Positions 1 to 64,000 of a DNA stretch of 64,000 nucleotides are shown one piece after another. The notes under the pieces were generated by a model, which saw only the letters and a program-made list of their open reading frames with translations, did not search any database and had not been told where the DNA came from. Made by a program: the position numbers and the translations under genes. The DNA comes from Corallococcus coralloides (GTDB taxonomy: Bacteria > Myxococcota > Myxococcia > Myxococcales > Myxococcaceae), in assembly GCF_004104415.1 (NCBI RefSeq), contig NZ_CP034669.1. One strand, given 5' to 3'. Numbering within the stretch: position 1 is the stretch's first letter; the number at the start of each line of letters is the position of its first letter.

Positions 1-213
1 GTCCCCTCCAATCACTTCCGGCGCGGACGTTGCGAACTGCTGCAATTCGCCGTTGCCCAGCGAGCGGCGATCCTCCAGGTCCTGGATCCGCGCCTTGACC
101 CGCGCCTTCACCTGCGCGGCCGTCTCTGGCGGCGGAGCGGGCGCCGGCACCGAGCGGACACAGGCGCTCACGAGGAGGACTCCGGCGGACACGGCGGCGG
201 GCAGGCGAGCCAT
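1..213 (-). CDS. lipoprotein, N-terminal fragment (gene runs off the window start)
   Basis: Minus-strand ATG at 211-213 opens a frame reading MARLPAAVSAGVLLVSAC..., i.e. a signal peptide with an L-V-S-A-C lipobox. It is open to position 1 and is not in the ORF track because it is truncated. Confidence 0.45.
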   Translation of the reverse strand, partial: MARLPAAVSAGVLLVSACVRSVPAPAPPPETAAQVKARVKARIQDLEDRRSLGNGELQQFATSAPEVIGGD

Positions 214-336
214 GCTCGAATGGGCTAGGTCAATTCCCCGCGAAAATCCAGGGGTTATGCCGCTGAACAGGTTTGACAGCCGCGCGCCGGGGCCGGGAAG
301 ATATCGGGCCGTTTCCCCCCTCCCGGAGCACCGGCC

Positions 337-1278
337 CTGAACTGCCCAGGCTGCAATCGCAAGGTCGCGGAAGACACCGCCATCTGCCCCCACTGCGACC
401 ACATCATCGACGAGTCCTTCCTTGGGGGAACCGGGGATGAGGGGAACTCCGGCGGTGAAGAAGAGAGCACCGGCATCCGCCCTCCGCCGCGCTCGCGGCC
501 CCCTCCGGCCCGGGCCGCTCCGGAGCCTCGTGCACGCCCTGCTCCGGCCCGCGCCAGGACGGGCGCCCGCCCCGCCGCGCCGCCGCCGAGCGACGACGCC
601 ACCAACGTGCGGAGCATGGACGACATCGCCCGGGAGAAGGCCCAACGTACCGCGCCTCCCGCCCGGGGAGGTGGCGCGGCCAGGGCCGCTCGCGCGCCGG
701 CCCGTCGCGCCCCGGCGCCCGCTCCCGTCGAGGAGGAAGAGGACGACTCGGGCGACGCGGTGGCGGACCCCTGGTCCCGCGAGGCCCGGGAGCTGGAGTC
801 GCCCCGCTCGCCCATCGACGATCCGGAGGTCCTGCTGGACGACGCGCGCTCGTTCCTGCGCGAGCTGGAGGGCGGCGACCGCATCGCGTTCTGGGGCGCG
901 ACGCTGGTGGTGCTCTCCTGCTTCATGCCGTGGAAGGAGACGGCGGAGGGCGGCGACTTCCTGGGCCTCATCAGCCTGGGGTTCATCTCGTTCCTCTTCG
1001 CCGTCGCGACCATGGTCTTCGTGGGCCTGCGGGCGCGTCAGGTGATGACCTGGGTGAACCCCATGCTGCCGTGGGGCGCGCAGATGTTCTGCAGCGTGGT
1101 GACCCTCATCTGGTCGCTGGTGTTCCTGAAGCTGTCCTCGGACACCACGCTCGTGCCTTCGCCGCTGGGCAACGCGGAGATGATGAACTCGTCGCCGAGC
1201 ATCGGCTGTTTCCTGGGCATCCTCGGCGGCGTCATCGCGGTGCTGGGCAGCCTGATGGGCCTGAAGCGCCAGGAGTAG
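337..1278 (+). CDS. zinc-ribbon domain membrane protein with Pro/Arg-rich linker and C-terminal multi-TM domain
   Basis: Track ORF 607..1278 (GTG start) ends in about four hydrophobic helices. The same frame is open back to a stop at 274-276 and encodes CPGCNRKV-x11-CPHCDH (343-410), a zinc-ribbon motif, but no ATG/GTG/TTG precedes 607. The start is therefore uncertain (CTG at 337 or another non-canonical start). Confidence 0.5.
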   Translation: MNCPGCNRKVAEDTAICPHCDHIIDESFLGGTGDEGNSGGEEESTGIRPPPRSRPPPARAAPEPRARPAPARARTGARPAAPPPSDDATNVRSMDDIAREKAQRTAPPARGGGAARAARAPARRAPAPAPVEEEEDDSGDAVADPWSREARELESPRSPIDDPEVLLDDARSFLRELEGGDRIAFWGATLVVLSCFMPWKETAEGGDFLGLISLGFISFLFAVATMVFVGLRARQVMTWVNPMLPWGAQMFCSVVTLIWSLVFLKLSSDTTLVPSPLGNAEMMNSSPSIGCFLGILGGVIAVLGSLMGLKRQE

Positions 1279-1336
1279 GCCCGCGAGGATTTCGCTGCCG
1301 CGCCGGGCGTGAGGCGGGCTACCGTCGCCCGCCACC

Positions 1337-2272
1337 ATGTCCGACGCCACGCCCCTCTCCCGCCTCCTCGACGCGCTGGGCTCGGCCGTCGTGGGCCAGC
1401 CCCGCGTGCTGGCCGACCTGGTGACGGCCTTCCTCGCGCGCGGCCACGTGCTGCTGGAGGGCGTGCCCGGGGTCGCCAAGACGCTCACCGCGCGCAGCAT
1501 GGCGGGGGCGCTGGGCCTGTCCTTCTCCCGCGTGCAGTTCACCCCGGACCTGATGCCCGCGGACATCCTGGGCACCAACATCTTCCAGCCGCAGGAGCAG
1601 ACCTTCCGCCTGATGAAGGGCCCCGTCTTCACGGAGGTCCTGGTCGCGGATGAGATCAACCGCACGCCGCCCAAGACGCAGGCGGCGCTCCTGGAGGCCA
1701 TGGAGGAGCGGCAGGTCACCATCGACGGCGTCACGCACGCGCTGCCGCCGCACTTCTTCGTCGTCGCCACGCAGAACCCGCTGGAGCTGGAGGGCACCTA
1801 TCCCCTCCCCGAGGCGCAGCTGGACCGCTTCCTCATGCGCGTGCGCGTGGGCTACCCGGACGGCGACGCGGAGACGTCCCTCCTGCGCGCCTTCCACCAG
1901 CGCGAGGGCCGGCCGCCCGGTGTGTCCCGCGTGCTGGACGCTGGCACGCTGACGGAGCTGCAGGACCGCGCCGCGCGCGTCGCGTGTGACGACTCCATCC
2001 TCCAGTACGTGGTGCAGCTCGTGCGCGACACCCGTGCACATCCTCGCGTGCGGCTGGGCGCGAGCCCCCGCGCCGCGCAGGCCCTGCTCGCGGCGTCCAA
2101 GGCGCACGCGGCGCTCCGGGGCACCGACTTCGTCACCCCGGACGACGTGAAGTCCGTCACGCCCAGCGTCCTCAACCACCGCCTCCTCCTCAAGGCCGAG
2201 GCGGAGGTGGAGGGCGTCACCGCGGACGACGTGCTGAAGCAGATGCTCGAACGGGTGCGAGTGCCCCGGTGA
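1337..2272 (+). CDS. MoxR-family AAA+ ATPase
   Basis: Walker A GVPGVAKT, a Walker B-like VLVADEINR, sensor ATQNP and overall MoxR architecture, 311 aa. Confidence 0.95.
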
Positions 2273-3594
2273 GCCTCGGGCGCCCCGTCCCCAGCGGCCT
2301 CGCCGTGGCGCTGTTCGCCGGAGCGCTGGTGCCCGCCGCGCTCGCGGTGGCGAGCCCCGCCTTCGGGTGGCTGGCGCTCGCGGTGGACGTGGCCGTCCTG
2401 CTCCTGTGCGCGGTGGACTTCCTGCGCGCGCCCCATGCCCATGACGTCGACGCGCGCCGCGAGGTGGAGCCCATCCTCTCCTCCGGCGTGGACAACACCG
2501 TGCGCTGGGAGCTGCGTTCGCGCACGGACCTGCCCGTGCGCGGCGAGCTGCGCGACGAGCCGCCCCTGGACGTGGAGAGCCACGGCCACCGTCAGCCCTT
2601 CACGCTGGAGCCGAAAGACGCCACGCGGCTGACGTACCGCGTGCACCCGCCCTCCCGGGGTGACGCGCGCTTCGGCGACGTGAACCTGCGCCTGATGGGG
2701 CCGCTGGGCCTGTGCTCGCGGCAGGTGCGGCTGCCCGCGGGCCAGGACGTGAAGGTGTATCCGGACCTGCGCGCCCTGTCGCGCGAGGCGCTGACGCTGG
2801 CGCGCGCGTCGGAGGCCGTGTCCGCGCGCACGCTCCTGCGCAAGTCCGTGGAGGGCCGCGAGTTCGAGTCGCTGCGCGAGTACCGCCCCGGCGACGACTA
2901 CCGGCACATCGACTGGAAGTCCTCCGCGCGCCACGGCCACACGCTGGTGCGCACGTGGCAGCCGGAGCGCAACCAGCCGGTGCTGCTGCTGTTGGACTGC
3001 GGCCGTCACATGGCGGGCCGGGTGCAGGGGCGCCGGAAGCTGGACCACGCGGTGGACGCGGCGCTGCGGCTGGCGCGCGTGAGCCTGGACGCGGGCGACG
3101 TGGTGGGCGTGCTCGCGTTCGCCAGCGACGTGCGCGCCTTCCTGCCGCCTCGCAAGGGCGCGGAGCACCTGCGCCTCATCACCGAGTCCCTCTACCGCGC
3201 GGAGGCCGGCCTGGAGGAGAGCGACTACGGCCGCGCGTTCGACTTCGCCTTCGCCCGCCAGACGCGCCGCGCGCTGGTGGTGCTCTTCACCGACCTGGTG
3301 GATCCGGACGCGTCCTCCGCGCTCCTCACGCGCACGCTGGCCCTGCGCCCCCGGCACCTGCCCGTCGTCGCGTCGCTCCTGGACGAGGACCTGGAGGCCG
3401 CCGCCACGGACGTGCCCGGCGACGCGACGTCCGCCTACGCGCGGCAGGCCGCCTCCCGCATGGAGTCCGAGTACCGCCGCACCGCCACCACGCTGCGCGA
3501 CGCGGGGGCACTGGTGGTGCGCGCGCCGGCCCGCGGCTTCGGCGCCGCTGCACTCAACGTGTACCTGGACGTGAAGGCGCGCGGGCGCCTCTGA
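2269..3594 (+). CDS. DUF58 family protein (vWA-like, canonical MoxR partner)
   Basis: GTG start overlaps the MoxR stop by 4 nt. N-terminal TM helices, then [24 protein letters not shown] and a vWA-like core (LLLDCGRHM). Confidence 0.9.
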
Positions 3595-3728
3595 GCGCTC
3601 ACGACGCCTTCGTCAAGCCCTTTGAAACACTCCAGCGCTCGCGCGCGCATGCGCCGCTCCGCCGAACAGCACGCTTGCCAATCGCGCGGAGGCCGAGTTT
3701 TCGGCCTCCGGGAGGACCCCCTTTACAG

Positions 3729-6557
3729 ATGCGGATCGCTCCCCAGAATGGCGCGCCTCAACTGTTCGCGCGCACGCGCGCACGCTCCAAACCGGACGGG
3801 AGGCGGGACTTGGCGGAGGTCGCGAGGGGTTTGAAGCTGGAAGTGGAGGCGGACGCCGCGGCCATCGCGGCCCGTGCCGCGGAGGAACTCGTGGAGGCGG
3901 GGCTGACGCCCTTCCACGAGCGGCTCCTCGCCGAGGAACTGCTCGCGCGCAGCGGTGACACGCAGCAGCGGCTGGCGAACGCGCTGGCCGAGGCGAAGGT
4001 GGACCTCAACCCCCACCAGGTCGAAGCCGCGATGTTCGCGCTGGACGCCCTGTCGCGCGGCGGCTGCATGCTCGCGGACGAGGTGGGCCTGGGGAAGACC
4101 ATCGAGGCGGGCCTCGTCATCGCCCAGCTCATGGCGGAGGGAAAAAACCGCATCCTCATCCTCGCCCCCGCGGTGCTGCGCGCGCAGTGGAATGCCGAAT
4201 TGCGCGAGAAGTTCGACCTGGACAGCGTCCTCGTCGACGGCCGCGACGTGAAGAAGCACAACAACTGCTTCGATCAGCCCTTCCCCGTCATCTGCTCGCA
4301 CCCGTTCGCGGCGAACCGCTCCGCGCTCGTGTCGGAGATTCCGTGGGACCTGATCATCATCGACGAGGCCCACCGGCTCCGGAACGCGCACCGTCCCAAC
4401 AACAAGACGGGCCAGGCGCTGCGCGCGTCGCTGGCGGGCCGCCCCAAGCTGCTGCTCACCGCCACCCCGCTCCAGAATGACTTGATGGAGCTGTTCGGCC
4501 TGATGTCGCTGCTGGACGAGCAGATCCTGGGCCCCGAGCACGCCTTCCGCAGCCGCTACCGCGCGGACGAGGGCGGCGGCATGACGGAGGCCGCCGCGTG
4601 CGAGCTCAAGGAGCGGCTGGCCCCGGTGGTGCAACGCACGCTGCGCCGGCAGGTGCGCGAGTACGTCCGCTACACCAACCGCCGCAGCATCGTGGAGGAC
4701 TTCCTCCCCTCCCCCGAGGAGCACGACCTCTACGAGAAGGTCAGTGAGTACCTGCAGCGCTCGGAGGCCGCGGCCATCGAGCCGGGCAAGAAGACGCTCC
4801 TGACGCTGTGCTACCGCAAGCTGCTGGCCTCCTCCACGTTCGCCATCGCGCCCACGCTGCGGCGGCTGTCGGAGAACCTGGAGAAGCGCCTGTCGGCCGC
4901 GCGGCTGGGACAGCAGGCCCTGTCGCTCTTCGAGCCGGAAGAGGCCAGGCAGTTCGTGGAGGAAGGCGAGGAGTGGTCCGACGACCCCGCCAAGGCGCCC
5001 CAGGTCCGCACGCTGGAGCAGGAAGTGTGGGAGCTGCGTCAGTACGCGGACCTCGCGGACTCCATCCGCATCAACGCCAAGGGTGAGGCGCTCAAGCGCG
5101 CCCTGGACCGCACCTTCGCGGTGATGCGCACGCACTCCTGGCCGGAGAAGGCGCTCATCTTCACGGAGTCCAAGCGCACGCAGCAGTACCTCTTCAGGCT
5201 GCTGTCGGAGCACGGCTACAAGGACAAGATTTCGCTCCTGTCCGGCGACGCGGGTGGCACGCCCGAGGAGCGCCGGGCGCTGGTGGAGGAGTTCCGCCAC
5301 AAGACACAGATCCTCATCTGCACGGAGGCCGGCGCCGAGGGCCTCAACCTCCAGTTCTGCAACCTGGTGGTGAACTACGACCTGCCGTGGAACCCGCAGC
5401 GCGTGGAGCAGCGCATTGGCCGGTGCCACCGCTACGGCCAGCAGCGCGACGTGCTGGTGGTGAACTTCCTCAACCGGCAGAACGCGGCGGACGCGCGCCT
5501 GTTCGAGCTGCTGGAGAAGAAGCTCAACCTCTTCGACGGCGTGTTCGGCGCGTCCGACGAAATCCTGGGCGCGCTGGAGAGCGGCGTCGACTTCGAGCGC
5601 CGCGTGCTGGACATCTACCAGTCCTGCCGCGACCCGAAGGACATCAACGTCGCCTTCGACAAGCTGCGCGAGGAGCTGGAGGGCAGCATCAACCAGCGCA
5701 TGACGTCGATGCGCTCGGTGGTGCTGGAGCGCTTCGACGGCGACGTGCGCCGCCGGCTGCGCGTGGCGGGAGACGCGGCCAAGGAGGTCGTGGCCAAACG
5801 CCAGCAGGAGGCGAAGGCGCTCACCGGCTCCGTGCTGGGCAGCCGCACCTCCGGACGGCTCCAGGTGGCCAAGGCCGCCTACGCGGTGCGCGACCGCACC
5901 CAGGACACCGTCAGCTACCTGCAGCTGGACGCGGCGGGGCTCCCCTCGCGGCTGGCGCGGCTGGCCGGCAGCGAGGGCTGGTGGTTCGTCTACAAGTTCG
6001 AGACGACGGGCCTCAAGCCGGAGGAGAAGCTGGTCCACCTGGTGCTGGTGAAGGACCGGGACGGCGGCTTCCGCGCCCTGCCGCTGACGGACGGGGTCCA
6101 CTTCACGAAGCTCGACGCCAAGGAAGAGAAGCGCCGGCAGCCCGCGCCGGTGTCGGTCCAGCTCATGCAAGAGCAGTCGCTCATGACCGCCAAGGATGAG
6201 CTGATTCGGGCCGCGGAACGGCGCAACGCGTTGGAGCTGGACAAGGCCAAGGAGCGCGCGGACCGCTACGTCGAGGACTGCCTGATGGAGTCCCGCGAGG
6301 TGGTGGAGTCCGCCCGCCAGGCGTGGTTCGACGCGCGCAAGGAGGTCTCCGGCATCGAGGACATCGCGGAGCGCGCGAAGGCGCGGGCGCACGCGGACCG
6401 GCAGGAGCGCGACTACCGCCGCAAGCTGGCGTCGCTGCGCAACGAGGAGGAGAAGCGCTACGCCTCCAAGGACCGGCAGATGGCGGAGCTGGCGAACAAG
6501 GCGCGCGTGACGGAGAAGCGCACCCTCATCGCCTCCGCGTACTTCTGGCTGTCGTGA
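3729..6557 (+). CDS. SNF2-family DEAH-box helicase with long C-terminal coiled-coil region
   Basis: ATG at 3729 lies in the frame of track ORF 2712..6557, with GGGAGGA 14 nt upstream. Motifs: ADEVGLGKTIEAG (I), IIIDEAHRLRN (II), LLLTATPLQN (III), and a helicase C-terminal domain (ICTEAGAEGLNLQ...QRIGRCHRYGQ). The N-terminal 339 codons of the track ORF are low-complexity overlap with DUF58 and are rejected. Confidence 0.9.
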   Translation: MRIAPQNGAPQLFARTRARSKPDGRRDLAEVARGLKLEVEADAAAIAARAAEELVEAGLTPFHERLLAEELLARSGDTQQRLANALAEAKVDLNPHQVEAAMFALDALSRGGCMLADEVGLGKTIEAGLVIAQLMAEGKNRILILAPAVLRAQWNAELREKFDLDSVLVDGRDVKKHNNCFDQPFPVICSHPFAANRSALVSEIPWDLIIIDEAHRLRNAHRPNNKTGQALRASLAGRPKLLLTATPLQNDLMELFGLMSLLDEQILGPEHAFRSRYRADEGGGMTEAAACELKERLAPVVQRTLRRQVREYVRYTNRRSIVEDFLPSPEEHDLYEKVSEYLQRSEAAAIEPGKKTLLTLCYRKLLASSTFAIAPTLRRLSENLEKRLSAARLGQQALSLFEPEEARQFVEEGEEWSDDPAKAPQVRTLEQEVWELRQYADLADSIRINAKGEALKRALDRTFAVMRTHSWPEKALIFTESKRTQQYLFRLLSEHGYKDKISLLSGDAGGTPEERRALVEEFRHKTQILICTEAGAEGLNLQFCNLVVNYDLPWNPQRVEQRIGRCHRYGQQRDVLVVNFLNRQNAADARLFELLEKKLNLFDGVFGASDEILGALESGVDFERRVLDIYQSCRDPKDINVAFDKLREELEGSINQRMTSMRSVVLERFDGDVRRRLRVAGDAAKEVVAKRQQEAKALTGSVLGSRTSGRLQVAKAAYAVRDRTQDTVSYLQLDAAGLPSRLARLAGSEGWWFVYKFETTGLKPEEKLVHLVLVKDRDGGFRALPLTDGVHFTKLDAKEEKRRQPAPVSVQLMQEQSLMTAKDELIRAAERRNALELDKAKERADRYVEDCLMESREVVESARQAWFDARKEVSGIEDIAERAKARAHADRQERDYRRKLASLRNEEEKRYASKDRQMAELANKARVTEKRTLIASAYFWLS

Positions 6558-6572
6558 GAAGCATGGGCCCCG

Positions 6573-6905
6573 TCACAGGGGCTTGAGCCGCACCCACGTC
6601 GCGCCCCAGCCTCCGTCCGCCTCGGAGGCGGTCTGGAAGCCTTCCACCTCCGGCAGCGTGGGCAGCAGGGACTGCACGGTGCGCCTCAGCGCGCCCGTGC
6701 CCTTGCCGTGGATGATGCGCACGTCGAGCACGCCCTTCTGGCGGCAGGCCCAGAGGTACTCGGTGACGAGCTCCTTCACCTCGCGAGGCTGGAAGAGATG
6801 CAGGTCGAGGTTCCCATCGACCGGAATTTCTACCGCTTCCAGCTCATCGGGCGGCGGCTCCGGCCCCTCCGGTGGCAGGGGCGGGAGTGGCTTTCGGCGA
6901 GACAC
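6573..6905 (-). CDS. Smr domain protein (Smr domain portion)
   Basis: LDLHLFQPREVKELVTEYLWACRQKGVLDVRIIHGKGTGALRRTV is a classic Smr (MutS2 C-terminal-like) domain. The frame stays open upstream of the GTG start with no canonical start. Confidence 0.7.
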   Translation of the reverse strand: MSRRKPLPPLPPEGPEPPPDELEAVEIPVDGNLDLHLFQPREVKELVTEYLWACRQKGVLDVRIIHGKGTGALRRTVQSLLPTLPEVEGFQTASEADGGWGATWVRLKPL

Positions 6906-7155
6906 CGTAGCGGGCCTCCTCCTGGCGCTGCTTCTCCTCGGCCGCCAGACGCTGACGCTCGCGCGCCAGCCGGAACTGTTCCTTGAGGCTGGTGATCTCC
7001 CCCTTGAGCTGGTTGATGTCCTCCTTCACCGCTCGCGGGTGGCTTTCGCCAGTCCCATCCACGTGATTGCCCGCACGCCTGCCCTCCGAGCCGGCTCCAC
7101 CGGAGGAGGTCATCTGCATCAACAGCGCGGCCAGGGTCATCACCATCATGCCCAA
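6844..7155 (-). CDS. hydrophobic N-terminus plus coiled-coil ORF, probably the N-terminal part of the Smr protein in another frame
   Basis: MGMMVMTLAALLMQM... followed by a heptad-like EDINQLKGEITSLKEQFRLARERQRLAAEEKQRQEE. It overlaps the Smr ORF by 62 nt in a different frame, so a frameshift, an indel error or two overlapping genes are all possible. Confidence 0.4.
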   Translation of the reverse strand: MGMMVMTLAALLMQMTSSGGAGSEGRRAGNHVDGTGESHPRAVKEDINQLKGEITSLKEQFRLARERQRLAAEEKQRQEEARYGVSPKATPAPATGGAGAAAR

Positions 7156-7187
7156 TCACGTAAGCAAGCGCCGTGCTCGCGCGCAAG

Positions 7188-8246
7188 TCATGTTGCGTGA
7201 ACGGCGCCTCTCTGACCGCCCTCCTCCTTGTGTGACACGACGCGTTCGGCGAGCCGTACGGCGGACAGGGGGGCGCTGCCTTCCGCCTTGTTGTTGATGG
7301 TCACGAAGACGGGGCGGTCGCGCCGCACCGCGGCCATGCACACCCGGGCCAGCACGTCGCGGGTGCCCCCGTCCTCGTCCACCAGCCGGTTGAACGGCGC
7401 GTACCGGGCATAGGCCTCCTCGTAGCCCAGGTTCGGCGGCAGCATCCAACGCACCACCACGGCGCGAGCCTCGAAGGCGCGCGTGAGCTTCGCCTGCCGC
7501 GCGACGGGCGGCATGTGGGCCCACACCGCGAGCACCGGGCTCACGCCCGTGTCCGCGAGCGCCTGGGCGAAGCCCTCCGTGAGCAGCTCCTCGTTGCGCA
7601 CCTCCACCGCGTACAGCGGCCCGCGGGGCAGCGCGGAGAAGAACGCGTGCAGCCGCTCCACGAAGCGGCCCGCGCCGCCCAGTGCCGCGGGGTCCTGCGG
7701 CGGGAACTGGAAGACGAGCGGCCCGGCCTTGTCGCCCAGCCCTTCCAGGAACGGCGCCACCACGTGGTCCACCGCGTAGGCCGCCTGGAGGAAGCGGTCA
7801 TTCACCTGCCCCCGGTGCGCGCCGTACCGGTCGTGCACGGGGAAGCGCGCCAGCGTGCAGGCCTCGTGGGCCTTCACCAGGAAGCGGAAGCCGTCCGGCA
7901 CCTGCTGGGCGTACTCGGCGAAGGTGGTGGCCGGAACCGGCGCGTAGAACGTCCGGTCGATGCCCACCGTGCGCAGCACCGGGTGGTGCGAGTAGGCGGC
8001 CAGGCCCTCGCGCGCCAGCTGGGTGGTGCTGGCCTCATGGTCGTACACGAGCCCGTTCCAACCCGGGAAGGTCCACGACGACGTGCCCAGGTAGACGCCC
8101 CGCGGAAGCTGCTCGCCCAGCAGGCGCAGGCTGTCGGACGGCTCGGCGGGCCCCACCGGCTGGGTCCTGCGCCGCGACGACGCCGGGGGCTCCTCCACCG
8201 CGCCGGTGAAGAGGTCGAACTGCGCGGGTCTTCGCGGTGCGCTCAT
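7188..8246 (-). CDS. DUF72 (YecE/UPF0759) family protein
   Basis: GTSSWTFPGW motif and family-typical length and composition. Confidence 0.88.
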   Translation of the reverse strand: MSAPRRPAQFDLFTGAVEEPPASSRRRTQPVGPAEPSDSLRLLGEQLPRGVYLGTSSWTFPGWNGLVYDHEASTTQLAREGLAAYSHHPVLRTVGIDRTFYAPVPATTFAEYAQQVPDGFRFLVKAHEACTLARFPVHDRYGAHRGQVNDRFLQAAYAVDHVVAPFLEGLGDKAGPLVFQFPPQDPAALGGAGRFVERLHAFFSALPRGPLYAVEVRNEELLTEGFAQALADTGVSPVLAVWAHMPPVARQAKLTRAFEARAVVVRWMLPPNLGYEEAYARYAPFNRLVDEDGGTRDVLARVCMAAVRRDRPVFVTINNKAEGSAPLSAVRLAERVVSHKEEGGQRGAVHAT

Positions 8247-8379
8247 GCGTGCAGCTCCTCTCCCACGGCGGGGACGGCGGGGAAGCCCAGGGAGTAATTC
8301 CCGAGCCCAGGTGATGCAGCAGGTTGCCCGGATTCAGCGCGACGTTCCAGGTTTCCAGCACGCCCTCCAGGCGAACGGC

Positions 8380-8511
8380 CACACACGGACAGTCCTCTTC
8401 CCAGCACCACGGTATGTGATTGGACCTATGTCCAAATGCAAATGCAGCCGCTTCGATGTAAGCTACTCAAACCAAGAAATTCGGCACTACCCATGTAAAG
8501 CTTGAACGAGA
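8380..8511. promoter_or_regulatory. AT-rich divergent intergenic region upstream of the PAS-LuxR regulator
   Basis: Locally AT-rich (e.g. tatgtgattggacctatgtccaaatgcaaatgcagc) in an otherwise ~70 % GC context, between divergent genes. Confidence 0.25.
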
Positions 8512-9450
8512 TTGCAACGGCCGGGGGGCCTCATGGACTGGTCGTTGACCGCGTCGCTGCTCGCGGAGCGGGACACACGCCCCATCGTCGTGATGGACCG
8601 GCGCGGCCGCATCGAGCTGGCGAACGGCGCGTTCACGTCGCTGCTGGGCCGGCCCCGTGAGGAGTTGCTGGGGCGCCGCTGGACGGATGTCTGCACGCCA
8701 CGCGAGCACGGACGCGAGGTGGGCCAGGCGCTGCGGGCCATCTTCACCAGCGCGGAGACGCGGCTGGAGACGGAGGTGCTCACGCGCGACGGCGAGCGGC
8801 TGTCGGTGGAGCTGGACGTGGCCGCCGTGGGCCGCCCACCCCTGCGGCTGGTGGCCATCGTCACGCGCGCCTCGCCGCCCCTCTCCGTCCCCGAGCGCAC
8901 CGTCGTCCCGGAGCCGGCCCGGGACCCCCACCGGGACCTGAGCTACGAAATCTCCACCGAGCTGTCGTCGTTCGGGACGCTCAAGGCGGTGTGGACGTCC
9001 GGAGAGGCGCGGCAGGAGGAGATGGTGGGCCAGCCGTGCTTCGGCGCCTTCGCGCACCGCGACGCGCCCTGCCTGGACTGTCCGTTGACGGTGGCGGCGC
9101 CCGCCTCGTGGCCAAACACCATCGTGCGGCAGGCCGCCGAGCACGCCGAGGGCTATGAGGTCGTCACCGCCACGCCCACGGGCGCCGGCACCGCGCGTGT
9201 CAGCGTTCACACCATCAGGGATGAGACCCTCAGCGGCCTCTTCGAGGCGAAGGTGCGGCGCATGGCGCACGCCGCGCGGCTGTCCGAGCGGGAAGGCGAT
9301 GTGTTGCGATATCTCGCGCTCGGCCGCTCACCGGCCGACATTTCAACAGTGCTAGGAATTACCGAGCGCACTGTGAAATTCCACCAGAGCAACCTGCTCC
9401 GGAAGCTGGGCGCGGAGACTCGCTACGATTTGCTCCGCCTGTTCTTCTGA
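8512..9450 (+). CDS. PAS-domain LuxR-family transcriptional regulator
   Basis: N-terminal PAS-like region (IVVMDRRGRIELANGAFTSLLG...) and C-terminal LuxR HTH (EREGDVLRYLALGRSPADISTVLGITERTVKFHQSNLLRKLG). The true start may be the Met 7 codons in. Confidence 0.85.
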   Translation: MQRPGGLMDWSLTASLLAERDTRPIVVMDRRGRIELANGAFTSLLGRPREELLGRRWTDVCTPREHGREVGQALRAIFTSAETRLETEVLTRDGERLSVELDVAAVGRPPLRLVAIVTRASPPLSVPERTVVPEPARDPHRDLSYEISTELSSFGTLKAVWTSGEARQEEMVGQPCFGAFAHRDAPCLDCPLTVAAPASWPNTIVRQAAEHAEGYEVVTATPTGAGTARVSVHTIRDETLSGLFEAKVRRMAHAARLSEREGDVLRYLALGRSPADISTVLGITERTVKFHQSNLLRKLGAETRYDLLRLFF

Positions 9451-9654
9451 GCAGGGCGCCTGCCCTCCGGGACAGCTTTCACGGCGTTGACTTTGGAGGA
9501 TGCTGGGACTTCGACTCCGGAGTCTTGTGGGTCGGGGGGCCGTTGCCCATGGGCAGCGCCAGTCAAATCCGTCTCATCAAACACATACAGTCTGTCTGGA
9601 CTCTTGTCCCAGGGCGTCCTGTCCGTGAGTGACACTCCGGGCTGGGACGACGTG

Positions 9655-10183
9655 ATGCGGGAGTTCCTCCTCGAATCCCGCGAGCACGTGCAGAGCATCG
9701 AGGCGACGGGGCTGGAGCCCGCGGTGGACCACTCCGCGCTGCTTGCGCGCATGGCGGGCGCGGCGGCGGGCTCCGCGCCGCAGGAGGTGTCCGAGCCCCT
9801 GACGCCTCCGGGCGCCCTGCCCTGGCGCGGTGCCGCGACCGGGGCTGACGCCCGAGCTGCGCCAGCGCTACTTCCACCAGGAGCGCGACAGGTGGCGGCT
9901 GAGCGAACAGGTGCGCAAGCCGGTGGAGTTCCGGCCGCTCAACCTGATGGACGACGTCCCTCGGGAAGCGCCCGTGGACCTCGTCTTCCTGCGCAACGTG
10001 ATGATCTACTGGGACGCGCCCACCCGGCGCGCGGTGCTCGCCCGCGTGCGGCGGATGCTCCACGCGGACGGCTACCTGGTGCTGGGCGCCGCGGAGGCCT
10101 CGCCCCTGGTGGAGGACGGCTTCACGCGGCACCTGATTGGACAGACGAGCTGGTACCGCCCCACGCCCGCCGCTACACCTTGA
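9655..10183 (+). pseudogene. chemosensory gene remnant: Hpt-like N-terminal fragment lacking the His, joined out of frame to the C-terminal ~115 aa of a CheR methyltransferase
   Basis: Frame 1 reads DDVMREFLLESREHVQSIEATGLE...ALLARMAGAAAGSA, resembling the CheA P1 opening (DDLLQDFLIESRELL...HTIKGSSAS) but with no His. After a frame change near 9800, frame 2 reads LTPELRQRYF...VDLVFLRNVMIYWD...LHADGYLVLGAAE, which aligns with CheR residues ~176-288. The SAM-binding N-terminal two-thirds of CheR is absent. Confidence 0.5.
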
Positions 10184-11093
10184 GGCGGATGGCGCCCGGC
10201 AACAGCGTCATGGTGCAGGGCAGCCGGCCCGGCGTCTCGCCGTCCACGTCCAGGAACACGTCGCCCGTCAGCGGCTCCGCGTGGATCGTGCGGCAGCGCA
10301 GCCGCCGCGTGCCCTTCCAGGTGACGTGGTCGCCGTTGTAGACGCCCTTGGACTTGAGGACGAAGTCGGACAGGCCGTAGTTGGACCAGATGGTGACGTC
10401 GAAGAGGCCGTCGTGCGTCACCGCCTCCGGCGCCACGAACATGCCGCTGCCGAAGTAGCGGCCGTTGGCCACGGCCACCGCGGTGACGCTCACCACCTCC
10501 GGCTCGCCGCCGTCCACCGTGAGGCGCACCTGCTGCTCCTGGTACTTGATGAGGCCCTTCACGGTGCCCCACATGAAGCTCAGGTTGCCGCCCAGCGCCT
10601 TGCTGCCCTGGTTCACCTCGCGGGCCACCACCGCGCTCACGCCGAACGAGGCGATGTTGGCGAAGAAGCGCGTGGCCGGCTTGCCGTCGTTGCCGGTGAA
10701 CTCCAGCCGCCCCACGTCGAAGGGCTCGGTCTTCTCCGTGCGCAGCCGCTCCAGCGCGGACGTCAGCTCCAGGTCCCACCCGAAGGTGCGGCGGAAGTCG
10801 CCGCCCGTGCCTCGGGGCAGCAGGCCCAGCGTCGCCTGGGGGTTGATGACCTGTCCGTCGCGGAAGAAGCCGTTGGTGACCTCGTTGAGGGTGCCGTCGC
10901 CGCCCACCGCGACGATGCACTCGTAACCGTCGTCAATGGCCTGCCGCGCCAGACGCGCCGCATCCATGCCGCCGCTGGTGAAGCCGGACCCGAAGTCACC
11001 GAGCACCTTGCCCACCTGCGCGGAGATCTCCACCCATCGCTTCCCCGTCTGCCCGTTGGCGCTGCGCGGGTTGACCACGAGGAACGTCTTCAT
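10173..11093 (-). CDS. diacylglycerol-kinase catalytic domain family lipid kinase (YegS/BmrU-like)
   Basis: MKTFLVVNPRSANGQ..., AVGGDGTLNEV and GLLPRGTGGDF motifs of DAGK_cat. Confidence 0.9.
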   Translation of the reverse strand: MKTFLVVNPRSANGQTGKRWVEISAQVGKVLGDFGSGFTSGGMDAARLARQAIDDGYECIVAVGGDGTLNEVTNGFFRDGQVINPQATLGLLPRGTGGDFRRTFGWDLELTSALERLRTEKTEPFDVGRLEFTGNDGKPATRFFANIASFGVSAVVAREVNQGSKALGGNLSFMWGTVKGLIKYQEQQVRLTVDGGEPEVVSVTAVAVANGRYFGSGMFVAPEAVTHDGLFDVTIWSNYGLSDFVLKSKGVYNGDHVTWKGTRRLRCRTIHAEPLTGDVFLDVDGETPGRLPCTMTLLPGAIRLKV

Positions 11094-11191
11094 TCAGTGC
11101 CTTCTCCCTGCTGCCAGAACGGCCTGTTTACGCAATTGTGAGCCAAGGCTCCACTCCGTGACCCACGGGAGGGCCTCATTGCCCGGGGTGT

Positions 11192-11929
11192 TTGTCACCC
11201 GGCCCCGTCCATGCTGGGCTCTCCGCCCCCTGTTTTCGCCCCGGCCCCCGAGTGAAAGCCCCGTCCCCCGCCGAGCAGCTCACTCCCCACCGGGAGGCCA
11301 CGCGCGCCCTGGACTGGGCGCTGCCCTCGCTCCGGGCGGACCTGGCGGCGGCGGCGCGGCAGCCCTTCCGGGAGACAGGGGCCCAGGAGGACTTCCTCCA
11401 CCGCCATGACGCACCGGCCCATGAAGCCTGGGGGCTGGCGCGGACGGAGCGCTTCGAGCGGGCCCTGGCCCGGGTGCGGCGGCTCGCGGACGCGGGCGAG
11501 CCGCTGACCTTCGCCCGGATGGTGGAGGTCCAGTCGGAGCTGCTGGGCGGGCCCACGGGCTTCCGCACCGGGGACGCCTTCGCGTGGGGTGGCGCGCACC
11601 GCTATGCGCACGCGCCCGGCCTGGAGGCGGCCTTCCGCGACAAGGTGGAAGCGGACGCGCGGGAAGCGCGTCACCCGGTGGCACATGCCACGCGGTTGTA
11701 CCTGGACCTGTGCTTCTTCCACCCCTTCCCGGACGGCAACGCCCGCGCGGCGCGGCTGTGGCTGGAGTACATGCTGCGCCGGGGCCGGCTGCCCACGCCG
11801 CCGCTGGCGCCCGTGGTGCTGTGGCCCAAGCGGCCGGGAGACGCGGTGAACTACACGCGGTTGGCAAGGCTGCTGGCCCGGACCCTCGCGGGGCCGGACG
11901 CCCCGTGCCGCAACGAGGTGCCTGAATGA
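11192..11929 (+). CDS. Fic/DOC family protein with non-canonical motif HPFPDGNARAAR
   Basis: FFHPFPDGNARAARLWLEYML matches HxFx(D/E)GNGRxxR with the second Gly replaced by Ala. The start is uncertain, as the track start lies in a low-complexity N-terminus. Confidence 0.85.
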   Translation: MSPGPVHAGLSAPCFRPGPRVKAPSPAEQLTPHREATRALDWALPSLRADLAAAARQPFRETGAQEDFLHRHDAPAHEAWGLARTERFERALARVRRLADAGEPLTFARMVEVQSELLGGPTGFRTGDAFAWGGAHRYAHAPGLEAAFRDKVEADAREARHPVAHATRLYLDLCFFHPFPDGNARAARLWLEYMLRRGRLPTPPLAPVVLWPKRPGDAVNYTRLARLLARTLAGPDAPCRNEVPE

Positions 11930-12591
11930 GCAGTGACGCATCGGCTTTCACGTGGCGCCGCATCCGCGACAGCCTGGATGCCTACTCACCGCAATCGCTG
12001 GCGTCCCGGCTGAGGGAGGCGCTGGCCCCCCTGCGGACCGGAAGCATCCACACCAGCCGGCTCAAGCAGGCGAAGAACGCCGTGAAGGGCCTGCTCCAGG
12101 CCGAGCTGGGTCCCTGGTACATCGAGAGCGGCCTGCCCCTGGGCAATGAAGTGCTGGGGGGCTATTGCTGGTGCCACTCGTTCTTCAACCAGAACCCGCC
12201 GCATCGGACCTTGGATGTGGATGAGAACATCCAGCTCATGCTGGACGCGCTGGAGCGGATCCGTTCGTTCCTGTACGCGCTGGACGGCGTGTATCAGGCC
12301 TCGCGCCGTCAGCTCGAATTGGCGGCTGACGACAAGGCGCTCCGGGCGAAGGCGCTCGCGGAGGGGCTGGTGCGGACCGTGGACCTGACGGCGGAGACGA
12401 CGTCCTGCGAGGAGACCTGGTACCAGGTCGCGCAGGACGCCATGACGTGGTGCATCGAGGCGATGGGGCTGCCCTTGTCTGAGGCCACGCAGGAGCAGTT
12501 GGACACGGCCTTCGTCTTCACGTCCTGGATCGCGCCTCCCCCGGAGGCGCTCCGTGAGGCGGCGGCGCGGGTGGCGGTGGTGGCCGTATGA
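11926..12591 (+). CDS. hypothetical protein, Fic-associated paralog 1
   Basis: ATGA overlap with the Fic stop. It is paralogous to the next gene (WRRIRDSLDAYSPQSLASRLREALAP...LGPWYIESGLPLGNEVLGGY versus WLLIRDSLEGYDPEKLIRMLREYLAP...LGPWYTETGLSLGNESFGGY). Confidence 0.7.
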   Translation: MSSDASAFTWRRIRDSLDAYSPQSLASRLREALAPLRTGSIHTSRLKQAKNAVKGLLQAELGPWYIESGLPLGNEVLGGYCWCHSFFNQNPPHRTLDVDENIQLMLDALERIRSFLYALDGVYQASRRQLELAADDKALRAKALAEGLVRTVDLTAETTSCEETWYQVAQDAMTWCIEAMGLPLSEATQEQLDTAFVFTSWIAPPPEALREAAARVAVVAV

Positions 12592-13067
12592 GCCAGCCGG
12601 CCCTGGGGCACTGGCTGCTCATCCGCGACAGCCTGGAGGGGTATGACCCGGAGAAGCTCATCCGGATGCTGCGCGAATACCTGGCGCCGCGCGTGCCCCC
12701 GGGGACGCGCAAGCTCACGGACGAGCAGCACGACACGATGGCGAAACACCTCCAGCGGATGCTCCACCAGAACCTGGGGCCCTGGTACACGGAGACGGGG
12801 CTGTCTCTGGGCAATGAGAGCTTCGGCGGCTACTTCACCATGGACGCCACGGGCTGCGAGGAGGCCTGGTACACCTTCGCGGACGAGGCGCTGTCGTGGA
12901 TGTTCGACGCCATCGAGCTGCGCCCGGGCTATCAGGCCGGGAAGCTGATGCGGAAGCTGTTCGCCTTCGAGTCCTGGCACTCGCCTTCCGAGTGGGAGCT
13001 TCGCGCTTCATCGGAGAAGGTGGCGGCGGCCGTCGTGGAGGACGAGGGCCGCCGGCACACGCACTGA
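12588..13067 (+). CDS. hypothetical protein, Fic-associated paralog 2
   Basis: ATGA overlap with paralog 1. It is a shorter paralog of the upstream gene with the same conserved blocks. Confidence 0.7.
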   Translation: MSQPALGHWLLIRDSLEGYDPEKLIRMLREYLAPRVPPGTRKLTDEQHDTMAKHLQRMLHQNLGPWYTETGLSLGNESFGGYFTMDATGCEEAWYTFADEALSWMFDAIELRPGYQAGKLMRKLFAFESWHSPSEWELRASSEKVAAAVVEDEGRRHTH

Positions 13068-13079
13068 CGCACGCCCGTC

Positions 13080-13748
13080 TCAGTGGATGGGCTTCCCGCG
13101 CGTCATCCGACGGGCCTGCTCGCGCGAGCCTCCCTTCACCTCGATGCGCTTGCCCTGGGGCAGCTCCTCCGGGAGCTTCAGGGAGACCTCCAGGACGCCG
13201 TTCTCGAAGTGCGCCTGGACCGACTCCGTGTCGATGCCTTCCGGCAGCGGCACGGCGCGGCGGAACAGCCCGGTGCTGCGCTCCAGGCTCCAGATGCCTT
13301 CGGCCTCCTCCTCCTCTTCCAGCTCGAAGGAGCGCTCGCCTTCGATGATGAGCAGGTCCGGCTGCAGCTCGACGTAGATGTCCTCCTGCTTCATTCCCGG
13401 CAGGTCGGCCTTCACGATGAGGTTTCCGTTCCGCTCCAGCACGTCCACCTGTGGTGACCAGAAGCCCTCGTCCAGCACGCCGCTCCGGGCGGCAATGCCC
13501 CGGCCTCCGAAGCCGGTGACGAGTTGGTCCATGTCCTCCATCATCCGGCGCAGCAACCCGAACGGGCTCACGGGCGCGGCTTCCCTCCCGATGGCGGGGG
13601 CCTGGGACTCACGGCGGCTGATGCCAGCGCCCGTCCTGGGCTCCTGCCCCTGCGAGGTGGCGCCCGGCGCACCGGCCTGGGCGTTCTTCACGGCGGGCGA
13701 GGAGGAGGGCCCCCCCTGCGCGCCTGCGTTCCTGTTGTCGGTTGCCAT
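13080..13748 (-). CDS. Hsp20/alpha-crystallin small heat-shock protein with low-complexity N-terminal extension
   Basis: Alpha-crystallin domain WSPQVDVLERNGNLIVKADLPGMKQEDIYVEL...GVLEVSLKLPE. The start was taken at the internal Met (MATDNRNAG), and the track ORF extends to 13808. Confidence 0.85.
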   Translation of the reverse strand: MATDNRNAGAQGGPSSSPAVKNAQAGAPGATSQGQEPRTGAGISRRESQAPAIGREAAPVSPFGLLRRMMEDMDQLVTGFGGRGIAARSGVLDEGFWSPQVDVLERNGNLIVKADLPGMKQEDIYVELQPDLLIIEGERSFELEEEEEAEGIWSLERSTGLFRRAVPLPEGIDTESVQAHFENGVLEVSLKLPEELPQGKRIEVKGGSREQARRMTRGKPIH

Positions 13749-13902
13749 GACGTCCTCCCCCGGTGGAGCCGGCTGGCGCCCGGCCGCCGGACCGCACCGG
13801 TCACTCAAGCGGGGATGGGATCATCCCAACCCCAAACCTGGAGGCGCGCGGCGGGGCCATCAAGGGGCCCGGCCCCGCGGTCTGGCATTCACGGGCGCCC
13901 CG

Positions 13903-14790
13903 CTACGCGAGCAGCGTGGCGTCCATCACGGTGAGGGCCACCCCGCCGACGCGCGCGCGTTCGATGTGGCCTGGCCGGCCGGTGACCTGGATGTCGATTC
14001 GGCCCGGCTTGCCGAGCGTGTCGCCCTGTTCGATGCGGCTCGACACCGTGCCGCCGTGCTCCGGCAGGCGAAGGCTCCCGTGCTCGGCGAGCCAGGCCGC
14101 GAGCGGTCCCGCGGCGGAGCCCGTCACGGGGTCCTCCAGGATGCCGAAGCCCGGGACGAAGTAGCGCGCCTGGGCCACGCTCCCCTCCTCTTTCGCTTCG
14201 CGGGTGAAGAGGTAGACGCCGCGCAAGCCGTGCGGCATCAGCAGCGCGTTCATCGCCGCGCCTCGCGGCGTCAGGGCCTCCAGGTCCGCGAGCCGCCGGA
14301 GGGGCACCACCAGCCGGTGGCCCTGGCGGATCACCGGCAGCGACGATTCCACCTGCGACGCGGTCCCGCCCAGCGTGGCCATCAGTGCGTCCAGGGCCAC
14401 GGGGTTGGGCTGCGCGGGCGGCGGGGGCGTGGTGATCCACACCCGAGTCCCTCGCGTGCCCTGGGGCTCCAGCTCGATGCTGAACGTGCCACCGGGGCAC
14501 TCCAGCGTGTACGTCCCCGGGCTGCGCAGGAGCCCCTTCTCCGCGAGCAGGTGGAAGGTGGCCACCGTGGCATGGCCGCAGAAGGGAATCTCGTCCACGG
14601 GCGTGAAGTAGCGCAGGCGCACGGTGGCGTCGCCGGGCCGGGACAGCAGGAACGCGGTCTCTGACGCGCTGACGGCCGCGGCGGTCCGCTGCATCGTGGG
14701 GACCTCCAGCGCCGCAGCGTCGAGCACCACGCCCGCGCGGTTTCCTGCACCGGCGGTGCGGGTGAAGGCATCGATGATGTGAACCTGCAT
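13903..14790 (-). CDS. PhzF-family isomerase/epimerase
   Basis: MQVHIIDAFT...GNRAGVVLD...FCGHATVATFHLL and the duplicated DAP-epimerase-like fold. Confidence 0.9.
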   Translation of the reverse strand: MQVHIIDAFTRTAGAGNRAGVVLDAAALEVPTMQRTAAAVSASETAFLLSRPGDATVRLRYFTPVDEIPFCGHATVATFHLLAEKGLLRSPGTYTLECPGGTFSIELEPQGTRGTRVWITTPPPPAQPNPVALDALMATLGGTASQVESSLPVIRQGHRLVVPLRRLADLEALTPRGAAMNALLMPHGLRGVYLFTREAKEEGSVAQARYFVPGFGILEDPVTGSAAGPLAAWLAEHGSLRLPEHGGTVSSRIEQGDTLGKPGRIDIQVTGRPGHIERARVGGVALTVMDATLLA

Positions 14791-14932
14791 GGGCGGACTC
14801 CGGACAGGGCAAGGGCCAGGGGAACGTCGCAGGCATGCTCCGAGCCACCGCTGGCGTCAAGCGCTGGACCGACGCACCGGGGCCCCCACAACAAGGTTGA
14901 ACGAGAGCGCGCGAGCAGGCACAGCAAGAAGC

Positions 14933-15709
14933 ATGAATCTCCTGAAGTCGGGTGGGTGGGTGGTGCTGGTGGCGTTGCTCCACGCGAGCGGCGCGGCGGC
15001 GCAGATCGTCAACGTGCAGGCGCTCTTCGACGAGAAGGCGGAGCCGGGGCCAGCCGCGGCCATCGAGCTCGGAGGCGACTGGCGCACGGGCAGCACGGAG
15101 CTGTTCGCCATCCGGGGCTCGCTGGTGGGCCAGCTGCGCTCCGAGCGAGACGTCTGGCTGGGCGTCATCCGGGGTGAATATTCGTTCGCCAGCGGCGAGC
15201 GCATCGTCAGCCAGGTGCTGGAGCACGTGCGCTACCGGCGAAAGTTCACGGACACGGTGTCGGGCGAGGTCTTCGCGCAGCACGAATACAACGAGTTCCG
15301 CCGGCTCCAGCTCCGGGCCCTGCTGGGCGCGGGTCCGCGCTTCATCCTGCTCAACGAGGCCAGATTGGGGTTCACCTTCGGGGTGGCGCTGATGCTGGAG
15401 CACGAGCGGCTGCGCAAGGACGGCGAGCCGGACGCGGGAGACCGCTACACCGACCCGCGAGTCTCCAGCTATCTGCTGGGCCGGGTGAAGCTGATGGAGA
15501 ACATCGACCTCGTGGAGACGGTCTACTTCCAGCCGCGAGTCACCCGTCCCTCCGACCTGCGCGTGCTGAACGAGACGATCTTCGCGGTGACGCCCAATCC
15601 CCGCGTCACGGTGGGCATCGGATTCAACCTCACCTACGACAGCGCACCGCCCGCGACAGTGCCGCCCCTGGACACGCAGCTGCGCACCACGGTGGGCGTG
15701 AAATTTTGA
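14933..15709 (+). CDS. DUF481-like outer-membrane beta-barrel protein
   Basis: Signal peptide MNLLKSGGWVVLVALLHASGAAAQ, alternating amphipathic strands and a C-terminal Phe (…TVGVKF), typical of OM barrels. Internal Met chosen at codon 48 of the track ORF. Confidence 0.75.
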   Translation: MNLLKSGGWVVLVALLHASGAAAQIVNVQALFDEKAEPGPAAAIELGGDWRTGSTELFAIRGSLVGQLRSERDVWLGVIRGEYSFASGERIVSQVLEHVRYRRKFTDTVSGEVFAQHEYNEFRRLQLRALLGAGPRFILLNEARLGFTFGVALMLEHERLRKDGEPDAGDRYTDPRVSSYLLGRVKLMENIDLVETVYFQPRVTRPSDLRVLNETIFAVTPNPRVTVGIGFNLTYDSAPPATVPPLDTQLRTTVGVKF

Positions 15710-15830
15710 GTGGGTGGCCAGGAGTGCGTTGACGAATCCGGCGCGGAAACAAGGCTCGGGGGGACGCGGCTTCGCCAGCGTCAACGACTCATCCACGGCT
15801 ACCGCGCACCCCCGGGACGCATGCGCCGGA

Positions 15831-15857
15831 AACCTGTCCGACTGTCGGACAGGTTTT
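15831..15857 (+). terminator. rho-independent terminator-like hairpin after the DUF481 gene
   Basis: aaCCTGTCCGAcTGTCGGACAGGtttt: perfect 10-11 bp inverted repeat followed by a T4 run, 120 nt downstream of the stop. Confidence 0.55.
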
Positions 15858-16033
15858 GAGGGAACCGCCCCCGGACAGGCGCCTCGGATCGAGGGTCCGC
15901 GTTGCCGTCCGCTGCTTCATCCCGTCGAGCTTCGTTGCTGCGTCCAGCCAAGGCGCGTGCTGTCGCGGAGAACACCGGGTCACGGACTCTGTTGAGAACT
16001 CCTGGCGGCCCTGCTTGAGGGTAGGCTTCAGCG

Positions 16034-16885
16034 ATGGCTTCCCATTCCATCCCCGCCCCCGTCGTCCTCCTGGGCGGTAGCAAGATCGCAGAAGCCCTCA
16101 TCCAGGGACTGTTGCGGTCCGGCCACGTGCGTCCGTCGGACCTTCGAGTCACGGTGCGCCGGCCCGAACGCGGAGAGGAGCTGCGCTCCCGGCACGGCGT
16201 GCACGTCCTCATGGACAACGCGCAGGCGGTGCGGGGCGCGGGGGTGATCCTGCTCGCGGTGCGGCAGGCGCAGCTGCGGGAGCTGATGTCGGTCATCTCC
16301 CCTGCCCTGGAACAGGGGCAGACCGTGGTGTCGCTGTCCGCGGACGTGCGCCTCGCGCAGCTGGAAGCGGCGCTGCCCTCCTGCGTCTCCGTCATCCGCG
16401 CCCTGCCCCATACGCCCGTGCGCGTGGGAGCGGGCGTGACGCCCCTGACGGCCGGGACCCGGGCAACGGAGACCTCAAGGCTGGCCACCGAGTCCGTCTT
16501 CGCGGCGACGGGACGGCCCATGTGGATGACCGAGGAGGCGCTCACGGTCTGCACGGGGGTGTGCGGCACGGGCCCCGCGTATGTCTTCCGCTTCGTGGAG
16601 ACCCTGGCCCAGGCCGCGATGGCGCACGGGATGGACGCGACGGAAGCGGAGGCGCTCGCCAGGGAAACGCTCATTGGCGCGGCGAAGCTGCTGGCCGAAC
16701 CCGGCGCCACCACCCCTCGCCTCATCACGGAGATCGCGACCCCGGGAGGCATCACCGAGGCAGGGCTGAAGGCGATGGACGCCCACGGTCTGCCTCGCGT
16801 CGTGGGCGAAGCAGTCTCCGTCGCCATCCAGCGCACCCGCGAGCGCGCGGACGCGAACGCCGCGGCCTACAGCACGCCGAAGTGA
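16034..16885 (+). CDS. proC: pyrroline-5-carboxylate reductase
   Basis: N-terminal Rossmann region VVLLGGSKIAEALIQGL and the P5CR dimerisation domain with GVCGTGPAYVF...TPGGITEAGL. Confidence 0.92.
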   Translation: MASHSIPAPVVLLGGSKIAEALIQGLLRSGHVRPSDLRVTVRRPERGEELRSRHGVHVLMDNAQAVRGAGVILLAVRQAQLRELMSVISPALEQGQTVVSLSADVRLAQLEAALPSCVSVIRALPHTPVRVGAGVTPLTAGTRATETSRLATESVFAATGRPMWMTEEALTVCTGVCGTGPAYVFRFVETLAQAAMAHGMDATEAEALARETLIGAAKLLAEPGATTPRLITEIATPGGITEAGLKAMDAHGLPRVVGEAVSVAIQRTRERADANAAAYSTPK

Positions 16886-17550
16886 CGCTTGAGCCCCCGC
16901 TGGCCTCCCGGAGTGACGATGAGGCCGCGTGAGTCGGGCTGACGCTCCACCCATCCCAATGCGAACACCCGGGCCGCGAGCGCCGCGCCCAGCGCCCCCG
17001 CGAGGTGATCGCGCCGCTCACTCCAGTCCAGGCACCGGTGGGCGAAGTGGCGCCGCTGTTCGCGCACGGGCGCCAGGTCGATGCCGAAGTCCTGGAACCA
17101 CGCCTCGCCGCTCGGGGTGAGCGCGAACGCGCGCTTGCGAAGGGACAGGTGCCCGGCCCGCAGGAGCGCATCGGTGATGCCCATGCCCAGTCTGCCCGCC
17201 AGATGGTCGTAGCAGTAGCGCGCGGCCCTCAGGGGCTCCGGAGTCGCTGACACACGGGGGCCCCGGACCGCCACGGTCATCAGCGCCTCCACCATCCGCG
17301 CCACGGTGGGCGTGGCGAGCCGGAACACCTTGTTGCGCCCCTGACGGGTGGCGCGGACCAGCCGGGCCTGCTCCAACCGCTGGAGGTGCGCGGTCGCCGT
17401 CGCGGGGCTGACGCCCGTACCGAACGCGAGCTCCTTCGCGACGAGCGCCCGGCCCTCCATGAGCAACTCCAGCATCCGGATCCGCGTGGCATCCCCCACG
17501 GCCGTGGCCAGCGTCGCGAGGTCCGGCCCTGCATTCATCGTTCGGTCCAT
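16867..17550 (-). CDS. ArsR/SmtB-family winged-helix regulator with C-terminal extension
   Basis: IRMLELLMEGRALVAKELAFGTGVSPATATAHLQRLEQARLVRATRQGRNKVFRL is an ArsR-type HTH. Start taken at Met codon 88 of the track ORF. Its 3' end overlaps proC convergently by 19 nt. Confidence 0.8.
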   Translation of the reverse strand: MDRTMNAGPDLATLATAVGDATRIRMLELLMEGRALVAKELAFGTGVSPATATAHLQRLEQARLVRATRQGRNKVFRLATPTVARMVEALMTVAVRGPRVSATPEPLRAARYCYDHLAGRLGMGITDALLRAGHLSLRKRAFALTPSGEAWFQDFGIDLAPVREQRRHFAHRCLDWSERRDHLAGALGAALAARVFALGWVERQPDSRGLIVTPGGQRGLKRHFGVL

Positions 17551-17613
17551 GACGAACCATTTCCTAGCACACGGACACGGCAACGGCGGCAGAGTGCCCG
17601 GCCACGAGGACCG

Positions 17614-18735
17614 ATGACACCGCCGACCGACCCGTATCAAGCCGTCACCCACCCCGACCCCTACCCCTACTACTCGGAGCTTCGAGCCCGGGGCGGCCTG
17701 CATCGCGTCCCCGGCTTCGGGCCATGGATCGCGGCGGATGCTGCCACCGTCGGCGCGGTGCTCACCAGCGAGCACTGCCGGGTCCGGCCACGGTCGGAGC
17801 CGGTGCCTCCGCATCTGGTGGGCACCGCCGCTGGGGCCCTCTTTGGACGGCTGGTGCGGATGAACGATGGAGGCCCCTACCCCGCCGTGAAGCAGACACT
17901 TTCAAGTGCGCTGCCGTTGGCGCTGCGTGAAGTCGAAGCGGAGAGCCGCCGCTGGGCGGCACGGTTGCTCTCAACGCCCTCGCTGTCACGGCTGCCGGAC
18001 GCCGCCCTCCAGCTTCCCGTGTTCGTGCTGGGGTCGCTGCTGGGCTTCCCAGAATACACGCTGGAGGCGAGCGTGCGGGACGTGGAGGCCTATGTCCGCT
18101 CGGTCGCCGGGCCCCCTGCTGGCAGCGAGGGTGCGGCGAGGCTGAACGAACGCGTGGCGGCCTGTTTCCAGTCCACGTCGAGGACCGCGTTTACGGCCCG
18201 GATGATGGAAGGCTACGGCCCAGAGGACCTGCGCATTCCCAACGCCGTGGGCCTGCTCACCCAGGCGTATGAAGCGACGGCCGGTCTGCTGGGCGCGACG
18301 CTGCGGGCCTTCGCTCGCATGCCCGAGCTGCGTGAACAGCTCTCACGGGGCACCTGCACGATGGACGACGTGGTCCAGGAAGCAGCTCGTCACGATTCGC
18401 CGGTCCAGAACACACGGCGCTTCACCCATGCCGCCGCGGTCGTCGCAGGCCAGGCGCTGGAAGCCGGTGAGACCGTGGTCGTCGTGCTCGCCGCCGCGAA
18501 TCGGGATCCACTCGAGAATCCCCAGCCCGATGCCTTCCTTCCACGGCGCGCGGGGCGCAAGAGCTTCACCTTCGGCCTGGGCTCGCATGCCTGTCCTGGG
18601 CCTTTGCTCGCGATGACGATGGCCACGGCGGCGGCGGAGCGAGTGCTCGCGAATGGCCTGGACCTGTCGCCGCTGGCGGGCACCGTCACCTGGCGTGCCT
18701 CCACCAACACCCGCGTCCTGGGAGGACTGGAATGA
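17614..18735 (+). CDS. cytochrome P450
   Basis: Heme-binding loop FGLGSHACPG and an I-helix-like AGLLGATLRA. ATG at 17614 lies in the frame of track ORF 17386..18735. Confidence 0.92.
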   Translation: MTPPTDPYQAVTHPDPYPYYSELRARGGLHRVPGFGPWIAADAATVGAVLTSEHCRVRPRSEPVPPHLVGTAAGALFGRLVRMNDGGPYPAVKQTLSSALPLALREVEAESRRWAARLLSTPSLSRLPDAALQLPVFVLGSLLGFPEYTLEASVRDVEAYVRSVAGPPAGSEGAARLNERVAACFQSTSRTAFTARMMEGYGPEDLRIPNAVGLLTQAYEATAGLLGATLRAFARMPELREQLSRGTCTMDDVVQEAARHDSPVQNTRRFTHAAAVVAGQALEAGETVVVVLAAANRDPLENPQPDAFLPRRAGRKSFTFGLGSHACPGPLLAMTMATAAAERVLANGLDLSPLAGTVTWRASTNTRVLGGLE

Positions 18736-19076
18736 TTGCTGTCATCTTCGAGGTCCGGGCACACGAGTCGCATCGGCAGCGGTACCTGGACCTCGCCGCG
18801 GAGCTGCGGCCCCTGCTGGCGGACATCGACGGCTTCATCTCCATCGAGCGGTTCCAGAGCCTCAGCGAGCCGGGGAAGCTGCTGTCCCTGTCCTACTGGC
18901 GAGACGAGGCAGCGGTGGCGGAATGGCGGCGACTGGAGGCCCACCGTGAAGCCCAGCGCGAAGGCCGGGGAGGCGTGTTCAGCGACTACCGTCTGCGGGT
19001 GGCGCACGTCGTGAGGGACTACGGCTTGACGGACCGGGCGGCCGTGCCCGCTGACAGTCGCACCGTGCACGGCTGA
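18732..19076 (+). CDS. antibiotic-biosynthesis-monooxygenase (ABM) domain protein
   Basis: ABM/Dabb ferredoxin-like fold (IAVIFEVRAHESHRQRYLDL...SLSYWRDEAAVAEWRRLEAHREAQ) and a 4-nt overlap with the P450 stop. Confidence 0.85.
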   Translation: MIAVIFEVRAHESHRQRYLDLAAELRPLLADIDGFISIERFQSLSEPGKLLSLSYWRDEAAVAEWRRLEAHREAQREGRGGVFSDYRLRVAHVVRDYGLTDRAAVPADSRTVHG

Positions 19077-19159
19077 AGCGGCCGGCGCACGGCGGCTGTC
19101 TCCCCGCCCGTCCCTCCCATGCGGGCCATGACTCCCCCAGCTTCTGTAGGGGGTGAACG

Positions 19160-19558
19160 ATGAAGCGAGGCCAATGGAGACGTTGCTGGGGGCTGGCTGC
19201 CGCGCTGCTCGGGCTTCCGGCGGCGGGGCAACTGGAAGGCCCTCCCGAGGGTTCGTCGCAATACTCCTGCTTCGAAGCGGCGCGCCAGGGCAGCTCGGTG
19301 AGCGAGAGCATCGCGGCGCAGCTCTGCCAGGGTGCCCGTTCCGACACCCCAGCGCGGTGCTTCCTCCGGGTCCAGGAGAAGGGCTTCCTCGCCGACCCGC
19401 AGGCGCTCCAGCTCTGCCAGTACGCCACGCCCTCGGATGATCCCGCGTCCTGCTTCCTCAAGGCGCGGAGCTCCTCGTTCCTGGACGAGACACAGCTCCT
19501 GGAGCTCTGCCGCCCACCCATCGCGCAGATGCTGAAGATGTGTCCCTACGGTCCGTGA
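19160..19558 (+). CDS. secreted protein with three Cys-containing repeats
   Basis: Signal peptide MKRGQWRRCWGLAAALLGLPAAG, then three repeats of the pattern CF-x7-13-(A/L)xxQLC-x6-10 (CFEAARQGSSVSESIAAQLCQG / CFLRVQEKGFLADPQALQLCQY / CFLKARSSSFLDETQLLELCRP). Confidence 0.6.
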   Translation: MKRGQWRRCWGLAAALLGLPAAGQLEGPPEGSSQYSCFEAARQGSSVSESIAAQLCQGARSDTPARCFLRVQEKGFLADPQALQLCQYATPSDDPASCFLKARSSSFLDETQLLELCRPPIAQMLKMCPYGP

Positions 19559-19559
19559 G

Positions 19560-22244
19560 TCACCGGGCGCGGAGGAACGCCTTGATGCTCGGGGACTGGA
19601 GCTTCTGGGACTCGATGCACAGCCGGATGCCCTCCAGGGCCCGGGTCAGCGCGCGCGGACCGCCTTCGACCTTGTCCACGCGGGGCGTGAGGAACGTCTC
19701 CACCTGCGCCAGGTGGATGTCATCGCAGAGGCTCCCCGTCTGGCCAATCAGCCGGCCCAGCTCATCCGAGCGCAGCCGCTGGGTCAGCGCATCGAAGTGC
19801 GTCTGGTAGAAGTTCCACGCCAGCGATTGCGACTCCGGCGACATCAACGCCATCCGGAGGATGCCCTGCGAGTCCCGCACGTCGAAGTCCGGCGAGACCA
19901 CGAGCCCCAGCGCCCGCCACAGCAGGTCCGGGTTGCGGAAGTAGGCCAGCGACGTCAGCAGCCGGGACCGCTCGGTGCGGTCCTGCTCCTTCTTCGCCGC
20001 CTCCAGCAGCGCGTCGAACAGCGCCGCATCGCCGTGCGTCGCGGCTCGGGGCAGCGCGGCACTGAATGCCTCTGGATCCACCGACTTCCGGTCCGCCAGC
20101 CAGGCGCGCACCAGGGGCAGCGACTCCTTCACCAGTTGCGGGTCATCCCCCAGGCCGCCGGCCAGCCGGAGGAACAGGGAGCGTGAGTCCTTCACGGAGT
20201 CGTCCTCACCCGGCTTCGGCACCCAGCCCATGGCCCGCGCGCGCGCCGAGTAGAGCGAGGCCACCCACGCGCGGAAGCGCTGGCGCTCCTCGGGCGTGAG
20301 CTGATCCAGGCGCACGAGTTCCAGCAGCGAGGCGGCGCTCTGCACCACGAGCCGGTTCGGCGACTTCGCGGAGGCAGGCACCGCCTTCAGCGCCTCCCCC
20401 AGCGGCAGGTCGCCCCGAGTCACCGCCGCATCCACATCCGCCCAGAGCGCCACCTGCTCCGCGGGAGTGAAGGCAGCGACCGGAGTCGCGAGCAGCTTCG
20501 TCAACTGCTCGCGGGTGTAACCGCCGCGGTAGTAACCCGTGCCGCCCGCGTTGAGCAGCACCCACGCCGGGCACTGCGTCGTGGGCAACGCGACCTCCGC
20601 GGACGGCCCTTGCAGCATCGAGCACACCCGCGACGACTGCGTGCCCGTGCCCACGCGAAGACACACGGGCACCAGCCATTCCTGCCGCGCGTCCGCCTTG
20701 GACCCCACGGGCAGGTAACGCTCCTGAGACAGCTTCACGGATGGAGCACCGCCCGCCGGGCACGACACCTGCGCGGTGATCCGCGGCGCCCCGGTCCGCT
20801 CGATGAATCCGCCGAAGGACTGCGCCACCTCCGGCCCCGCCGCCTGGGACAGGTCCGCGAGGAAGTCCTCCATCGTCGCGACCTTCCACTCGTGCTTGCG
20901 GACATAGCCCCGGAGGAAGTCGCGGAAGCGCTCCGGCCCGAGCCAGGCCTCGTACATGGCGATGACGGACGAACCCTTGTCATACGTCGTCCCGTTGTCG
21001 AACGAGCCGACGATGTCGTCATTGCTCTCCACCGGTTTGCGCACGGGCAGCGCCGACGCCAGCTCATCCGACGCCAGCGCGGAGCGGGTCGCGGACATGG
21101 CGCGCTCCTGCTGGTAATCCCAGGACGGCTCCAGCCGGTCCACGGTCTGCCGGTCCAGCCACGCGGTGAAGGACTCGTTCAGCCAGATGTCGTTCCACCA
21201 GGAGCAGGTGACGACGTCACCGAACCAGTAGTGGCCCAGCTCATGGTTGGCGATGACCGCATACGACTTGCGGCGGGCCAGCGTCTCCTCACCGGGCGGG
21301 ATGAGCGTGAGCGGCTGCCCGAGCGCGACGAGGCCCGGGTGCTCCATGGTGCCCCAGTACCGGGGCACGACCGCGACATCGAGCTTCTCGTACGGATACG
21401 GCTGGTCGAAGAAGTCCTCCAGGCCCTTCACGATGCGAGGCGTGATGCTCGCGGCGTAGCGCGTCTCCGCGCCCCGGCCCTTGGGGACGACGAAGCGCAG
21501 CGGCACGTTCGTGCGGCCCACGGTGCCGGCCTCCACCACGTCGAACGGCCCCACCATGAAGGCCACGAGGTAGCTGGGCATCGGCTTGCTCTCCGCGAAG
21601 GTGACGCGCTCCAAGCCGTCCGGCAGGGGCTCGCGCGACACGACGGGATGGTTGGCCAGCGCCACGTGCCCGGCCTTCACGGTGAAGCGCAGGCGCCACG
21701 GCACCTTGAAGGTCGGCTCGTCGAAGCACGGGAAGGCGCGGCGCGCGTCGATGGGCTCGAAGAACGTGTAGAGGTAGGGCTCACCGCCCTCGTCCACCCC
21801 ATAGAGGCCCTGGCTGCGCTCGCGGTCCACCTTGCCGGTGAAGTCGAGCAGGAGCTGGGCCTTGCCCACCGGCAGCTCCTCCGGCAGGAGCAATCCCAGA
21901 CGTCCTTCAGGCGCGGTGACAGGCTTCGCGTCGAACGTGCGGCCCGCCACGGTGACGCGAGCCCGCGTCACGTCCAGGTCCTGAGCATGCAGCCACACCT
22001 GGCGCACGGGCTCGCGGACCTCCACGTCGATGGTGACGCTGCCCGGATACGTGTCCTCCGAGGGCACGAGCTTCAGGTCCAACGCGTAGTGCACGGGCCG
22101 CACGGTGTCCGGCAGCCGCAGCGCGGGAGGCAGGGCCTCCGGCCACGAAACAGCGGGCGGCGCGGAAGCAGCAGGCGCGGCCTCTGGCGCGTGGGCACAG
22201 CGGACGGTCAACACCACCAGGGCGAGGAGTGGGAGCAGTCGCAT
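19560..22244 (-). CDS. pepN: aminopeptidase N (M1-family zinc metallopeptidase), secreted
   Basis: HELGHYWFGD-x18-E (HExxH+E), an upstream GAMEH-type exopeptidase motif, and a signal peptide MRLLPLLALVVLTVRCAHA when started at Met codon 28 of the track ORF (the track start is TTG at 22328). Confidence 0.9.
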   Translation of the reverse strand: MRLLPLLALVVLTVRCAHAPEAAPAASAPPAVSWPEALPPALRLPDTVRPVHYALDLKLVPSEDTYPGSVTIDVEVREPVRQVWLHAQDLDVTRARVTVAGRTFDAKPVTAPEGRLGLLLPEELPVGKAQLLLDFTGKVDRERSQGLYGVDEGGEPYLYTFFEPIDARRAFPCFDEPTFKVPWRLRFTVKAGHVALANHPVVSREPLPDGLERVTFAESKPMPSYLVAFMVGPFDVVEAGTVGRTNVPLRFVVPKGRGAETRYAASITPRIVKGLEDFFDQPYPYEKLDVAVVPRYWGTMEHPGLVALGQPLTLIPPGEETLARRKSYAVIANHELGHYWFGDVVTCSWWNDIWLNESFTAWLDRQTVDRLEPSWDYQQERAMSATRSALASDELASALPVRKPVESNDDIVGSFDNGTTYDKGSSVIAMYEAWLGPERFRDFLRGYVRKHEWKVATMEDFLADLSQAAGPEVAQSFGGFIERTGAPRITAQVSCPAGGAPSVKLSQERYLPVGSKADARQEWLVPVCLRVGTGTQSSRVCSMLQGPSAEVALPTTQCPAWVLLNAGGTGYYRGGYTREQLTKLLATPVAAFTPAEQVALWADVDAAVTRGDLPLGEALKAVPASAKSPNRLVVQSAASLLELVRLDQLTPEERQRFRAWVASLYSARARAMGWVPKPGEDDSVKDSRSLFLRLAGGLGDDPQLVKESLPLVRAWLADRKSVDPEAFSAALPRAATHGDAALFDALLEAAKKEQDRTERSRLLTSLAYFRNPDLLWRALGLVVSPDFDVRDSQGILRMALMSPESQSLAWNFYQTHFDALTQRLRSDELGRLIGQTGSLCDDIHLAQVETFLTPRVDKVEGGPRALTRALEGIRLCIESQKLQSPSIKAFLRAR

Positions 22245-22380
22245 GGGGGCGCAGCGTAGACCATGCGCAAGTCGCGCACGGTGCCTACGGCTCGACCCGC
22301 ACCCACAGCAGTCTCGAGATGTCTCCAAGTCCGTGAATCAGTGCTTTCAACCCAGCGAGCCGCTACGGTCCGGATCCCCC

Positions 22381-22632
22381 CGCTTCAGCGACAAGCCGAG
22401 GAAAAACAGGTTTCGTCGCAGCAGCGATCTCCCATCCCTCTTCGTGTCCCTGCTTTTCGTCGTGGGCTTCGCGTCGTCGGCCAGCGCTGACACCTACCAG
22501 ACCTACGTGGTGCCCACGGTCAATGGCTTTCAGATTGGAACCCTCCTTCCCAACCAGGCCACCGTCGTGGGCACGAACGGCGTGGGCAACTGGAACACCA
22601 CCGGCAACGCCAACACCTGCATCACCTGGTAG
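22381..22632 (+). CDS. candidate small secreted Gly/Asn/Thr-rich peptide (start codon unresolved)
   Basis: In frame 1, after the pepN start region: KNRFRRSSDLPSLFVSLLFVVGFASSASA|DTYQTYVVPTVNGFQIGTLLPNQATVVGTNGVGNWNTTGNANTCITW*. This is a signal-peptide-like segment with an AxA site and a ~50 aa polar peptide, but no ATG/GTG/TTG is suitably placed. Confidence 0.25.
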   Translation, partial: RFSDKPRKNRFRRSSDLPSLFVSLLFVVGFASSASADTYQTYVVPTVNGFQIGTLLPNQATVVGTNGVGNWNTTGNANTCITW

Positions 22633-22794
22633 CCCCCAGCATGGACGAGGGGAGCCCCCGCGGCCCCCCTCCGCGGGGGTATTCACAGACCCTGATTGGG
22701 TTTGGACAGACACCTCAAAATCCCACAACATGTCTGTCTTCATGTTTTCAACCTGATAGATCGCCCTTTCCTCTCGCTGCGCCAGGAAGGTGCG

Positions 22795-25140
22795 ATGCGT
22801 CGACAAGGCACACTGTCTCGGGTTTTGTTTTGCGCTTTAATCAGTGCTGTCATTTCTGTCACGGCTTGTGACAATGGCAACGAACCGGAGCGGGAGACCG
22901 GCAACGTCCGGTTCGTCAGCGCGGTTCCCCAGGCGCTCGCGGGCGATGAGATCACCCGCGTGACCGTCACGCTGACGGCGTCCGGCGTGCCCTCCGCCAC
23001 CACCGTGCTCACCAAGGGCACGGAGGGCTGGAGCGGCACCATGTACCAGGTGCCCGCTGGCACCCAGCGCACCTTCACCGCGGAGGCCTTCGCCGCGGAC
23101 GGCGCCCTGCGCTACCGGGGCGTGGCCTCGGATGTCACCATCACCGCGGGCGCCACCTCCATCGTGGCCATCACCCTCCAGGCGCTGGATGTCCCGGGCC
23201 CGTTCGACAACTCGGCCCCGTGCATCGACTCGCTCGTGGCGTCCGCGAGCGCCGTCCTCCCCGGGGGCACCCTCTCCCTCCAGGCCACCGCGCATGATCC
23301 GGACGCGTCCGACTCCCTCACGTACGCCTGGACGGCGGCGGAGGGCACCTTCGGTTCGCCCACGCTCACGTCGACGACCTGGACGGCCCCCGCGACCCCG
23401 GGCGTGTACGCGCTGACGCTGACCGTCACCGACTCGCGCGGCGCCACGGCGACCATCCGCATCGACATCACGGTCATCTCCAAGGACGGCGGCACCACGG
23501 CCGGCACCGCGGAAGTGTCCGTCACGTTCAACATCTCCCCCGCCGTCACCCGCGTCACCGCGTCCCGGTCCCCCGTACCCGTGGGCCAGAGCACCACCGT
23601 CACCGCGGACGTGACGGATCCGGACGGCGACGCGCTGACCTACCAGTGGGCCGCGTCCTGCGCGGGCACCTGGGCGGATGCCACCTCCAACATCGCCTCC
23701 TTCACCCCGACCGCCGTGCCCGCTGGCGACGCGTGCGGCAACTGCGCGCTCACCGTCACCGTGAAGGACCCCAAGGGCGGACAGACGCAGGGCACGCTGC
23801 GCATCTGCGTGGGCGACGGCGCGAGCGCCAACGTCCCCCCGCGCATCGTCCTCGCGCACCAGAGCAGCGCGTCCGTGGTGGGCGACAACACCGTGACGTT
23901 CCGCGTCCTCGCGGAGGACGGCAACGGTGGCGCCCTCACCTTCAACTGGGCCTCGAGCACCGGCACGCTGGCGACGCCCGTGTCCGGGTTCACCTCCAGC
24001 GAGGTCTCCTGGAAGGCCCCCACCTGCGCGCCCACGGGCGGGAACGCGACCGTCACCGCCACCGTCACCAACGCCCAGGGCTTCTCCGCGTCCCAGGCCT
24101 TCACCGTGGCGGTGCAGAACGCCCCGGCGTGCACGCCGCCCACGACGGTCGCCCGGTGGGACTTGACGGCCAGCCTGACGCAGCGCCGCTTCGGCGCGAG
24201 CGTCATCCCCCTGGCCTCCGGGAAGATCCTCGTCTTCGGCGGGTCGGTGACCTCCAATCCCATCCTGGGCACCGCGGAGCTCTACGACCCCGCGACGGCG
24301 ACCTGGTCCGCGGCCGGAACCCTGGGCACCTCGCGCTACAACCCCGCGAGGACGCTGCTCCCCTCCGGCAAGGTCATGGTCACAGGCGGCTTCGCGTCGT
24401 ACCCGGCCACCACCCCGCTGCGCGCCGTGGAGTTCTACGACCCCGCGACCAACACCTGGACGGCTGGCCCGCAGATGGCCTTCGCGCGCGGCGCCCACAC
24501 CTCGACGCTGCTGCCCAACGGCAAGGTCCTGGTCATCGGCGGCGTCACCACGGGCGACAGCGTCAGCAACCGCTCCATCGAGCTCTACGACCCCGCCACG
24601 AACAACTGGGTGCCGGTGGCGAGCCCGACCTACGCCCGGTCCAACCACCGTGCCGTGCTGCTGCCGTCGGGCAAGGTGCTCACCGTGGGTGGCAACCTGC
24701 CGTCGGAGCTCTACGATCCATCCAACAACACCTGGAGCACCGCCACCGGCCTGACGACGCGGACGTTCACCGACGCCTTCCTCCAGCCGTCTGGCAAGCT
24801 GGTGCTGGTGGACGGGACGCTGGTCGCGACGTACGACCCGGTGCTCAACGTCCAGGCCACGCTGGGCCACTTCACCTACGAGCGCTCCAACTCCTCCCTG
24901 GTCCAGCTGAACTCCGGGAAGCTGCTGCTCGCGGGTGGCAACTCCACGGTGGGCCTGACGACGGAGGTGTTCGACCTGGCGACCGGCACGTCCGCGTTCT
25001 CCACCAGCATGGCGTCCAACCGCGACCTCATGACCACCACCGTGCTTCCCAGCGGCAAGGTGCTCTTCATCGGCGGCTATGACCGGGACGACGGAGCGAC
25101 CGTCAGCGCCGTGCTCGTCTACACGCCCGCGAGCCCCTGA
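22795..25140 (+). CDS. Kelch-repeat lipoprotein with N-terminal Ig-like/PKD-like domains
   Basis: Lipoprotein signal MRRQGTLSRVLFCALISAVISVTAC, a Thr/Ser/Ala-rich beta-sandwich repeat region, and at least six C-terminal Kelch-type blades (GGxxxxxxLxxAELYDPATxTW motifs). Confidence 0.88.
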   Translation: MRRQGTLSRVLFCALISAVISVTACDNGNEPERETGNVRFVSAVPQALAGDEITRVTVTLTASGVPSATTVLTKGTEGWSGTMYQVPAGTQRTFTAEAFAADGALRYRGVASDVTITAGATSIVAITLQALDVPGPFDNSAPCIDSLVASASAVLPGGTLSLQATAHDPDASDSLTYAWTAAEGTFGSPTLTSTTWTAPATPGVYALTLTVTDSRGATATIRIDITVISKDGGTTAGTAEVSVTFNISPAVTRVTASRSPVPVGQSTTVTADVTDPDGDALTYQWAASCAGTWADATSNIASFTPTAVPAGDACGNCALTVTVKDPKGGQTQGTLRICVGDGASANVPPRIVLAHQSSASVVGDNTVTFRVLAEDGNGGALTFNWASSTGTLATPVSGFTSSEVSWKAPTCAPTGGNATVTATVTNAQGFSASQAFTVAVQNAPACTPPTTVARWDLTASLTQRRFGASVIPLASGKILVFGGSVTSNPILGTAELYDPATATWSAAGTLGTSRYNPARTLLPSGKVMVTGGFASYPATTPLRAVEFYDPATNTWTAGPQMAFARGAHTSTLLPNGKVLVIGGVTTGDSVSNRSIELYDPATNNWVPVASPTYARSNHRAVLLPSGKVLTVGGNLPSELYDPSNNTWSTATGLTTRTFTDAFLQPSGKLVLVDGTLVATYDPVLNVQATLGHFTYERSNSSLVQLNSGKLLLAGGNSTVGLTTEVFDLATGTSAFSTSMASNRDLMTTTVLPSGKVLFIGGYDRDDGATVSAVLVYTPASP

Positions 25141-25174
25141 AGTCCACCTGAAACTCCGCTGAAGCACTGTCGAC

Positions 25175-25206
25175 GAGCGGCCGGTCCCACCCGGGTCCGG
25201 CCGCTC
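25175..25206 (+). terminator. GC-rich hairpin downstream of the Kelch lipoprotein gene (weak terminator candidate)
   Basis: GAGCGGCCGG-x12-CCGGCCGCTC is a 10-bp stem, with no T tract. Confidence 0.3.
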
Positions 25207-25247
25207 CGGGCATTGCGGCGCCGCGCGATTGAGCGAGGATGCGGCCC

Positions 25248-26069
25248 ATGTCCAACCTCCAAGGCAAGACCCTCTTCATCACCGGCGCCAGCCGCGGCAT
25301 CGGCAAGGCCATCGCGCTGCGCGCGGCCCGCGACGGCGCCAACATCGTCATCGCGGCGAAGACCACGGACCCGCACCCCAAGCTGCCCGGCACCATCTAC
25401 TCGGCGGCGAAGGAGATTGAAGAGGCCGGCGGCAAGGCGCTCCCCTGCGTGGTGGACATCCGCGACGAGGCGCAGATCCACGCCGCCGTCGCCAAGGCCG
25501 TGGAGACCTTCGGCGGCATCGACATCCTGGTGAACAACGCCAGCGCCATCAGCCTCACCGGCACGCTGGACACGCCGCTCAAGCGCTTCGACCTGATGCA
25601 CGGCATCAACACGCGCGGCACCTTCGCGTGCTCCCAGGCGTGCATCCCGTACCTCAAGAAGTCCTCCAACCCGCACATCCTCAACAACTCGCCGCCGCTC
25701 AACATGGAGCCGCGCTGGTTCGGCCCCCACGTGGCCTACACCATCGCGAAGTACGGCATGAGCCTGTGCGCGCTGGGCATGGCGGAGGAGCTCAAGGACG
25801 ACGGCATCGCCGTCAACACGCTGTGGCCCCGCACCGTCATCGCCACCGCCGCCGTGCAGAACCTGCTGGGCGGTGACGACACCATCAAGGGCAGCCGCAA
25901 GCCGGAGATCATGGCGGACGCCGCCTACGCCATCCTCACCAGGCCCAGCCGCTCCTTCACCGGCAACTTCTGCATCGACGATGAGGTGCTGCGCGCCGCC
26001 GGCATCACCGACCTGGACAAGTACCAGTCCGTCCCCGGCGCGGAGCTCCTGCCCGACTTCTTCCTCTAA
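25248..26069 (+). CDS. SDR-family oxidoreductase
   Basis: TGASRGIGKAIA (TGxxxGxG), NNAS, a YxxxK-like region and overall SDR length. Confidence 0.92.
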   Translation: MSNLQGKTLFITGASRGIGKAIALRAARDGANIVIAAKTTDPHPKLPGTIYSAAKEIEEAGGKALPCVVDIRDEAQIHAAVAKAVETFGGIDILVNNASAISLTGTLDTPLKRFDLMHGINTRGTFACSQACIPYLKKSSNPHILNNSPPLNMEPRWFGPHVAYTIAKYGMSLCALGMAEELKDDGIAVNTLWPRTVIATAAVQNLLGGDDTIKGSRKPEIMADAAYAILTRPSRSFTGNFCIDDEVLRAAGITDLDKYQSVPGAELLPDFFL

Positions 26070-26085
26070 GCGCGCCTCAGGCCCC

Positions 26086-27006
26086 ATGCCCCCGCGCAAG
26101 CTCCAGCGACACCTGGTCTGGCTCGAGTCCTTCACCGCCGCCGTGGAGGCCGGCAGCATCGACGCCGCGGCGGAGCACCTGGGCGTCGCCCGCTCCGTCG
26201 TGAGCGAGCACATCCGCGCCCTGGAGGAGGCGCTCGCGGACGGCGCCGCCCTGCTGGAGCGGGGGCCGGGCCGGCGCCTGCAACTGTCCGCGCGCGGAGA
26301 GCGCCTCTACGCGGGCACCCAGACGCCGCTGCACCAGCTGGACGTGAAGCGGCTGATGGACCTGGCCCGCGTGGAGCCCACCCTGCGCCTGGGCCTCAAC
26401 CCCACGCTGTCCATGTCGCTGTTGGGCGGCATCGCGCAGGACGCCGCCGCCACCGGCCTCAAGCTGGTGGTGGGCTTCGGCGGCTCGCACGAGCTCATGC
26501 GGCAGGTGCAGACGCGGCAGCAGGACCTGGTGCTCGACTTCACCCCCCTGCCCCCGCACGAGGGCGTGGACACCGAGTCCCTGCTGCGCATGTCCTTCGT
26601 CGTCATCGCGGGTCCCGACTCCGCGCTCGCCCGGGCGCACCCCTCCCGCCGCTCGCTGGACGTGAAGGACCTCCAGGGCCAGCGCTTCGTGGACTGGCTG
26701 CGGGACGACCCCTACGGCGGCGCCAACAGCGCGCGCTTCGCCGCGCACGGCGTGTCCGTCACCGAGGTCGGCCGCGTGGAGAGCTTCCTCCACCTCTACG
26801 AGCTGCTGCGCGCCTACAAGGCCTGCACCATCGCCCCCGACGTGCGCCCCACCCAGCCGTTCCCCCCCGACCTCCACGTCTGGCCCCTGCGCGAACAGGA
26901 GCCCCAGGTCGTGGAGGTGGTGGCCCTGTGGCCCTCCGGCGGCCTCAGCCCCGCGGTCCAGGCCATCCTTGACGGGGTGCGTCGCCGCCTGAACAAACGG
27001 CGATAA
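26086..27006 (+). CDS. LysR-family transcriptional regulator
   Basis: N-terminal HTH LQRHLVWLESFTAAVEAGSIDAAAEHLGVARSVVSEHIRALE and a LysR substrate-binding-like remainder. ATG at 26086 lies in the frame of track ORF 25873. Confidence 0.9.
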   Translation: MPPRKLQRHLVWLESFTAAVEAGSIDAAAEHLGVARSVVSEHIRALEEALADGAALLERGPGRRLQLSARGERLYAGTQTPLHQLDVKRLMDLARVEPTLRLGLNPTLSMSLLGGIAQDAAATGLKLVVGFGGSHELMRQVQTRQQDLVLDFTPLPPHEGVDTESLLRMSFVVIAGPDSALARAHPSRRSLDVKDLQGQRFVDWLRDDPYGGANSARFAAHGVSVTEVGRVESFLHLYELLRAYKACTIAPDVRPTQPFPPDLHVWPLREQEPQVVEVVALWPSGGLSPAVQAILDGVRRRLNKRR

Positions 27007-27099
27007 TCCGACGAAGACGTCGAATTCTGCCGGATTTCCGTCTTGCGGTGCGGTGCGTATTCTTCAGGAGTCCTGTTTCTCTTGAAGGAGCCGCCCGCG

Positions 27100-28695
27100 A
27101 TGACGCCCACGGAACGGACCATTGCCCGCCTTCCCGCCCACCTGCGCCGCTACGTGGTGAGCCAGGACTACGCGGCGTACACGCCCCGGGATCAGGCGGT
27201 GTGGCGGCACATCCTGGGGCAGCTGCGCGAGCACCTGAGCGACAAGGCGCACCCCGTCTACCTGGAGGGCCTGGAGGCCACGGGCATTGGCGCGGAGGCC
27301 ATCCCCAGCCTGGACGAGATGAACGAGAAGCTGTCCAAGCTGGGCTGGGCCTGCGTGGCGGTGCGCGGCTTCATCCCGCCGGCCGTCTTCACGGAGCTGC
27401 AGGCGCTGGGCGTGCTGGCCATCGCGGCGGACATCCGCACGCACGAGCACATCCAGTACACGCCCGCGCCGGACATCGTCCATGAGAGCGCGGGCCACGC
27501 GCCCATCATCGCCAACGCGCGGTATGCCCAATACCTCAAGGCCGTGGGGCTGGTGGGCTTCAAGGCCATCGCCAGCGTGGAGGACCAGGCCGTCTTCGAG
27601 GCCATCCGCAACCTCTCCGTGGTGAAGGAGGACCCCACCGCGACGGAAGAAGAGATCGCCCACGCCCAGGCCCGCCTGGAGGCCGCCAACGCCAGCCACC
27701 GCTACATCAGCGAGAGCACCCGCGCGAGCCGCCTGTACTGGTGGACCGCGGAGTACGGGCTGATTGGCGACCTGAAGCACCCGCGCATCTACGGCGCGGG
27801 CCTGCTGTCCAGCATCGGCGAGGCCCGGCACTGCCTGACGTCCGCCGTGCACAAGCTGCCCCTGGGCGTGGCGTGCGCGGACACGGACTACGACATCACC
27901 CGCATGCAGCCGCAGCTCTTCGTGGCGCGCGACTTCGAGCACCTCTTCGAAGTCCTGGCGGAGTTCGAGTCCACGCTCGCGTGGAAGCGCGGCGGGGACC
28001 ACGGCCTGAACGAGGCGCTGCGCGCGCGCACGGTGAACCACCTGGTGCTCGCGGACGGCCGCGAGGTGACGGGCAAGGTCGTGGAGCTGCTGCCCGCGGC
28101 GAAGGACGTGGCCCCGGGCCTGTCCACCGCGCTGGCCCGGCTGGAGGGCCCCATCCTCACGTCCGTGAACGGGCACGCCGTGGACAAGCCGTTCAGCGGC
28201 GCGGCGCTGGTCGCCTTTGGCCAGGGCACCCTGCCGGAGCGCGGGAGCTTCCAGCTCACGCTCGACAGCGGGCTGGTGCTGGAGGGCTTCGCGGTGGGCG
28301 GCGGCGAGGTGATTGCCCTGCGCGGCACGCTGGCCGGCCAGGAGCTGACGCTGCCGTCCATGGCGCGCCTGTACCTGACGGAGCGGCTGCCGTCCGTGGC
28401 GGGCGGCCCCGCCGACCCGGGCACGTGGGACGAGTGGTTCGGGGAGCTGGACGCCTTCACCGCGGGCGACGGCGAGGCCCAGGCGCGCGAGCGCAAGGCG
28501 CAGGCCCTGCCCCCGTCGCTGGCCGCCCTCTACACGGAGGTGCGCCGCATCCGCGAGGCGGGGCAGCTGGCCCCCGAGCGGCTGGAGCAGATCGCCCGGG
28601 CGAGCACGGACTTCCCTTCCGACTGGCTCCTGCGCGCCGAGGTCGCGGAGCTGCGCGGCGAGGTGCCCGCTCGGCGCGAGGCGGCGCACGCGTAG
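27100..28695 (+). CDS. phhA: phenylalanine-4-hydroxylase (biopterin-dependent aromatic amino acid hydroxylase) with ~250 aa C-terminal extension
   Basis: Aligns block-for-block with bacterial PhhA: YLEGLEATG..MNEKLSKLGWACVAVRGFIP, iron-binding PDIVHESAGHAPII and RLYWWTAEYGLIGD...RIYGAGLLSS. It has a GAAGGAG RBS. Total length is 531 aa versus ~270-300 for a typical bacterial enzyme. Confidence 0.85.
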   Translation: MTPTERTIARLPAHLRRYVVSQDYAAYTPRDQAVWRHILGQLREHLSDKAHPVYLEGLEATGIGAEAIPSLDEMNEKLSKLGWACVAVRGFIPPAVFTELQALGVLAIAADIRTHEHIQYTPAPDIVHESAGHAPIIANARYAQYLKAVGLVGFKAIASVEDQAVFEAIRNLSVVKEDPTATEEEIAHAQARLEAANASHRYISESTRASRLYWWTAEYGLIGDLKHPRIYGAGLLSSIGEARHCLTSAVHKLPLGVACADTDYDITRMQPQLFVARDFEHLFEVLAEFESTLAWKRGGDHGLNEALRARTVNHLVLADGREVTGKVVELLPAAKDVAPGLSTALARLEGPILTSVNGHAVDKPFSGAALVAFGQGTLPERGSFQLTLDSGLVLEGFAVGGGEVIALRGTLAGQELTLPSMARLYLTERLPSVAGGPADPGTWDEWFGELDAFTAGDGEAQARERKAQALPPSLAALYTEVRRIREAGQLAPERLEQIARASTDFPSDWLLRAEVAELRGEVPARREAAHA

Positions 28696-28800
28696 GGCTG
28701 TCGCTTCGAAGCACGGACGGCGGATGCGAAACGGCCCGGTCGACCTCCTCACGAGGCCGCCGGGCCGAAGCACTTCCAGGGGGCTGCTTTGCGCCAGGGA

Positions 28801-30402
28801 CTACGCGTTGCGGCGCACCATGGCCACGTCGTAGTGGCGCTCCGTCACGTAGCCGTTCGCGGCCTTGCCGGGGCGGTACATGTTCCCGGTCTTGTCATCC
28901 ACGTAGAAGCGGTTGTTCGGGTTCGTGTCCCGGCCCGTGCTGGCGTTCTTCGTGCCCGGGTCGTGGAACGTGTAGTAGGTGCGGCCCTTCTCGTCGACGC
29001 CGCGGCCCGTGATGGTCACGAAGTGGTCCGTGAGGCCGTCCGCGTTGTAGCTCGCGTCCTTGTGGCTCACGCCCACGACCACCGGCTTGCCGGCCTCCAG
29101 CTGCTTGTCGATGTAGTTGCGGCCCTCGGCGGCCTTCTTCGAGTCCACCTTCAGCGCGCCGGCGCCGTTCTCGCTCGTGCCCACCTGGATGCGGCGGTCG
29201 GGGCCCAGCACGGTCGCGCCCGCGTCGCGCGACATGGCCGTCGCGGCCTTGAAGCACGCCGTGTCGCTCGCCGTATAGCCGTGGCCGTTCTCGAACTGGC
29301 TGTAGTACGGCACCTTCACGTGCACCGCCGGCTTGTCCTTGGACGGGGCCACCTGCTCCGTGTTCGCGGGGGCCGCCTCCGTGGTGGGCTTGGACGTGTT
29401 CGTGCCCTGGCCTTCCGTGCGGCCCGGCTTCGAGTCGCCGCTCACGGACGGGGGGACCACGCCCGTGTTGGTGTTGGCCGGCTTCGTCGTGGCGCCCGAC
29501 TTCTCCTGCTTCAGCATCGCGAGCGCGTCCTTCGCCTCCGACTTGAAGCGGTTGGCCACGCCCTTCTGCACGTCCTTGGAGCTGCCGGAGAAGTGCACCA
29601 GGGTGCCGTTGCCGTTGGTGCGGCCGCGCTCGGCGTAGATGTCCTTGATGAGCTGCTCGTCGCTCACCTTCGAGGGGTCGCGCCCAGCCAGCGCCTTCTT
29701 GAAGATGTCATCCGCCTTGCCCGGGCCGTGCTGCACGGAGGTGGACCAGGCCACGTCCCGCAGCGCCGCGGAGCGCTTGTCCAGGTCGATGCCCGTCGCA
29801 CTCTTGATGTTGGCGGCGCCCTTGTCGTAGTGCGTGGCCTTGATGTAGTCGTGCTGCGCCTTGTCGAAGCCCTTCGGGTCCTTCGCCGCCAGCTGCTTCC
29901 ACGCGGCGGAGAACTGCGCGGAGCCCGGCTTGCTGCCCGACAGCGCCTGGTGGTACTCCGGGTGCGTCTTCTTCAGCGAGTTGACGAACGACTGCGCAGA
30001 CCCGTTCGCGGAGGCGAACTGGTAGGAGCCGTAGGACACGCCGCCCTTGTCGCCCTTGCCCGTGGACACGGTGCCGGGGCCGCGCGCCTCGTACTTGCGG
30101 CTCAGCCCGCCCAGCTCCCCGGTGGTCGCGCTGCTGGAGGACGTGTTCGTCGCGGGCGTCGTCGCCTTCGCGCCGTCGGTGGCCTGCGTGAAGCTGTCAC
30201 CCGAAGTCTTCGTCCCCGCGCTCGACTTCGTGGTGCCCTTCGTGTCGAAGCCGTCCTGCACCTTCAGCGTCTTGCCGGCCTGGATCTTGTTCGGATCCTT
30301 GATGTTGTTCGCCTTGGCCAGCGCGTCGACGGTCGTGTTGTAGCGCTTCGCGAGGCTGGTAAGCGTGTCACCCGACTTGATGCGGATATTGGAGACGGTC
30401 AC
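28801..30402 (-). CDS. LysM-domain effector-like protein with central unknown domain and C-terminal papain-fold (C39-like) cysteine-peptidase domain
   Basis: N-terminal LysM IRIKSGDTLTSLAKRYNTTVDALAKANNIKDPNKIQAGKTLKV directly at the start (no signal peptide), then a Lys/Thr/Ser/Gly-rich linker and a conserved-looking central domain (GVSYGSYQFASANGSAQSFVNSL...). The C-terminal domain opens VPYYSQFENGHGYTASDTACFKA...DHFVTITG...YTFHDPG, a Cys..His..Asp arrangement like C39-like/CHAP-like peptidases. Local GC is lower than the genome. Confidence 0.78.
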   Translation of the reverse strand: MTVSNIRIKSGDTLTSLAKRYNTTVDALAKANNIKDPNKIQAGKTLKVQDGFDTKGTTKSSAGTKTSGDSFTQATDGAKATTPATNTSSSSATTGELGGLSRKYEARGPGTVSTGKGDKGGVSYGSYQFASANGSAQSFVNSLKKTHPEYHQALSGSKPGSAQFSAAWKQLAAKDPKGFDKAQHDYIKATHYDKGAANIKSATGIDLDKRSAALRDVAWSTSVQHGPGKADDIFKKALAGRDPSKVSDEQLIKDIYAERGRTNGNGTLVHFSGSSKDVQKGVANRFKSEAKDALAMLKQEKSGATTKPANTNTGVVPPSVSGDSKPGRTEGQGTNTSKPTTEAAPANTEQVAPSKDKPAVHVKVPYYSQFENGHGYTASDTACFKAATAMSRDAGATVLGPDRRIQVGTSENGAGALKVDSKKAAEGRNYIDKQLEAGKPVVVGVSHKDASYNADGLTDHFVTITGRGVDEKGRTYYTFHDPGTKNASTGRDTNPNNRFYVDDKTGNMYRPGKAANGYVTERHYDVAMVRRNA

Positions 30403-30595
30403 GGAGAAGACCCCTCTATGTCAGGCCGCGAACAGACGCGCCGCGGACGTGCTTGGATTGCCCGGATTATCGGGAGGCAATGCGATCAGTTTCGTATTCC
30501 CAGTCACAATCGCGTCAAACCAGTGATTCCGGCAGCTTCAGTTTCAACGGACGGATCCGCTGATACTGAAGAACCTGCCCAGGAGGCCCAGTCGG

Positions 30596-31633
30596 ATGTC
30601 CAGGATCCAACCGGATTTCAAAAGTGTGGCATTGCTGTTTGCCATTTGCGTCACGAGCGCGGTCCCGGAGGCCTCGGCCCAGGGGCCCGAGGGACTCACG
30701 GGGGTCTATTCGAACAAGGGCGGGACGCTGGCCATCGTCGAGGGCAACAACGAGACGCTGGTGCACTTCTCCGGTTCGTTCCCGCAGGGGGAGAGCGCGG
30801 GCACCTGCGATTGCGCCCTGGTCGTCCAGAGGAAGAGCGCGACGAACTGGTCACTTCAGCAGGCGGGCGAGCAGGACGCATGGACGCTGCGCGTCAATCC
30901 CAAGCAGTTCGTGCTGGAGTCCGGTCCGTCACCGTCCTGTTGCGGAGCCGGCTACCCGGGCAAGGACACCTTCGCCCGGAGCACGGCCAGGCCGCTGGGC
31001 ATCTGCAAGGTGAAGGTGTCCAAGGCGGGCTTCCACGCGTCGGACGCGGCCAACACGCCGCGCAAGGCGTTCGTGGTGTCCGGCGACGCGGTGGAGGCCT
31101 ACGTCGACCCGGTGGAGCCGGACTTCCTCGCCGCGCGCTTCCAGGGGCCCCAGAAGGCCACGGCGGGGCTGCTCAAGCGCGAGGACCTGGACTGTGCGGC
31201 GGAGTCCGCGCCCAAGGCCGCCGTGAAGGCCCCCGTGGCCGCGGACAAGCTCCAGCCCTTCGCGGGGACGTGGGTGGAGCTGACGCGGCAGGGCAAGGGC
31301 TTCGTGGTGCTCAAGCCCTGCTCGGCCGCGACGCGCAGCTTCACGGTCAAGCCCGCCACGGGCGAGGTGGAGGTGCAGCTGGGCCAGGAGGCCACGACGC
31401 TGAAGGTGACGTCCGTGGAGCCCGGCAAGGGCGCCGGGGCCTGGGTGCTGGGGCTCACGGCCGCGGACGGCAAGCCGGAGGCGCTCCAATGGAAGACGGC
31501 CGACGCCGCGAAGGGCACCGTGTCCGTGAACAGCCCGGACCTCTTCTCCCAGAGCCACGACTACGTGCGCCAGGAGAAGAAGTCCGCCTTCCCGTCCAAG
31601 CAGGAGACGGGGTGCGACGAGTACGAGCGCTAA
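30596..31633 (+). CDS. secreted hypothetical protein (signal peptide), divergent partner of the LysM effector gene
   Basis: Signal peptide MSRIQPDFKSVALLFAICVTSAVPEASAQ, several Cys pairs (CDC, CCG) and no recognisable domain. Confidence 0.65.
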   Translation: MSRIQPDFKSVALLFAICVTSAVPEASAQGPEGLTGVYSNKGGTLAIVEGNNETLVHFSGSFPQGESAGTCDCALVVQRKSATNWSLQQAGEQDAWTLRVNPKQFVLESGPSPSCCGAGYPGKDTFARSTARPLGICKVKVSKAGFHASDAANTPRKAFVVSGDAVEAYVDPVEPDFLAARFQGPQKATAGLLKREDLDCAAESAPKAAVKAPVAADKLQPFAGTWVELTRQGKGFVVLKPCSAATRSFTVKPATGEVEVQLGQEATTLKVTSVEPGKGAGAWVLGLTAADGKPEALQWKTADAAKGTVSVNSPDLFSQSHDYVRQEKKSAFPSKQETGCDEYER

Positions 31634-32640
31634 CGCGCCCGTGAGCGACGCCGGGCCCGCAGGCCCCCGCCGAGCAGCAGCGCGACGAGCGCACCGGACA
31701 GGGGGCCCCCCCGCGTCGACGGTCCCCGCACCGACAATCCACGCTCTGCAGTTCGATGAGGGATTGGCGCTCCGCCTCTGACTTGCGGTGGCTGGCGATG
31801 TCCGCGAGCTGCTTCTCCTCCTCGCTGCGGATGCGCTTGAGCTCCACGGCGGCCTGGGCCTCCTGGCGTGAGGCGTCCAGCTGGATCTGGATGTTGGTGT
31901 CGATGGCCTCGCGCAGCTTCAGGGCTGTCTTCTCATCGACGGGGGCGATGTCCTTGATGTCGATGTCGATGATGCGCAGCTGGTTCTCGGAGAAGAGGCG
32001 GTCCTTGCGCGCGCGGCCCGCGTCATCCATGCCGAAGATGGCGCGGCGGATGAGCACGCTGGCGTTCTTGTGGAAGGTCTCGAACTCGTTCTCCGCGGCG
32101 ACCTGGCGGATGCGCGACGCGAGGTTCTCACACACGTACCCGATGAAGTCGTTCACCCGGAAGATGGACTTGTCCTTCTCCGGGTCGCCCTGCACGTCGA
32201 ACTGCCACTTGTAGGAAAGCTTGATGCGCAGCCGCGCGTGGTCGCGCGTGGCCACCTCGAACAGATCCGTGGCGAAGTCCGGCCCCAGCCGCAGCATCAG
32301 CACCTTGAGCTGGCGCGGACGCTTGGGCGTGCTGCCGGACAGGTCCAGCACGGTGACGTCCTCGTACGGGCGCAGCATCACCTTCGCGGGGCCGAACTCC
32401 ACGCGCGCGTGGTTGGTCTCGAAGTCGTTGATGAGGACCGCCGTGTTGTCCTCGATGCGCAGCACGATGGCGCGCGTGCGGTCCCCCTTCTCCGTCGCGA
32501 TCATGGGGCGAGGAGCGCGTGAGCACGCGCGGGCCGACTTCCATCAGCACGACGCCGCGGTTGGCGTCTTCGATGTATGCGTACTCGCGGTTCTTCAGGG
32601 AGATGCGCTGGATGGCTTCGGTGCTGGGGGCGGACGGCAT
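31630..32640 (-). pseudogene. major-vault-protein (MVP) repeat / SPFH-shoulder-like protein, read in three frames (two frameshifts)
   Basis: From ATG at 32640: RISLKNREYAYIEDANRGVVLMEVGPRVLT; then in another frame RAIVLRIEDNTAVLINDFETNHARVEFGPAKVMLRPYEDV. Both match the Vault repeat consensus (vRLxPgEyvhVlDxnTgxxRvevGPqtyvL). This is followed by a band-7/shoulder-like domain (IIDIDIKDIAPVDEKTALKLREAIDTNIQIQLDASRQEAQAA), a coiled coil, and in a third frame a hydrophobic tail LSGALVALLLGGGLRARRRSRAR*. Frame changes occur near 32505 (run of Gs) and near 31700-31745 (gggggccccccc run). Confidence 0.55.
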
Positions 32641-32883
32641 GGCACACCTGCTCGCGGGGGTGGGGTTCGGCCGTGAGACATTGCGAGCCCCATGCCGTCA
32701 CCGCTCCGCCCTGGAACGGCCCCGCACCGCGCCGGACTGGCATGGGTGCTCGCTCCAGTCCGGTGCGTGGTGTTCCAGACTGGAGCGCCTGCCGAGCTTG
32801 GAACGCTGCTCGGCGTCTGTTCGAATGCATCCTGTGCGCGGGCGGGGATGCTCCGGCCCGATGGCACCCACCCCGGAGGAAAC

Positions 32884-33114
32884 ATGAAGGCATCGCGACT
32901 GAAGCAGATGGTTCCTGGATTCGCGCTGATCATCGGCATCATGGCGGGCACGGCGCTGGCCATGGTTCCCGGCTCGACGGCGGAGACGAGCGAGAATCAG
33001 ACGTCTGCTGTCCAGATGATCTGTTCCCGCACCTGTAAGCCGTGCTCGACCCAGTTTGAGTGTGGAACGAACGGGGGTTCATGCGGGGTCTGGCGCTGCA
33101 CCAATCCTCAGTAG
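32884..33114 (+). CDS. small secreted cysteine-rich peptide precursor (76 aa, 6 Cys in mature part)
   Basis: MKASRLKQMVPGFALIIGIMAGTALAMVPGSTA|ETSENQTSAVQMICSRTCKPCSTQFECGTNGGSCGVWRCTNPQ*. Its 3' end is the first bases of the tandem repeat unit. Confidence 0.6.
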   Translation: MKASRLKQMVPGFALIIGIMAGTALAMVPGSTAETSENQTSAVQMICSRTCKPCSTQFECGTNGGSCGVWRCTNPQ

Positions 33115-33140
33115 ACACCTGAAAGAAGCGCCCCCATCCG

Positions 33141-33164
33141 CCTCCGAGTCCCAGGGCTCGGAGG
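33141..33164 (+). promoter_or_regulatory. 24-nt palindrome upstream of toxin gene copy 1
   Basis: CCTCCGAGtcccagggCTCGGAGG followed by ctttcc, 22 nt before the ATG. It is conserved in all three repeat units and could act as a hairpin, attenuator or operator. Confidence 0.35.
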
Positions 33165-33185
33165 CTTTCCAATTGTTGCGAAGAG

Positions 33186-34115
33186 ATGGCCATGCGTCTC
33201 CGGACATGCGGTGCCCTTTTGCTGCTGCTCGTTTTCTCGGCCTGCGCCACGACGGAGCCACGCGCCCGTGCGCCAGCGGCCCGCGGCACGAGGGCTGCCA
33301 ACCTCCAACGAGCGGCGGCGCTGCCCTGGAAGGATGATGGGCGGTGCGTTGTCCGCGAGGCGTCCCAGCCTTGGCCCGTGCTGGTGGAGCGGTGCTATCC
33401 GGCGCTCGACCATGACCGCGTCGAGTTCCGTGACACCACGGGAAGATGCACGGTCGCCTCCGCTGCCGCCGCGACCTTGGGAATCGGGTTCTGCGTGCTG
33501 GCGGCCCCTGAAATCGCCGTGGGAGCCGTCATCGTCCTGGGCGTGGTGGTGGTCGGCGTCGCCATCAAGGATGCACTGGATGCGTACGAGTTCCGCCACC
33601 ACTACCCCGAGGAAGCGGGAACCTCACGGGGGACGAAGGTCGCGTCCCGAGATGCCGCAGCGAAGCCGAAGCCCAAGCTGCAACCGGAGCCAGCGGGCCA
33701 GGGCAGACAGCCCCCGGTGCCGCCAGTGCCCGTGGACAGGACGGGCCGCGCCAGCTGCGAGCCTGTTCCCGTGCGTCACGCAGGCGAGGATCGTGCGCAT
33801 AACGAGTGTGCCGATAAGTTTCCGCCCAACCGTTATCCCGGGATGGATGTGCTTGTTGGCGGTGTACGCTTCGATGCGCTGCAAGTCGGTGTCCGCAAAC
33901 TGTGGGAGATCAAGACCCACCAATTCGATTCGTACAATGATTTCATCCGCGACAGGGAAATTGAAAAGGAACTGATTCAACTAGAGAGTGAGCGAAGAGT
34001 CGCTGAGGCTTGTGGATATGACTTCATCGTTGGGGTGAGTACCGAGGCGCACAAAGCGGCGCTGGAGGAACTGGAACCCACTCTCATTATCGTCGTCACA
34101 GGGTGTCAACGATGA
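33186..34115 (+). CDS. lipoprotein polymorphic toxin with C-terminal PD-(D/E)xK-like nuclease domain (copy 1)
   Basis: Lipobox MAMRLRTCGALLLLLVFSAC, a Cys-containing N-domain, a ~35 aa hydrophobic TM hairpin-like segment, a Pro-rich linker, and a C-terminal GMDVLVGGVRFDALQVGVRKLWEIKTHQFDSY (D...E-x-K arrangement of restriction-endonuclease-fold toxins). The last ~60 aa differ between copies. Confidence 0.8.
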   Translation: MAMRLRTCGALLLLLVFSACATTEPRARAPAARGTRAANLQRAAALPWKDDGRCVVREASQPWPVLVERCYPALDHDRVEFRDTTGRCTVASAAAATLGIGFCVLAAPEIAVGAVIVLGVVVVGVAIKDALDAYEFRHHYPEEAGTSRGTKVASRDAAAKPKPKLQPEPAGQGRQPPVPPVPVDRTGRASCEPVPVRHAGEDRAHNECADKFPPNRYPGMDVLVGGVRFDALQVGVRKLWEIKTHQFDSYNDFIRDREIEKELIQLESERRVAEACGYDFIVGVSTEAHKAALEELEPTLIIVVTGCQR

Positions 34116-34867
34116 CTACGCGAAAAAGACTCACTCTCATTGTCTACGGGCCTGCGCTCTTGGTTGACGACAGCCGCCCCGTCGCCATCGTCAATGGGCT
34201 GGAGAAGGCGTTGCCCAGCTTACGACTGGAGTGGGAAGTCGGAGAAGGCGGGCGCCTTATTGCATTGCCACGGCGCGACGAATGGCTCTTGGCGAGCATT
34301 GAGGATGGAGGATTCCCTCTCATATGCAACGGGGACGAGAGTTATCCCGTGACGGTCAATGGAAGGGACCGGTCCGAGCTCTTCAGTCCCGGCGGCCAGG
34401 CCCAATTTGAAGTTCATGCCAAGCTGCCACTCGACGCACCTGTAATCGCTGCAGCGGCGGCTCTGCTTGAGGCCGTGGCGGAAGGGGCTCGTGCGTTCTG
34501 GGGGCACGCGTCGCCGTATGGTTACGGCTCGGAAGTAGCGAAGCAGTTCCGCCGCTCACCGGATGGGCCCGATCTCTCACCCCGTGGGCTTCCCATGCTC
34601 AACCTTCCCCAGAAAAGCCCCAGGCCTGAGACGCCCTATTTCCTGGGGTGGCTGAACTACTGGTCCGCTGCCGCCGCGGAGGTCATCGGGTTCCCGGATC
34701 CTGCTCGCGATGCCGAGCTGCTCTCGCGGGCGCGTCGCACTCCGTCGGGCGGGTGGATCGTGCAGCTCACGGAGACACCGCTCGATTACGACAACCCCCT
34801 GCACGTGGAAGCGCTCAAGCGGACCTATGAGCGCTTCCCGGAGATCGGTGGACGCGAGGGGCCCTGA
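34112..34867 (+). CDS. cognate immunity-like protein (copy 1)
   Basis: ATGA overlap with the toxin stop. The N-terminal ~110 aa are variable between copies and the C-terminal ~130 aa are nearly identical (…WLNYWSAAAAEVIGFPDPARDAELLSRARRTPSGGWIVQLTETPLDYDNPLHVEALKRTYERFPEIGG). Confidence 0.75.
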   Translation: MTTRKRLTLIVYGPALLVDDSRPVAIVNGLEKALPSLRLEWEVGEGGRLIALPRRDEWLLASIEDGGFPLICNGDESYPVTVNGRDRSELFSPGGQAQFEVHAKLPLDAPVIAAAAALLEAVAEGARAFWGHASPYGYGSEVAKQFRRSPDGPDLSPRGLPMLNLPQKSPRPETPYFLGWLNYWSAAAAEVIGFPDPARDAELLSRARRTPSGGWIVQLTETPLDYDNPLHVEALKRTYERFPEIGGREGP

Positions 34868-34989
34868 TGCCCCGTTGCCGTTACCGCGCGTCCGCGCTCA
34901 GCGCCGTGCTTGTCGCGTACTCGGCCGTGACCAGGGCGAGGGCTCCTGCGGGGGGGGTGGCGCTGCACCAACCCGATGTAGACACCTGA
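34867..34989 (+). pseudogene. degenerate remnant of the Cys-rich peptide gene (unit 1/2 junction)
   Basis: tgATG overlap with the immunity stop. It encodes MPRCRYRASALSAVLVAYSAVTRARAPAGGVALHQPDVDT*. Its 3' DNA is homologous to the 3' end of the 32884..33114 gene. Confidence 0.3.
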
Positions 34990-35008
34990 CGGGAAGCATT
35001 CCCATCAG

Positions 35009-35032
35009 CCTCCGAGTCCCAGGGCTCGGAGG
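35009..35032 (+). promoter_or_regulatory. 24-nt palindrome upstream of toxin gene copy 2
   Basis: Identical CCTCCGAGtcccagggCTCGGAGG, 22 nt before the ATG at 35054. Confidence 0.35.
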
Positions 35033-35053
35033 CTTTCCAATTGTTGCGAAGAG

Positions 35054-35983
35054 ATGGCCATGCGTCTCCGGACATGCGGCGCCCTTTTGCTTCTGCTCAT
35101 TCTTTCGGCCTGCGCCACGACGGAGCCACGCCCCAGGGCGTCAGCGGCCCGCGGCACGAGGGCTGCCAACCTCCAACGAGCGGCGGCGCTGCCCTGGAGG
35201 GATGACGGGCGGTGCGTTGTCCGCGAGGCGTCCCAGCCCTGGCCCGTGCTGGTGGAGCGGTGCTATCCGGCGCTCGATCATGATCGCGTCGAGTTCCGTG
35301 ACACCACGGGAAGATGCACGGTCGCCTCCGCTGCCGCCGCGACCGTGGGAATCGGGTTCTGCGTGCTGGCGGCCCCTGAAATCGCCGTGGGAGCCGTCAT
35401 CGTCCTGGGCGTGGTGGTGGTCGGCGTCGCCATCCAGGAAGAATGGGACGCCTATGAGCTCCGCCATCTCTACCCCGAGGAAGCAGGAACCTCACGGGGG
35501 ACGAAGGTCGCGTCCCGAGATGCTGTAGAGAAACCGAAGCCCAAGCTGGAACCGGAGCCAGCGGGCCAGGGCAGACAGCCCCCGGTGCCGCCTGTGCCCG
35601 TGGACAGGACGGGCCGCGCCAGCTGCGAGCCTGTTCCCGTGCGTCACGCGGGCGAAGATGATCCCCATAACGAGTGTGCCGATAGGTTTCCGCCCAACCG
35701 TTATCCAGGGATGGACGTACTTGTGGGCGGTGTACGCTTCGATGCGTTGCAAGTCGGCGCGCGTGTGTTGTGGGAGATCAAGACCCATCAATTTGATTCG
35801 TACAATTCCTATATCCAAAAAAGAGAGATCGCGAAGGAACTCAAGCAATTGGACAAGGAGCGAGCCGTCGCATTGGCATGTGGATATCGCTTCGTTATTG
35901 GGGTGAGCACCCAAGCGCACAAAGACGCGCTACTCGAAGCAGATTCCTCATTCGATGTCGTCGTCACGGGATGCACACGATGA
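35054..35983 (+). CDS. lipoprotein polymorphic toxin, PD-(D/E)xK-like C-terminus (copy 2)
   Basis: 309 aa. It is near-identical to copy 1 through residue ~230, and its C-terminal tail diverges (…YNSYIQKREIAKELKQLDKERAVALACGYRFVIGVSTQAHKDALLEADSSFDVVVTGCTR). Confidence 0.8.
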   Translation: MAMRLRTCGALLLLLILSACATTEPRPRASAARGTRAANLQRAAALPWRDDGRCVVREASQPWPVLVERCYPALDHDRVEFRDTTGRCTVASAAAATVGIGFCVLAAPEIAVGAVIVLGVVVVGVAIQEEWDAYELRHLYPEEAGTSRGTKVASRDAVEKPKPKLEPEPAGQGRQPPVPPVPVDRTGRASCEPVPVRHAGEDDPHNECADRFPPNRYPGMDVLVGGVRFDALQVGARVLWEIKTHQFDSYNSYIQKREIAKELKQLDKERAVALACGYRFVIGVSTQAHKDALLEADSSFDVVVTGCTR

Positions 35984-36735
35984 CCAGACCTGGACGCCTC
36001 ACCTTCATTGTCTACGCGCCTGCTCTCGTGGGTAAAGATGGCCGCACGCTCGATGTCGTCCATGGGATGGAAAGGGCCTTCCCTGGCTTGCGGCTGGCGT
36101 GGCGGCTCTCGGATGGCGGTCGCCCCATCGCGCTGCCGCGACGCGACGATTGGCTCGTGGAAAAGATTGAGGACGGGGGATTCCCCATTGTGTGCAACGG
36201 GGACGAGGGTTACCCCGTGACGGTGATGGGGTGGGGAAGACTGGGAATCCTCAAGCCGGGCGGTCAGCCCCAGTTCGAAGTGCATGCAGAAATGCCTTTA
36301 GACGAGCCAGTGATCGCGGCGGCGGCGGCCGTGCTTGAGGCCATGGCGGAGGGAGCACGCTCATTCTGGGGCCACGCGTCGCCGTATGGTTACGGCTCGG
36401 AAGTAGCGAAGCAGTTCCGCCGTTCGCCGGACGGACCTGAGCTCTCCCCCCGTGGGCTTCCCATGCTCACCCTTCCCGAAAAGAGCCCCAGGCCGGAGAC
36501 GCCCTCTTTCCTGGGCTGGGTGAACTATTGGTCCGCTGCCGCCGCGGAGGTCATCGGGTTCCCCGATCCTGCTCGCGATGCCGAGCTGCTCTCGCGGGCG
36601 CGTCGCACTCCGTCGGGCGGGTGGATCGTGCAGCTCACGGAGACACCGCTCGATTACGACAACCCCCTGCACGTGGAAGCGCTCAAGCGGACCTATGAGC
36701 GCTTCCCGGAGATCGGTGGACGCGCGGGGCCCTGA
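35980..36735 (+). CDS. cognate immunity-like protein (copy 2)
   Basis: ATGA overlap. Its N-terminus diverges (MTRPGRLTFIVYAPALVGKDGRTLDVVHGMERAFPGLRLAWRL...) and its C-terminus is identical to copy 1. Confidence 0.75.
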   Translation: MTRPGRLTFIVYAPALVGKDGRTLDVVHGMERAFPGLRLAWRLSDGGRPIALPRRDDWLVEKIEDGGFPIVCNGDEGYPVTVMGWGRLGILKPGGQPQFEVHAEMPLDEPVIAAAAAVLEAMAEGARSFWGHASPYGYGSEVAKQFRRSPDGPELSPRGLPMLTLPEKSPRPETPSFLGWVNYWSAAAAEVIGFPDPARDAELLSRARRTPSGGWIVQLTETPLDYDNPLHVEALKRTYERFPEIGGRAGP

Positions 36736-36848
36736 TGCCCCGTTGCCGTTACCGCGCGTCCGCGCTCAGCGCCGTGCTTGTCGCGTACTCGGCCGTGACC
36801 AGGGCGAGGGCTCCTGCGGGGGTGTGGCGCTGCACCAACCCGATGTAG
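36735..36848 (+). pseudogene. degenerate remnant of the Cys-rich peptide gene (unit 2/3 junction)
   Basis: MPRCRYRASALSAVLVAYSAVTRARAPAGVWRCTNPM* retains the GVWRCTNP C-terminus of the intact peptide gene. Confidence 0.3.
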
Positions 36849-36875
36849 ACACCTGACGGGAAGCATTCCCATCAG

Positions 36876-36899
36876 CCTCCGAGTCCCAGGACTCGGACG
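36876..36899 (+). promoter_or_regulatory. palindrome variant upstream of toxin gene copy 3
   Basis: CCTCCGAGtcccaggaCTCGGACG, a slightly degenerated copy. Confidence 0.3.
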
Positions 36900-36920
36900 C
36901 TTTTCAATTGTTGCGAAGAG

Positions 36921-37850
36921 ATGGCCATGCGTCTCCGGAGCTGCGGCGCCCTTTTGCTTCTGCTCGTTTTCTCGGCCTGCGCCACGACGGAGCCACGCCC
37001 CAGGGCGTCAGCGGCCCGCGGTAAGAGGGCTGCCAACCTCCAACGAGCAGCGGCGCTACCCTGGAAGGATGATGGGCGGTGCGTTGTCCGCGAGGCGTCC
37101 CAGCCCTGGCCCGTGCTGGTCGAGCGGTGCTACCCGGCACTCGACCATGACCGGGTCGAGTTCCGCGACACCACGGGAAGATGCACGGTCGCCTCCGCTG
37201 CCGCCGCGACCGTGGGAATCGGGTTCTGCGTGCTGGCGGCCCCTGAAATCGCCGTGGGAGCCGTCATCGTCCTGGGCGTGGTGGTGGTCGGTGTCGCCAT
37301 CCAGGAGGAATGGGACGCATATGAACTGCGCCACCACTACCCCGAGGAAGCTGGGACCTCACGAGGGACGAAGGTTGCGTCCCGAGACGCTGTAACGAAG
37401 CCGAAGCCCAAGCTGGAACCGGAGCCAGCGGGCCAGGGCCGGCAGCCCCCAGTGCCGCCTGTGCCCGTGGACTGGACGGGCCGCGCCAGTTGCGAGCCTG
37501 TTCCCGTGCCTCACGCGGGCGAAGATGATCCCCATAACGAGTGTGCCGATAAGTTTCCTCCCAACCGTTATCCAGGGATGGACGTACTTGTGGGCGGTGT
37601 ACGCTTCGATGCGCTGCAAGTCGGCGTGCGCAAACTGTGGGAGATCAAGACCCACCAATTCGATTCATATAACGCCTTTGTCCAGGATCAGGAGATTGCG
37701 AAGGAAGTGATACAACTGAAGAAGGAGCGAGCTGCCGCAGCGGCATGTGGATACGACTTCGTCGTGGGGGTGAGTACCCAAGCGCATAAAGACGCGCTAC
37801 GCGAAGAAGTTCCCGCGATCGATGTCGTCGTTACGGGGTGTGCACGATGA
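36921..37850 (+). CDS. lipoprotein polymorphic toxin, PD-(D/E)xK-like C-terminus (copy 3)
   Basis: 309 aa, with a third variant of the C-terminal tail (…YNAFVQDQEIAKEVIQLKKERAAAAACGYDFVVGVSTQAHKDALREEVPAIDVVVTGCAR). Confidence 0.8.
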   Translation: MAMRLRSCGALLLLLVFSACATTEPRPRASAARGKRAANLQRAAALPWKDDGRCVVREASQPWPVLVERCYPALDHDRVEFRDTTGRCTVASAAAATVGIGFCVLAAPEIAVGAVIVLGVVVVGVAIQEEWDAYELRHHYPEEAGTSRGTKVASRDAVTKPKPKLEPEPAGQGRQPPVPPVPVDWTGRASCEPVPVPHAGEDDPHNECADKFPPNRYPGMDVLVGGVRFDALQVGVRKLWEIKTHQFDSYNAFVQDQEIAKEVIQLKKERAAAAACGYDFVVGVSTQAHKDALREEVPAIDVVVTGCAR

Positions 37851-38608
37851 CCAGGCGGAGAGCCCTTACCCTTATCGTCTACGCGCCTGCGCTCATGGGT
37901 AACAACAGCCGCACAGTCGCCGTCGTCCATGGGATGGAGAAAGCGTTCCCCGGCCTACGCCTGGAGTGGAAACTAGATGAAGGCGGGCGCCCCATTGCAT
38001 TGCCACAGCGCGATGCATGGCTCTTGGCGAGCAACAAGGACGGTGGATTCCCAATCGTGTGCAACGGCGATGAGAGTTACCCCGTGACGGTCTGGGGAAT
38101 GGAAAGCTCAGGCATCCTCAGCCCAGGCGGTCAGGCCCAGTTTGAAGTCCACGCAAAGCTGCCCTTGGACGAGCCTGTAATCGCGGCAGCGGCGGCTCTG
38201 CTTGAGGCCGTGGCGGAGGGGGCACGTTCATTCTGGGGGCACGCGTCGCCGTACGGCTACGGCTCGGAAGTCGCGCAGCAGTTTCGCCGATCACCGGACG
38301 GACCTGAGCGTTCCCCTCGTGGGCTTCCCATGCTCAAGCTTCCAGAGACACTCCCAGCGCCTGAGATTCCCTGTTTCCTCGGGTGGCTGAACTATTGGTC
38401 CGCGGCAGCCGCGGAGGTCATCGGGTTCCCGGATCCTGCTCGTGATGACGAACTGCTCTCGCGGGCACGCCGCACTCCGTCGGGCGGGTGGATCGTGCAG
38501 CTCACGGAGACTCCGCTCGATTACGACAACCCCGTGCACTTGGACGCGCTCAAGCGGGCCTACGAACGCTTTCCAGCAATCGGCGGGCGCACAGCGCCTT
38601 TGCCCTGA
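37847..38608 (+). CDS. cognate immunity-like protein (copy 3)
   Basis: ATGA overlap. N-terminal variant (MTRRRALTLIVYAPALMGNNSRTVAVVHGMEKAFPGLRLEWKL...). Confidence 0.75.
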   Translation: MTRRRALTLIVYAPALMGNNSRTVAVVHGMEKAFPGLRLEWKLDEGGRPIALPQRDAWLLASNKDGGFPIVCNGDESYPVTVWGMESSGILSPGGQAQFEVHAKLPLDEPVIAAAAALLEAVAEGARSFWGHASPYGYGSEVAQQFRRSPDGPERSPRGLPMLKLPETLPAPEIPCFLGWLNYWSAAAAEVIGFPDPARDDELLSRARRTPSGGWIVQLTETPLDYDNPVHLDALKRAYERFPAIGGRTAPLP

Positions 38609-38614
38609 AACAGG

Positions 38615-38650
38615 ACAGCCGCCCGTCACCTCTCCGGCGCGGGCGGCTGT
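38615..38650. terminator. GC-rich hairpin between convergent genes (bidirectional terminator candidate)
   Basis: ACAGCCGCCCG-x14-CGGGCGGCTGT is an 11-bp stem, located between the immunity copy 3 stop (38608) and the rdgC 3' end (38667). Confidence 0.45.
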
Positions 38651-38666
38651 TCCATCAATCTCCCAC

Positions 38667-39993
38667 TCAGCCCCGGGCAGCGCGGGCGTCACGGCCCTTG
38701 GCGCGGGCGGCCTTGGAGAGCAGGTCGCTCCCCTTCTCCTCGCCCTTCATCCACGCCTTCAGCGCGGGCACCACCTGCTTGCTCCAGGCGCGTCCGGCGC
38801 GCACGGCCAGGAAGTCCTGCACCAGCGCGTCCACGATGGCGGAGAGCTGCTCGGTCAACTCCAGACGCTCGGAGAGCTGATCATCCTCTTCCTCCGTCAT
38901 GAGCGCGGGCAGCTTGGCGGCGCGAATGTCCAGGAACTCGGAATCCAGCGTGACTTCGTATTCGCGCTCGCCGTGCGAGATGCGCAGCCGCGCCTGGGAC
39001 ACCAGCAGGCCCCGGTCCAGCGAGTGGCGCACGTTCTCCGAATACGGCGCCAGCGTGCCCTTGGCGCTCATCTCCGTGACGTCGCCGGCCACGCCGCGCA
39101 GCACCACCTTGCCCAGGTAGAGCACCACGACGCCCGCGCCGTCGTGCTCGACCAGCGGGTCGCCCGACTCCGAGCGCCACAACAGCCAGGTCATGAACTC
39201 GCGGCCCAGGTAGGCCCGGCCGCGCAAGAGCTGTTCGCGCGCCTTGCCCTTTTCGACTTCGGCTTCGTCCTTCTCCTCCTCCGTGGCGGCACCATCCACG
39301 CCGACATCGCCCCGGGCGAACGCCGCCTCTTCCCTCGCCTGCTCACGCCTCGCCATGGGTGTCCTCCACCGAAGCCGTCGCCGGCAGGTCCATGCCAATG
39401 AGCTCCGCCGTGGGGCCCAGGGCCTTCTCGTCGATGCCCGCGCGCTGCGCCATGGACGCGGGCGTGATGCCAATCACCTTCACCGCGAGGGCGCCTTCCA
39501 GCGCCACGCAGATCTCATCCACCGTCTTGCGCGACGCGGCCCAGACCTGCACCGTGTGCGTCTTCAGGTTCCACGTCACGTCCAGCGTGCTGGTGCGCGG
39601 CACCGCGCGCTGACGCAACAGCTGCTTGAGCTCCGCGCGCTGCTTGTTCTTCTCCGCGCGCGCGGGCGGCCGGCCGTTCTCCTTGCCGAAGGCGGCGGCC
39701 CACTTGTCCAGCTCCGACTTCATCATCGACGCGGGCACCTTCAGCGTGTCGATGCGGAAGGAGAACAGGGCGTACTCGCCATAGAAGAGGTTGCCGGTGG
39801 CGAACTCGGAGGACTCCGGGTTCTCCAGCTCGACAAACCCTGCGGCGCGCTCCTCCTCGGAGCGGCGGTCGATGGGCTCGAACGCATGGGACTTGAGTCC
39901 CTTGGTCATCCAGCGCTTCACGTCGGACGGCGCATCCTTGGCCGGCTCGGTCCGGAAGCGCGAAAAGGTCACGGCACCACGTAGGACAGGCAT
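38667..39993 (-). pseudogene. rdgC: recombination-associated protein RdgC homologue, split into two overlapping frames
   Basis: The N-terminal two-thirds (39343..39993, MPVLRGAVTFSRFR...ELKQLLRQRAVPRTSTLDVTWNLKTHTVQVWAASRKTVDEICVALEGAL) and the C-terminal third (38667..39356, ...MTWLLWRSESGDPLVEHDG...LSERLELTEQLSAIVDALVQDFL) each align with consecutive parts of RdgC. They lie in different frames and overlap at 39343-39356. Confidence 0.6.
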
Positions 39994-40144
39994 GGGGCGC
40001 GGCAGGATGGGGGTCCTGTGGCGTCGCGTCAAGGCACTCGGTGTGGCTGGACGTGAAGCGCCGGGAATAGCCCCCGCCGAAAGCCGTTTGCCCGGGCGCC
40101 GTCCAACCGTGCACTTCTTCCGCCCCACCCGCTGGCGGGAATCC

Positions 40145-41671
40145 ATGACACTCCCAGGCACGCGACATACGGTGGCCGCCGCCATGCGCCGCGCCCTCCT
40201 TCCCGCCAGCGTCGTTGCCCTCTTCCTGTCCGCCTGCACCCACACGGCCGCCACGCCGGACGGCGCCCCGCGCGACACCCTGCCCGGGGTGACGAAGGCC
40301 CTGCTGGAGACCCTGGAGGCGGACGGCGCGCTCGCGGGCGCGTACGTGGTGGACGCGCGCACCGGCGAGCCCCTCTTCACCCACCGCGAGAACGTGCGGC
40401 TGCTGCCCGCGTCCACCATGAAGGTGGTGTCCACGTCCGCCGTGCTGTCCGCGCTGGGCGCGGACTTCCGCTTCACCACGCCGGTGTTCCTGGAGGGCTC
40501 GCAGGCGGGAGGCCTGTTCCTGGGCGACGTGGTGGCGCAGGCGTCCGGGGACCCGTCGCTGGGCTCGTGGCGCTTCCCGGAGACGGCGCTCGCGTGCGAC
40601 CGCATCGCGGAGGCCTTCCAGGCGCGCGGCATCCACCAGTGGCGCGGCAACGTGCGCATCTCCGGCACGGACGGCCTGGACGGCGGCATGGGCCCGGGCT
40701 GGGCCTGGGATGACGCGGCCTATGCCTACAGCGCGGCGCCCACGCCCTTCGTCTTCCGCGAGAACGTGGTGGACCTGGCGCTGGCGCGCGCCCCCGGCGC
40801 CACCTGCGCGGACGCGCCCTCCGTCCAGTGGACGCCCACCTTCGCCACGCTGTCCGCGGTGGTGAACGTGGACGTCAACGCCGAGCGCGCGAACCTGGCC
40901 TGCGTGCGCGGAGGCGGCGGAGTGCGCTGCACGTGGCGCTCGCCCACGGGCGGGCCGTGCCCCCAGGCCGCCGCGGTGAAGCTGTCCGTGGACGCGCCGG
41001 AGGCCCTCTTCGCCGCGTGCGTGGACGACGCGCTGGCGCGGCACGGAGTCACGCGGCTGCCGCTGTCCCTGGAGGCCCCCACCCCGCCCCTGCCCCCCTT
41101 GCCGTCACCGCTGGTGGAGCTGACCAGCCCGCCCCTGTCGGAGCTGGTGCGCGTGACGAACAAGGAGAGCCTCAACCTGTACGCGGAGCGGCTGGGCATG
41201 CGCTTCGCTCGCGAGCGCACCGGCCAGGAGGGCTACACCGCGCTGCGCACGGCCCTGGTGGCGGAGCTGGCGCGCCGGGGCGTGCCCACCAAGGACCTGC
41301 GTCCCGTGGATGGCAGCGGCCTGTCCCGCTACAACCTGGCGTCGCCCCGGGGCATGGCGCGCGTGCTGCTCACCAGCCTCCAGGAGCCGTATGGCGCCGC
41401 GCTGGTGGACAGCCTGCCGGTGCTGGGCGTGGACGGGACGCTGGCGGGCCGCAAGACGAAGCCGTCCACCGCGGGCCGCATCCGCGCGAAGACGGGCACG
41501 CTCACGGGCCAGAAGTGCTTCGTGGGCGTGGCGGAGCGGCCCAATGACACGGAGCACCCGCGCGTCGTCTTCGCGCTGATGCTCGGCAACATGGACGAGG
41601 GCACGAAGCCCAACGCCAACGAGACCTTCGACACCTTCTCCACCGCCCTGGTGGAGCTGCCCCTGCGATGA
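40145..41671 (+). CDS. dacB: D-Ala-D-Ala carboxypeptidase/endopeptidase, PBP4 family (peptidase S13)
   Basis: Active-site LLPASTMKVVSTSAVL (SxxK), a later SGL-like motif and a KTG triad (RAKTGTLTG). The signal/lipoprotein-like N-terminus MTLPGTRHTVAAAMRRALLPASVVALFLSAC is at Met codon 118 of the track ORF. Confidence 0.88.
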   Translation: MTLPGTRHTVAAAMRRALLPASVVALFLSACTHTAATPDGAPRDTLPGVTKALLETLEADGALAGAYVVDARTGEPLFTHRENVRLLPASTMKVVSTSAVLSALGADFRFTTPVFLEGSQAGGLFLGDVVAQASGDPSLGSWRFPETALACDRIAEAFQARGIHQWRGNVRISGTDGLDGGMGPGWAWDDAAYAYSAAPTPFVFRENVVDLALARAPGATCADAPSVQWTPTFATLSAVVNVDVNAERANLACVRGGGGVRCTWRSPTGGPCPQAAAVKLSVDAPEALFAACVDDALARHGVTRLPLSLEAPTPPLPPLPSPLVELTSPPLSELVRVTNKESLNLYAERLGMRFARERTGQEGYTALRTALVAELARRGVPTKDLRPVDGSGLSRYNLASPRGMARVLLTSLQEPYGAALVDSLPVLGVDGTLAGRKTKPSTAGRIRAKTGTLTGQKCFVGVAERPNDTEHPRVVFALMLGNMDEGTKPNANETFDTFSTALVELPLR

Positions 41672-41708
41672 GCGTCCCGCAGGGGAACACCCGCATGCGA
41701 GGTGAACC

Positions 41709-43889
41709 ATGAAGTCCAGAATCGCAGTCACGGCCGCCGCGCTGCTGTTGCCGCTCGTGTCCACAGCCGCGGGGAAGGCTCCCGCGAAGCCCGCCGCGGC
41801 GGAAAAGCAGCCCGTGGAGAACACCTACCACGGCACCACCGTGGCGGACCCGTACCAGTGGATGGAGTCCGCGACGGATCCGAAGGTGCAGCAGTGGACC
41901 GACGCGCAGAACGCCTTCACGCGCACGTACCTGGACAAGCTCCCGGGCCGCGAGCCCCTGCGCCAGCGCATCACGGAGCTGTTGTCCTGGAAGTCGCCCT
42001 CCTACGGCGCCCTGGACGAACAGGGCGGCACGCTCCTGGGGCTGAAGTTCCAGCCGCCCAAGCAGCAGCCCACGCTCATCGTGGTGGGCTCGCTGGACGA
42101 CACGTCGAAGGAGCGCGTGCTGGTGGACCCCACGGTCGTGGACACGTCCGGCAAGACGACCATCGACTGGTTCCAGCTGTCGCACGACGGCAAGAAGGTC
42201 GCCGTGTCCATGTCCAAGGGCGGCACGGAGAGCGGTGACGTCAGCGTGTGGGACGTGGCCACGGCGAAGGCGATGGCCAACGAGCGGGTTCCGCGCGTCA
42301 ACGGCGGCACGGCGGGCGGCAGCCTCGCGTGGAACGCGAAGGGCACGGGCTTCTTCTACACGCGCTACCCGCGCGGCGAGGAGCGCCCGCCCGTGGACCG
42401 CGAGGTGTACCAGCAGGTGTACTTCCACGCGCTGGGCACGCCCACGGAGAAGGACACGTACGCGCTGGGCAAGGACTTCCCGCGCATCGCGATGACGGAC
42501 CTGGAGTCCAGCGACGACGGCCAGTACACCTTCGCGCGCGTGGCCAACGGCGACGGCGGCGAGTTCGACCTGTACCTGCACGGCCCCAAGGGCGCCTGGA
42601 CGCAGGTGGCGAAGTACGCGGACAAGGTGGTGTCGGCGCGCTTCGGCAGCGACGGCGCGGCGTACCTGCTCAGCCGCAAGGACGCGTCGAAGGGCAAGGT
42701 GCTGCGCCTGCCGCTGGCCACGCCCACGCTGGACAAGGCGACCGTGGTCGTCCCCGAGGGCCAGGCGACGGTGCAGGCCGTGGTGCCCACGAAGGGCCGC
42801 CTGTACCTGCTGGAGCAGCTGGGGGGCCCCTCGCAGCTGCGCATGGTGGACCTGACGGGCAAGGCGCTGGGGCTGGTGCCCACGCTGCCGGTGTCTTTCG
42901 TGGGCGGCCTGGTGCGCCAGGGCGCGGATGACGTGCTCTTCGTCAACGGCAGCTTCACCCAGCCGGCCGCGTGGTTCCGCTTCACGGCGGCGGACGGCAA
43001 GGTGACGAAGACGGCGCTGGCGCGCACGGCGCCCATCGACATGAGCGACGTGGAGGTGGTGCGCACGGAGGCCACGTCCAAGGACGGCACGAAGGTGCCG
43101 CTCTCCATCCTGAAGAAGAAGGGCACGAAGCTGAACGGGAAGAACCCCACGTGGCTCACCGGCTACGGCGGCTTCAACGTGTCCATCAACCCGGGCTACA
43201 GCCCGCTGACGGGCATGTGGCTGGAGCAGGGCGGCGTGTTCGCGGTGGCGAACCTGCGCGGCGGCTCGGAGTTCGGCGAGGAGTGGCACAAGGCCGGCTC
43301 GCTCACGAACAAGCAGAACGTGTTCGACGACTTCTACGCGTGCGCGAAGCTGCTGGTGGACCAGAAGTACACGCAGCCCAAGAAGCTGGCCATCCAGGGC
43401 GGCAGCAACGGCGGCCTGCTGATGGGCGCGGCGCTGACGCAGCACCCGGAGCAGTACGGCGCGGTGGTGGCGCGCGTGGGCATCTACGACATGCTGCGCA
43501 CGGAGCTGACGCCCAACGGCCAGTTCAACGTCACGGAGTACGGCTCGGTGAAGGACCCGGAGCAGTTCAAGGCGCTGTATGGCTATTCGCCGGTGCACCG
43601 CGTGAAGGACGGGACGAAGTACCCGCCGGTGCTCTTCACCTCCGGCGCCAACGACCCGCGCGTGGATCCGTTCCACTCGCGCAAGATGGTGGCCCGGATG
43701 CAGGCGGCCACGGCGTCCCCCAAGCCCATCCTGCTGCGCGCCAACGCGGAGACGGGCCACGGCATGGGCACGCCGCTGTCCGCGCGCATCGAGGAGGAGG
43801 TGGACGTCTACTCCTTCGTCTTCAACGAGCTGGGCATGACGTACAAGCCCAACGCGACGAAGAAGGTCACCGCGCCCGCGCCGCAGTAG
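41709..43889 (+). CDS. prolyl oligopeptidase (S9A) family serine peptidase, secreted
   Basis: Signal peptide, beta-propeller N-domain (YHGTTVADPYQWMES), and catalytic GGSNGGLL nucleophile elbow with downstream Asp/His regions. Confidence 0.92.
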   Translation: MKSRIAVTAAALLLPLVSTAAGKAPAKPAAAEKQPVENTYHGTTVADPYQWMESATDPKVQQWTDAQNAFTRTYLDKLPGREPLRQRITELLSWKSPSYGALDEQGGTLLGLKFQPPKQQPTLIVVGSLDDTSKERVLVDPTVVDTSGKTTIDWFQLSHDGKKVAVSMSKGGTESGDVSVWDVATAKAMANERVPRVNGGTAGGSLAWNAKGTGFFYTRYPRGEERPPVDREVYQQVYFHALGTPTEKDTYALGKDFPRIAMTDLESSDDGQYTFARVANGDGGEFDLYLHGPKGAWTQVAKYADKVVSARFGSDGAAYLLSRKDASKGKVLRLPLATPTLDKATVVVPEGQATVQAVVPTKGRLYLLEQLGGPSQLRMVDLTGKALGLVPTLPVSFVGGLVRQGADDVLFVNGSFTQPAAWFRFTAADGKVTKTALARTAPIDMSDVEVVRTEATSKDGTKVPLSILKKKGTKLNGKNPTWLTGYGGFNVSINPGYSPLTGMWLEQGGVFAVANLRGGSEFGEEWHKAGSLTNKQNVFDDFYACAKLLVDQKYTQPKKLAIQGGSNGGLLMGAALTQHPEQYGAVVARVGIYDMLRTELTPNGQFNVTEYGSVKDPEQFKALYGYSPVHRVKDGTKYPPVLFTSGANDPRVDPFHSRKMVARMQAATASPKPILLRANAETGHGMGTPLSARIEEEVDVYSFVFNELGMTYKPNATKKVTAPAPQ

Positions 43890-43978
43890 CCGTGCTTCTC
43901 TTCACGCCCGTCTCCAAAGCCACCCTGGCTCGGAGACGGGCGTTTCTTCTTTCAAGTTTCGTGGCAGCCTGCCGCCCC

Positions 43979-44401
43979 ATGAGCCCGCTCATCCCCTACT
44001 TCATCCTTTCGCCCCTCCTCGCGGGCGGCCTGGCCTGGTGGACGCTCACCCGTCTTGGAAAGAAGCGGAACGCACGCGCGAAGGGCTCGCTGGACGCGGT
44101 GGTGGAGAGGCTGCGTGGGCAGAAGGTGCTGGGCGCGGTGGACCTCTTCGTCCACGACGTGTCCTGGTCCGGGGAGACGGAGCTGTCGCCGCAGAACTGC
44201 CGCATCCGCGTGGTGATGGGCGGCCGGGACGCCGAGGCCATTCCCCCGCGCTTCCAGGTGGAGAGCGCGCCGGGCGCCCCCCGACCGCCCGCGGACGTGC
44301 TCGCGGCGCTGCGCGTGCTGGATGCGCAGGCGACGGAGGCCTTGAAGGGCGGCGGCTGGAGCTGGCAGCGGCCCACGGTGAGCTTCGAGCCGGTGGCGTA
44401 G
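43979..44401 (+). CDS. hypothetical small membrane protein
   Basis: MSPLIPYFILSPLLAGGLAWWTLTRL is a TM helix and the rest is non-repetitive. Internal Met at codon 336 of track ORF 42971..44401. Confidence 0.45.
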   Translation: MSPLIPYFILSPLLAGGLAWWTLTRLGKKRNARAKGSLDAVVERLRGQKVLGAVDLFVHDVSWSGETELSPQNCRIRVVMGGRDAEAIPPRFQVESAPGAPRPPADVLAALRVLDAQATEALKGGGWSWQRPTVSFEPVA

Positions 44402-44457
44402 TCCCGCGAACGCAAGGCCAGGGATTCGGATGACGGGGCGAGGAGCGCGGTGCCAGC

Positions 44458-45552
44458 ATGCGCCGCATGTCCTCGACCTTCCTCGACTCGCTCGACACGC
44501 CCGCCCCCCTCGTGGACCTGGACCGCGTGGAGCGGAACCTCCAGCGCGTCGCGGCCTATGCCCGCGAGCATGGCCTGCGCTGGCGCCCCCATACGAAGAC
44601 GCACAAGACGGCGGAGCTGGGCGCGCTGCAGGTCGCGGCGGGCGCCTCTGGCGTCACGGTGGCCACCGTCCTGGAAGCCGAGGTCATGGCGTCCGTGTCC
44701 GACGACGTGCTGCTCGCGTATCCGCCCGTGGGTGCGCGCAAGCTGGCGCGGCTGATGGCCCTGCCCTCGCGCGTGCGGCTCACCGTGGCGCTCGACTCTC
44801 ATGAGGTGCTGGAGGGGCTGGCGCGCGCGGCGCGGGACGCCGGGCGCACCGTGGGCGTGCTCGTGGAGGTGGACCTGGGCATGCGCCGCGTGGGACTGCG
44901 CACGCCGGAGGACGCCGTGGCCCTGGCTCGCTCGGCGGCGTCCACGTCCGGTGTGGTGTTTCGCGGGCTGACCTTCTACGCGGGCCACATCCGCGTCCCC
45001 CAGGCGGAGCTGCCCGCCGTGATGCAGGCCCAGTCCGATGCGGTCGCGACGTTCGTGGACGCCCTGGAGAGCGCGGGCCTGCCGCCGGAGGTGGTCAGCG
45101 GCGGCTCCACGCCGACGCTCTGGCAATCCCACGCCGTGAAGGGCCTCACGGAGATCCGCCCTGGACTCAACGTGCTGAACGACCGCAACGCCGCCGTCAT
45201 TGGCGCCTGTGATTGGACGGAATGTGCTTATTCGGTCCTGGCCACGGTGGTGAGCGCGGCCGTGCCGGGTCAGGTGGTCATCGACGCGGGAGGCAAGGCG
45301 CTGGTGAAGGAGGAAGGGCTGGCGCCGGGCTATGGCGTCCTGCTGGACCGGCCGGAGGTCGTGGTGAAGAACCTGTCGGAGGAGCACGGCCTGCTGGACG
45401 TGTCCGGCACGACGTGGCGCCCGCGCCTTGGCGACCGGGTGCGCGTGGTGCCCAACCATGTCTGTGTTTCCGTCCCGCAGCATCCGCGGCTGCACGTCGT
45501 GCGGGGCGACGTGAGCGTGGCGACGTGGGAGGTCGCGGCGCGCGGTTGGTGA
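44458..45552 (+). CDS. alanine-racemase-N-domain family PLP enzyme (D-serine dehydratase-like / D-threonine aldolase-like)
   Basis: N-terminal TIM-barrel with HTKTHKT (PLP-Lys) and a C-terminal D-serine-dehydratase-like beta domain. Confidence 0.85.
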   Translation: MRRMSSTFLDSLDTPAPLVDLDRVERNLQRVAAYAREHGLRWRPHTKTHKTAELGALQVAAGASGVTVATVLEAEVMASVSDDVLLAYPPVGARKLARLMALPSRVRLTVALDSHEVLEGLARAARDAGRTVGVLVEVDLGMRRVGLRTPEDAVALARSAASTSGVVFRGLTFYAGHIRVPQAELPAVMQAQSDAVATFVDALESAGLPPEVVSGGSTPTLWQSHAVKGLTEIRPGLNVLNDRNAAVIGACDWTECAYSVLATVVSAAVPGQVVIDAGGKALVKEEGLAPGYGVLLDRPEVVVKNLSEEHGLLDVSGTTWRPRLGDRVRVVPNHVCVSVPQHPRLHVVRGDVSVATWEVAARGW

Positions 45553-45677
45553 CAGCCCGTACCGCCCAGATGTCATCCACTGGTCTGCGCGCTGCCACTG
45601 GCAGGCAGGGATGCCGCTGACGGTGCAGTGTCTAGCATTTCGCCGGTCGCCGGAAGGACTTCCGGCCGGGAGGCGGA

Positions 45678-46847
45678 ATGCACAAGGCAGAGGGCTTCTT
45701 CGTCACGATGGCCATCGCGGGACTGTCCCTGGGAGCGCCCCCGGCGCTCGCGGCGGACAGGGAGCCGCTCGACGCCCGATTCCAGCAGGCGAAGCCTGTC
45801 GCGTGCGACGTCCAATGCGGTGACGTCATCACGCAGCACACGAAGCTCACGCATGACCTCTCCTGCCCGGGCACGGACGAGCCCGCGCTCCGCATCGAAG
45901 GTGACGGCGTCGTCCTCGATCTGGGTGGCCACACCGTGCGCCGCTCGAGTCCCGTCCAGCAAGACACCCTGGGCATCGTGGTCACCAGCACCAGCATGGT
46001 GCGCAACGGCACGATTCGCGGCTTCGCACGAGGCGTCCAGACCGAGGGGGTCGACTCCCTGCGGGTGCACAAGCTCACGTTCGCCGACAACGGCACTGCC
46101 ATCTACAACTACTTCTCCACCACCTACTTCCTCATCACGAATTCGCGTTTCATCGGCAATGACGCCGGGTTGGGAAGCGAGATCGACGCGTCCACCGGTA
46201 CGTTCGACGTGAGGTCGAGCCACTTCGAGAACAACAGCCTCGGCATCTACCTGGATACCCACGCGGCCGACGTCCTCGATTCCACCTTCATTGGGAACGG
46301 GCTCGGCATCTACTGCTTCGCCGGAGGCGCCCGCGTCCGGTCGAGCACCTTCGCGCGAAACGCGGCCGTCGCCACCACGACCGTGCCCATCGGGGGCCGC
46401 GACATCTGCGATGTGTTCCGTTTCGAGGACACGCTCATCGCGGACAACGCGTCGTTCGCCCCAGCGGAGATACCCATCTGGAATGTGGTCCAGCTCGACA
46501 TGATCAACAACTGGATCGTGGGCAATGACAATGGGCTTACAGCCGGCTCATTCCAGGTCTACATCCAGGGCAATACCTTCTGGGACAATGCGGGCGGACT
46601 GACTTTGGGAGACACTCCCATTGTCAGCCTCCCACAGACAGGCATCATCCGAGCCAACCGGTTCCTACGGAACGACGGTGACGGCCTCCGCGTCCTCCCG
46701 GCCAGCACGCCCACGGTGATTGGCAACGTGGCCCTGGGAAACACGGGCTGGGGCATCCACGCGCCTACCGCCTTCGACGGGGGCGGCAACGTCGCGCGAG
46801 ACAACGGCGCCGGCAACTGCGAGGGCATCGTCTGCGCCCCCTACTGA
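45678..46847 (+). CDS. secreted right-handed parallel beta-helix repeat protein
   Basis: Signal peptide, then a periodic ~22-residue repeat rich in G/N/I/V (…IGNDAGLGSEID…NNSLGIYLD…IGNGLGIYCF…), typical of NosD/pectate-lyase-like beta helices. Confidence 0.78.
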   Translation: MHKAEGFFVTMAIAGLSLGAPPALAADREPLDARFQQAKPVACDVQCGDVITQHTKLTHDLSCPGTDEPALRIEGDGVVLDLGGHTVRRSSPVQQDTLGIVVTSTSMVRNGTIRGFARGVQTEGVDSLRVHKLTFADNGTAIYNYFSTTYFLITNSRFIGNDAGLGSEIDASTGTFDVRSSHFENNSLGIYLDTHAADVLDSTFIGNGLGIYCFAGGARVRSSTFARNAAVATTTVPIGGRDICDVFRFEDTLIADNASFAPAEIPIWNVVQLDMINNWIVGNDNGLTAGSFQVYIQGNTFWDNAGGLTLGDTPIVSLPQTGIIRANRFLRNDGDGLRVLPASTPTVIGNVALGNTGWGIHAPTAFDGGGNVARDNGAGNCEGIVCAPY

Positions 46848-46860
46848 CCCCTCGCCCATC

Positions 46861-47856
46861 TCAACCGATGCGCTTCAACTCCTGGGTCAGCAGCTCCTCC
46901 AGGTGCCGGATGTTCCGGTACACGAGACACCGGTAGCTGGACACGTCGAAGCGCAATTCCTTCACGTCGCGCACCAGCAGCAGGGTGGGCTTGCCGCGTC
47001 CCCAGGCATAGCCCACCTCCAGATAGACATTGGGGTTCGCCAATGACAGGTCCGCGATGACAACCTTCGCGGTGTCGATGCGGTCCCGGATGCGCTGGAT
47101 GATGGGCCCGTCGAAGACGGCCTGGTCCACCCGCTCGCACAGGAGCCCCGCCGCCTTCACGGGGTTCAGGATGCCGTAGTGGTAGGTGTCTTCCAGTTCC
47201 TGCGCGAAGGGCATCGCCACGAAGGCGTGGGGCTTCTCGTGGGAGTTCGCGCCCGCGGAGGCCATGGGCAGCGCCTGGACGAAGCGCGACGTCCTCCGCA
47301 CGCGGAAGCCCGTGGCCCCCATCAGCGGCTCCACGCCCGGCGTGAGCCCCAACCCCAGCGCCAACGCCTTGCGCAGCCGCTCCACCCGCTTGGGGTTGAG
47401 CTCCACCACCGTGATGCGCTCCAGGGCGCGGGGGCCACTGCCCCGCTGGAACGCGTCCACGAAGCCGCCCACCAGGGCCAGCACGGCCTCGTCCTCGTCC
47501 AGGCCGTAGTTGGGGCCGTGCACCGTGCACGCCAGGTGACGCACCTCGTGCCGGGGCTCCAGCAGTTGGAGCGCGCGCACGGAGAACTGGCGGATCTCGT
47601 GGTAGCCGAACTGCCGCAGCCGCACCGTGCCCAGGAAGAGCACCCACGGGGCGCCCAGGCTCCGGCGCGACTCGATGAAGCGGTGGTCCCCGGGGAGCAG
47701 GTCGAAGGCCTCCATGCCCACACCCGCCCCCTCCAGCCGGCGCGCCACCGCGCCGTCCGCCCCATGGAAGCCCTGCGCGTACTTCAGCAGCACGGCGTCC
47801 GCGGCCGTCTCTCCCACATCCCCCAGGTCCACCACGACGTCCAGCGTGTCTCCCAT
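46861..47856 (-). CDS. two-domain protein: N-terminal Macro-like domain + C-terminal nucleoside-2-deoxyribosyltransferase-like (SLOG/TIR-like Rossmannoid) domain
   Basis: N-terminus LDVVVDLGDVGETAADAVLLKYAQGFHGADGAVARRLEGAG resembles the Macro signature (GDIT..DAIVNAAN..GGGGVdgAI). C-terminus HAFVAMPF...DRIDTAKVVIADLSLANPNVYLEVGYAWGRGKPTLLL has the NDT/SLOG-type pattern (d.gt.fE.GyA.a.gKP). The overlapping alternative-frame ORF 46841..47896 is Arg/Gly-rich and rejected. Confidence 0.6.
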   Translation of the reverse strand: MGDTLDVVVDLGDVGETAADAVLLKYAQGFHGADGAVARRLEGAGVGMEAFDLLPGDHRFIESRRSLGAPWVLFLGTVRLRQFGYHEIRQFSVRALQLLEPRHEVRHLACTVHGPNYGLDEDEAVLALVGGFVDAFQRGSGPRALERITVVELNPKRVERLRKALALGLGLTPGVEPLMGATGFRVRRTSRFVQALPMASAGANSHEKPHAFVAMPFAQELEDTYHYGILNPVKAAGLLCERVDQAVFDGPIIQRIRDRIDTAKVVIADLSLANPNVYLEVGYAWGRGKPTLLLVRDVKELRFDVSSYRCLVYRNIRHLEELLTQELKRIG

Positions 47857-48069
47857 GGGCCCGGGACTGTAGGGTGTCCCGGTCCGCCCACGCCATCCCC
47901 GGCGCCCGTCCCGCCGCGTCAGGTGGGATGAACCCAGACGTGCCGAACGCCCCTCAATCCCTGCTCAAGGACGCCTCCTGGCTGCCTGGCTGTCTTTCAG
48001 GCCGCCTCCACGCCGCCTGTGAAGCGCTTCACAGTTTCCGCCCGGGCGGGCCGGTAGCATTTGCGCACC

Positions 48070-48963
48070 ATGTCCCTGTTCGCGCGCCTGCAGGCCCTGC
48101 TGTCCGCCCACCCGTCCGCCCCGGCCGCCGCCGGACAGACGCCCGCGACTCCCGCCGCGCCCCCGGCGGCGACCAGCGCCCCGGCGGAGGCGGAAGGTGC
48201 CTCCGAGCAGCAGCCGGTCTGCACACGCTACCTGCCCGCGGGACAGGTGGTGGTGCGCGAGGGCGACCCGGGACACTCGATGTTCGTGGTGCTGGAGGGC
48301 CGCGTCGCGGTGCTTCGCGGCGGCGACCCCGGCGGCAACACGGAGGTGGGCCGCCTGGGGGCTGGCGAGTTCTTCGGAGAGCTGGCGCTGCTCACCGGCA
48401 CGCAGCGCACCGCCACCATCGTGACGGTGGAGGACGCCGTGCTGCTGGAGCTCACCCAGGCCGGCGTCCGGGAGCTGGGCAAGGACTACGGCGTGAAGGG
48501 GGAGCAGATGCAGGTCGCCGCCCGGGAGCGCCTGCTCGCGGACGCGCTGCGCAGCAACCCGCTCATCGCCGCCCTGCCTCCGGAGGTGCAGCACGAGCTG
48601 GGAGACTCCTTCGTCCCCTGCACCGTCCCCGCCGGGGAGACGCTGCTCACCCGGGGCCAGCCGGGTAACGCGCTCTACATCCTCATCCGGGGCCAGTGCG
48701 AGGTCTTCCACACGCACAGCGACGGCCGCCAGTCCGCCTATCCCAAGCTGGAGGAGGGCGCCCTGTTCGGGGAGATCTCCCTGCTGCGCAGCCGGCTGGC
48801 CACCGCCACCGTGCGCACCGTGACGCCCTGCACGCTCCTCAAGCTGGAGCGCGACGTGTTCAAGAAGGCCTTCCTGGGCCAGCCCGACCTGCGCGGCGCC
48901 CTGGTGCGCCTGGGCCTGGAGCGGCTCAAGCACACGATCGAAGTCATGGGCGAAGCGAAGTAG
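48070..48963 (+). CDS. tandem cyclic-nucleotide-binding (cNMP) domain protein
   Basis: Two CAP-family cNMP-binding domains with FGELALLTGTQRTATIV and FGEISLLRSRLATATV phosphate-binding cassettes. Confidence 0.88.
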   Translation: MSLFARLQALLSAHPSAPAAAGQTPATPAAPPAATSAPAEAEGASEQQPVCTRYLPAGQVVVREGDPGHSMFVVLEGRVAVLRGGDPGGNTEVGRLGAGEFFGELALLTGTQRTATIVTVEDAVLLELTQAGVRELGKDYGVKGEQMQVAARERLLADALRSNPLIAALPPEVQHELGDSFVPCTVPAGETLLTRGQPGNALYILIRGQCEVFHTHSDGRQSAYPKLEEGALFGEISLLRSRLATATVRTVTPCTLLKLERDVFKKAFLGQPDLRGALVRLGLERLKHTIEVMGEAK

Positions 48964-49110
48964 TCCGCCGTCCCGCGCAATCCCAGACAGCCTGAAGCCC
49001 TGGGTCTACCGCAACGCCTTATCCAGGCCGAACGCGGCGAGGCGCTTGTCGACCCGCGCGCACCTCATCACGGGCAGCGCATCCTGCCGTAGCCGCTCGT
49101 CGCGACCTGC

Positions 49111-49698
49111 TCAGCCGCGGCTCAGCTCCCCGGCCTCCAGCATCGCGACGTACTTCTCCACCCAGCGCATGCGCGTCTCCGGCTTCTTCGAGTCGTGGAG
49201 CCGGAAGAGGATGGCGTAGCGGTTGGCGCCCTTGAGCGCGGCGAAGGCCGCCTTCGCCTTCGGGCTCTTCTCCAGCGCGAGCTTCAGGTCCTCCGGCACC
49301 TCCATGGTCCGCTGCCCCGCGTACGCCGCCTCCCAGCGGCCATCCGCGCGGGCGGATTCCACCTCCCGCAGGCCCGCGGGCTTCATGCGTCCGGAGGCGA
49401 CCAGGACCTCCACCTTGCCGCAGTTGATCTTCGACCACTTGCTGCGCGGCTTGCGGGGCGTGAAGCGCTGGAGCCAGTACTCCGAGTCGAACGCGCCCTT
49501 CTGCCCGTCGATCCAGCCGTAGCAGAGCGCCACCTCCAGCGCCTGCGCATACGTCACGGATGGGATGCCGGACTCGAACTTGGCGAGCTTCACCCAGACG
49601 CCCGGCGCGTCGACGTGGTTCTTCTCCAGCCACTTCTCCCACGCCTTCTCGGACGCGAAGGGCACGACGGGGAGCTCCTGCTTCGCCTTCGCCTTCAT
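49111..49698 (-). CDS. YdeI/OmpD-associated family protein
   Basis: ALCYGWIDGQK, FTPRKPRSKWSKIN and a C-terminal RYAILFRL motif, typical of this family. Start taken at MKAKAKQ. Confidence 0.8.
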   Translation of the reverse strand: MKAKAKQELPVVPFASEKAWEKWLEKNHVDAPGVWVKLAKFESGIPSVTYAQALEVALCYGWIDGQKGAFDSEYWLQRFTPRKPRSKWSKINCGKVEVLVASGRMKPAGLREVESARADGRWEAAYAGQRTMEVPEDLKLALEKSPKAKAAFAALKGANRYAILFRLHDSKKPETRMRWVEKYVAMLEAGELSRG

Positions 49699-49789
49699 GC
49701 AGTGCAACGCCTTTCCCTGCCCCGCGCCTCGCGCCGGGTTCATGACAATCCCACTCTACCGGAGGAAGGCAGCGCGGGCGGAAGCGGTT

Positions 49790-50551
49790 ATGAAACACGC
49801 CATGGCCGAAACCACCGACGCCCGTCCGCCGAACGCCGTGCCGCCCTCGCTCGCCCGCGTGGCCTTCCACGCCGTGGCGGCCGGGCTCACCCCGCTCATC
49901 CCCGTGCCCTTCCTGGACGACTACGCCCTGCGCCAGGTGCGCGAGCAGTCCGTGCGCGACCAGCTCAAGGAGAAGGGCCTGAAGGCGCCGGAAAAGGCCG
50001 TGGCGGTGCTCGCCGGCTCGTACGACGGGCGCAGCCTGGGCGGACGGCTGGTGTCCTACCTCAAGGCCGTGGCGCTCTTCCCCGTGCGCAAGGTGTTCCG
50101 CAAGGTCTTCTTCGTCCTCTGGGTGAAGGACTGCGTGGACCTGACGAGCGTGTGCCTGCACCACGGCTACCTGCTGCACCACGCGCTGGAGCGCGGCGAC
50201 CTGGACGCGGCCTCGCTCCAGGGGGATGCGCCCCAGAAGGTGCAGGCCGCCATCGTCGCCGCCTGCGCGGAGATGGACGCCCGCCCCATCAATCAGGCCC
50301 TGCGCCGCCTCTTCCGCAGCAGCCGGGTGTTGATGGCCGAGGCCACCCGCGTCTTCCTGGAGCCGAAGCGCGGCGGCACCCGCGTGCCCGACCCGAAGAC
50401 CGAGAACGCGGAGGTGAAGTCGCTCACCGACCGGCTCCTCCAGGAGATGTGGGAGGAGCGCGGCTACTTCACCGCGCTGCAAGCCCACTACGACAAGCAC
50501 CTGAAGCGCGGCCCCGCGTCCACCGAGCCCCAGCCCGCGACGGGCACCTGA
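49790..50551 (+). CDS. hypothetical protein
   Basis: Non-repetitive composition from MKHAMAET (internal Met of track ORF 49565..50551). It is divergent from the YdeI gene and no domain was recognised. Confidence 0.45.
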   Translation: MKHAMAETTDARPPNAVPPSLARVAFHAVAAGLTPLIPVPFLDDYALRQVREQSVRDQLKEKGLKAPEKAVAVLAGSYDGRSLGGRLVSYLKAVALFPVRKVFRKVFFVLWVKDCVDLTSVCLHHGYLLHHALERGDLDAASLQGDAPQKVQAAIVAACAEMDARPINQALRRLFRSSRVLMAEATRVFLEPKRGGTRVPDPKTENAEVKSLTDRLLQEMWEERGYFTALQAHYDKHLKRGPASTEPQPATGT

Positions 50552-51559
50552 TCAGGGCGCGGGCGCGGCGGCGGTCTCCAGCGGCGCGCGGATGCGGGCG
50601 GAGAAGTCGTCCCGCCCCTGCGCGGCCAGCGCTCGCGCGTTGATGTGGTAGCGCTGGCGGACCTGCTCCAGCGGCACGTCCGTGTCGATGATGCCCAGCT
50701 CGTACGCGAGCGCATCCGAGAACGCCGGCATCAGCGTGCGGTGGTCATACGGCACGTTCTTCGTGGCCACCTTCTCGAAGTGGCGCACCAGGTTGGTGGT
50801 GCAGTTGCTGGTGAGCGTGTCGTAGAACTCCGGCTGCGCGTGCAGCCCGTTCATCCGCTGCACCATGTCCATGAAGAACGCGGTGATGCGCTCCTTCGAC
50901 GCGTTCACCGGATACACATACACGTCGTCATGGCGGAAGTTGGAGCGCAGCTGCACCAGGTCCCGCTCGTCGCCCACGACGTAGGTGATTTCAAAGCGGC
51001 GGAACAGGCCGCCCAGCGCGGAGAACGTCTCGCCCTGCTCGCGCCGCACCTCCACGGAGAACACCACGTGGCGGCCGTCCTGGAAGCCGAAGCTCACCAT
51101 CGTGTGCGCGGCGCCATAGAAGCCGGAGAACGGCTCCACGATGAACGACGCGCCCGTGAGCGCGTCCGTGTCGTAGGTGGCCGTGTACCAGGCGGGGTCC
51201 CAGTCCGTGGTGCCGCGGTAGCGGAAGTCGCGCACGTCGTGCAGCGTCACCTGCGTCCCGGCCACCTCCGCCCACGGCGCCCGCGCCAGGTCCGGCGCCC
51301 AGTCCCGCGTGTTGGAGGGCTGGAACGTCCGCCCCCACCCGTACACGGACAGGCAGCCCAGCAGCATCACCGCCACGCCCCAGCGCCGGGAACGCCACCG
51401 CCAGGCCGCCACCGCCAGGGCCACCAGGGCCACCGCCACGAGGCTCCGCGCCACGTGCGACCCCTCCGGCCCCGCCCCCGTCAGGGCCAGGGCCAGCGAG
51501 GCCCAGACGCCCCCCACGAGGAGCACGAGCCCCGACACGGCGTTCTTCCAGATGCGCAT
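50552..51559 (-). CDS. DUF4105-like membrane protein
   Basis: Two N-terminal TM helices, then a periplasmic domain (NTRDWAPDL...[16 protein letters not shown]...[10 protein letters not shown]) resembling the DUF4105 family. Family assignment is from memory of the motif pattern. Confidence 0.6.
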
Positions 51560-51746
51560 GCGGCCGAGTATCCGCGCCCCACGCCGCTCGTGTCACGGAC
51601 GCGCATCGCGGGTGCAGCCCCGGCGGGCGGCCGGGCTGCACCCGCCCTCCCAGGAAGGCCCCGGATTTGTCGCAACCGCCTACCTTGACCGCTTTTCCCC
51701 GGGTGTGCGACGAAAGGGGGGTCCCCAGCTTCAGGAGTCACACCCC

Positions 51747-51974
51747 ATGAGCGACGAGCGCGAAGACACGACCGTTTACAAGGTCGTCGTCAATCACGAA
51801 GAGCAGTACTCCATCTGGCCCGCGGACCGTGAGAACGCGCTGGGCTGGAAGGACGCCGGCAAGCAGGGCCTGAAGGCCGAGTGCCTGGAGTACATCAAGG
51901 AGGTCTGGACGGACATGCGCCCCCTGAGCCTCCGCAAGAAGATGGAAGAGGACGCGGCCCGCAACAAGAACTGA
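51747..51974 (+). CDS. MbtH-like protein
   Basis: [49 protein letters not shown] carries the MbtH signature (N-x-E-x-Q-x-S-x-WP...GW) and is 75 aa. Internal Met at codon 146 of track ORF 51309. Confidence 0.88.
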
Positions 51975-52035
51975 AGGCCGCGTGCGCTTCCCACCGCGCC
52001 CTCCCCGCTTCAACGGGGAGGGTGGGCCGGCCCCG

Positions 52036-52722
52036 CTAGAGGTCCGGCGGAGGCCTGACGCCCAGGTGGCAGGCGCGCAGGGCGAGCTGGGTGCGGTTCT
52101 CCGCGCCCAGCTTGCGGTAGAGCTGCGTGACGTGTGACTTCACCGTGCGCTCGGCGATTTGCAGGTGCGCGGCGATCTTCAGGTTGTCCGCTCCGCCCGC
52201 CACGTACTGCAGCACCTCGCGCTCGCGCTGCGTGAGCAGCAACAGGACGCTCGCCGTGGGTGACGTCACCGGCGGATGCTCGAAGTCGTTGCGCAAGAGC
52301 TGCACCGGGAAGAGGCGCTCACCCCGCACCAGCGACTGCACCGCGGAGGACACCGCGTTCACGCCCAGCCCCGCGCGGAAGAGGTAACCCGAAGCCCCTT
52401 CGTCGAAGCACTGGGAGATGACCTCCGGCGTGCTCACCGCGGACAGCAGCAGCATGCGCACCTCCAGCCGGCGCTTGCGGGCCTCACGCAGCAGGTTGAG
52501 CCCCTCTGTCACGGAGCATCCGATGGCGGCTTCGCCGTCGCTCTCCACGTCCAGGATGGCCACCTGCGGTGGATCCGTGCCAAGCCCGTCCAGGAAGCCG
52601 CGCACGTCGCGCGTCACTGAAGTGGAATGACCCTCACCCCGAAGCCCGTCGGACAAGCCCTGCCAGGCCGCCCACGGTCCTTCGAGAATCGAAATACGAA
52701 CTGCCGATTGATTCGCTGCCAT
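52036..52722 (-). CDS. LuxR-family response regulator (receiver-like domain + LuxR HTH)
   Basis: C-terminal LTQREREVLQYVAGGADNLKIAAHLQIAERTVKSHVTQLYRKLG, and an N-terminal receiver-like fold (VAILDVESDGE…). Confidence 0.8.
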   Translation of the reverse strand: MAANQSAVRISILEGPWAAWQGLSDGLRGEGHSTSVTRDVRGFLDGLGTDPPQVAILDVESDGEAAIGCSVTEGLNLLREARKRRLEVRMLLLSAVSTPEVISQCFDEGASGYLFRAGLGVNAVSSAVQSLVRGERLFPVQLLRNDFEHPPVTSPTASVLLLLTQREREVLQYVAGGADNLKIAAHLQIAERTVKSHVTQLYRKLGAENRTQLALRACHLGVRPPPDL

Positions 52723-53206
52723 GCGATGGCCCCCCAGCCGTCGTGGCGAATTGCTTTCAATGCTACCTGTCGACTTCAACCTGCCCCGGAGTCGGTGGAA
52801 CCGCGGCGGAACTTCCGCCTGTGCTGAGCGTGCGAGAACCGCGCTTCAACTCCATCCGGGGGTCCTGTCACTGCTGCCCTGCGAACTGCGCCTGCGACTG
52901 CCGAACTGGCCCGTCCGGGCCGAACCTCCTTTTTCGTTTCAAGCAAATCCAGCCAACCGAGACCCTAACATCATCCAAGGCCTCATGCGAACGGCCCCGC
53001 GCAGGACTGTCAATTGCGCATGGAACGCATGGAAATCCAGGGCCTCGTCCGTCAGGTCGTGATCGCTGTCGTCCCTGGGACATCCGTCCCGCGTCCACAT
53101 TCGGATGTTTTACCCGGTGTTTCGTCCAATGCCCGGGGGCAGCGCCCGCATGCGCGCGGATGGCGCGTCCTGGATGGCAAAGGCGTATGCTGTGCGTCCC
53201 GCGCGC

Positions 53207-53977
53207 ATGACTCCCTCCGCCCCCGCACCCCATGTCGACGTCGCCACGCCCGAGCGGGTGGCCCTGTCCCTGCCCGTGGCCGGCATCGGCTACCGCTGTC
53301 TTGCGTGGCTGGTGGACGCGAGCCTGCTGTTCTTCTTCTGGGTGGCGCTCTACTTCGTCATCACCCTGCTCGTCTCCGACGTGCTGGGGGCCTTCCAGGC
53401 GCTGTCGGGGCTCACGCAGACACTGCTCGCGGTGGGCCTCTTCGCCACGCAATGGCTGTACTGGACGGTGGCGGAGGTTTTCTTCCATGGACAGACGCCC
53501 GGCAAGCGCGCGCTGCGCATCCGGGTGGTGCGCGAGGATGGCTCACCGGTGGGCTTCTTCGAGAGCGCGGTGAGGAACCTGTGTCGCGCGGTGGACTTCC
53601 TGCCGGTGCTCTACGCCACCGGCTGCATCACCATGCTGCTGGACTCGCGCCACCGCCGGTTGGGCGACATGCTCGCCGGCACCGTGCTGGTGCGTGAGGA
53701 GGCCATCGACCTGGACAAGTACACGCAGGCGCCCCCGGTGGACGCGCCCGCCACGGACGCGGGCGTGCAGCGCCCGCTGGACGCGGAGGACGTGGAGCTG
53801 GTGCTGGCGTTCCTCGCGCGCGCGCCCGGCCTGGAGCCGGAGGTGCGGCGGCGGCTGGGCACGAGGCTGGTGGACCGCGTGGGCGCGTCCCTGACGGACG
53901 AGGAGCGCACGCGCGTGCTCCAGTCGCCGGAGGCCACGGAGGCCTTCCTGCGCACGCGCGCGAAGGCGGTCCACTGA
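53207..53977 (+). CDS. RDD-family membrane protein
   Basis: Three TM helices with RCLAWLVDASLLFFFW, HGQTPGKRALRIRVV and RRLGDMLAGT (RDD motif region). Confidence 0.8.
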   Translation: MTPSAPAPHVDVATPERVALSLPVAGIGYRCLAWLVDASLLFFFWVALYFVITLLVSDVLGAFQALSGLTQTLLAVGLFATQWLYWTVAEVFFHGQTPGKRALRIRVVREDGSPVGFFESAVRNLCRAVDFLPVLYATGCITMLLDSRHRRLGDMLAGTVLVREEAIDLDKYTQAPPVDAPATDAGVQRPLDAEDVELVLAFLARAPGLEPEVRRRLGTRLVDRVGASLTDEERTRVLQSPEATEAFLRTRAKAVH

Positions 53978-53978
53978 C

Positions 53979-54989
53979 ATGGCCGCGCCCCTGCCCACGT
54001 TCGTCACGCGGCGCCGGCCGGACTGGGACGCGCTCCAGGCCCTGCTGACGCGCCAGCGCGCGGGCCGCCTGAGCCTGGCGGAGCTGCGCACGCTGGACAC
54101 GCTGTACCGGCGCGCGGCCGCGGACCTGGCGCAGGCGCAGACGTTCTATCCGGGCACGGACGCGCACCGCTTCCTCAACCAGTTGTGCGCGCAGGCGTAT
54201 GGCGCCATCTACCAGCCGCCGCGCGAGCGCTGGGCCTCCACGCGCGACTTCTTCCGGCGGGACTTCCCCGCCACCCTGCGCCGCGAGGCGCGCTTCGTGG
54301 GCGTGAGCGCGGGCCTGCTGGTGCTGGGGCTGCTGCTGGGCGCGCTGGTGGTGACGCTGGAGCCGCGCGGCGCGGAGCTGCTGGTGCCGGAGGGCGTGCG
54401 GCGCTACGTGGCGCAGGGGCGCATGTGGACGGATGACCTGCTGTCCGTGGCGCCGCCCAACGCCGTGGCCTCCGGCATCGCGACCAACAACCTCACCGTC
54501 ACGCTGTTCGCGTTCGCGTCCGGCATCCTCCTGGGCATCGGGCCCGTCTTCACGCTCGTGAACAACGGCGTGCTGATTGGGGCCGTGGGGGCGCTGTGCT
54601 TCCGCGAGGGCATGGCGGCGGGCTTCCTGGACTTCATCGCCGCGCACGGGCCCGTGGAGCTGTCCATCATCGTCATCGCGGGCGGCGCGGGGCTGATGGT
54701 GGGCCAGGCGCTCATCGACCCGGGGGAGCTGCCGCGCGCGCAGGCGCTCCAGGCGCGCGGCCGTGAAGCCGTGAAGCTGGTGGTGGGCTGCGCGCCCTTC
54801 CTCGCCGGCATCGGCTTCGTGGAGGGCTTCATCTCCCCGGGCCACCTGTTCCCCACCTGGGCCAAGGTGGGGCTGGGCCTGTCGCTGGGAGTCCTCTTCT
54901 GGTGCTACCTGCTGCGCGCGGGCAGGACGGACGCGGGCGTGGCGCGCGTGGACGTGCCGGACGCCATGGCCTCCAGCCGCTTGCGCTGA
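53979..54989 (+). CDS. SpoIIM-like (DUF95) integral membrane protein
   Basis: Five to six TM helices, and IATNNLTVTLFAFASGILLGIGPVFTLVNNGVLIG, characteristic of the stage II sporulation M / DUF95 family. Confidence 0.78.
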   Translation: MAAPLPTFVTRRRPDWDALQALLTRQRAGRLSLAELRTLDTLYRRAAADLAQAQTFYPGTDAHRFLNQLCAQAYGAIYQPPRERWASTRDFFRRDFPATLRREARFVGVSAGLLVLGLLLGALVVTLEPRGAELLVPEGVRRYVAQGRMWTDDLLSVAPPNAVASGIATNNLTVTLFAFASGILLGIGPVFTLVNNGVLIGAVGALCFREGMAAGFLDFIAAHGPVELSIIVIAGGAGLMVGQALIDPGELPRAQALQARGREAVKLVVGCAPFLAGIGFVEGFISPGHLFPTWAKVGLGLSLGVLFWCYLLRAGRTDAGVARVDVPDAMASSRLR

Positions 54990-55420
54990 CGGTGCTTGAG
55001 GATGCGCTCGTAGGCGTCGTTGACCTCGCGCATCTGCTCCGCGGAGCCGCCCCGGTCCGGGTGCCGCTCCAGGGCCAGCGCGTGGAAGCGCGCGCGAATC
55101 ACGTCCGGCGTATCCAACGGCGACACGCCCAGCGTCTGGTACGGGCACTGCTCCTGGACGGCGGAGAGCCACTTGTCCAGCCGGTCCTTCACCTCCACGA
55201 AGCGCGCGTCCGCGTCCGAGGTGTCCTTCACCGGGTGCGTGCGCATCTTCGCGTCCGCGCGAAACACCTCGCTGTAGGTGCTGGACACCCAGCGGTGGCA
55301 TGAACCGCACCGGTAGTACTTCACCCGGGTTCCGGGCTGGAGTGTCATCATCACGCCGCAGTGGGTGCACTCCACCGTGACGTTCTCCAGTGTCTGCCAG
55401 CTCGCGACCGCCGCACCCAT
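54905..55420 (-). CDS. zinc-ribbon + C-terminal J-domain (DnaJ-like) protein
   Basis: CTHCG...YYRCGSCHRW zinc ribbon, and a J domain PYQTLGVSPLDTPDVIRARFHALALERHPDRGGSAEQMREVNDAYERI with HPD. Its 3' end overlaps the SpoIIM-like gene convergently by 85 nt. Confidence 0.78.
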   Translation of the reverse strand: MGAAVASWQTLENVTVECTHCGVMMTLQPGTRVKYYRCGSCHRWVSSTYSEVFRADAKMRTHPVKDTSDADARFVEVKDRLDKWLSAVQEQCPYQTLGVSPLDTPDVIRARFHALALERHPDRGGSAEQMREVNDAYERILKHRQRKRLEAMASGTSTRATPASVLPARSR

Positions 55421-55564
55421 GGTGACTTCGACCTCCGTTCGCAACACGCCTGTAGCACCGGCAAACTCCCACAGCCGGCGATCCCGTCAAGAAAATGTCG
55501 CGAACGACCCGGTGGGTACCGCGGCGCGCTGCCGGGCTTCCCGGGATTCGGGTAGAACGCACCC

Positions 55565-56143
55565 ATGCGACCGCTCCTCGCCGCCGCCCTGCTCCTGACC
55601 GCCGCCGCGCACGCCCAGGCCCCGTCGGCCCCTCCGGCCGCGGCGCCCAAGGCCGCCCCGAAGCCAGAGAAGGCCCCCGCGGAGCGCGCCGCCCCCGCCC
55701 GGCCCCCGGCGGATACCGGAACCTCCGGCGCCGCGGACCAGCCCCTCCTGAGGGGCCTCTTGTGGGCCGCGGAGCCCGCGCCGGAGGAGATCCGCTCGCT
55801 CGCCATCGAGGACCTGGCGCTCCTGGGTGACGCGCGCGCCCTGGACCCGCTGGCCGCGTTCATCTGGGACCCCAACCCGCGCATCCAGCAGGCCGCGTTG
55901 CGCGCGGTGGCCCTCTTCCAGCACCGCCGCGCCGAAGAGATCCTGGGCAACGTCGTGCGCCACCCGCGCCTGCCGGACGCGCTGAAGATTCAAGCGCTGG
56001 GCGGTCTTCTGTATCAGCGCACCCCCACCGCCCGCCGGGTGGTGCAGGACGTGGCCGCGGACAGCCGCGTGGGCTACGCGGTGCAGAACGCCGCGCGCTC
56101 GGTGGCGTCGCAGTGGGAGGCCGCCCCGGCCGCCGCGCCCTGA
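55565..56143 (+). CDS. secreted HEAT-repeat protein
   Basis: Signal peptide MRPLLAAALLLTAAAHAQA, an Ala/Pro-rich linker, and HEAT/PBS-type repeats (LAIEDLALLGDARALDPLAAFIWDPNPRIQQAALRAVAL). Confidence 0.7.
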   Translation: MRPLLAAALLLTAAAHAQAPSAPPAAAPKAAPKPEKAPAERAAPARPPADTGTSGAADQPLLRGLLWAAEPAPEEIRSLAIEDLALLGDARALDPLAAFIWDPNPRIQQAALRAVALFQHRRAEEILGNVVRHPRLPDALKIQALGGLLYQRTPTARRVVQDVAADSRVGYAVQNAARSVASQWEAAPAAAP

Positions 56144-56238
56144 GACACGCCTGCCTGTCTGCCCTCCAGGCCTGACGCCGCCCTGGCCCGCCGGGCCGAT
56201 TCCTGGAGTGCGCGCGTGTATGGGTTAGACTGGGGCGC

Positions 56239-56766
56239 ATGAAGATCACCCCCCTCGACATCCGGCAGAAGCGCTTCGAGACGGTGATGCGCGGCTTCGC
56301 GCGTCCCGAAGTCGGCGCGTACCTGGAGCTGATCGCCGGCGAGTTCGAGGAGGTGGTGAAGGAGAACATCGCGCTCAAGGAGGAGCTGAAGCGCACGCAG
56401 GCGCGGCTCGAGCAGCATCAGGAGCGCGAGCGCACCCTCCAGGAGACGATGGTCACCGCCCAGCGCATCAGCGAGGACCTGAAGGACGCCGCGAAGAAGG
56501 AAGCGGAGATCATCATCGCGGACGCGGAGCACCAGGCGGAGAAGATCGTCCACGGCGCGCACCAGCGGCTGGTGCAGGTGGTGGAGGACATCAACGAGCT
56601 CAAGCGCCAGCGCACGCAGTTCGAGTCGCAGGTGCGCTCCGTGGTGGAGGCCCACCGCAAGCTGCTGGAGACGTTCGCCGCGCCCACCTTCGCGGACCGC
56701 GACTACGCGCGCGTGGAGGACAACGTCGCGTTCCTGTCGCAGAAGAAGGCCACCTCCAACGACTAG
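56239..56766 (+). CDS. divIVA: DivIVA-domain protein
   Basis: MKITPLDIRQKRFETVMRGFARPEVGAYLELIAGEFEE is the canonical DivIVA N-terminus, followed by a coiled coil. Confidence 0.9.
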   Translation: MKITPLDIRQKRFETVMRGFARPEVGAYLELIAGEFEEVVKENIALKEELKRTQARLEQHQERERTLQETMVTAQRISEDLKDAAKKEAEIIIADAEHQAEKIVHGAHQRLVQVVEDINELKRQRTQFESQVRSVVEAHRKLLETFAAPTFADRDYARVEDNVAFLSQKKATSND

Positions 56767-56775
56767 CGCCCGCGA

Positions 56776-57075
56776 ATGCCCGCCCCCTGGCTCAAGGCCA
56801 TACCCGCAGGGGTGGAGCTGACGGTGCTCGTCCAGCCGCGCGCGTCCCGCACCCGGGTGGTGGGCGAGCATGACGGCCAGCTGAAGATCCAACTCGCCGC
56901 GCCGCCCGTGGATGGCGAAGCGAATGCGGCCCTGGTGGAATTCATCGCCAAAACGCTGGGCGTGCCGCGTCGGCAGGTGACACTCGTGGCGGGTGACACG
57001 TCGCGCCGTAAGCGATTGAGGGTGGAAGGGGTTGATGCGGCGGCGGCCGAGGCTGTTATCTCTGGTGGACCGTGA
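56776..57075 (+). CDS. DUF167 (YggU) family protein
   Basis: [45 protein letters not shown] matches YggU-like proteins, 99 aa. Confidence 0.85.
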
Positions 57076-58367
57076 GGCCACGCATGCTCCGCCTGTTCGC
57101 CTTCCTGATGATGCTGCTGGCCTCGCCGGGCGTGTTCGCGCAGGAGGCAGGTCCGCGGGGCATCCACGCCACGGAGGCCGTCGTCACGGACACCGCGCTC
57201 GTGCCCCACGCCCGCCCGGCCATCGTCGCGGGGGAGCTGAAGACGCAGCGCTTCGTCATCCTGCACACCGCGAAGGCGGCGGGCGCGGCCCGGGCGCTGG
57301 CCGGACAGATTGAAGGCGTGCGGGACGCCTTTGGCGCGATGCTGGGGCGAGACTGGCCGGGCACCACCGAAATCCGCCTGGGCGTGGGCCGCCAGGAGTT
57401 CGAGGCGCTGGCGCTCCCCGGTGGCAGGCCTCCGGGCTGGGCCGTGGCGCTCGCCTACCCCGGGCATCAGATCATCCTGCTGGACGCGCTCAGCCTGAGC
57501 GACGCGGAGGGGCCCACCACGCTGAGGCACGAGCTGGCGCACGTGGCGCTGGGCCAGCTGGCGAAGGACTGGCCCCGCTGGTTCCAGGAGGGCGTGGCGC
57601 AGAACCTCACCGACGAGCGCTACTCCGTCGCCCACTACAGCGCCCTCTTCCGCGCGGTGACGCAGGAGCGCGTCTTCCACTTCGAGGACCTGGCCGACGA
57701 CTGGCCGGACGTGCCCGCGGACGTCGAGATCGCCTACGCGCAGAGCGCCGCGTTCGTGGCCTTCCTCACCGGCAAGCACGGCTCGCACGCCATGGGCCTG
57801 CTGGTGGACGGCGTGCGCGCGGGTGAGCCGTTCGAGCAGGCCTTCGGCAAGGCCTTCCGCACGTCGCTGCTGCTGGAGGAGCAGGACTGGCGCGAGGGGC
57901 TCGCGGCCCGCTACGGCTGGCTGCCGCTCACCACCAGCTCCGCGCTCCTGTGGCTCACCGCCTCCGTGCTGTGCGTGGCCGCCTTCGTGCGCCGCATGCG
58001 CCAGAAGTCCGCGCGGATGACGGAGCTGGCCGCGGAGGACGCCGCCGAGGACGCCGCGCTGCGCCTGCTCGCCGCCGCCCGCGCCGCGGGGCCCGTCCCC
58101 GTGGACGGCGCCGAGCCGCTGTCCCCCGCCCTCCCCTGGCCGGAATGGCCCGGCGCCACCCCGCCCGTCGCCCCGCCCAATCCGTCCGCCCCCACCCAGC
58201 CGGAGGCCCTGGAGGGCGCGCCGGAAGCCCTGGAGTCGGGCGCTGGCCATCCGGAAGGCCCGGACGGCTCGGACATGGACGACGAGGAGCCGGAGTCCTC
58301 CAGCGGCGAGTACGAGCTGGACGGCGAGGCCCCGTCGGGCCGCCCGCCCAAGCCGACGCTCCACTGA
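57072..58367 (+). CDS. peptidase-MA-like (HExxH) protein with signal peptide, C-terminal TM helix and acidic tail
   Basis: Signal peptide [33 protein letters not shown] (HExxH) plus downstream EGVAQN, a TM helix [16 protein letters not shown] and a Pro/Glu-rich tail. Confidence 0.7.
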
Positions 58368-58534
58368 GGGGCGCCGCGTGCCCAGACAGGGAAGCAACTT
58401 CCCCTGCCCCCCGCCTTTCAACATCCGCCCCGTAGGATTTACGTCCTCCGGCCGCCCTTCAGGGCACCCCCATTGCCCAAGTGGGCGGATTCATTGGGAA
58501 CCAGCAACCGTCTGGCGTTGGCAAAGCCCTTGCT

Positions 58535-59092
58535 ATGTCTTTGTTCGCGATGCGGACGACAACGGACATGGCGGCGGAGCGGGGACGGAAGAAGGCCGGG
58601 GCGGCCCGGGTCTTCAGCAAGCAGCCGGAGCGCATCGCGGCCCTGTGGCGGCGGATGCGGCTGGCGGCGCACGAGGGCCAGGGCGTTCCGGGCGCGAGCC
58701 TGCTGGACGGACTGGTGGAGCCCTTCGTCCGGGAGCTGGGGCTGACGCTGGAGGGCGTGGAGTCCAGCCCCTGGAGCCGCACCCGCGCGGTGCTGCGCCT
58801 GGCGCCGGAGCGTGGCGCGCGGGCCCTGCACGACGAGTTCGCACTGCTGCGGCGGTGCCTGGTGGACGCCCTGGAGGTGCTGGGCGGCGGCGACACGGAG
58901 CGCCAGCGCATCAACCGCGCGATTGACGAGGCCGTGGACAGCGCGGTGGCGCTGCTCCAGCGGATGGCGGACCCGAAGGCGGATGGGCCCCGGGTGCCGT
59001 TCGGCGGCCTGGTGGTGGAGTACTTCGAGCGGCCGTCCCACGCGCGCCGGGCCCCCATGGGCCGCCGCGACGAGCGGTCCGCCATGCACTGA
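58535..59092 (+). CDS. hypothetical protein
   Basis: Internal Met (MSLFAMRTTTDM) of track ORF 58481..59092. No domain was recognised and the start is uncertain (58481-58550). Confidence 0.4.
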   Translation: MSLFAMRTTTDMAAERGRKKAGAARVFSKQPERIAALWRRMRLAAHEGQGVPGASLLDGLVEPFVRELGLTLEGVESSPWSRTRAVLRLAPERGARALHDEFALLRRCLVDALEVLGGGDTERQRINRAIDEAVDSAVALLQRMADPKADGPRVPFGGLVVEYFERPSHARRAPMGRRDERSAMH

Positions 59093-59388
59093 GTTTGAAG
59101 TCGACACACAGGGATTCGACGGCGCGCGGGAAGGCGCCAGGGTTTTGTTGCAAGGGTTTGCCGATCCGTCCGGCTTGACACTCCTCACTGAGGAAGGGTC
59201 CGGGGGCTGGCGGGAGGGTGCGCTGTCATGGATGGGGGTCCGTGACGCGCCTTGAGGGTGCGTGTTCCCGCTCGGGGGAGCGGTGAGCCGCACACAGTCG
59301 AACGCCGGAACGCGTGGATGGGGGTCCGCGCGCTCCGCCGGTCGGACGGATCGGCATGTTTTGTCGGGGGGATTGGGGATGGGGCAGC

Positions 59389-59429
59389 GGGAGGGCGCCT
59401 ACGGGGGTGGGCGCTCTCCCGCATTTTTT
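59389..59429 (+). terminator. rho-independent terminator (plus-strand orientation) just 3' of polA
   Basis: GGGAGGGCGCC-tacgggggtg-GGCGCTCTCCC-gca-TTTTTT: an 11-bp stem with one G·U pair and a T6 run. It sits 6 nt from the polA stop on the opposite strand. Confidence 0.6.
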
Positions 59430-59434
59430 CGTGC

Positions 59435-62140
59435 TCAGTGCGCGTCCGCCCAGCTCTTCCCCGCGCCCACGTCCACCTTGAGCGGCACCTTCAGCTCGGC
59501 GACGGAGGCCATGCTCTTCACGGCCAGGGCCTTCACGGCCTCCACCTCCGCGTCCGGCGCCTCGAAGAGCAGTTCGTCGTGCACCTGCAGGAGCACGCGC
59601 GTCTTCAGCTTCTGCTCGCGGAGCGCGGCGTCCACGGCCAGCATGGCCTTCTTCATCAGGTCCGCGGCGGTGCCCTGGATGGGCATGTTGATGGCGGCGC
59701 GCTCGGCGGCCTGGGCCACCGCCCGGTTCTTGGAGAGCAGGTCCCCCATCAGGCGGCGGCGGCCGTAGAGCGTCTCCACGTAGCCCACCTTGCGCGCCCG
59801 CTCCACGGTGTCCTCCAGGTACTGGCGGATGCCCGCGTACCGGATGAAGTACCGCTCGATGACGTCGCGCGCGTTCTCCTGGGAGATGCCCAGGCGCGTG
59901 GACAGGCCGTGCGCGGACAGGCCATACGCGATGCCGAAGTTCACCATCTTCGCCACGCGGCGCTGCTCGCGGTCCACGTCCTTGGGGTCCACGCCAAAGA
60001 CTTCCGCCGCCGTGCGGCTGTGGATGTCCTCGTCGTTGCGGAAGGCGTCGATGAGGACCGGGTCCTCCGCGATGTGCGCCAGCAGCCGCAGCTCAATCTG
60101 CGAGTAGTCCGCGCTCACCAGCTGGTGCCCCGCGTCCGCCACGAAGGCGCGGCGGATTTCGCGCCCCAGCTCCGTGCGGACAGGGATGTTCTGCAGGTTC
60201 GGGTCGGACGAGGACAGCCGGCCGGTGGCGGTGGCCGCCTGGTGGTACGTGGTGTGGATGCGCCCGTCCTTCGCGACCAGCGTGGGCAGCGTGTCCAGGT
60301 AGGTGCTCTTGAGCTTGGACAGGCCCCGGTACTCGATGAGCGCGCGCGCGAGCACGCTGTCGTGCTCCTCCGCCAGCTTCTCCAGCACCTCCTGGTCCGT
60401 GGACGGGCCCGTCTTGCCGCGCTTGAGGATGGGCAGCTTCTGCTCCTCGTAGAGCACCTGCGCCAGCTGCGGGTTGGAGCCCAGGTTGAAGACGTGGCCC
60501 GCGGCCTGGTGGCACTCGGCCTCCTTCGCCTTCACCTCCACGTCCACGCGTTCAGAGGTGCGGCCCAGCTCCGTCACGTCCAGCTTCACGCCCTCGCGCT
60601 CCATGCGCGCGAGCACAGGCAAGAGCGGCAGCTCCAGCGTGCGCGCCAGCTCCGAGAGCCCGCCCAGCTCCAGCTCCTTCCACAGCTCCGGCGCCATCCT
60701 GCGCGCCGCGTCCGCGCGCACCGCGTACGCCGCGGCCACCTCTTCCGGCCCGTGGTCCGCCAGCGGCCGCCCCTTCTTGCCGCCCACGGACGCGGGCAGC
60801 GCCGGCAGCTCCGAGCGCAGCCGCTCGCGCGCCAGGTCCGCGAGCGCGTGCTCCCGGCGCGACGGGTTGAGCAGGTAGCTGAGCAGCTCCACGTCGTCGT
60901 GCGCGCCCTCCAGCGTCAGCCCTTCGTTGGCCAGCACCAGCGTGAGCGCCTTGAGGTCGTGGCCGCCCTTCTTCACCGCCGCGTCGGAGATGACGTCCTT
61001 CATCGCCGCGGTGAAGGCCGCCACCGGCACCTGCGTGGCGCCCAGCTGCTGGTGCCTCAGCGGCACGTAGCGCGTGGTGCCGTCCGGCAGCGCCACGCCC
61101 AGGCCCACCAGCGGCGCCGCGAAGGGCATGCCCTCGTAGGCGGGCACCAGGGTGAGGGCCCCGGCCGCCTTCGCCGCGTCCGCCAGCGCCTTCAGCTCCG
61201 CCTCGGTGGAGATCAGCGTGGTGGTGGTGGCGAGCGGCGCCACGTCCGGCCGGGCCGGGGCCTCCTCCGCGGGCAGGTCGCGCAGGAGCGCGAAGAACTC
61301 CAGCTCCGTGAACAGGTCCCGCGCGCGCGTGGCGTCCGGCGCGCGGCGGATGAGTTCCTCCAGCTTCACGCCCAGGGGCAGCGCGGTGTTGAAGGTGACG
61401 AGCTGCTTGGCGCGCGTCAGGCTCTCACGGTGGGACTCCAGGGCCGCGCGGATCTTCGGCTTCTTCACCTCCTCCACGCGCGCGAGCAGCGTCTCCACGT
61501 CGCCGAACTGGTGGAGCAGCTCCACCGCCGTCTTGTCGCCCACGCCGGGCACCTTGGCGACGTTGTCCACCGCGTCGCCCACCAGGGCCAGGAAGTCGCG
61601 CACCTGCCCGGGCAGGATGCCCATCTTCTCCTGCACGTCCGCGATGCCGATGCGCTTGTTCTTCGCGGGGTCGAAGAGGGTGATGTCCTCGTCGACGATC
61701 TGCATGAAGTCCTTGTCGCTGGTGACGACCAGGACCTGGAAGCCCTCCGCCTTGGCCTGCATCGCCAGCGTGCCGATGACGTCGTCCGCCTCCCACCCCT
61801 CCGCGTCCAGCGAGGGCAGGTTCAGCACGTCCCCCACCTTGCGGATGAGGGGGAACTGGGGCGTCAGGTCCTCCGGCGGCGCCTTGCGGTTCGCCTTGTA
61901 CGTGGGGTCTATCTTCTGACGCTCCACGCGGCCGGACTTGTCGAACGCCAGCGCCACGTGCGTGGGCTTCAGCTCCAGCAGGGCCTTGAGCACCATGCGG
62001 GTGAAGCCCAGCACCGCGTTGGTCGGCACCCCCTTGCTCGTCGTGAGCGGGGGGATGGCGTGGTAGGCGCGGAAGATGAAGCCGGAGGCGTCGAAGAGCG
62101 CCAAGCGGCGCTCGGAGCGCGGGGGGCTGGTGTCGGCCAT
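59435..62140 (-). CDS. polA: DNA polymerase I
   Basis: 5'-3' exonuclease N-terminus (LALFDASGFIFRAYHA), a 3'-5' exo-like region and a polymerase domain with DYSQIELR, RRxAKxxNFGxxYG and VHDE motifs. 901 aa. Confidence 0.97.
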   Translation of the reverse strand: MADTSPPRSERRLALFDASGFIFRAYHAIPPLTTSKGVPTNAVLGFTRMVLKALLELKPTHVALAFDKSGRVERQKIDPTYKANRKAPPEDLTPQFPLIRKVGDVLNLPSLDAEGWEADDVIGTLAMQAKAEGFQVLVVTSDKDFMQIVDEDITLFDPAKNKRIGIADVQEKMGILPGQVRDFLALVGDAVDNVAKVPGVGDKTAVELLHQFGDVETLLARVEEVKKPKIRAALESHRESLTRAKQLVTFNTALPLGVKLEELIRRAPDATRARDLFTELEFFALLRDLPAEEAPARPDVAPLATTTTLISTEAELKALADAAKAAGALTLVPAYEGMPFAAPLVGLGVALPDGTTRYVPLRHQQLGATQVPVAAFTAAMKDVISDAAVKKGGHDLKALTLVLANEGLTLEGAHDDVELLSYLLNPSRREHALADLARERLRSELPALPASVGGKKGRPLADHGPEEVAAAYAVRADAARRMAPELWKELELGGLSELARTLELPLLPVLARMEREGVKLDVTELGRTSERVDVEVKAKEAECHQAAGHVFNLGSNPQLAQVLYEEQKLPILKRGKTGPSTDQEVLEKLAEEHDSVLARALIEYRGLSKLKSTYLDTLPTLVAKDGRIHTTYHQAATATGRLSSSDPNLQNIPVRTELGREIRRAFVADAGHQLVSADYSQIELRLLAHIAEDPVLIDAFRNDEDIHSRTAAEVFGVDPKDVDREQRRVAKMVNFGIAYGLSAHGLSTRLGISQENARDVIERYFIRYAGIRQYLEDTVERARKVGYVETLYGRRRLMGDLLSKNRAVAQAAERAAINMPIQGTAADLMKKAMLAVDAALREQKLKTRVLLQVHDELLFEAPDAEVEAVKALAVKSMASVAELKVPLKVDVGAGKSWADAH

Positions 62141-62199
62141 CCCCCGTCCCTAGCGCGCCTACCGCTGTCTGTCCACGAAGCCCCGCACCGGAGCGCCGC

Positions 62200-63903
62200 T
62201 CAGCGGCACTTCATTTCGGCCTTCTTCGCGGCCATCTGCTCGGCGATGCCGTCACCCGGCACGGCGTAGTCCTCCACCGCCTGGAAGTCCGAGCAGCTGC
62301 CCGCGGCGTTCAACGCGTTCTGCGCCTGCGTGGAGCAGAAGGCCACCACGCGGTTCAGGCTCGTGTTGCCCTTGTAGAAGTCGAAGCCCATCTTCCAGAT
62401 GCGGCAGCCGCGGCGGCGATCCTCCCGGTCGGCGAAGTGCTTGCCCCGCTGGAAGGCGGCGGTCGCCAGGTCCTGGAACATGTTCTTCCGGTAGAAGGAC
62501 AGGTGCGACTCCGCCAGCTCCGCCATGATGCGCTTGTCCGTCGCCAGCGCGTCCTTGAACGGCGCCACCGCGCGCTCGGGGTCGTCGTTGGTGATCAAGC
62601 TCTGGCCCGTCTTGAAGAGCTGATCCACGTTGGACACGTCGCGGATGAGGTCGTCCGCCAGCTGGTGGTACTGCGCCTGGTCTTCCTTCGAGCGCAGCTT
62701 CTGCAGCGTCGCCATGGCCTCGCTGCCGCGGCCATTCCAGTAGTCCATCAGCGCCGCCTGGACGAGCTTCGGGACGTAGCGCTTGGCGAACATGGCGCGC
62801 ACCTCGGTGGCCTGATCCACGCCCAGCCCGTCCTCCTGGAGGATGTCCGAGACCGGGCACGTCCACGGCGCGGCGTCGCGCTCCACGCGCTTGCGGGCCA
62901 CCAGGAACTTCACGAACATGGCGTCCTTGGGGCGCCACTCGTTCCTGCGCAGGCGGCCCTCCAGGCGGAGCGTCTGACCGATGGGCGGCTCCAGGTCCTC
63001 CTTGCTCTGCTTCTGGCACCACACTTCCATGTACTGCTGGCAGCGCTGGACCGCGGGGCCCCACTGCGAGTTGTTCAGGTAGCGATTGCAGTCGAACTTC
63101 GCGCGCTCCACGAACTGCTCGGCCGTCTCCTTCGCCTTGGAGCGGGCGCGGCGGAAGTACTCGCTCTCCTTCGGAATCTTGCGCAGGAACTCCAGGGCGT
63201 CCTTCTCGCGGTTGAGCTCGATGGCCTTCTTCGCGGCCTCGAAGTTGTCGAAGGCCTCCTTCTCCAGCTTGATGCGCCGCGCGAGGGTGTTCGCCTCGGC
63301 GTTGATGGGGTCCATGTCCAGCGCCTGCTCGCACGCCTTTTCGGCGCGGCCCCAGTCAGGAGCCCCCGTCTCATTGGAGGCGTAGGAGCGGCACTCGCTG
63401 AGGAACTCCTGCACCTGCTGCGCGGGATCCATCGGCGCGGCGGGCCCCGTCTTCGGCGCCTTCTGCGGCGCCCCGACGGAGGACTTCACCACCGCCGCCA
63501 CCGCCAGCAGCGCCACCACGCCGCCCGCGATCACCAGCAGCTTGCGCTTCTTGTCCGCCTCGGGTGCCGCCCTGCCCCCACGACGGGCCGGCGCCGCGCC
63601 CGTACGGCGCGCGGGCGTGTCGGAGGACTCGTAGGTCATCTCCACCACGCCGAACTGGAGGACGTCCCCGGGCTGCAGGTCGACGAACTCCTCGCCCAGC
63701 AATTCGCCGTTGAGCAGGGTGCCGTTGGCGCTGCCCAGGTCGCGCGCGAGCACGCCGGAGCCCTCGCGCTTCACCTCCGCGTGCTTCCGGCTCACGGAGT
63801 CGTCATCCAGGATGACCGCCGCCGGAGGCGCCCGGCCCACCAGCAACGTGCCGTGGATGGGATAGGACTTGCCCGCCCACGGCCCCGTCATGCCCTTGAG
63901 CAT
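62200..63903 (-). CDS. FHA-domain membrane protein with large Cys-containing periplasmic domain
   Basis: N-terminal FHA (GTLLVGRAPPAAVILDDDSVSRKHAEVKREGSGVLARDLGSANGTLLNGELL), a single TM helix (LLVIAGGVVALLAVAAVV), then a ~400 aa domain with TPR-like helices. Confidence 0.85.
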   Translation of the reverse strand: MLKGMTGPWAGKSYPIHGTLLVGRAPPAAVILDDDSVSRKHAEVKREGSGVLARDLGSANGTLLNGELLGEEFVDLQPGDVLQFGVVEMTYESSDTPARRTGAAPARRGGRAAPEADKKRKLLVIAGGVVALLAVAAVVKSSVGAPQKAPKTGPAAPMDPAQQVQEFLSECRSYASNETGAPDWGRAEKACEQALDMDPINAEANTLARRIKLEKEAFDNFEAAKKAIELNREKDALEFLRKIPKESEYFRRARSKAKETAEQFVERAKFDCNRYLNNSQWGPAVQRCQQYMEVWCQKQSKEDLEPPIGQTLRLEGRLRRNEWRPKDAMFVKFLVARKRVERDAAPWTCPVSDILQEDGLGVDQATEVRAMFAKRYVPKLVQAALMDYWNGRGSEAMATLQKLRSKEDQAQYHQLADDLIRDVSNVDQLFKTGQSLITNDDPERAVAPFKDALATDKRIMAELAESHLSFYRKNMFQDLATAAFQRGKHFADREDRRRGCRIWKMGFDFYKGNTSLNRVVAFCSTQAQNALNAAGSCSDFQAVEDYAVPGDGIAEQMAAKKAEMKCR

Positions 63904-64000
63904 CGGACCCGAAGCCGCGCCCGCCGCCGCGTCACCCGCACCCGCGCCCGCCCGCGAGGCCGTGGAGCGCGCGGGCCGTTTCGCCAGCGCGCCCTCGGGC

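Follow-up and report, generated by a model that had tools for sequence, protein, structure and literature searches.

Among known systems, the two proteins described here come close in fold to the TseT-TsiT pair of Pseudomonas aeruginosa (PA3907-PA3908; PDB 7DYM and 9OZ0), a Tox-REase-5 nuclease effector of the T6SS with its immunity protein. TseT is delivered by the PAAR/T6SS route. A second pair, TseV-TsiV of Salmonella bongori and P. aeruginosa (PA0821), combines a VRR-Nuc nuclease with a DUF3396 immunity protein, and its immunity genes are duplicated in some genomes. Nuclease colicins and their Im proteins, as well as S-type pyocins, diverge at the toxin 3′ end and in the immunity gene. For colicins E2-E9, Riley and co-workers (1990s) and Kleanthous and co-workers reportedly found this clustering in operons that are otherwise near-identical, and are said to have explained it by diversifying selection plus recombination. 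In colicin-Im binding, an anchor that is conserved reportedly works together with specificity residues that vary. In CDI (cdiA-CT/cdiI) and Rhs loci, toxin-tip/immunity modules stand in tandem and homologous upstream sequence permits recombination. Diversification by a toxin-tail/immunity-head block is familiar for bacterial toxins, and the locus described below does not overturn ideas on polymorphic-toxin evolution.

We analyzed a window of 64,000 nucleotides from Corallococcus coralloides, the whole stretch of DNA considered here, which contains three tandem units with a start-to-start period of 1868 nt and then 1867 nt. All three consist of a 309-codon ORF and an overlapping ORF of 254 or 256 codons. 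The array probably represents three stacked alleles of one polymorphic toxin-immunity locus, each encoding an exported nuclease lipoprotein and its immunity protein and carrying a mosaic block. Its genes and first spacer are as follows.

33186..34115 (+), toxin gene copy 1, 309 codons
34112..34867 (+), immunity gene copy 1, DUF5953; 251 aa from the ATG at 34112, or 254 codons from the GTG at 34103
34868..35053 (+), inter-unit spacer 1, ~98% identical to spacer 2 (36736-36920)
35054..35983 (+), toxin gene copy 2
35980..36735 (+), immunity gene copy 2, 100% identical to C. coralloides EJ065_4680
36921..37850 (+), toxin gene copy 3, 100% identical to C. coralloides EJ065_4681
37847..38608 (+), immunity gene copy 3, with a C-terminal end (...TAPLP) like that of single-copy loci

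The toxin stop and the immunity start of unit 1 overlap as ATGA (34112-34115). Database homologues of toxin copy 1 begin at the second ATG, 33192 (307 aa), and immunity copy 1 is 100% identical to a C. coralloides nr protein. Since the C-terminal end of immunity copy 3 resembles that of single-copy loci, this copy adjoins the original downstream flank. Over its last ~116 nt, spacer 1 matches the sequence that precedes unit 1, the 3′ end of a 76-aa ORF included, and its first ~70 nt had a counterpart in none of the fetched loci. A promoter scan found no promoter, an Rfam scan of 32500-39000 gave no match, and terminator-like sites did not exceed the shuffled background.

From the N- to the C-terminus, the toxin exhibits a lipoprotein signal, a Cys-rich stretch of ~70 aa, a hydrophobic Gly-rich segment, a Pro/Lys-rich disordered linker, and a nuclease domain. 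The elements of copy 1 lie at the following positions.

33234..33245 (+), lipobox, codons 17-20 (F-S-A-C20), with Ala at +2 and Arg at +7
33480..33566 (+), hydrophobic Gly-rich segment, residues 99-127, predicted from hydropathy to span or insert into a membrane
33873..33914 (+), nuclease catalytic motif, D230 on β2 and E241-x-K243 on β3

The lipobox (L/F/V-S/T-A-C) is kept in 41 of the 41 extracted toxin homologues, and eight cysteines are invariant in the family. According to the sorting rule quoted for M. xanthus, lipoproteins with no Lys at +2 and no Ala at +7 go to the outer membrane (PMC5562445), and the toxin lipobox is predicted to follow this rule. In this respect the locus resembles SitA/SitI, myxobacterial lipoprotein toxins transferred by TraAB outer-membrane exchange, with which it shares, besides a lipobox with an outer-membrane-type sorting signal (a sequence prediction), a C-terminal nuclease, a downstream immunity gene in the same operon, and many loci per genome in Myxococcaceae/Archangiaceae. 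In SitA4, SitA6, and SitA7, too, the toxin domain is of one fixed kind and varies between alleles, as in the Corallococcus units. Delivery would most likely occur by outer-membrane lipoprotein transfer of the SitA type. There are differences, too. The N-terminal region comprises ~170 aa here versus a ~375-aa escort domain (six defined families) in SitA, the two being compared by description; the Corallococcus locus is chromosomal, syntenic across species, and off mobile elements. The toxin also has a membrane-like hydrophobic segment that is unmentioned in the SitA literature examined. This segment (99-127) is strongly conserved family-wide, AF2 confidence is low there, and it fits a simple outer-membrane lipoprotein poorly. 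The "four homologous toxin-immunity systems" of M. xanthus (PMC12077131) were considered as members of the same family and rejected, as they are PAAR/T6SS loci.

The C-terminal domain of the toxin (residues ~184-309) has a PD-(D/E)xK nuclease fold and corresponds to DUF6310, which Pfam assigned to all three toxins (E 2e-57 to 1.5e-56, 190-193 bits against a cut-off of 27). In the AF2 model the core follows an α-β-β-β-α-β order with the catalytic residues on the expected strands (227-233 and 238-243), and D230, E241, and K243 (E241-I-K243) are invariant in 56 homologues. The modeled C-terminal 120 residues are closest to TseT, and we infer that they act as a restriction-endonuclease-fold nuclease.

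All three partners matched Pfam DUF5953 (E 1e-113 to 1e-119, 376-398 bits against a cut-off of 25; E=1.8e-113 for copy 1). The protein has no signal peptide and consists of a variable, β-rich N-terminal half and a conserved C-terminal half. Its AF2 model (pLDDT 90.7) matched BPSL2088, PA0821, and TsiT. Foldseek returned 4rho (E 4.8e-9), 7drg (PA0821; 4.7e-8), and 9oz0_A (TsiT; 1.9e-6), all with probability 1.00, and the matches to 4rho, PA0821, and TsiT spanned E 5e-9 to 4e-6. Because TsiT is among them, both partners match two chains of one solved complex, and the models thereby lend independent structural support to the toxin and immunity labels. The DUF5953 partner would be a cytoplasmic, translationally coupled immunity protein of the TsiT/TsiV type, with neutralization of the toxin as its presumed role by analogy.

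At the level of primary sequence the likeness is slight. Identity to TseT and TsiT amounts to 7-9% and 16%, respectively, a resemblance at the fold level only. The Tox-REase-5 model (PF15648) gave no HMM match to the toxins at E<=1, and Imm52 was reached by immunity copy 2 only, below threshold (E=0.058, 13.4 bits against a cut-off of 25); hence, the relationship to TseT/TsiT rests on predicted folds. PDB sequence searches with both family profiles returned chance-level matches only and none for the toxin; the immunity profile reached 4rho at E=0.37 over a common T-D-x-P...D-N-P-x-H motif. Some UniRef immunity homologues are named "Immunity protein 52" or "DUF3396". Neither protein matched NCBIfam, and our literature search found no paper mentioning DUF6310 or DUF5953. 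The Corallococcus toxin differs from TseT in having a lipoprotein signal instead of PAAR/T6SS delivery. TsiV shares the immunity fold (E ~5e-8), but its partner belongs to the VRR-Nuc sub-family with PAAR/T6SS delivery, and TsiV is ~100 aa longer.

We considered whether the pair works inside its own cell as a toxin-antitoxin or phage-defense module, with an inner-membrane anchor, the nuclease facing the cytoplasm, and a partner that restrains it until a trigger arrives. Segment 109-127 is strongly hydrophobic (KD 2.72), residues 128-165 hold eight Lys/Arg and six Asp/Glu, the partner is cytoplasmic and translationally coupled, and PADLOC gave the partner a weak match to the candidate PDC-M17B (E=0.0056). 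On the other hand, PADLOC gave the toxin no match, all homologues carry the lipoprotein signal, and eight invariant cysteines are usual in exported proteins. The partner has a T6SS immunity fold, the nuclease domain is the C-terminal cargo of eCIS_core and other secreted-toxin architectures, and many paralogues per genome together with orphan immunity genes typify interbacterial toxins. We hold such an intracellular module to be improbable and favor an exported toxin.

The toxin-immunity pair was conserved in 60 of 62 fetched Myxococcaceae/Archangiaceae loci, with several per genome. At E<=0.001, phmmer returned 900 matches for DUF6310 and 1620 for DUF5953, and the named database matches of both proteins were all from Myxococcaceae/Archangiaceae. 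DUF6310 is also the extreme C-terminal domain of 560-1130-aa proteins with eCIS_core, transglutaminase-core (Transglut_core), CBM_2, or LysM domains. About 12 immunity genes lie beside truncated, deleted, or absent toxins. The family thus has the varied N-terminal fusions, downstream immunity gene, and orphans of a polymorphic toxin in the sense of Zhang et al. (2012). One such case, unit B of an independent tandem array (L030), is a 5′-truncated orphan toxin with an intact immunity gene, as are found in CDI and Rhs loci. A housekeeping or inactive nuclease-fold protein with a chaperone or regulator as its partner would agree with both families being DUFs and with a toxin activity deduced indirectly. 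We find this highly implausible given the invariant catalytic triad, the closest structures being a toxin and its immunity protein, and loci that are multi-copy, variable, and orphan-bearing. An exported nuclease toxin with its immunity protein gives DUF6310 and DUF5953, both Pfam families of unknown function, a testable role, the former as a TseT-like nuclease toxin domain and the latter as TsiT/TsiV-type immunity. It would also mean that Corallococcus, Myxococcus, Archangium, and Cystobacter have one more multi-copy family of toxins for recognizing self.

Comparing the three copies, we find that the toxins are 92-95% identical in protein over residues 1-251 (24 of 251 columns variable) and 59-67% identical over 252-309 (28 of 58), so the near-identity followed by a divergent tail that a preliminary description had reported is borne out. 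The partners show 59-69% identity over residues 1-100 (47 of 100 columns variable) and 86-92% over 101-254 (25 of 154). Their heads diverge as described, but the remainder is not identical, and the C-terminal end of copy 3 differs. Together, toxin 252-309 and immunity 1-100 hold 75 variable columns out of 158, versus 49 of 405 elsewhere (odds ratio 6.6, Fisher p=3e-18). The divergence is enriched there; "confined to" the toxin tail and immunity head was too strong a wording, because 49 variable columns fall outside, including small clusters at toxin 128-139 and immunity ~147-184. The changes are not merely conservative, since 51 of the 75 block columns hold a pair at BLOSUM62 <=0.

At the nucleotide level, the flanks are 90-100% identical and the stretch ~33893-34460 is 62-80% identical, a localized dip rather than evenly spread divergence. 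Units 2 and 3 show the same dip at equivalent positions, so the recurrence noted earlier holds. Maximum chi-square analysis placed breakpoints at ~33890-34493 and 33892-34504 (chi2 135-139 against a permutation maximum of 17-22 in 100 permutations), very near the 33900-34500 of the preliminary description. We delimit the blocks as follows.

33890..34500 (+), recombination block of unit 1, from the identity profile, chi-square breakpoints, and dS/dN profile
33939-34402, protein-variable part of the unit 1 block, toxin 252-309 (α2-β4-α3-β5) plus immunity 1-100
35807..36270 (+), protein-variable block of unit 2 (type 2), nearest to the block at the C. interemptor syntenic site (L008)
37674..38137 (+), protein-variable block of unit 3 (type 3), with no close counterpart in the fetched syntenic loci (best L009, 79%)

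The arrangement is not that of the colicins, where the variable region takes in all of the small immunity gene; here the right boundary falls inside a two-domain immunity gene. The folds are unrelated as well (HNH DNase and four-helix Im), and colicins, encoded on plasmids, leave the producer by lysis and enter through receptors. CDI and Rhs loci swap unrelated C-terminal folds and the whole immunity gene, whereas here all modules are of one nuclease/immunity family, the toxin genes recur at full length, and exchange begins and ends within the two domains. The TseV-TsiV literature examined describes no tail/head mosaic.

We checked selection along the genes with pairwise Nei-Gojobori windows and a parsimony-based per-site count over 41 gene pairs. 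The dN/dS ratio was raised in the block (0.23-0.41 versus ~0.1), and neither the windows nor the per-site count gave a region with omega >1. Only three sites were marginal (T228, T274, and I143; uncorrected p 0.05-0.07). Positive selection is therefore not claimed, and the raised ratio could simply mean relaxed constraint on exposed surfaces. Between units 1 and 2, dS was 0.08-0.14 over toxin codons 1-127, 0.08 over immunity codons 171-254, and 0.5-0.97 in the block. Immunity codons 101-170 are as old as the block (dS 0.62-0.78) yet conserved in protein (omega ~0.08), and the old synonymous divergence reaches beyond the protein-variable part, starting near toxin codon 220 and ending near immunity codon 180.

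These profiles raise the question of whether concerted evolution alone made the pattern, that is, whether the units are old duplicates whose ends were homogenized by gene conversion around a tolerant, unreached middle with no role in specificity. Low dS at the ends, the two ~98% identical spacers, a synonymously old but protein-conserved stretch of the immunity gene, and omega nowhere >1 all agree with this, and diverged sequence resists homologous recombination without any selection. The history of the block points elsewhere. The unit 2 block is 87% identical in nucleotides to that of C. interemptor and 70% to that of unit 1, while the flanks show the reverse (85% and 94%, respectively). Along most of the unit 1 block, identity to that of Corallococcus sp. 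CA049B is 97-100%; identity to that of C. carmarthensis is 86-94%. Looking for further modules, we found that other Corallococcus genomes carry different block types at this chromosomal site, within the same flanks. At this single-copy site, the types differ across species, each at species-level divergence from its window counterpart, which fits maintained alleles or exchange. Near-identical blocks also occur in flanks of different genera (L020 versus L019/L014: block 91%, flank 79-81%). Moreover, the immunity protein of a related pair is contacted at these variable positions, and immunity genes are kept beside dead toxins. We thus think concerted evolution by itself unlikely, and prefer stacked alleles of one recombining locus.

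Family-wide comparisons agree with this. Clustering at 80% identity gave 20 clusters for the block and 5 for the flank. Across the 41 pairs, distances of toxin core, toxin tail, and immunity head correlate with one another (r=0.68-0.80) and with the N-terminal region at r ~0.1, so that the entire nuclease domain is inherited together with the immunity head. Within-genome paralogues share their N-terminal region (distance ratio 0.6) and not the block (0.9-1.1). A mirror-tree of tail versus head gave r=0.79 (Mantel p=5e-4, partial r=0.54), which we rejected as a sign of co-evolution, since tail and head lie side by side in the DNA and linkage gives the same.

Judged from these sequence comparisons, the proposal of a single recombining module in constant flanks is upheld in part. 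The incongruent histories of block and flanks support a unit of recombination, but it is not indivisible; by its sequence, the block is itself a mosaic. Besides the wider dS profile, the L030 array exhibits the same mosaic pattern with other breakpoints, and type-1 alleles differ by sub-block patches (α2 alone or α3 alone). CA049B differs from unit 1 at six α2 positions, including charge reversals, and at three conservative residues in the immunity head; CA054B differs in α3, the following loop, and the immunity head. In the mechanism we propose, the conserved sequences would serve as homology arms, which homologous recombination and gene conversion homogenize within a genome. The ~600-nt block would persist as old trans-specific allele lineages, subject to exchange, tandem stacking, and occasional re-shuffling of smaller pieces. 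Every added unit would give the cell one more usable toxin and one more immunity protein. The locus is a clean case of alleles of one site stacked tandemly.

What the block may encode is suggested by TseV3-TsiV3, where the immunity β-sheet binds helix α2 of the nuclease, and P256K, 9 residues past the catalytic Lys, abolishes neutralization (PMC9635880). The TseV-TsiV contact, an α2/β element by the active site (P256K and L131K mutants), is the element that varies in the Corallococcus units, and α2 of the DUF6310 toxin begins 9 residues past K243. By this analogy, the immunity β-sheet subdomain would bind α2-β4(-α3), and since these elements flank the active site, binding would block DNA access. 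It is α2-β4(-α3) and the N-terminal subdomain of the immunity protein that vary. Conserved are the catalytic core, the toxin's N-terminal delivery region, and the C-terminal subdomain of the immunity protein. The variable surfaces may accordingly form the interface that sets specificity. Family-wide entropy over residues 252-275 has a 100-degree helical periodicity, so that one face of α2 is hypervariable, though any exposed helix face would be expected to show this. The six α2 changes of CA049B, with a near-unchanged immunity head, suggest that the variable α2 face may not decide specificity. TsiT is reported to disturb TseT oligomerization (cited in PMC9635880), a mode that may or may not apply to DUF5953. 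The three units and the type-1 alleles of CA049B and CA054B make a natural chimera series, which could map specificity residues in the PD-(D/E)xK/Imm52-DUF3396 class.

A broader reading, which we put forward as tentative, is that DUF6310/DUF5953 forms an unrecognized myxobacterial kin-discrimination system that joins a new N-terminal delivery/entry module, two-part immunity recognition, and intragenic recombination with balancing selection. The N-terminal module might be one more escort family of the SitA type or a route that does not depend on outer-membrane exchange. The constant C-terminal immunity subdomain might anchor on the nuclease core while the variable N-terminal β-sheet reads the α2-α3 surface. 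With exchange boundaries inside both genes, new specificities could arise by intragenic recombination at one chromosomal site, and the trans-species alleles could be old, held by balancing selection, and then stacked in tandem.

A small inverted repeat also recurs in the array.

33140..33165 (+), hairpin upstream of toxin copy 1, a perfect 9-bp stem, GCCTCCGAG-N8-CTCGGAGGC, read from the sequence

It had no Rfam match and was not called as a terminator. Lying 20 nt 5′ of the toxin ORF, the hairpin belongs to the repeat unit, with a second copy at 35008-35033 and a degenerate third copy at 36875-36900.

We find the toxin and immunity genes in three head-to-tail units (W1, W2 and W3; 33125-38610) at spacings of 1868 and 1867 nt, each with a 309-codon ORF followed by an overlapping ORF of 254/256 codons. 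Toxin residues are numbered from the 309-codon ORF starting at 33186 (annotated homologues begin at 33192, two codons on), and immunity residues, unless stated otherwise, from the GTG at 34103 (the annotated ATG is at 34112, three codons on). Using a 60-nt sliding window, we observed that nucleotide identity between the copies drops from 90-100% to 62-80% across ~33893-34460, and that the dip recurs at the matching places of units 2 and 3. The protein sequences follow this profile.

Between-copy protein identity, synonymous divergence (dS) and omega by region
Toxin 1-251: identity 92-95%
Toxin 1-127: dS 0.08-0.14, omega 0.15-0.33
Toxin 252-309: identity 59-67%, dS 0.51-0.97, omega 0.33-0.41
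Immunity 1-100: identity 59-69%, dS 0.52-0.91, omega 0.23-0.35
Immunity 101-170: dS 0.62-0.78, omega about 0.08
Immunity 101-254: identity 86-92%

Variable protein columns make up 75 of 158 inside the block (toxin tail plus immunity head) versus 49 of 405 outside it (odds ratio 6.6, p=3e-18). The changes are not merely conservative: in two thirds of the variable columns of the block, at least one pair is non-conservative. Thus, the variable toxin tail and immunity head between conserved flanks, described in the preliminary description for all three units, are real. Its word "confined" is somewhat too strong, since smaller variable patches lie at toxin 128-139 and immunity ~147-184. Likewise, the immunity proteins are highly similar after their heads but not identical as it had claimed, and copy 3 has a C-terminal end unlike the others.

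Scanned in 30-codon windows, synonymous sites were strongly diverged between roughly toxin codon 220 and immunity codon 180, and non-synonymous sites solely between toxin 251 and immunity 100. Old divergence thus extends beyond the protein-variable part, and selection varies from place to place inside the old segment. Omega exceeded 1 in no 30-codon window between the copies. A parsimony-based site count on 41 gene pairs gave regional omega values of 0.37-0.52 in the variable parts versus 0.21-0.26 in the conserved ones, and identified no site as robustly under positive selection. Hence, dN/dS is raised in the variable parts but stays below 1.

We compared the block (unit nt 721-1260) with the left flank to trace the origin of the variable segment.

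Nucleotide identity of the block and of the left flank
W2 vs the syntenic C. interemptor locus: block 87%, left flank 85%
W2 vs W1: block 70%, left flank 94%
W1 vs Corallococcus sp. CA049B: block 95%, left flank 94.5%
W1 vs C. carmarthensis: block 88.5%, left flank 85.6%
W1 vs W3: block 76.5%, left flank 91.7%

Maximum chi-square tests on informative sites placed the breakpoints at 33890-34493 when W2 was tested and at 33892-34504 when W1 was, with Chi2 of 135-139 against at most 22 in 100 permutations. These identities and breakpoints show that each block type has diverged from its counterpart in another species about as much as the flanks have. The divergence between block types is far older than the cross-species divergence within a type; the flanks are homogenised within the genome, and the blocks persist as old allele lineages, three of which are stacked in this strain. 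The incongruent histories support recombination of the variable modules, and other genomes do carry different block types between the same flanks, such as the W2-type block at the syntenic C. interemptor site.

The same separation was seen across the family in 41 toxin-immunity pairs out of 62 loci. Distance matrices of the toxin core (191-251), toxin tail (252-309) and immunity head (1-100) correlate with each other (r=0.68-0.80), as do those of the toxin N-terminus, linker and immunity C-terminus (0.45-0.74), whereas the correlation between the two groups is about 0.1. Paralogues from one genome resemble each other N-terminally, with a within/between distance ratio of about 0.6; in the block, where the ratio is 0.9-1.1, they do not. 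Clustering at 80% identity gave 20 block clusters versus 5 flank clusters, discordant in both directions and including cross-genus cases. An independent three-unit array in C. terminator BB12-2 shows the same high-low-high identity profile, with left breakpoints at toxin codon ~170 or ~235 and right ones at immunity codon ~110 or ~165. As these differ, block boundaries mark where homology allows crossing-over and are not fixed cassette ends.

The block is itself a mosaic. W1 and CA049B are 97-100% identical through most of it, but toxin codons 246-285 (120 nt) contain 23 differences, of which 11 are synonymous and 12 non-synonymous. CA054B has the alpha2 helix of W1 with a different alpha3 and loop, and ~20 changes in the immunity head. 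Together with the wider old synonymous segment, this speaks against the single variable module proposed earlier.

The labels "toxin" and "immunity" were guesses at the outset. By Pfam matches far above threshold, the C-terminal 125 toxin residues are assigned to DUF6310, and DUF5953 covers the second gene over its full length; a sub-threshold match to Imm52 was the sole other Pfam hint, NCBIfam matched neither protein, and our literature search found no mention of either DUF. Tox-REase-5 was rejected as the toxin's family, the toxin being no sequence member. Performing AlphaFold2 modelling (alignment of 56 homologues), we obtained a confident toxin C-terminal domain (pLDDT 83-95) ordered as a helix, three/four strands, a long helix (252-275), a strand, a helix (287-296) and a strand. 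The predicted fold is a PD-(D/E)xK core, and D230 and E241-x-K243 are invariant among homologues. The immunity model (pLDDT 90.7) matches BPSL2088, PA0821 and TsiT, each with Foldseek probability 1.00. Thus, each partner independently finds its counterpart in one solved toxin-immunity complex (7DYM, 9OZ0). Searching the nuclease domain alone against 1.8 billion representative proteins, we found it at the extreme C-terminus of 560-1130-aa proteins, which carry eCIS_core, transglutaminase-core, CBM_2 or LysM domains.

Long proteins ending in DUF6310
eCIS_core: P0254, P0271, P0307, P0326, P0339
Transglutaminase core: P0302, P0308, P0350
CBM_2: P0319

This is a polymorphic-toxin architecture, and the nuclease domain appears to serve several delivery systems. 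Moreover, about 12 of 62 related immunity genes adjoin truncated, internally deleted or missing toxin genes. At the syntenic C. exercitus SDU142 locus (6271-7756) the toxin lacks residues 207-271, including the catalytic core, and the downstream immunity gene is intact. The middle unit of the C. terminator array (4540-5906) has an intact immunity gene behind a toxin without residues 1-100, and so without signal peptide or lipobox: an orphan module like those of CDI and Rhs loci. The shared complex, the C-terminal position of DUF6310 and the orphan immunity genes all support the original labels.

The toxin N-terminus carries a lipoprotein signal with a conserved L/F/V-S/T-A-C lipobox, whose +2 Ala and +7 Arg predict outer-membrane sorting by the rule used for SitA1 (PMC5562445). 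It is followed by a Cys-rich region (C54, C70, C88 and C103 invariant), a very hydrophobic Gly-rich segment (99-127; Kyte-Doolittle 2.72) and a Pro/Lys-rich disordered linker. The immunity protein is without signal peptide, and its start codon shares bases with the toxin stop codon in the sequence ATGA, which shows the two genes to be co-translated. We propose that the toxin, predicted to be exported and lipidated, would reach neighbouring cells, most likely carried by TraAB exchange as an outer-membrane lipoprotein in the manner of SitA; given its short N-terminal region and hydrophobic segment, it may instead take another route. Judging from fold and catalytic residues, the nuclease domain would enter the target cytoplasm and cut DNA, and the cognate immunity protein, by analogy, would block its DNA-binding side. 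Recombination in the conserved arms moves, stacks and reshuffles the putative specificity blocks; its history is seen in the alignments, and we infer its selective reason.

In the related pair TseV3-TsiV3, TsiV3 uses its exposed beta-sheet to bind helix alpha2 and the neighbouring strand beside the nuclease active site, and TseV3 P256K (alpha2 N-terminus, nine residues past the catalytic Lys) and TsiV3 L131K each abolish protection (PMC9635880). Alpha2 of the present toxin likewise starts nine residues past the catalytic K243, at 252. Family-wide entropy along toxin 252-275 peaks at 100 degrees: 252, 256, 260, 263/264, 267/268, 271 and 274 vary, and A273 and C276 are invariant. Alpha3 shows similarly one-sided variation, at 287, 291, 294 and 295. 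Such variation is expected of any exposed helix face, interface or not. The variable immunity head is the N-terminal beta-rich subdomain, and the conserved tail carries a T-D-x-P...D-N-P-x-H motif also present in BPSL2088. Taken together, the mapping fits a model of two-part binding by a conserved anchor and a variable specificity surface. In the CA049B allele, six alpha2 residues are changed and the immunity protein is almost unchanged; thus, alpha2 alone may not set specificity.

In nuclease colicins, divergence is concentrated at the 3' end of the toxin gene and in the immunity gene. The evolutionary pattern of our units resembles these colicins and CDI/Rhs orphan arrays, their architecture and taxonomic range resemble SitA/SitI, and by analogy they would work like TseT-TsiT and TseV-TsiV. 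The underlying evolutionary principle is already known; what is new is the model-based functional assignment of DUF6310 and DUF5953, exchange boundaries that fall within an immunity gene of two domains, and the stacked alleles of one site.

The locus is chromosomal; toxin copy 3 matches C. coralloides EJ065_4681 at 100% identity, and immunity copy 2 likewise matches EJ065_4680. On one side lie a LysM/VgrG3-like gene, a vault-protein homologue and a 76-aa Cys-rich ORF, and on the other rdgC and a PBP4-type peptidase. The same neighbours flank a single pair in six other Corallococcus genomes (L001, C. carmarthensis; L007, C. exercitus SDU142; L008, C. interemptor; L009; L063, CA049B; and L064; upstream neighbours alone were detected for L001), so the three-unit array is specific to this lineage. 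The inter-unit spacers are ~98% identical to each other and consist of ~70 nt followed by 116 nt matching the region upstream of unit 1. Those first ~70 nt (34868-34937, 36736-36805) match nothing before unit 1, after unit 3 or among the loci compared.

Further features around the units
28801-30402 (-): protein of 533 aa carrying a LysM domain at its N-terminus
31743-32640 (-): remnant of a bacterial major-vault-protein homologue, residues 1-41 and 342-601 alone found
32884-33114 (+): ORF of 76 aa, hydrophobic and signal-like at the N-terminus and Cys-rich at the C-terminus (CSRTCKPCSTQFECGTNGGSCGVWRC)
33140-33165 and 35008-35033: perfect 9-bp inverted repeat GCCTCCGAG-N8-CTCGGAGGC, 20 nt before the unit 1 and unit 2 toxin ORFs
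36875-36900: its copy before unit 3, with two mismatches

The inverted repeat had no Rfam match and was not called by the terminator scan; it may be a regulatory or RNA-processing element. The 76-aa ORF, whose last ~30 nt fall inside the tandem repeat unit, is conserved at syntenic loci, where it closely precedes the toxin gene (85% in L063, 69% in L008, 65% in L007). PADLOC gave no match for it, and the precomputed Pfam annotation of the L063/L064 orthologues lists none; its product could be a small secreted peptide. The vault-protein gene has apparently decayed to a pseudogene through loss of internal and C-terminal parts, the homologue being intact in CA049B and CA054B (755-758 aa, Pfam Vault and MVP_shoulder). 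The 533-aa LysM protein is probably a peptidoglycan-targeting enzyme; its CA049B orthologue, 98.9% identical, also has a T6SS_VgrG3-like C-terminal domain.

Follow-up and report, generated by a model that had tools for sequence, protein, structure and literature searches.

A two-domain Macro-fold and NDT/DrHyd-type protein of Corallococcus coralloides and its possible place among NAD+/ADP-ribose conflict proteins

Results

The gene and its immediate surroundings

The window analysed here, a stretch of 64,000 nucleotides of Corallococcus coralloides contig NZ_CP034669.1, carries on its minus strand a complete gene at 46861..47856, which runs from an ATG start to a stop codon at 46861-46863 and encodes a protein of 331 aa. 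The product comprises an N-terminal Macro-fold domain (aa 1-190; 47287..47856, minus strand), a flexible inter-domain linker (aa 191-207; 47236..47286, minus strand), in which pLDDT falls below 50 at residues 195-205 and whose length varies in alignments, and a C-terminal NDT/DrHyd-type Rossmannoid domain (aa 208-331; 46864..47235, minus strand). This is not a chance open reading frame, since 1687 database proteins match the product at E<=0.001 and full-length orthologues (331 aa give or take a few residues, about 70% identical) are present in Myxococcaceae and Archangiaceae, including MXAN_3123. A scan of the 64-kb window with the family HMM found this one copy, ruling out a second. A promoter and terminator scan of 46600-48200 returned nothing relevant to the gene, an NCBIfam search with the 331-aa protein gave no informative match, and a literature search for 'MXAN_3123' retrieved no paper.

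The flanking genes encode beta-helix, DSD-like, tandem cNMP-binding, OmdA and Lnb_N proteins and one unknown. The divergent neighbour, described in an earlier note on this DNA as a protein with two cyclic-nucleotide-binding domains, does carry them (48061..48963, plus strand; PF00027, E=4.4e-46, in two stretches) and is considered here as context only; 204 bp separate the two genes.

The N-terminal domain

The N-terminal domain has the three-layer alpha/beta/alpha fold of macrodomains, and the motif that the earlier note quoted from it, DVVVDLGDVGETAADAVLLKYAQGFHGADGAVA, is present with a spacer of four residues in place of the five stated. The accompanying assignment to the Macro class is valid at the fold and clan level only, since sequence searches gave no match to a Pfam Macro model. 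No Macro family was found in the window protein at E<=1 or in 61 diverse family members at E<=0.01, where only PF02789, the leucine-aminopeptidase N-domain, appeared, in two proteins; macrodomains were also absent from the matches of a profile search against the PDB. In structural comparison, the best matches include PARP9 macro 2 and PARP14 macro 3, both non-catalytic binders. By sequence profile, the domain is equally close to the leucine-aminopeptidase N-domain, which is not known as an ADP-ribose binder, and to Escherichia coli YmdB. Its alignment to the M17 leucine aminopeptidases (PepA; PF02789, Macro clan) is limited to the central 56 columns, and the Macro-like domain of the window protein, unlike theirs, is not followed by a peptidase domain.

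Comparison with YmdB by hhalign aligned 155 columns, at a probability of only 26% (E=7e-4). In this weak alignment, the adenine-binding Asp of YmdB is matched by D20, its GGG-V-D by G32-x-D34 and the YG of its diphosphate loop by Y117-G118. Together with conservation, it tentatively locates the Macro 'loop 1' region (DAVLLKYAQGFHGADGA, aa 20-36; 47749..47799, minus strand) and 'loop 2' region (TVHGPNYGLDEDE, aa 111-123; 47488..47526, minus strand). Across the family, conservation is highest at residues of the predicted Macro pocket: Y85 and D120 are invariant (260/260 proteins) and K25 is present in 257/260. Among the 61 diverse members, D20, G32 and D34 of loop 1 are retained in 58, 59 and 57 proteins, respectively, and H113, E121 and E123 of loop 2 in 59 each.

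The C-terminal domain

The C-terminal domain has an NDT-type Rossmannoid fold, and the motif ADLSLANPNVYLEVGYAWGRGKPTLLL, quoted in the earlier note from the C-terminal half, is present. Of the NDT/SLOG class proposed there, the NDT part stands, with a Glu aligned on the MilB/NDT nucleophile; SLOG was rejected, as LOG scored below the NDT and TIR structures and none of the SLOG families matched. The Pfam NDT family PF05014 scores 24.8 bits on the window protein (E=2.6e-5), under its gathering cut-off of 28.8 bits, and matches 49 of the 61 relatives at E<=0.01, some of which exceed the cut-off (40.3 bits in P0122). A single-sequence search of the PDB returned weak matches to MilB only. HMMER alignments place E280, which lies in the predicted active-site loop and helix (DLSLANPNVYLEVGYAWG, aa 269-286; 46999..47052, minus strand), on the Glu of MilB 'HVEIGWA', the catalytic nucleophile of MilB and NDT enzymes. 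MilB entry 4ohb, with Ala in place of this Glu, scores lower in the same comparison.

E280 is present in 218 of 219 stand-alone proteins and, counted by representative cluster, in 101/102 stand-alone against 27/37 N-extended clusters (Fisher p=5.8e-6). Its near-constancy where the protein stands alone fits an active enzyme in those forms. Some members fused to EAD domains have neither E280 nor any other obvious catalytic domain, so a glycosidase cannot be the universal output of the family. Position 212 is Phe in 55 and Tyr in 4 of the 61 members, and an alignment by eye suggests that F212 is the counterpart of the strand-1 Tyr of NDT and DNPH1. This Tyr (Tyr7 in Lactobacillus leichmannii NDT, Tyr13 in DNPH1) hydrogen-bonds the Glu and enforces 2'-deoxy specificity, and NADase TIRs have Phe or Ala at the same position (Shi et al. 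2024, PMC11204291).

Several features set the family apart from the NDT, DNPH1 and MilB CMP hydrolase enzymes (PF05014, 'DrHyd' superfamily of Burroughs and Aravind). These are the sub-cut-off score of the window protein, Phe at the probable strand-1 Tyr position (placed by eye), the additional conserved residues D223, E241 and R242, the constant location of the C-terminal domain after a Macro-like domain, and a genomic setting outside salvage or antibiotic biosynthesis. The PADLOC model for the Pycsar 'Effector TIR' (PDLC00733) matches the C-terminal domain of the window protein at E=1.7e-13 and 59 of the 61 family members, down to E=6e-17. Among viral structures in BFVD, the top match is a CAP12/Pycsar-effector TIR-domain protein. 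PF10137 did not match the window protein in the Pfam scan.

Distribution and fused relatives

The Macro+NDT unit is rare, with 351 pattern matches in approximately 185,579 species genomes, and occurs patchily, at 42-50% identity, in at least ten bacterial phyla and one archaeon. It was found in Myxococcota, Acidobacteriota, Chloroflexota, Cyanobacteria, Binatia, Gemmatimonadota, Bacteroidota, Armatimonadota, several Proteobacteria and Methanosarcina, a spread that suggests an accessory gene subject to horizontal transfer. An origin of the full-length gene on mobile elements was rejected, since plasmid and phage collections yielded no full-length homologue and only relatives of the C-terminal domain, in other architectures.

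The window protein begins directly with the Macro-like domain, and adaptor domains occur in homologues only. About one quarter of representative clusters carry an added N-terminal domain, including ThsB-like TIR (PDLC00420, down to E=4.5e-60), EAD1, EAD7, the Death-like adaptor bDLD1, CHAT, caspase C14 and vWA/TerY. Partners of this kind have been described for effector modules in the conflict systems of multicellular prokaryotes (Kaur et al. 2020, PMC7159879). The fusions to ThsB-like TIR, CHAT, caspase, EAD1/EAD7 and Death-like adaptors give independent support for a link to conflict, and with the PDLC00733 match they support the connection to nucleotide-signal conflict systems drawn in the earlier note.

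Genomic context and inheritance

The gene keeps its synteny within Myxococcaceae and is inherited vertically there; its identity is 69-71%, compared with 66-77% for its housekeeping neighbours. This conservation counts against a role in conflict because it is unusual for fast-evolving immune genes. The tandem cNMP-binding gene adjoins the family gene in Corallococcus only. In C. llansteffanensis the two are separated by a DLH hydrolase gene, with the same wider gap at five further Corallococcus loci. Neither the syntenic Myxococcus/Pyxidicoccus block nor any of the 27 distant loci contains the cNMP-binding gene. Proteins that bind cNMP are plentiful in myxobacteria. The neighbour, to which the earlier note had attached significance, therefore appears to be incidental and not a conserved partner, and functional coupling to it was rejected, since the two genes adjoin in Corallococcus alone.

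At the 27 distant loci, the 90 neighbours matched 89 different Pfam families, most of them housekeeping; in the pooled set no family recurred and defence models were not enriched. One of the 90 is TIR-like. The same-strand upstream genes at seven distant loci vary (ThrE, squalene cyclase, AstA, amidase, PMT_2 and DUF885), and a conserved operon partner was rejected. The TIR, SIR2 or cyclase partners that the earlier note had suggested looking for did not recur in the surveyed loci, nor did a defence island. A consistent metabolic operon, which that note had named as counting against its proposal, was likewise not seen. No cyclase is encoded within three genes on either side of 46861..47856, and a TIR profile built from the fused homologues gave zero matches in the 64-kb window.

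Discussion

Comparison with known conflict systems

One parallel in architecture is type II Thoeris, in which the receptor domain of ThsA is a Macro domain (Shi et al. 2024, PMC11204291) and which signals through His-ADPR (bioRxiv 10.1101/2024.01.03.573942). Like the TM-Macro ThsA of E. coli CFT073 (EcThsA), the window protein joins a Macro fold to an output domain in a single polypeptide, and the ThsB-like TIR ahead of Macro in some relatives mirrors TIR-to-Macro signalling. The output is a soluble NDT/DrHyd-type domain, whereas that of ThsA is a two-helix membrane domain, and the gene has no adjoining thsB. The Macro fold is nearer to PARP9, PARP14 and MacroD types, with no ThsA macro chain among the top 50-60 PDB matches. 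Neither ThsA architecture, SIR2-SLOG or TM-Macro, is present: the order is Macro-like then NDT-like, and Pfam shows no SIR2.

With the TIR-like NADase effectors of Pycsar and CBASS (PycTIR; Cap12; PF10137) the protein shares the C-terminal match to PDLC00733 and a conserved Glu in the loop and helix that follow strand 3. It differs from them in its sensor, which is Macro-like and not cNMP-binding, SAVED or STING, and in having no cyclase or CD-NTase partner. The Pycsar arrangement of a PycC cyclase beside an effector with a cNMP domain is absent, as the window protein has no cNMP domain, and the similarity is confined to the effector domain.

A further likeness is to the effector modules coupled to EAD and Death-like adaptors (Kaur et al. 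2020, PMC7159879; Kaur et al. 2021, PMC8195603), in that homologues carry EAD1, EAD7, bDLD1, CHAT, caspase, vWA or TIR before Macro+DrHyd and that the family leans to Myxococcota, Cyanobacteria and Chloroflexota. The window protein differs from these EAD-coupled and vWA-MoxR systems in lacking an adaptor and in having no core NTPase, vWA or MoxR nearby. DrHyd and Macro are both listed among effector domains acting on NAD+ or ADPr (PMC7159879; PMC8195603), and a description of the Macro+DrHyd dyad was not found in the text of either paper.

A possible conflict protein centred on NAD+ and ADP-ribose

The reading we tentatively prefer, at a probability of roughly 45%, is a self-contained conflict protein centred on NAD+ and ADP-ribose, in which a Macro-like ligand pocket is coupled to an active N-glycosidase. 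The gene product would be a single-polypeptide member of the conflict toolkit, serving immunity or regulated cell death. Its Macro-fold pocket would take a small molecule containing ADP-ribose, either binding it alone or also processing it, and its C-terminal domain would be an active N-glycosidase with E280 as nucleophile. The substrate would most likely be NAD+ or another ribo-nucleotide, as for the TIR-like NADase effectors. The domains would form an obligate pair, occupancy or turnover in the Macro pocket being coupled to the glycosidase.

Against this reading stand the lack of a defence-island or TIR/SIR2/cyclase context and of full-length copies on plasmids or phages. The Macro assignment itself also weighs against it, given the missing Pfam match, the low hhalign probability with YmdB and the equal proximity to the leucine-aminopeptidase N-domain.

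As the Myxococcaceae form stands alone and is vertically inherited, an activating ligand would have to come from elsewhere, either from a TIR or ART at other loci or from an invader. A more specific version, which we consider doubtful, is an orphan receptor-effector in the core genome of social myxobacteria, whose Macro pocket would sense an ADP-ribose-derived signal made in trans by a TIR or ART of the cell's own genome or of an invader and switch on an NAD+/nucleotide N-glycosidase. It would act as a trans-acting, single-gene, Thoeris-like arm, possibly in kin conflict or developmental cell death. In that case the TIR-Macro-DrHyd relatives would unite generator, receptor and effector in one polypeptide as complete signalling systems.

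Other explanations

The same vertical inheritance, synteny and housekeeping-like divergence in Myxococcaceae are what would be expected of a housekeeping clean-up enzyme, an unlikely reading that nevertheless carries some weight. Its NDT/DNPH1/MilB-like domain would act on an aberrant or surplus nucleotide by hydrolysing an N-glycosidic bond, and the Macro-like domain would bind or pre-process an ADP-ribose-type metabolite (O-acetyl-ADPr or ADPr-1''-phosphate), with no immune role. The ordinary metabolic and transport genes that surround the gene in other phyla and the absence of the full-length gene from plasmids and phages agree with this. However, TIR, CHAT, caspase, EAD and Death-like adaptor domains as fusion partners are hard to square with it, and a rare and patchy family, never found inside a salvage operon and with Phe at 212, the probable counterpart of the NDT and DNPH1 Tyr, also speaks against it.

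The universally invariant residues all lie in the predicted Macro pocket and form a polar group of a kind more usual in a catalytic site than in one that only binds. This would suit reversal of ADP-ribosylation, which we regard as rather unlikely. A catalytic Macro-like domain would here strip off ADP-ribose that an ADP-ribosyltransferase from outside, for example a toxin of a phage or competitor, had attached to proteins or nucleic acids, and the C-terminal domain would be auxiliary, in binding, oligomerisation or further ADPr breakdown. In the hhalign alignment, D34 falls on the catalytic-loop Asp of MacroD, but the catalytic Asn and His of MacroD are replaced by A27 and Ala. A 'G-L-D' after loop 2 is reminiscent of the catalytic Asp motif of TARG1 and would be a point in favour of reversal, whereas the non-catalytic PARP macrodomains among the best structural matches point the other way. 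Forms fused to EAD can lose E280 while the Macro residues persist, as reversal would allow; the near-perfect retention of E280 in stand-alone forms, by contrast, suggests that the C-terminal domain is more than auxiliary. A Macro domain without a coupled ART is, in addition, the pattern from which enzymes countering foreign ADP-ribosylation have been predicted (Iyer et al. 2022, PMC9503650).

A split Pycsar-like pair, in which the tandem cNMP protein would sense a cyclic nucleotide and control the TIR-like/NDT-like domain in trans, is suggested by the divergent genes 204 bp apart, by the match to a Pycsar effector model whose N-terminal part is presumably cNMP-binding and by matches of the neighbour's cNMP domains to PycTIR models, but it is highly improbable and largely refuted by the synteny described above, there being moreover no cyclase nearby.

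Significance

Should the preferred reading of a NAD+/ADP-ribose conflict protein be correct, the family would represent a new combination of receptor and effector in TIR/NAD+/ADP-ribose immune signalling, in which an NDT/TIR-like glycosidase is driven by a Macro-type pocket. The family has two forms, one fused to TIR, caspase or adaptor domains and the other an orphan that is stably and vertically inherited in Myxococcaceae. If the protein is a clean-up enzyme instead, it would establish a new type of nucleotide hydrolase assisted by a Macro domain. The series of architectures offers natural material for telling the sensor domain from the output domain, and MXAN_3123 of Myxococcus xanthus offers a tractable test of ADP-ribose-derived signals outside classical defence operons. 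The database names 'hypothetical protein' and 'nucleoside 2-deoxyribosyltransferase' under-describe the protein under either reading.

Gene identity and orthologues

The ORF at 46861-47856 on the minus strand, which the earlier note had placed exactly, opens with ATG and runs for 331 codons in a window of about 70% GC throughout. It is a real gene, since 1687 database proteins match its product at E ≤ 0.001 and its orthologues are full-length; the best 120 of these matches are full-length at 56-96% identity, nearly all of about 331 aa, and belong to Corallococcus, Myxococcus (including the M. xanthus orthologue MXAN_3123), Pyxidicoccus, Archangium, Hyalangium and Vitiosangium. The window protein shares 97% protein identity with that of C. 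coralloides KYC2213. Both sequence patterns quoted in the note, one for a Macro-like and one for an NDT/SLOG-like domain, occur in the protein, and the divergent neighbour at 48061-48963 on the plus strand does encode two cyclic-nucleotide-binding (cNMP_binding) domains (E=4.4e-46). The observation as a whole is confirmed; of its interpretation, the folds and the general theme of nucleotide signalling stood, while SLOG and the functional link to the cNMP gene did not.

Domain structure and conservation

An AlphaFold2 model built from 34 orthologues (mean pLDDT 86) has two well-defined domains joined by a disordered linker (residues 195-205). The model and its structural matches assign a Macro fold to residues 1-190, the macro-fold N-domain of leucine aminopeptidase (LAP) following close behind at 14.8, with Foldseek concordant. 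Sequence-based support for this fold is much weaker than structural support: Pfam Macro models matched neither the window protein nor any of 61 diverse relatives, PF02789 (LAP N-domain) matched 2 of the 61, and the sole match of the family profile in the PDB was a LAP (E=0.0077). With verified E. coli sequences, hhalign aligned the N-domain to YmdB over 155 columns (E=7e-4) and to PepA-N over 56 columns (E=1.7e-3). The YmdB alignment, at a probability of 26%, is topologically complete and places G12-D13 on 'GD', D20 on the adenine-contacting Asp of 'VDVIVNAAN', G32-A-D34 on 'GGG-V-D' and Y117-G118 on the diphosphate-loop 'YG'. The proposed Macro membership holds at the fold and clan level, without extending to the Pfam family.

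The C-domain (residues 208-331) has the NDT/'DrHyd' fold, as one half of the original NDT/SLOG assignment had it, and not that of SLOG. Iyer et al. 2022 (PMC9503650) group TIR, DrHyd and SLOG into a single clade made up of N-glycosidic-bond enzymes or sensors. The fold argues for placing the domain in the NDT/DrHyd superfamily, as do HMMER alignments with MilB, in which E280 falls on the catalytic Glu, although the PF05014 score is sub-threshold (24.8 bits, cut-off 28.8). The PADLOC Pycsar 'Effector TIR' model PDLC00733 also matches this domain (E=1.7e-13), as it does in 59 of 61 relatives. Residue 212, equated by eye with the strand-1 Tyr of NDT/DNPH1, is Phe in 55 of 61 diverse sequences; this position is Phe or Ala in NADase TIRs, and Tyr in 2'-deoxy-specific enzymes (Shi et al. 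2024, PMC11204291).

An exhaustive representative search gave 398 clusters (50% identity level) at E ≤ 1e-30, and a family HMM alignment comprised 260 two-domain proteins. Y85 and D120 are present in all 260 and K25 in 257, and D20, G32, D34, T111, H113, G114, G118, E121 and E123 are each at least 93% conserved in the 61-sequence diverse set. All of these residues lie in or beside the two predicted Macro ligand loops and mark out a putative, exceptionally conserved polar pocket in the Macro-like half. Overall conservation is higher in the C-domain than in the N-domain, notably at D223, E241, R242 and the GYAWG motif.

Fusions of the dyad and its predicted role

The Macro-like plus NDT/DrHyd-like dyad carries an N-terminal extension in 37 of 143 representative clusters, about a quarter. 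E280 is retained in 101 of 102 stand-alone clusters versus 27 of 37 with the extension (Fisher p=5.8e-6), placing strong constraint on the NDT-type Glu exactly in the stand-alone proteins. Where E280 is lost, six TIR fusions have Q, a seventh (P0176) has K, and three EAD fusions have G, T or L.

Repeated fusion to immune-type domains was evident among 61 relatives, a sample biased towards long proteins, in which 22 carried TIR_2/TIR, with PADLOC ThsB1 scores down to 4.5e-60. Adaptor domains were EAD7 (6), EAD1 (2) and bDLD1 (1); two relatives carried CHAT, and others vWA/TerY, DUF4062 or HTH, or C-terminal additions of HD, an astacin-like domain or a second NDT-like domain. A 626-aa protein of an archaeal MAG, Methanosarcina sp. 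UBA402 (L071:7146-9026), carries a caspase (Peptidase_C14) in front of both domains. The dyad is thus found in Archaea as well as Bacteria and combines with protease effectors. EADs and Death-like domains are effector-recruiting adaptors in conflict systems of multicellular prokaryotes, where DrHyd and Macro are among the domains acting on NAD+/ADPr (Kaur et al. 2020, PMC7159879).

The reading we favour, with a probability of roughly 45%, is that the Macro-like pocket would bind, and perhaps process, an ADP-ribose-containing molecule while the C-domain would cleave NAD+ or another ribonucleotide, the two being coupled as sensor and effector or as a two-step enzyme pair in conflict or regulated cell death. 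On this prediction the protein would most resemble a ThsA-type or PycTIR-type receptor-effector. It does not belong to Thoeris, Pycsar or CBASS, whose defining partner genes and architectures were looked for and not found. A literature search that did not cover Burroughs et al. 2015 found no account of the dyad, a widespread, uncharacterised and cleanly defined module offering testable predictions in a genetically tractable host.

Genomic context, distribution and alternative roles

The dyad is distributed patchily, at 42-50% identity, across Myxococcota, Acidobacteriota, Chloroflexota, Nostocales, Binatia, Gemmatimonadota, Bacteroidota, Armatimonadota, several Proteobacteria and Methanosarcina. 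The gene encodes a single two-domain protein without a conserved neighbour. In M. xanthus it belongs to the block also seen in the window (S9 peptidase, D-Ser-dehydratase-like gene, target, unknown gene, Lnb_N), and its between-genus identity (69-71%) shows divergence similar to that of housekeeping neighbours (66-77%); in Archangium and deeper Myxococcota the family gene occupies unrelated loci. At 27 loci in other phyla, 90 neighbour proteins matched 89 different Pfam families, none recurrent, and their few PADLOC matches were generic, one neighbour being a TIR protein. The 64-kb window contains neither a TIR gene nor a second family member, and plasmid and phage collections held no full-length homologue.

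Three observations leave two rivals in play: within Myxococcaceae the gene is inherited vertically, much as housekeeping genes are; no defence-island context was found; and some adaptor-fused members have lost E280. The rivals are a metabolite clean-up enzyme, a mundane and plausible though unlikely role, and an enzyme that would reverse ADP-ribosylation, as the note had also suggested, with Macro as the catalytic domain, which is slightly less likely again. A split Pycsar-like pair controlled by the cNMP neighbour is very improbable and largely refuted by synteny, because a tblastn survey covering 84 loci recovered the cNMP gene, along with its OmdA neighbour, only from Corallococcus, and the M. 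xanthus block has no cNMP gene. The adjoining OmdA/YdeI-like gene (49111-49743, minus strand) and the cNMP gene together (48061-49743) behave as a genus-specific insert in a conserved Myxococcaceae block. In C. llansteffanensis a DLH hydrolase gene separates target and cNMP gene, and five further Corallococcus loci have similarly enlarged spacing.

Relatives sharing just the C-domain combine it with other N-terminal regions; they are found on plasmids and in Staphylococcus temperate phages, in the latter near the replication module. Plasmid examples from Bacillus mycoides (L087:3434-4387), Agrobacterium tumefaciens (L088:3626-4384) and Serratia proteamaculans (L089:3527-4402) have the relative (30-33% identity) at the C-terminus of 250-320-aa proteins whose N-terminal regions had no Pfam match, and their genes adjoin integrases or recombinases. 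In a MAG labelled 'uncultured Enterobacterales', two contigs (L051, L052) each have one copy with 52% identity to the query; the label is doubtful because GC is 72%.

Other features of the window

The gene for a right-handed beta-helix/NosD-like protein (45678-46847, plus strand; PF13229 E=3e-16, PF05048 E=2e-14) separates the D-Ser-dehydratase-like gene from the target and stops 13 bp short of the target's stop codon. Only the window, C. coralloides (L005) and C. aberystwythensis (L009) have it here, and it is therefore a recent lineage-specific insertion. A 328-aa ORF (49565-50551, plus strand), without a Pfam match, overlaps the OmdA gene by about 180 bp on the opposite strand and is conserved at the syntenic position in Corallococcus, Myxococcus and Pyxidicoccus (62-90% identity); its counterpart in other genomes is called as a gene of about 240 aa, and the listed ATG probably lies upstream of the ORF's true start. 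Three tandem units of about 1.87 kb (33186-38790; DNA identity 82-87%; GC 0.63-0.66 against about 0.70) each encode a 309-aa DUF6310 protein (PF19829, E about 1e-57; 86-90% aa identity), with an N-terminus resembling a lipoprotein signal, and a partner ORF of about 255 aa (70-79% identity). They look like an array of paralogous two-gene cassettes, possibly of the toxin/immunity type.
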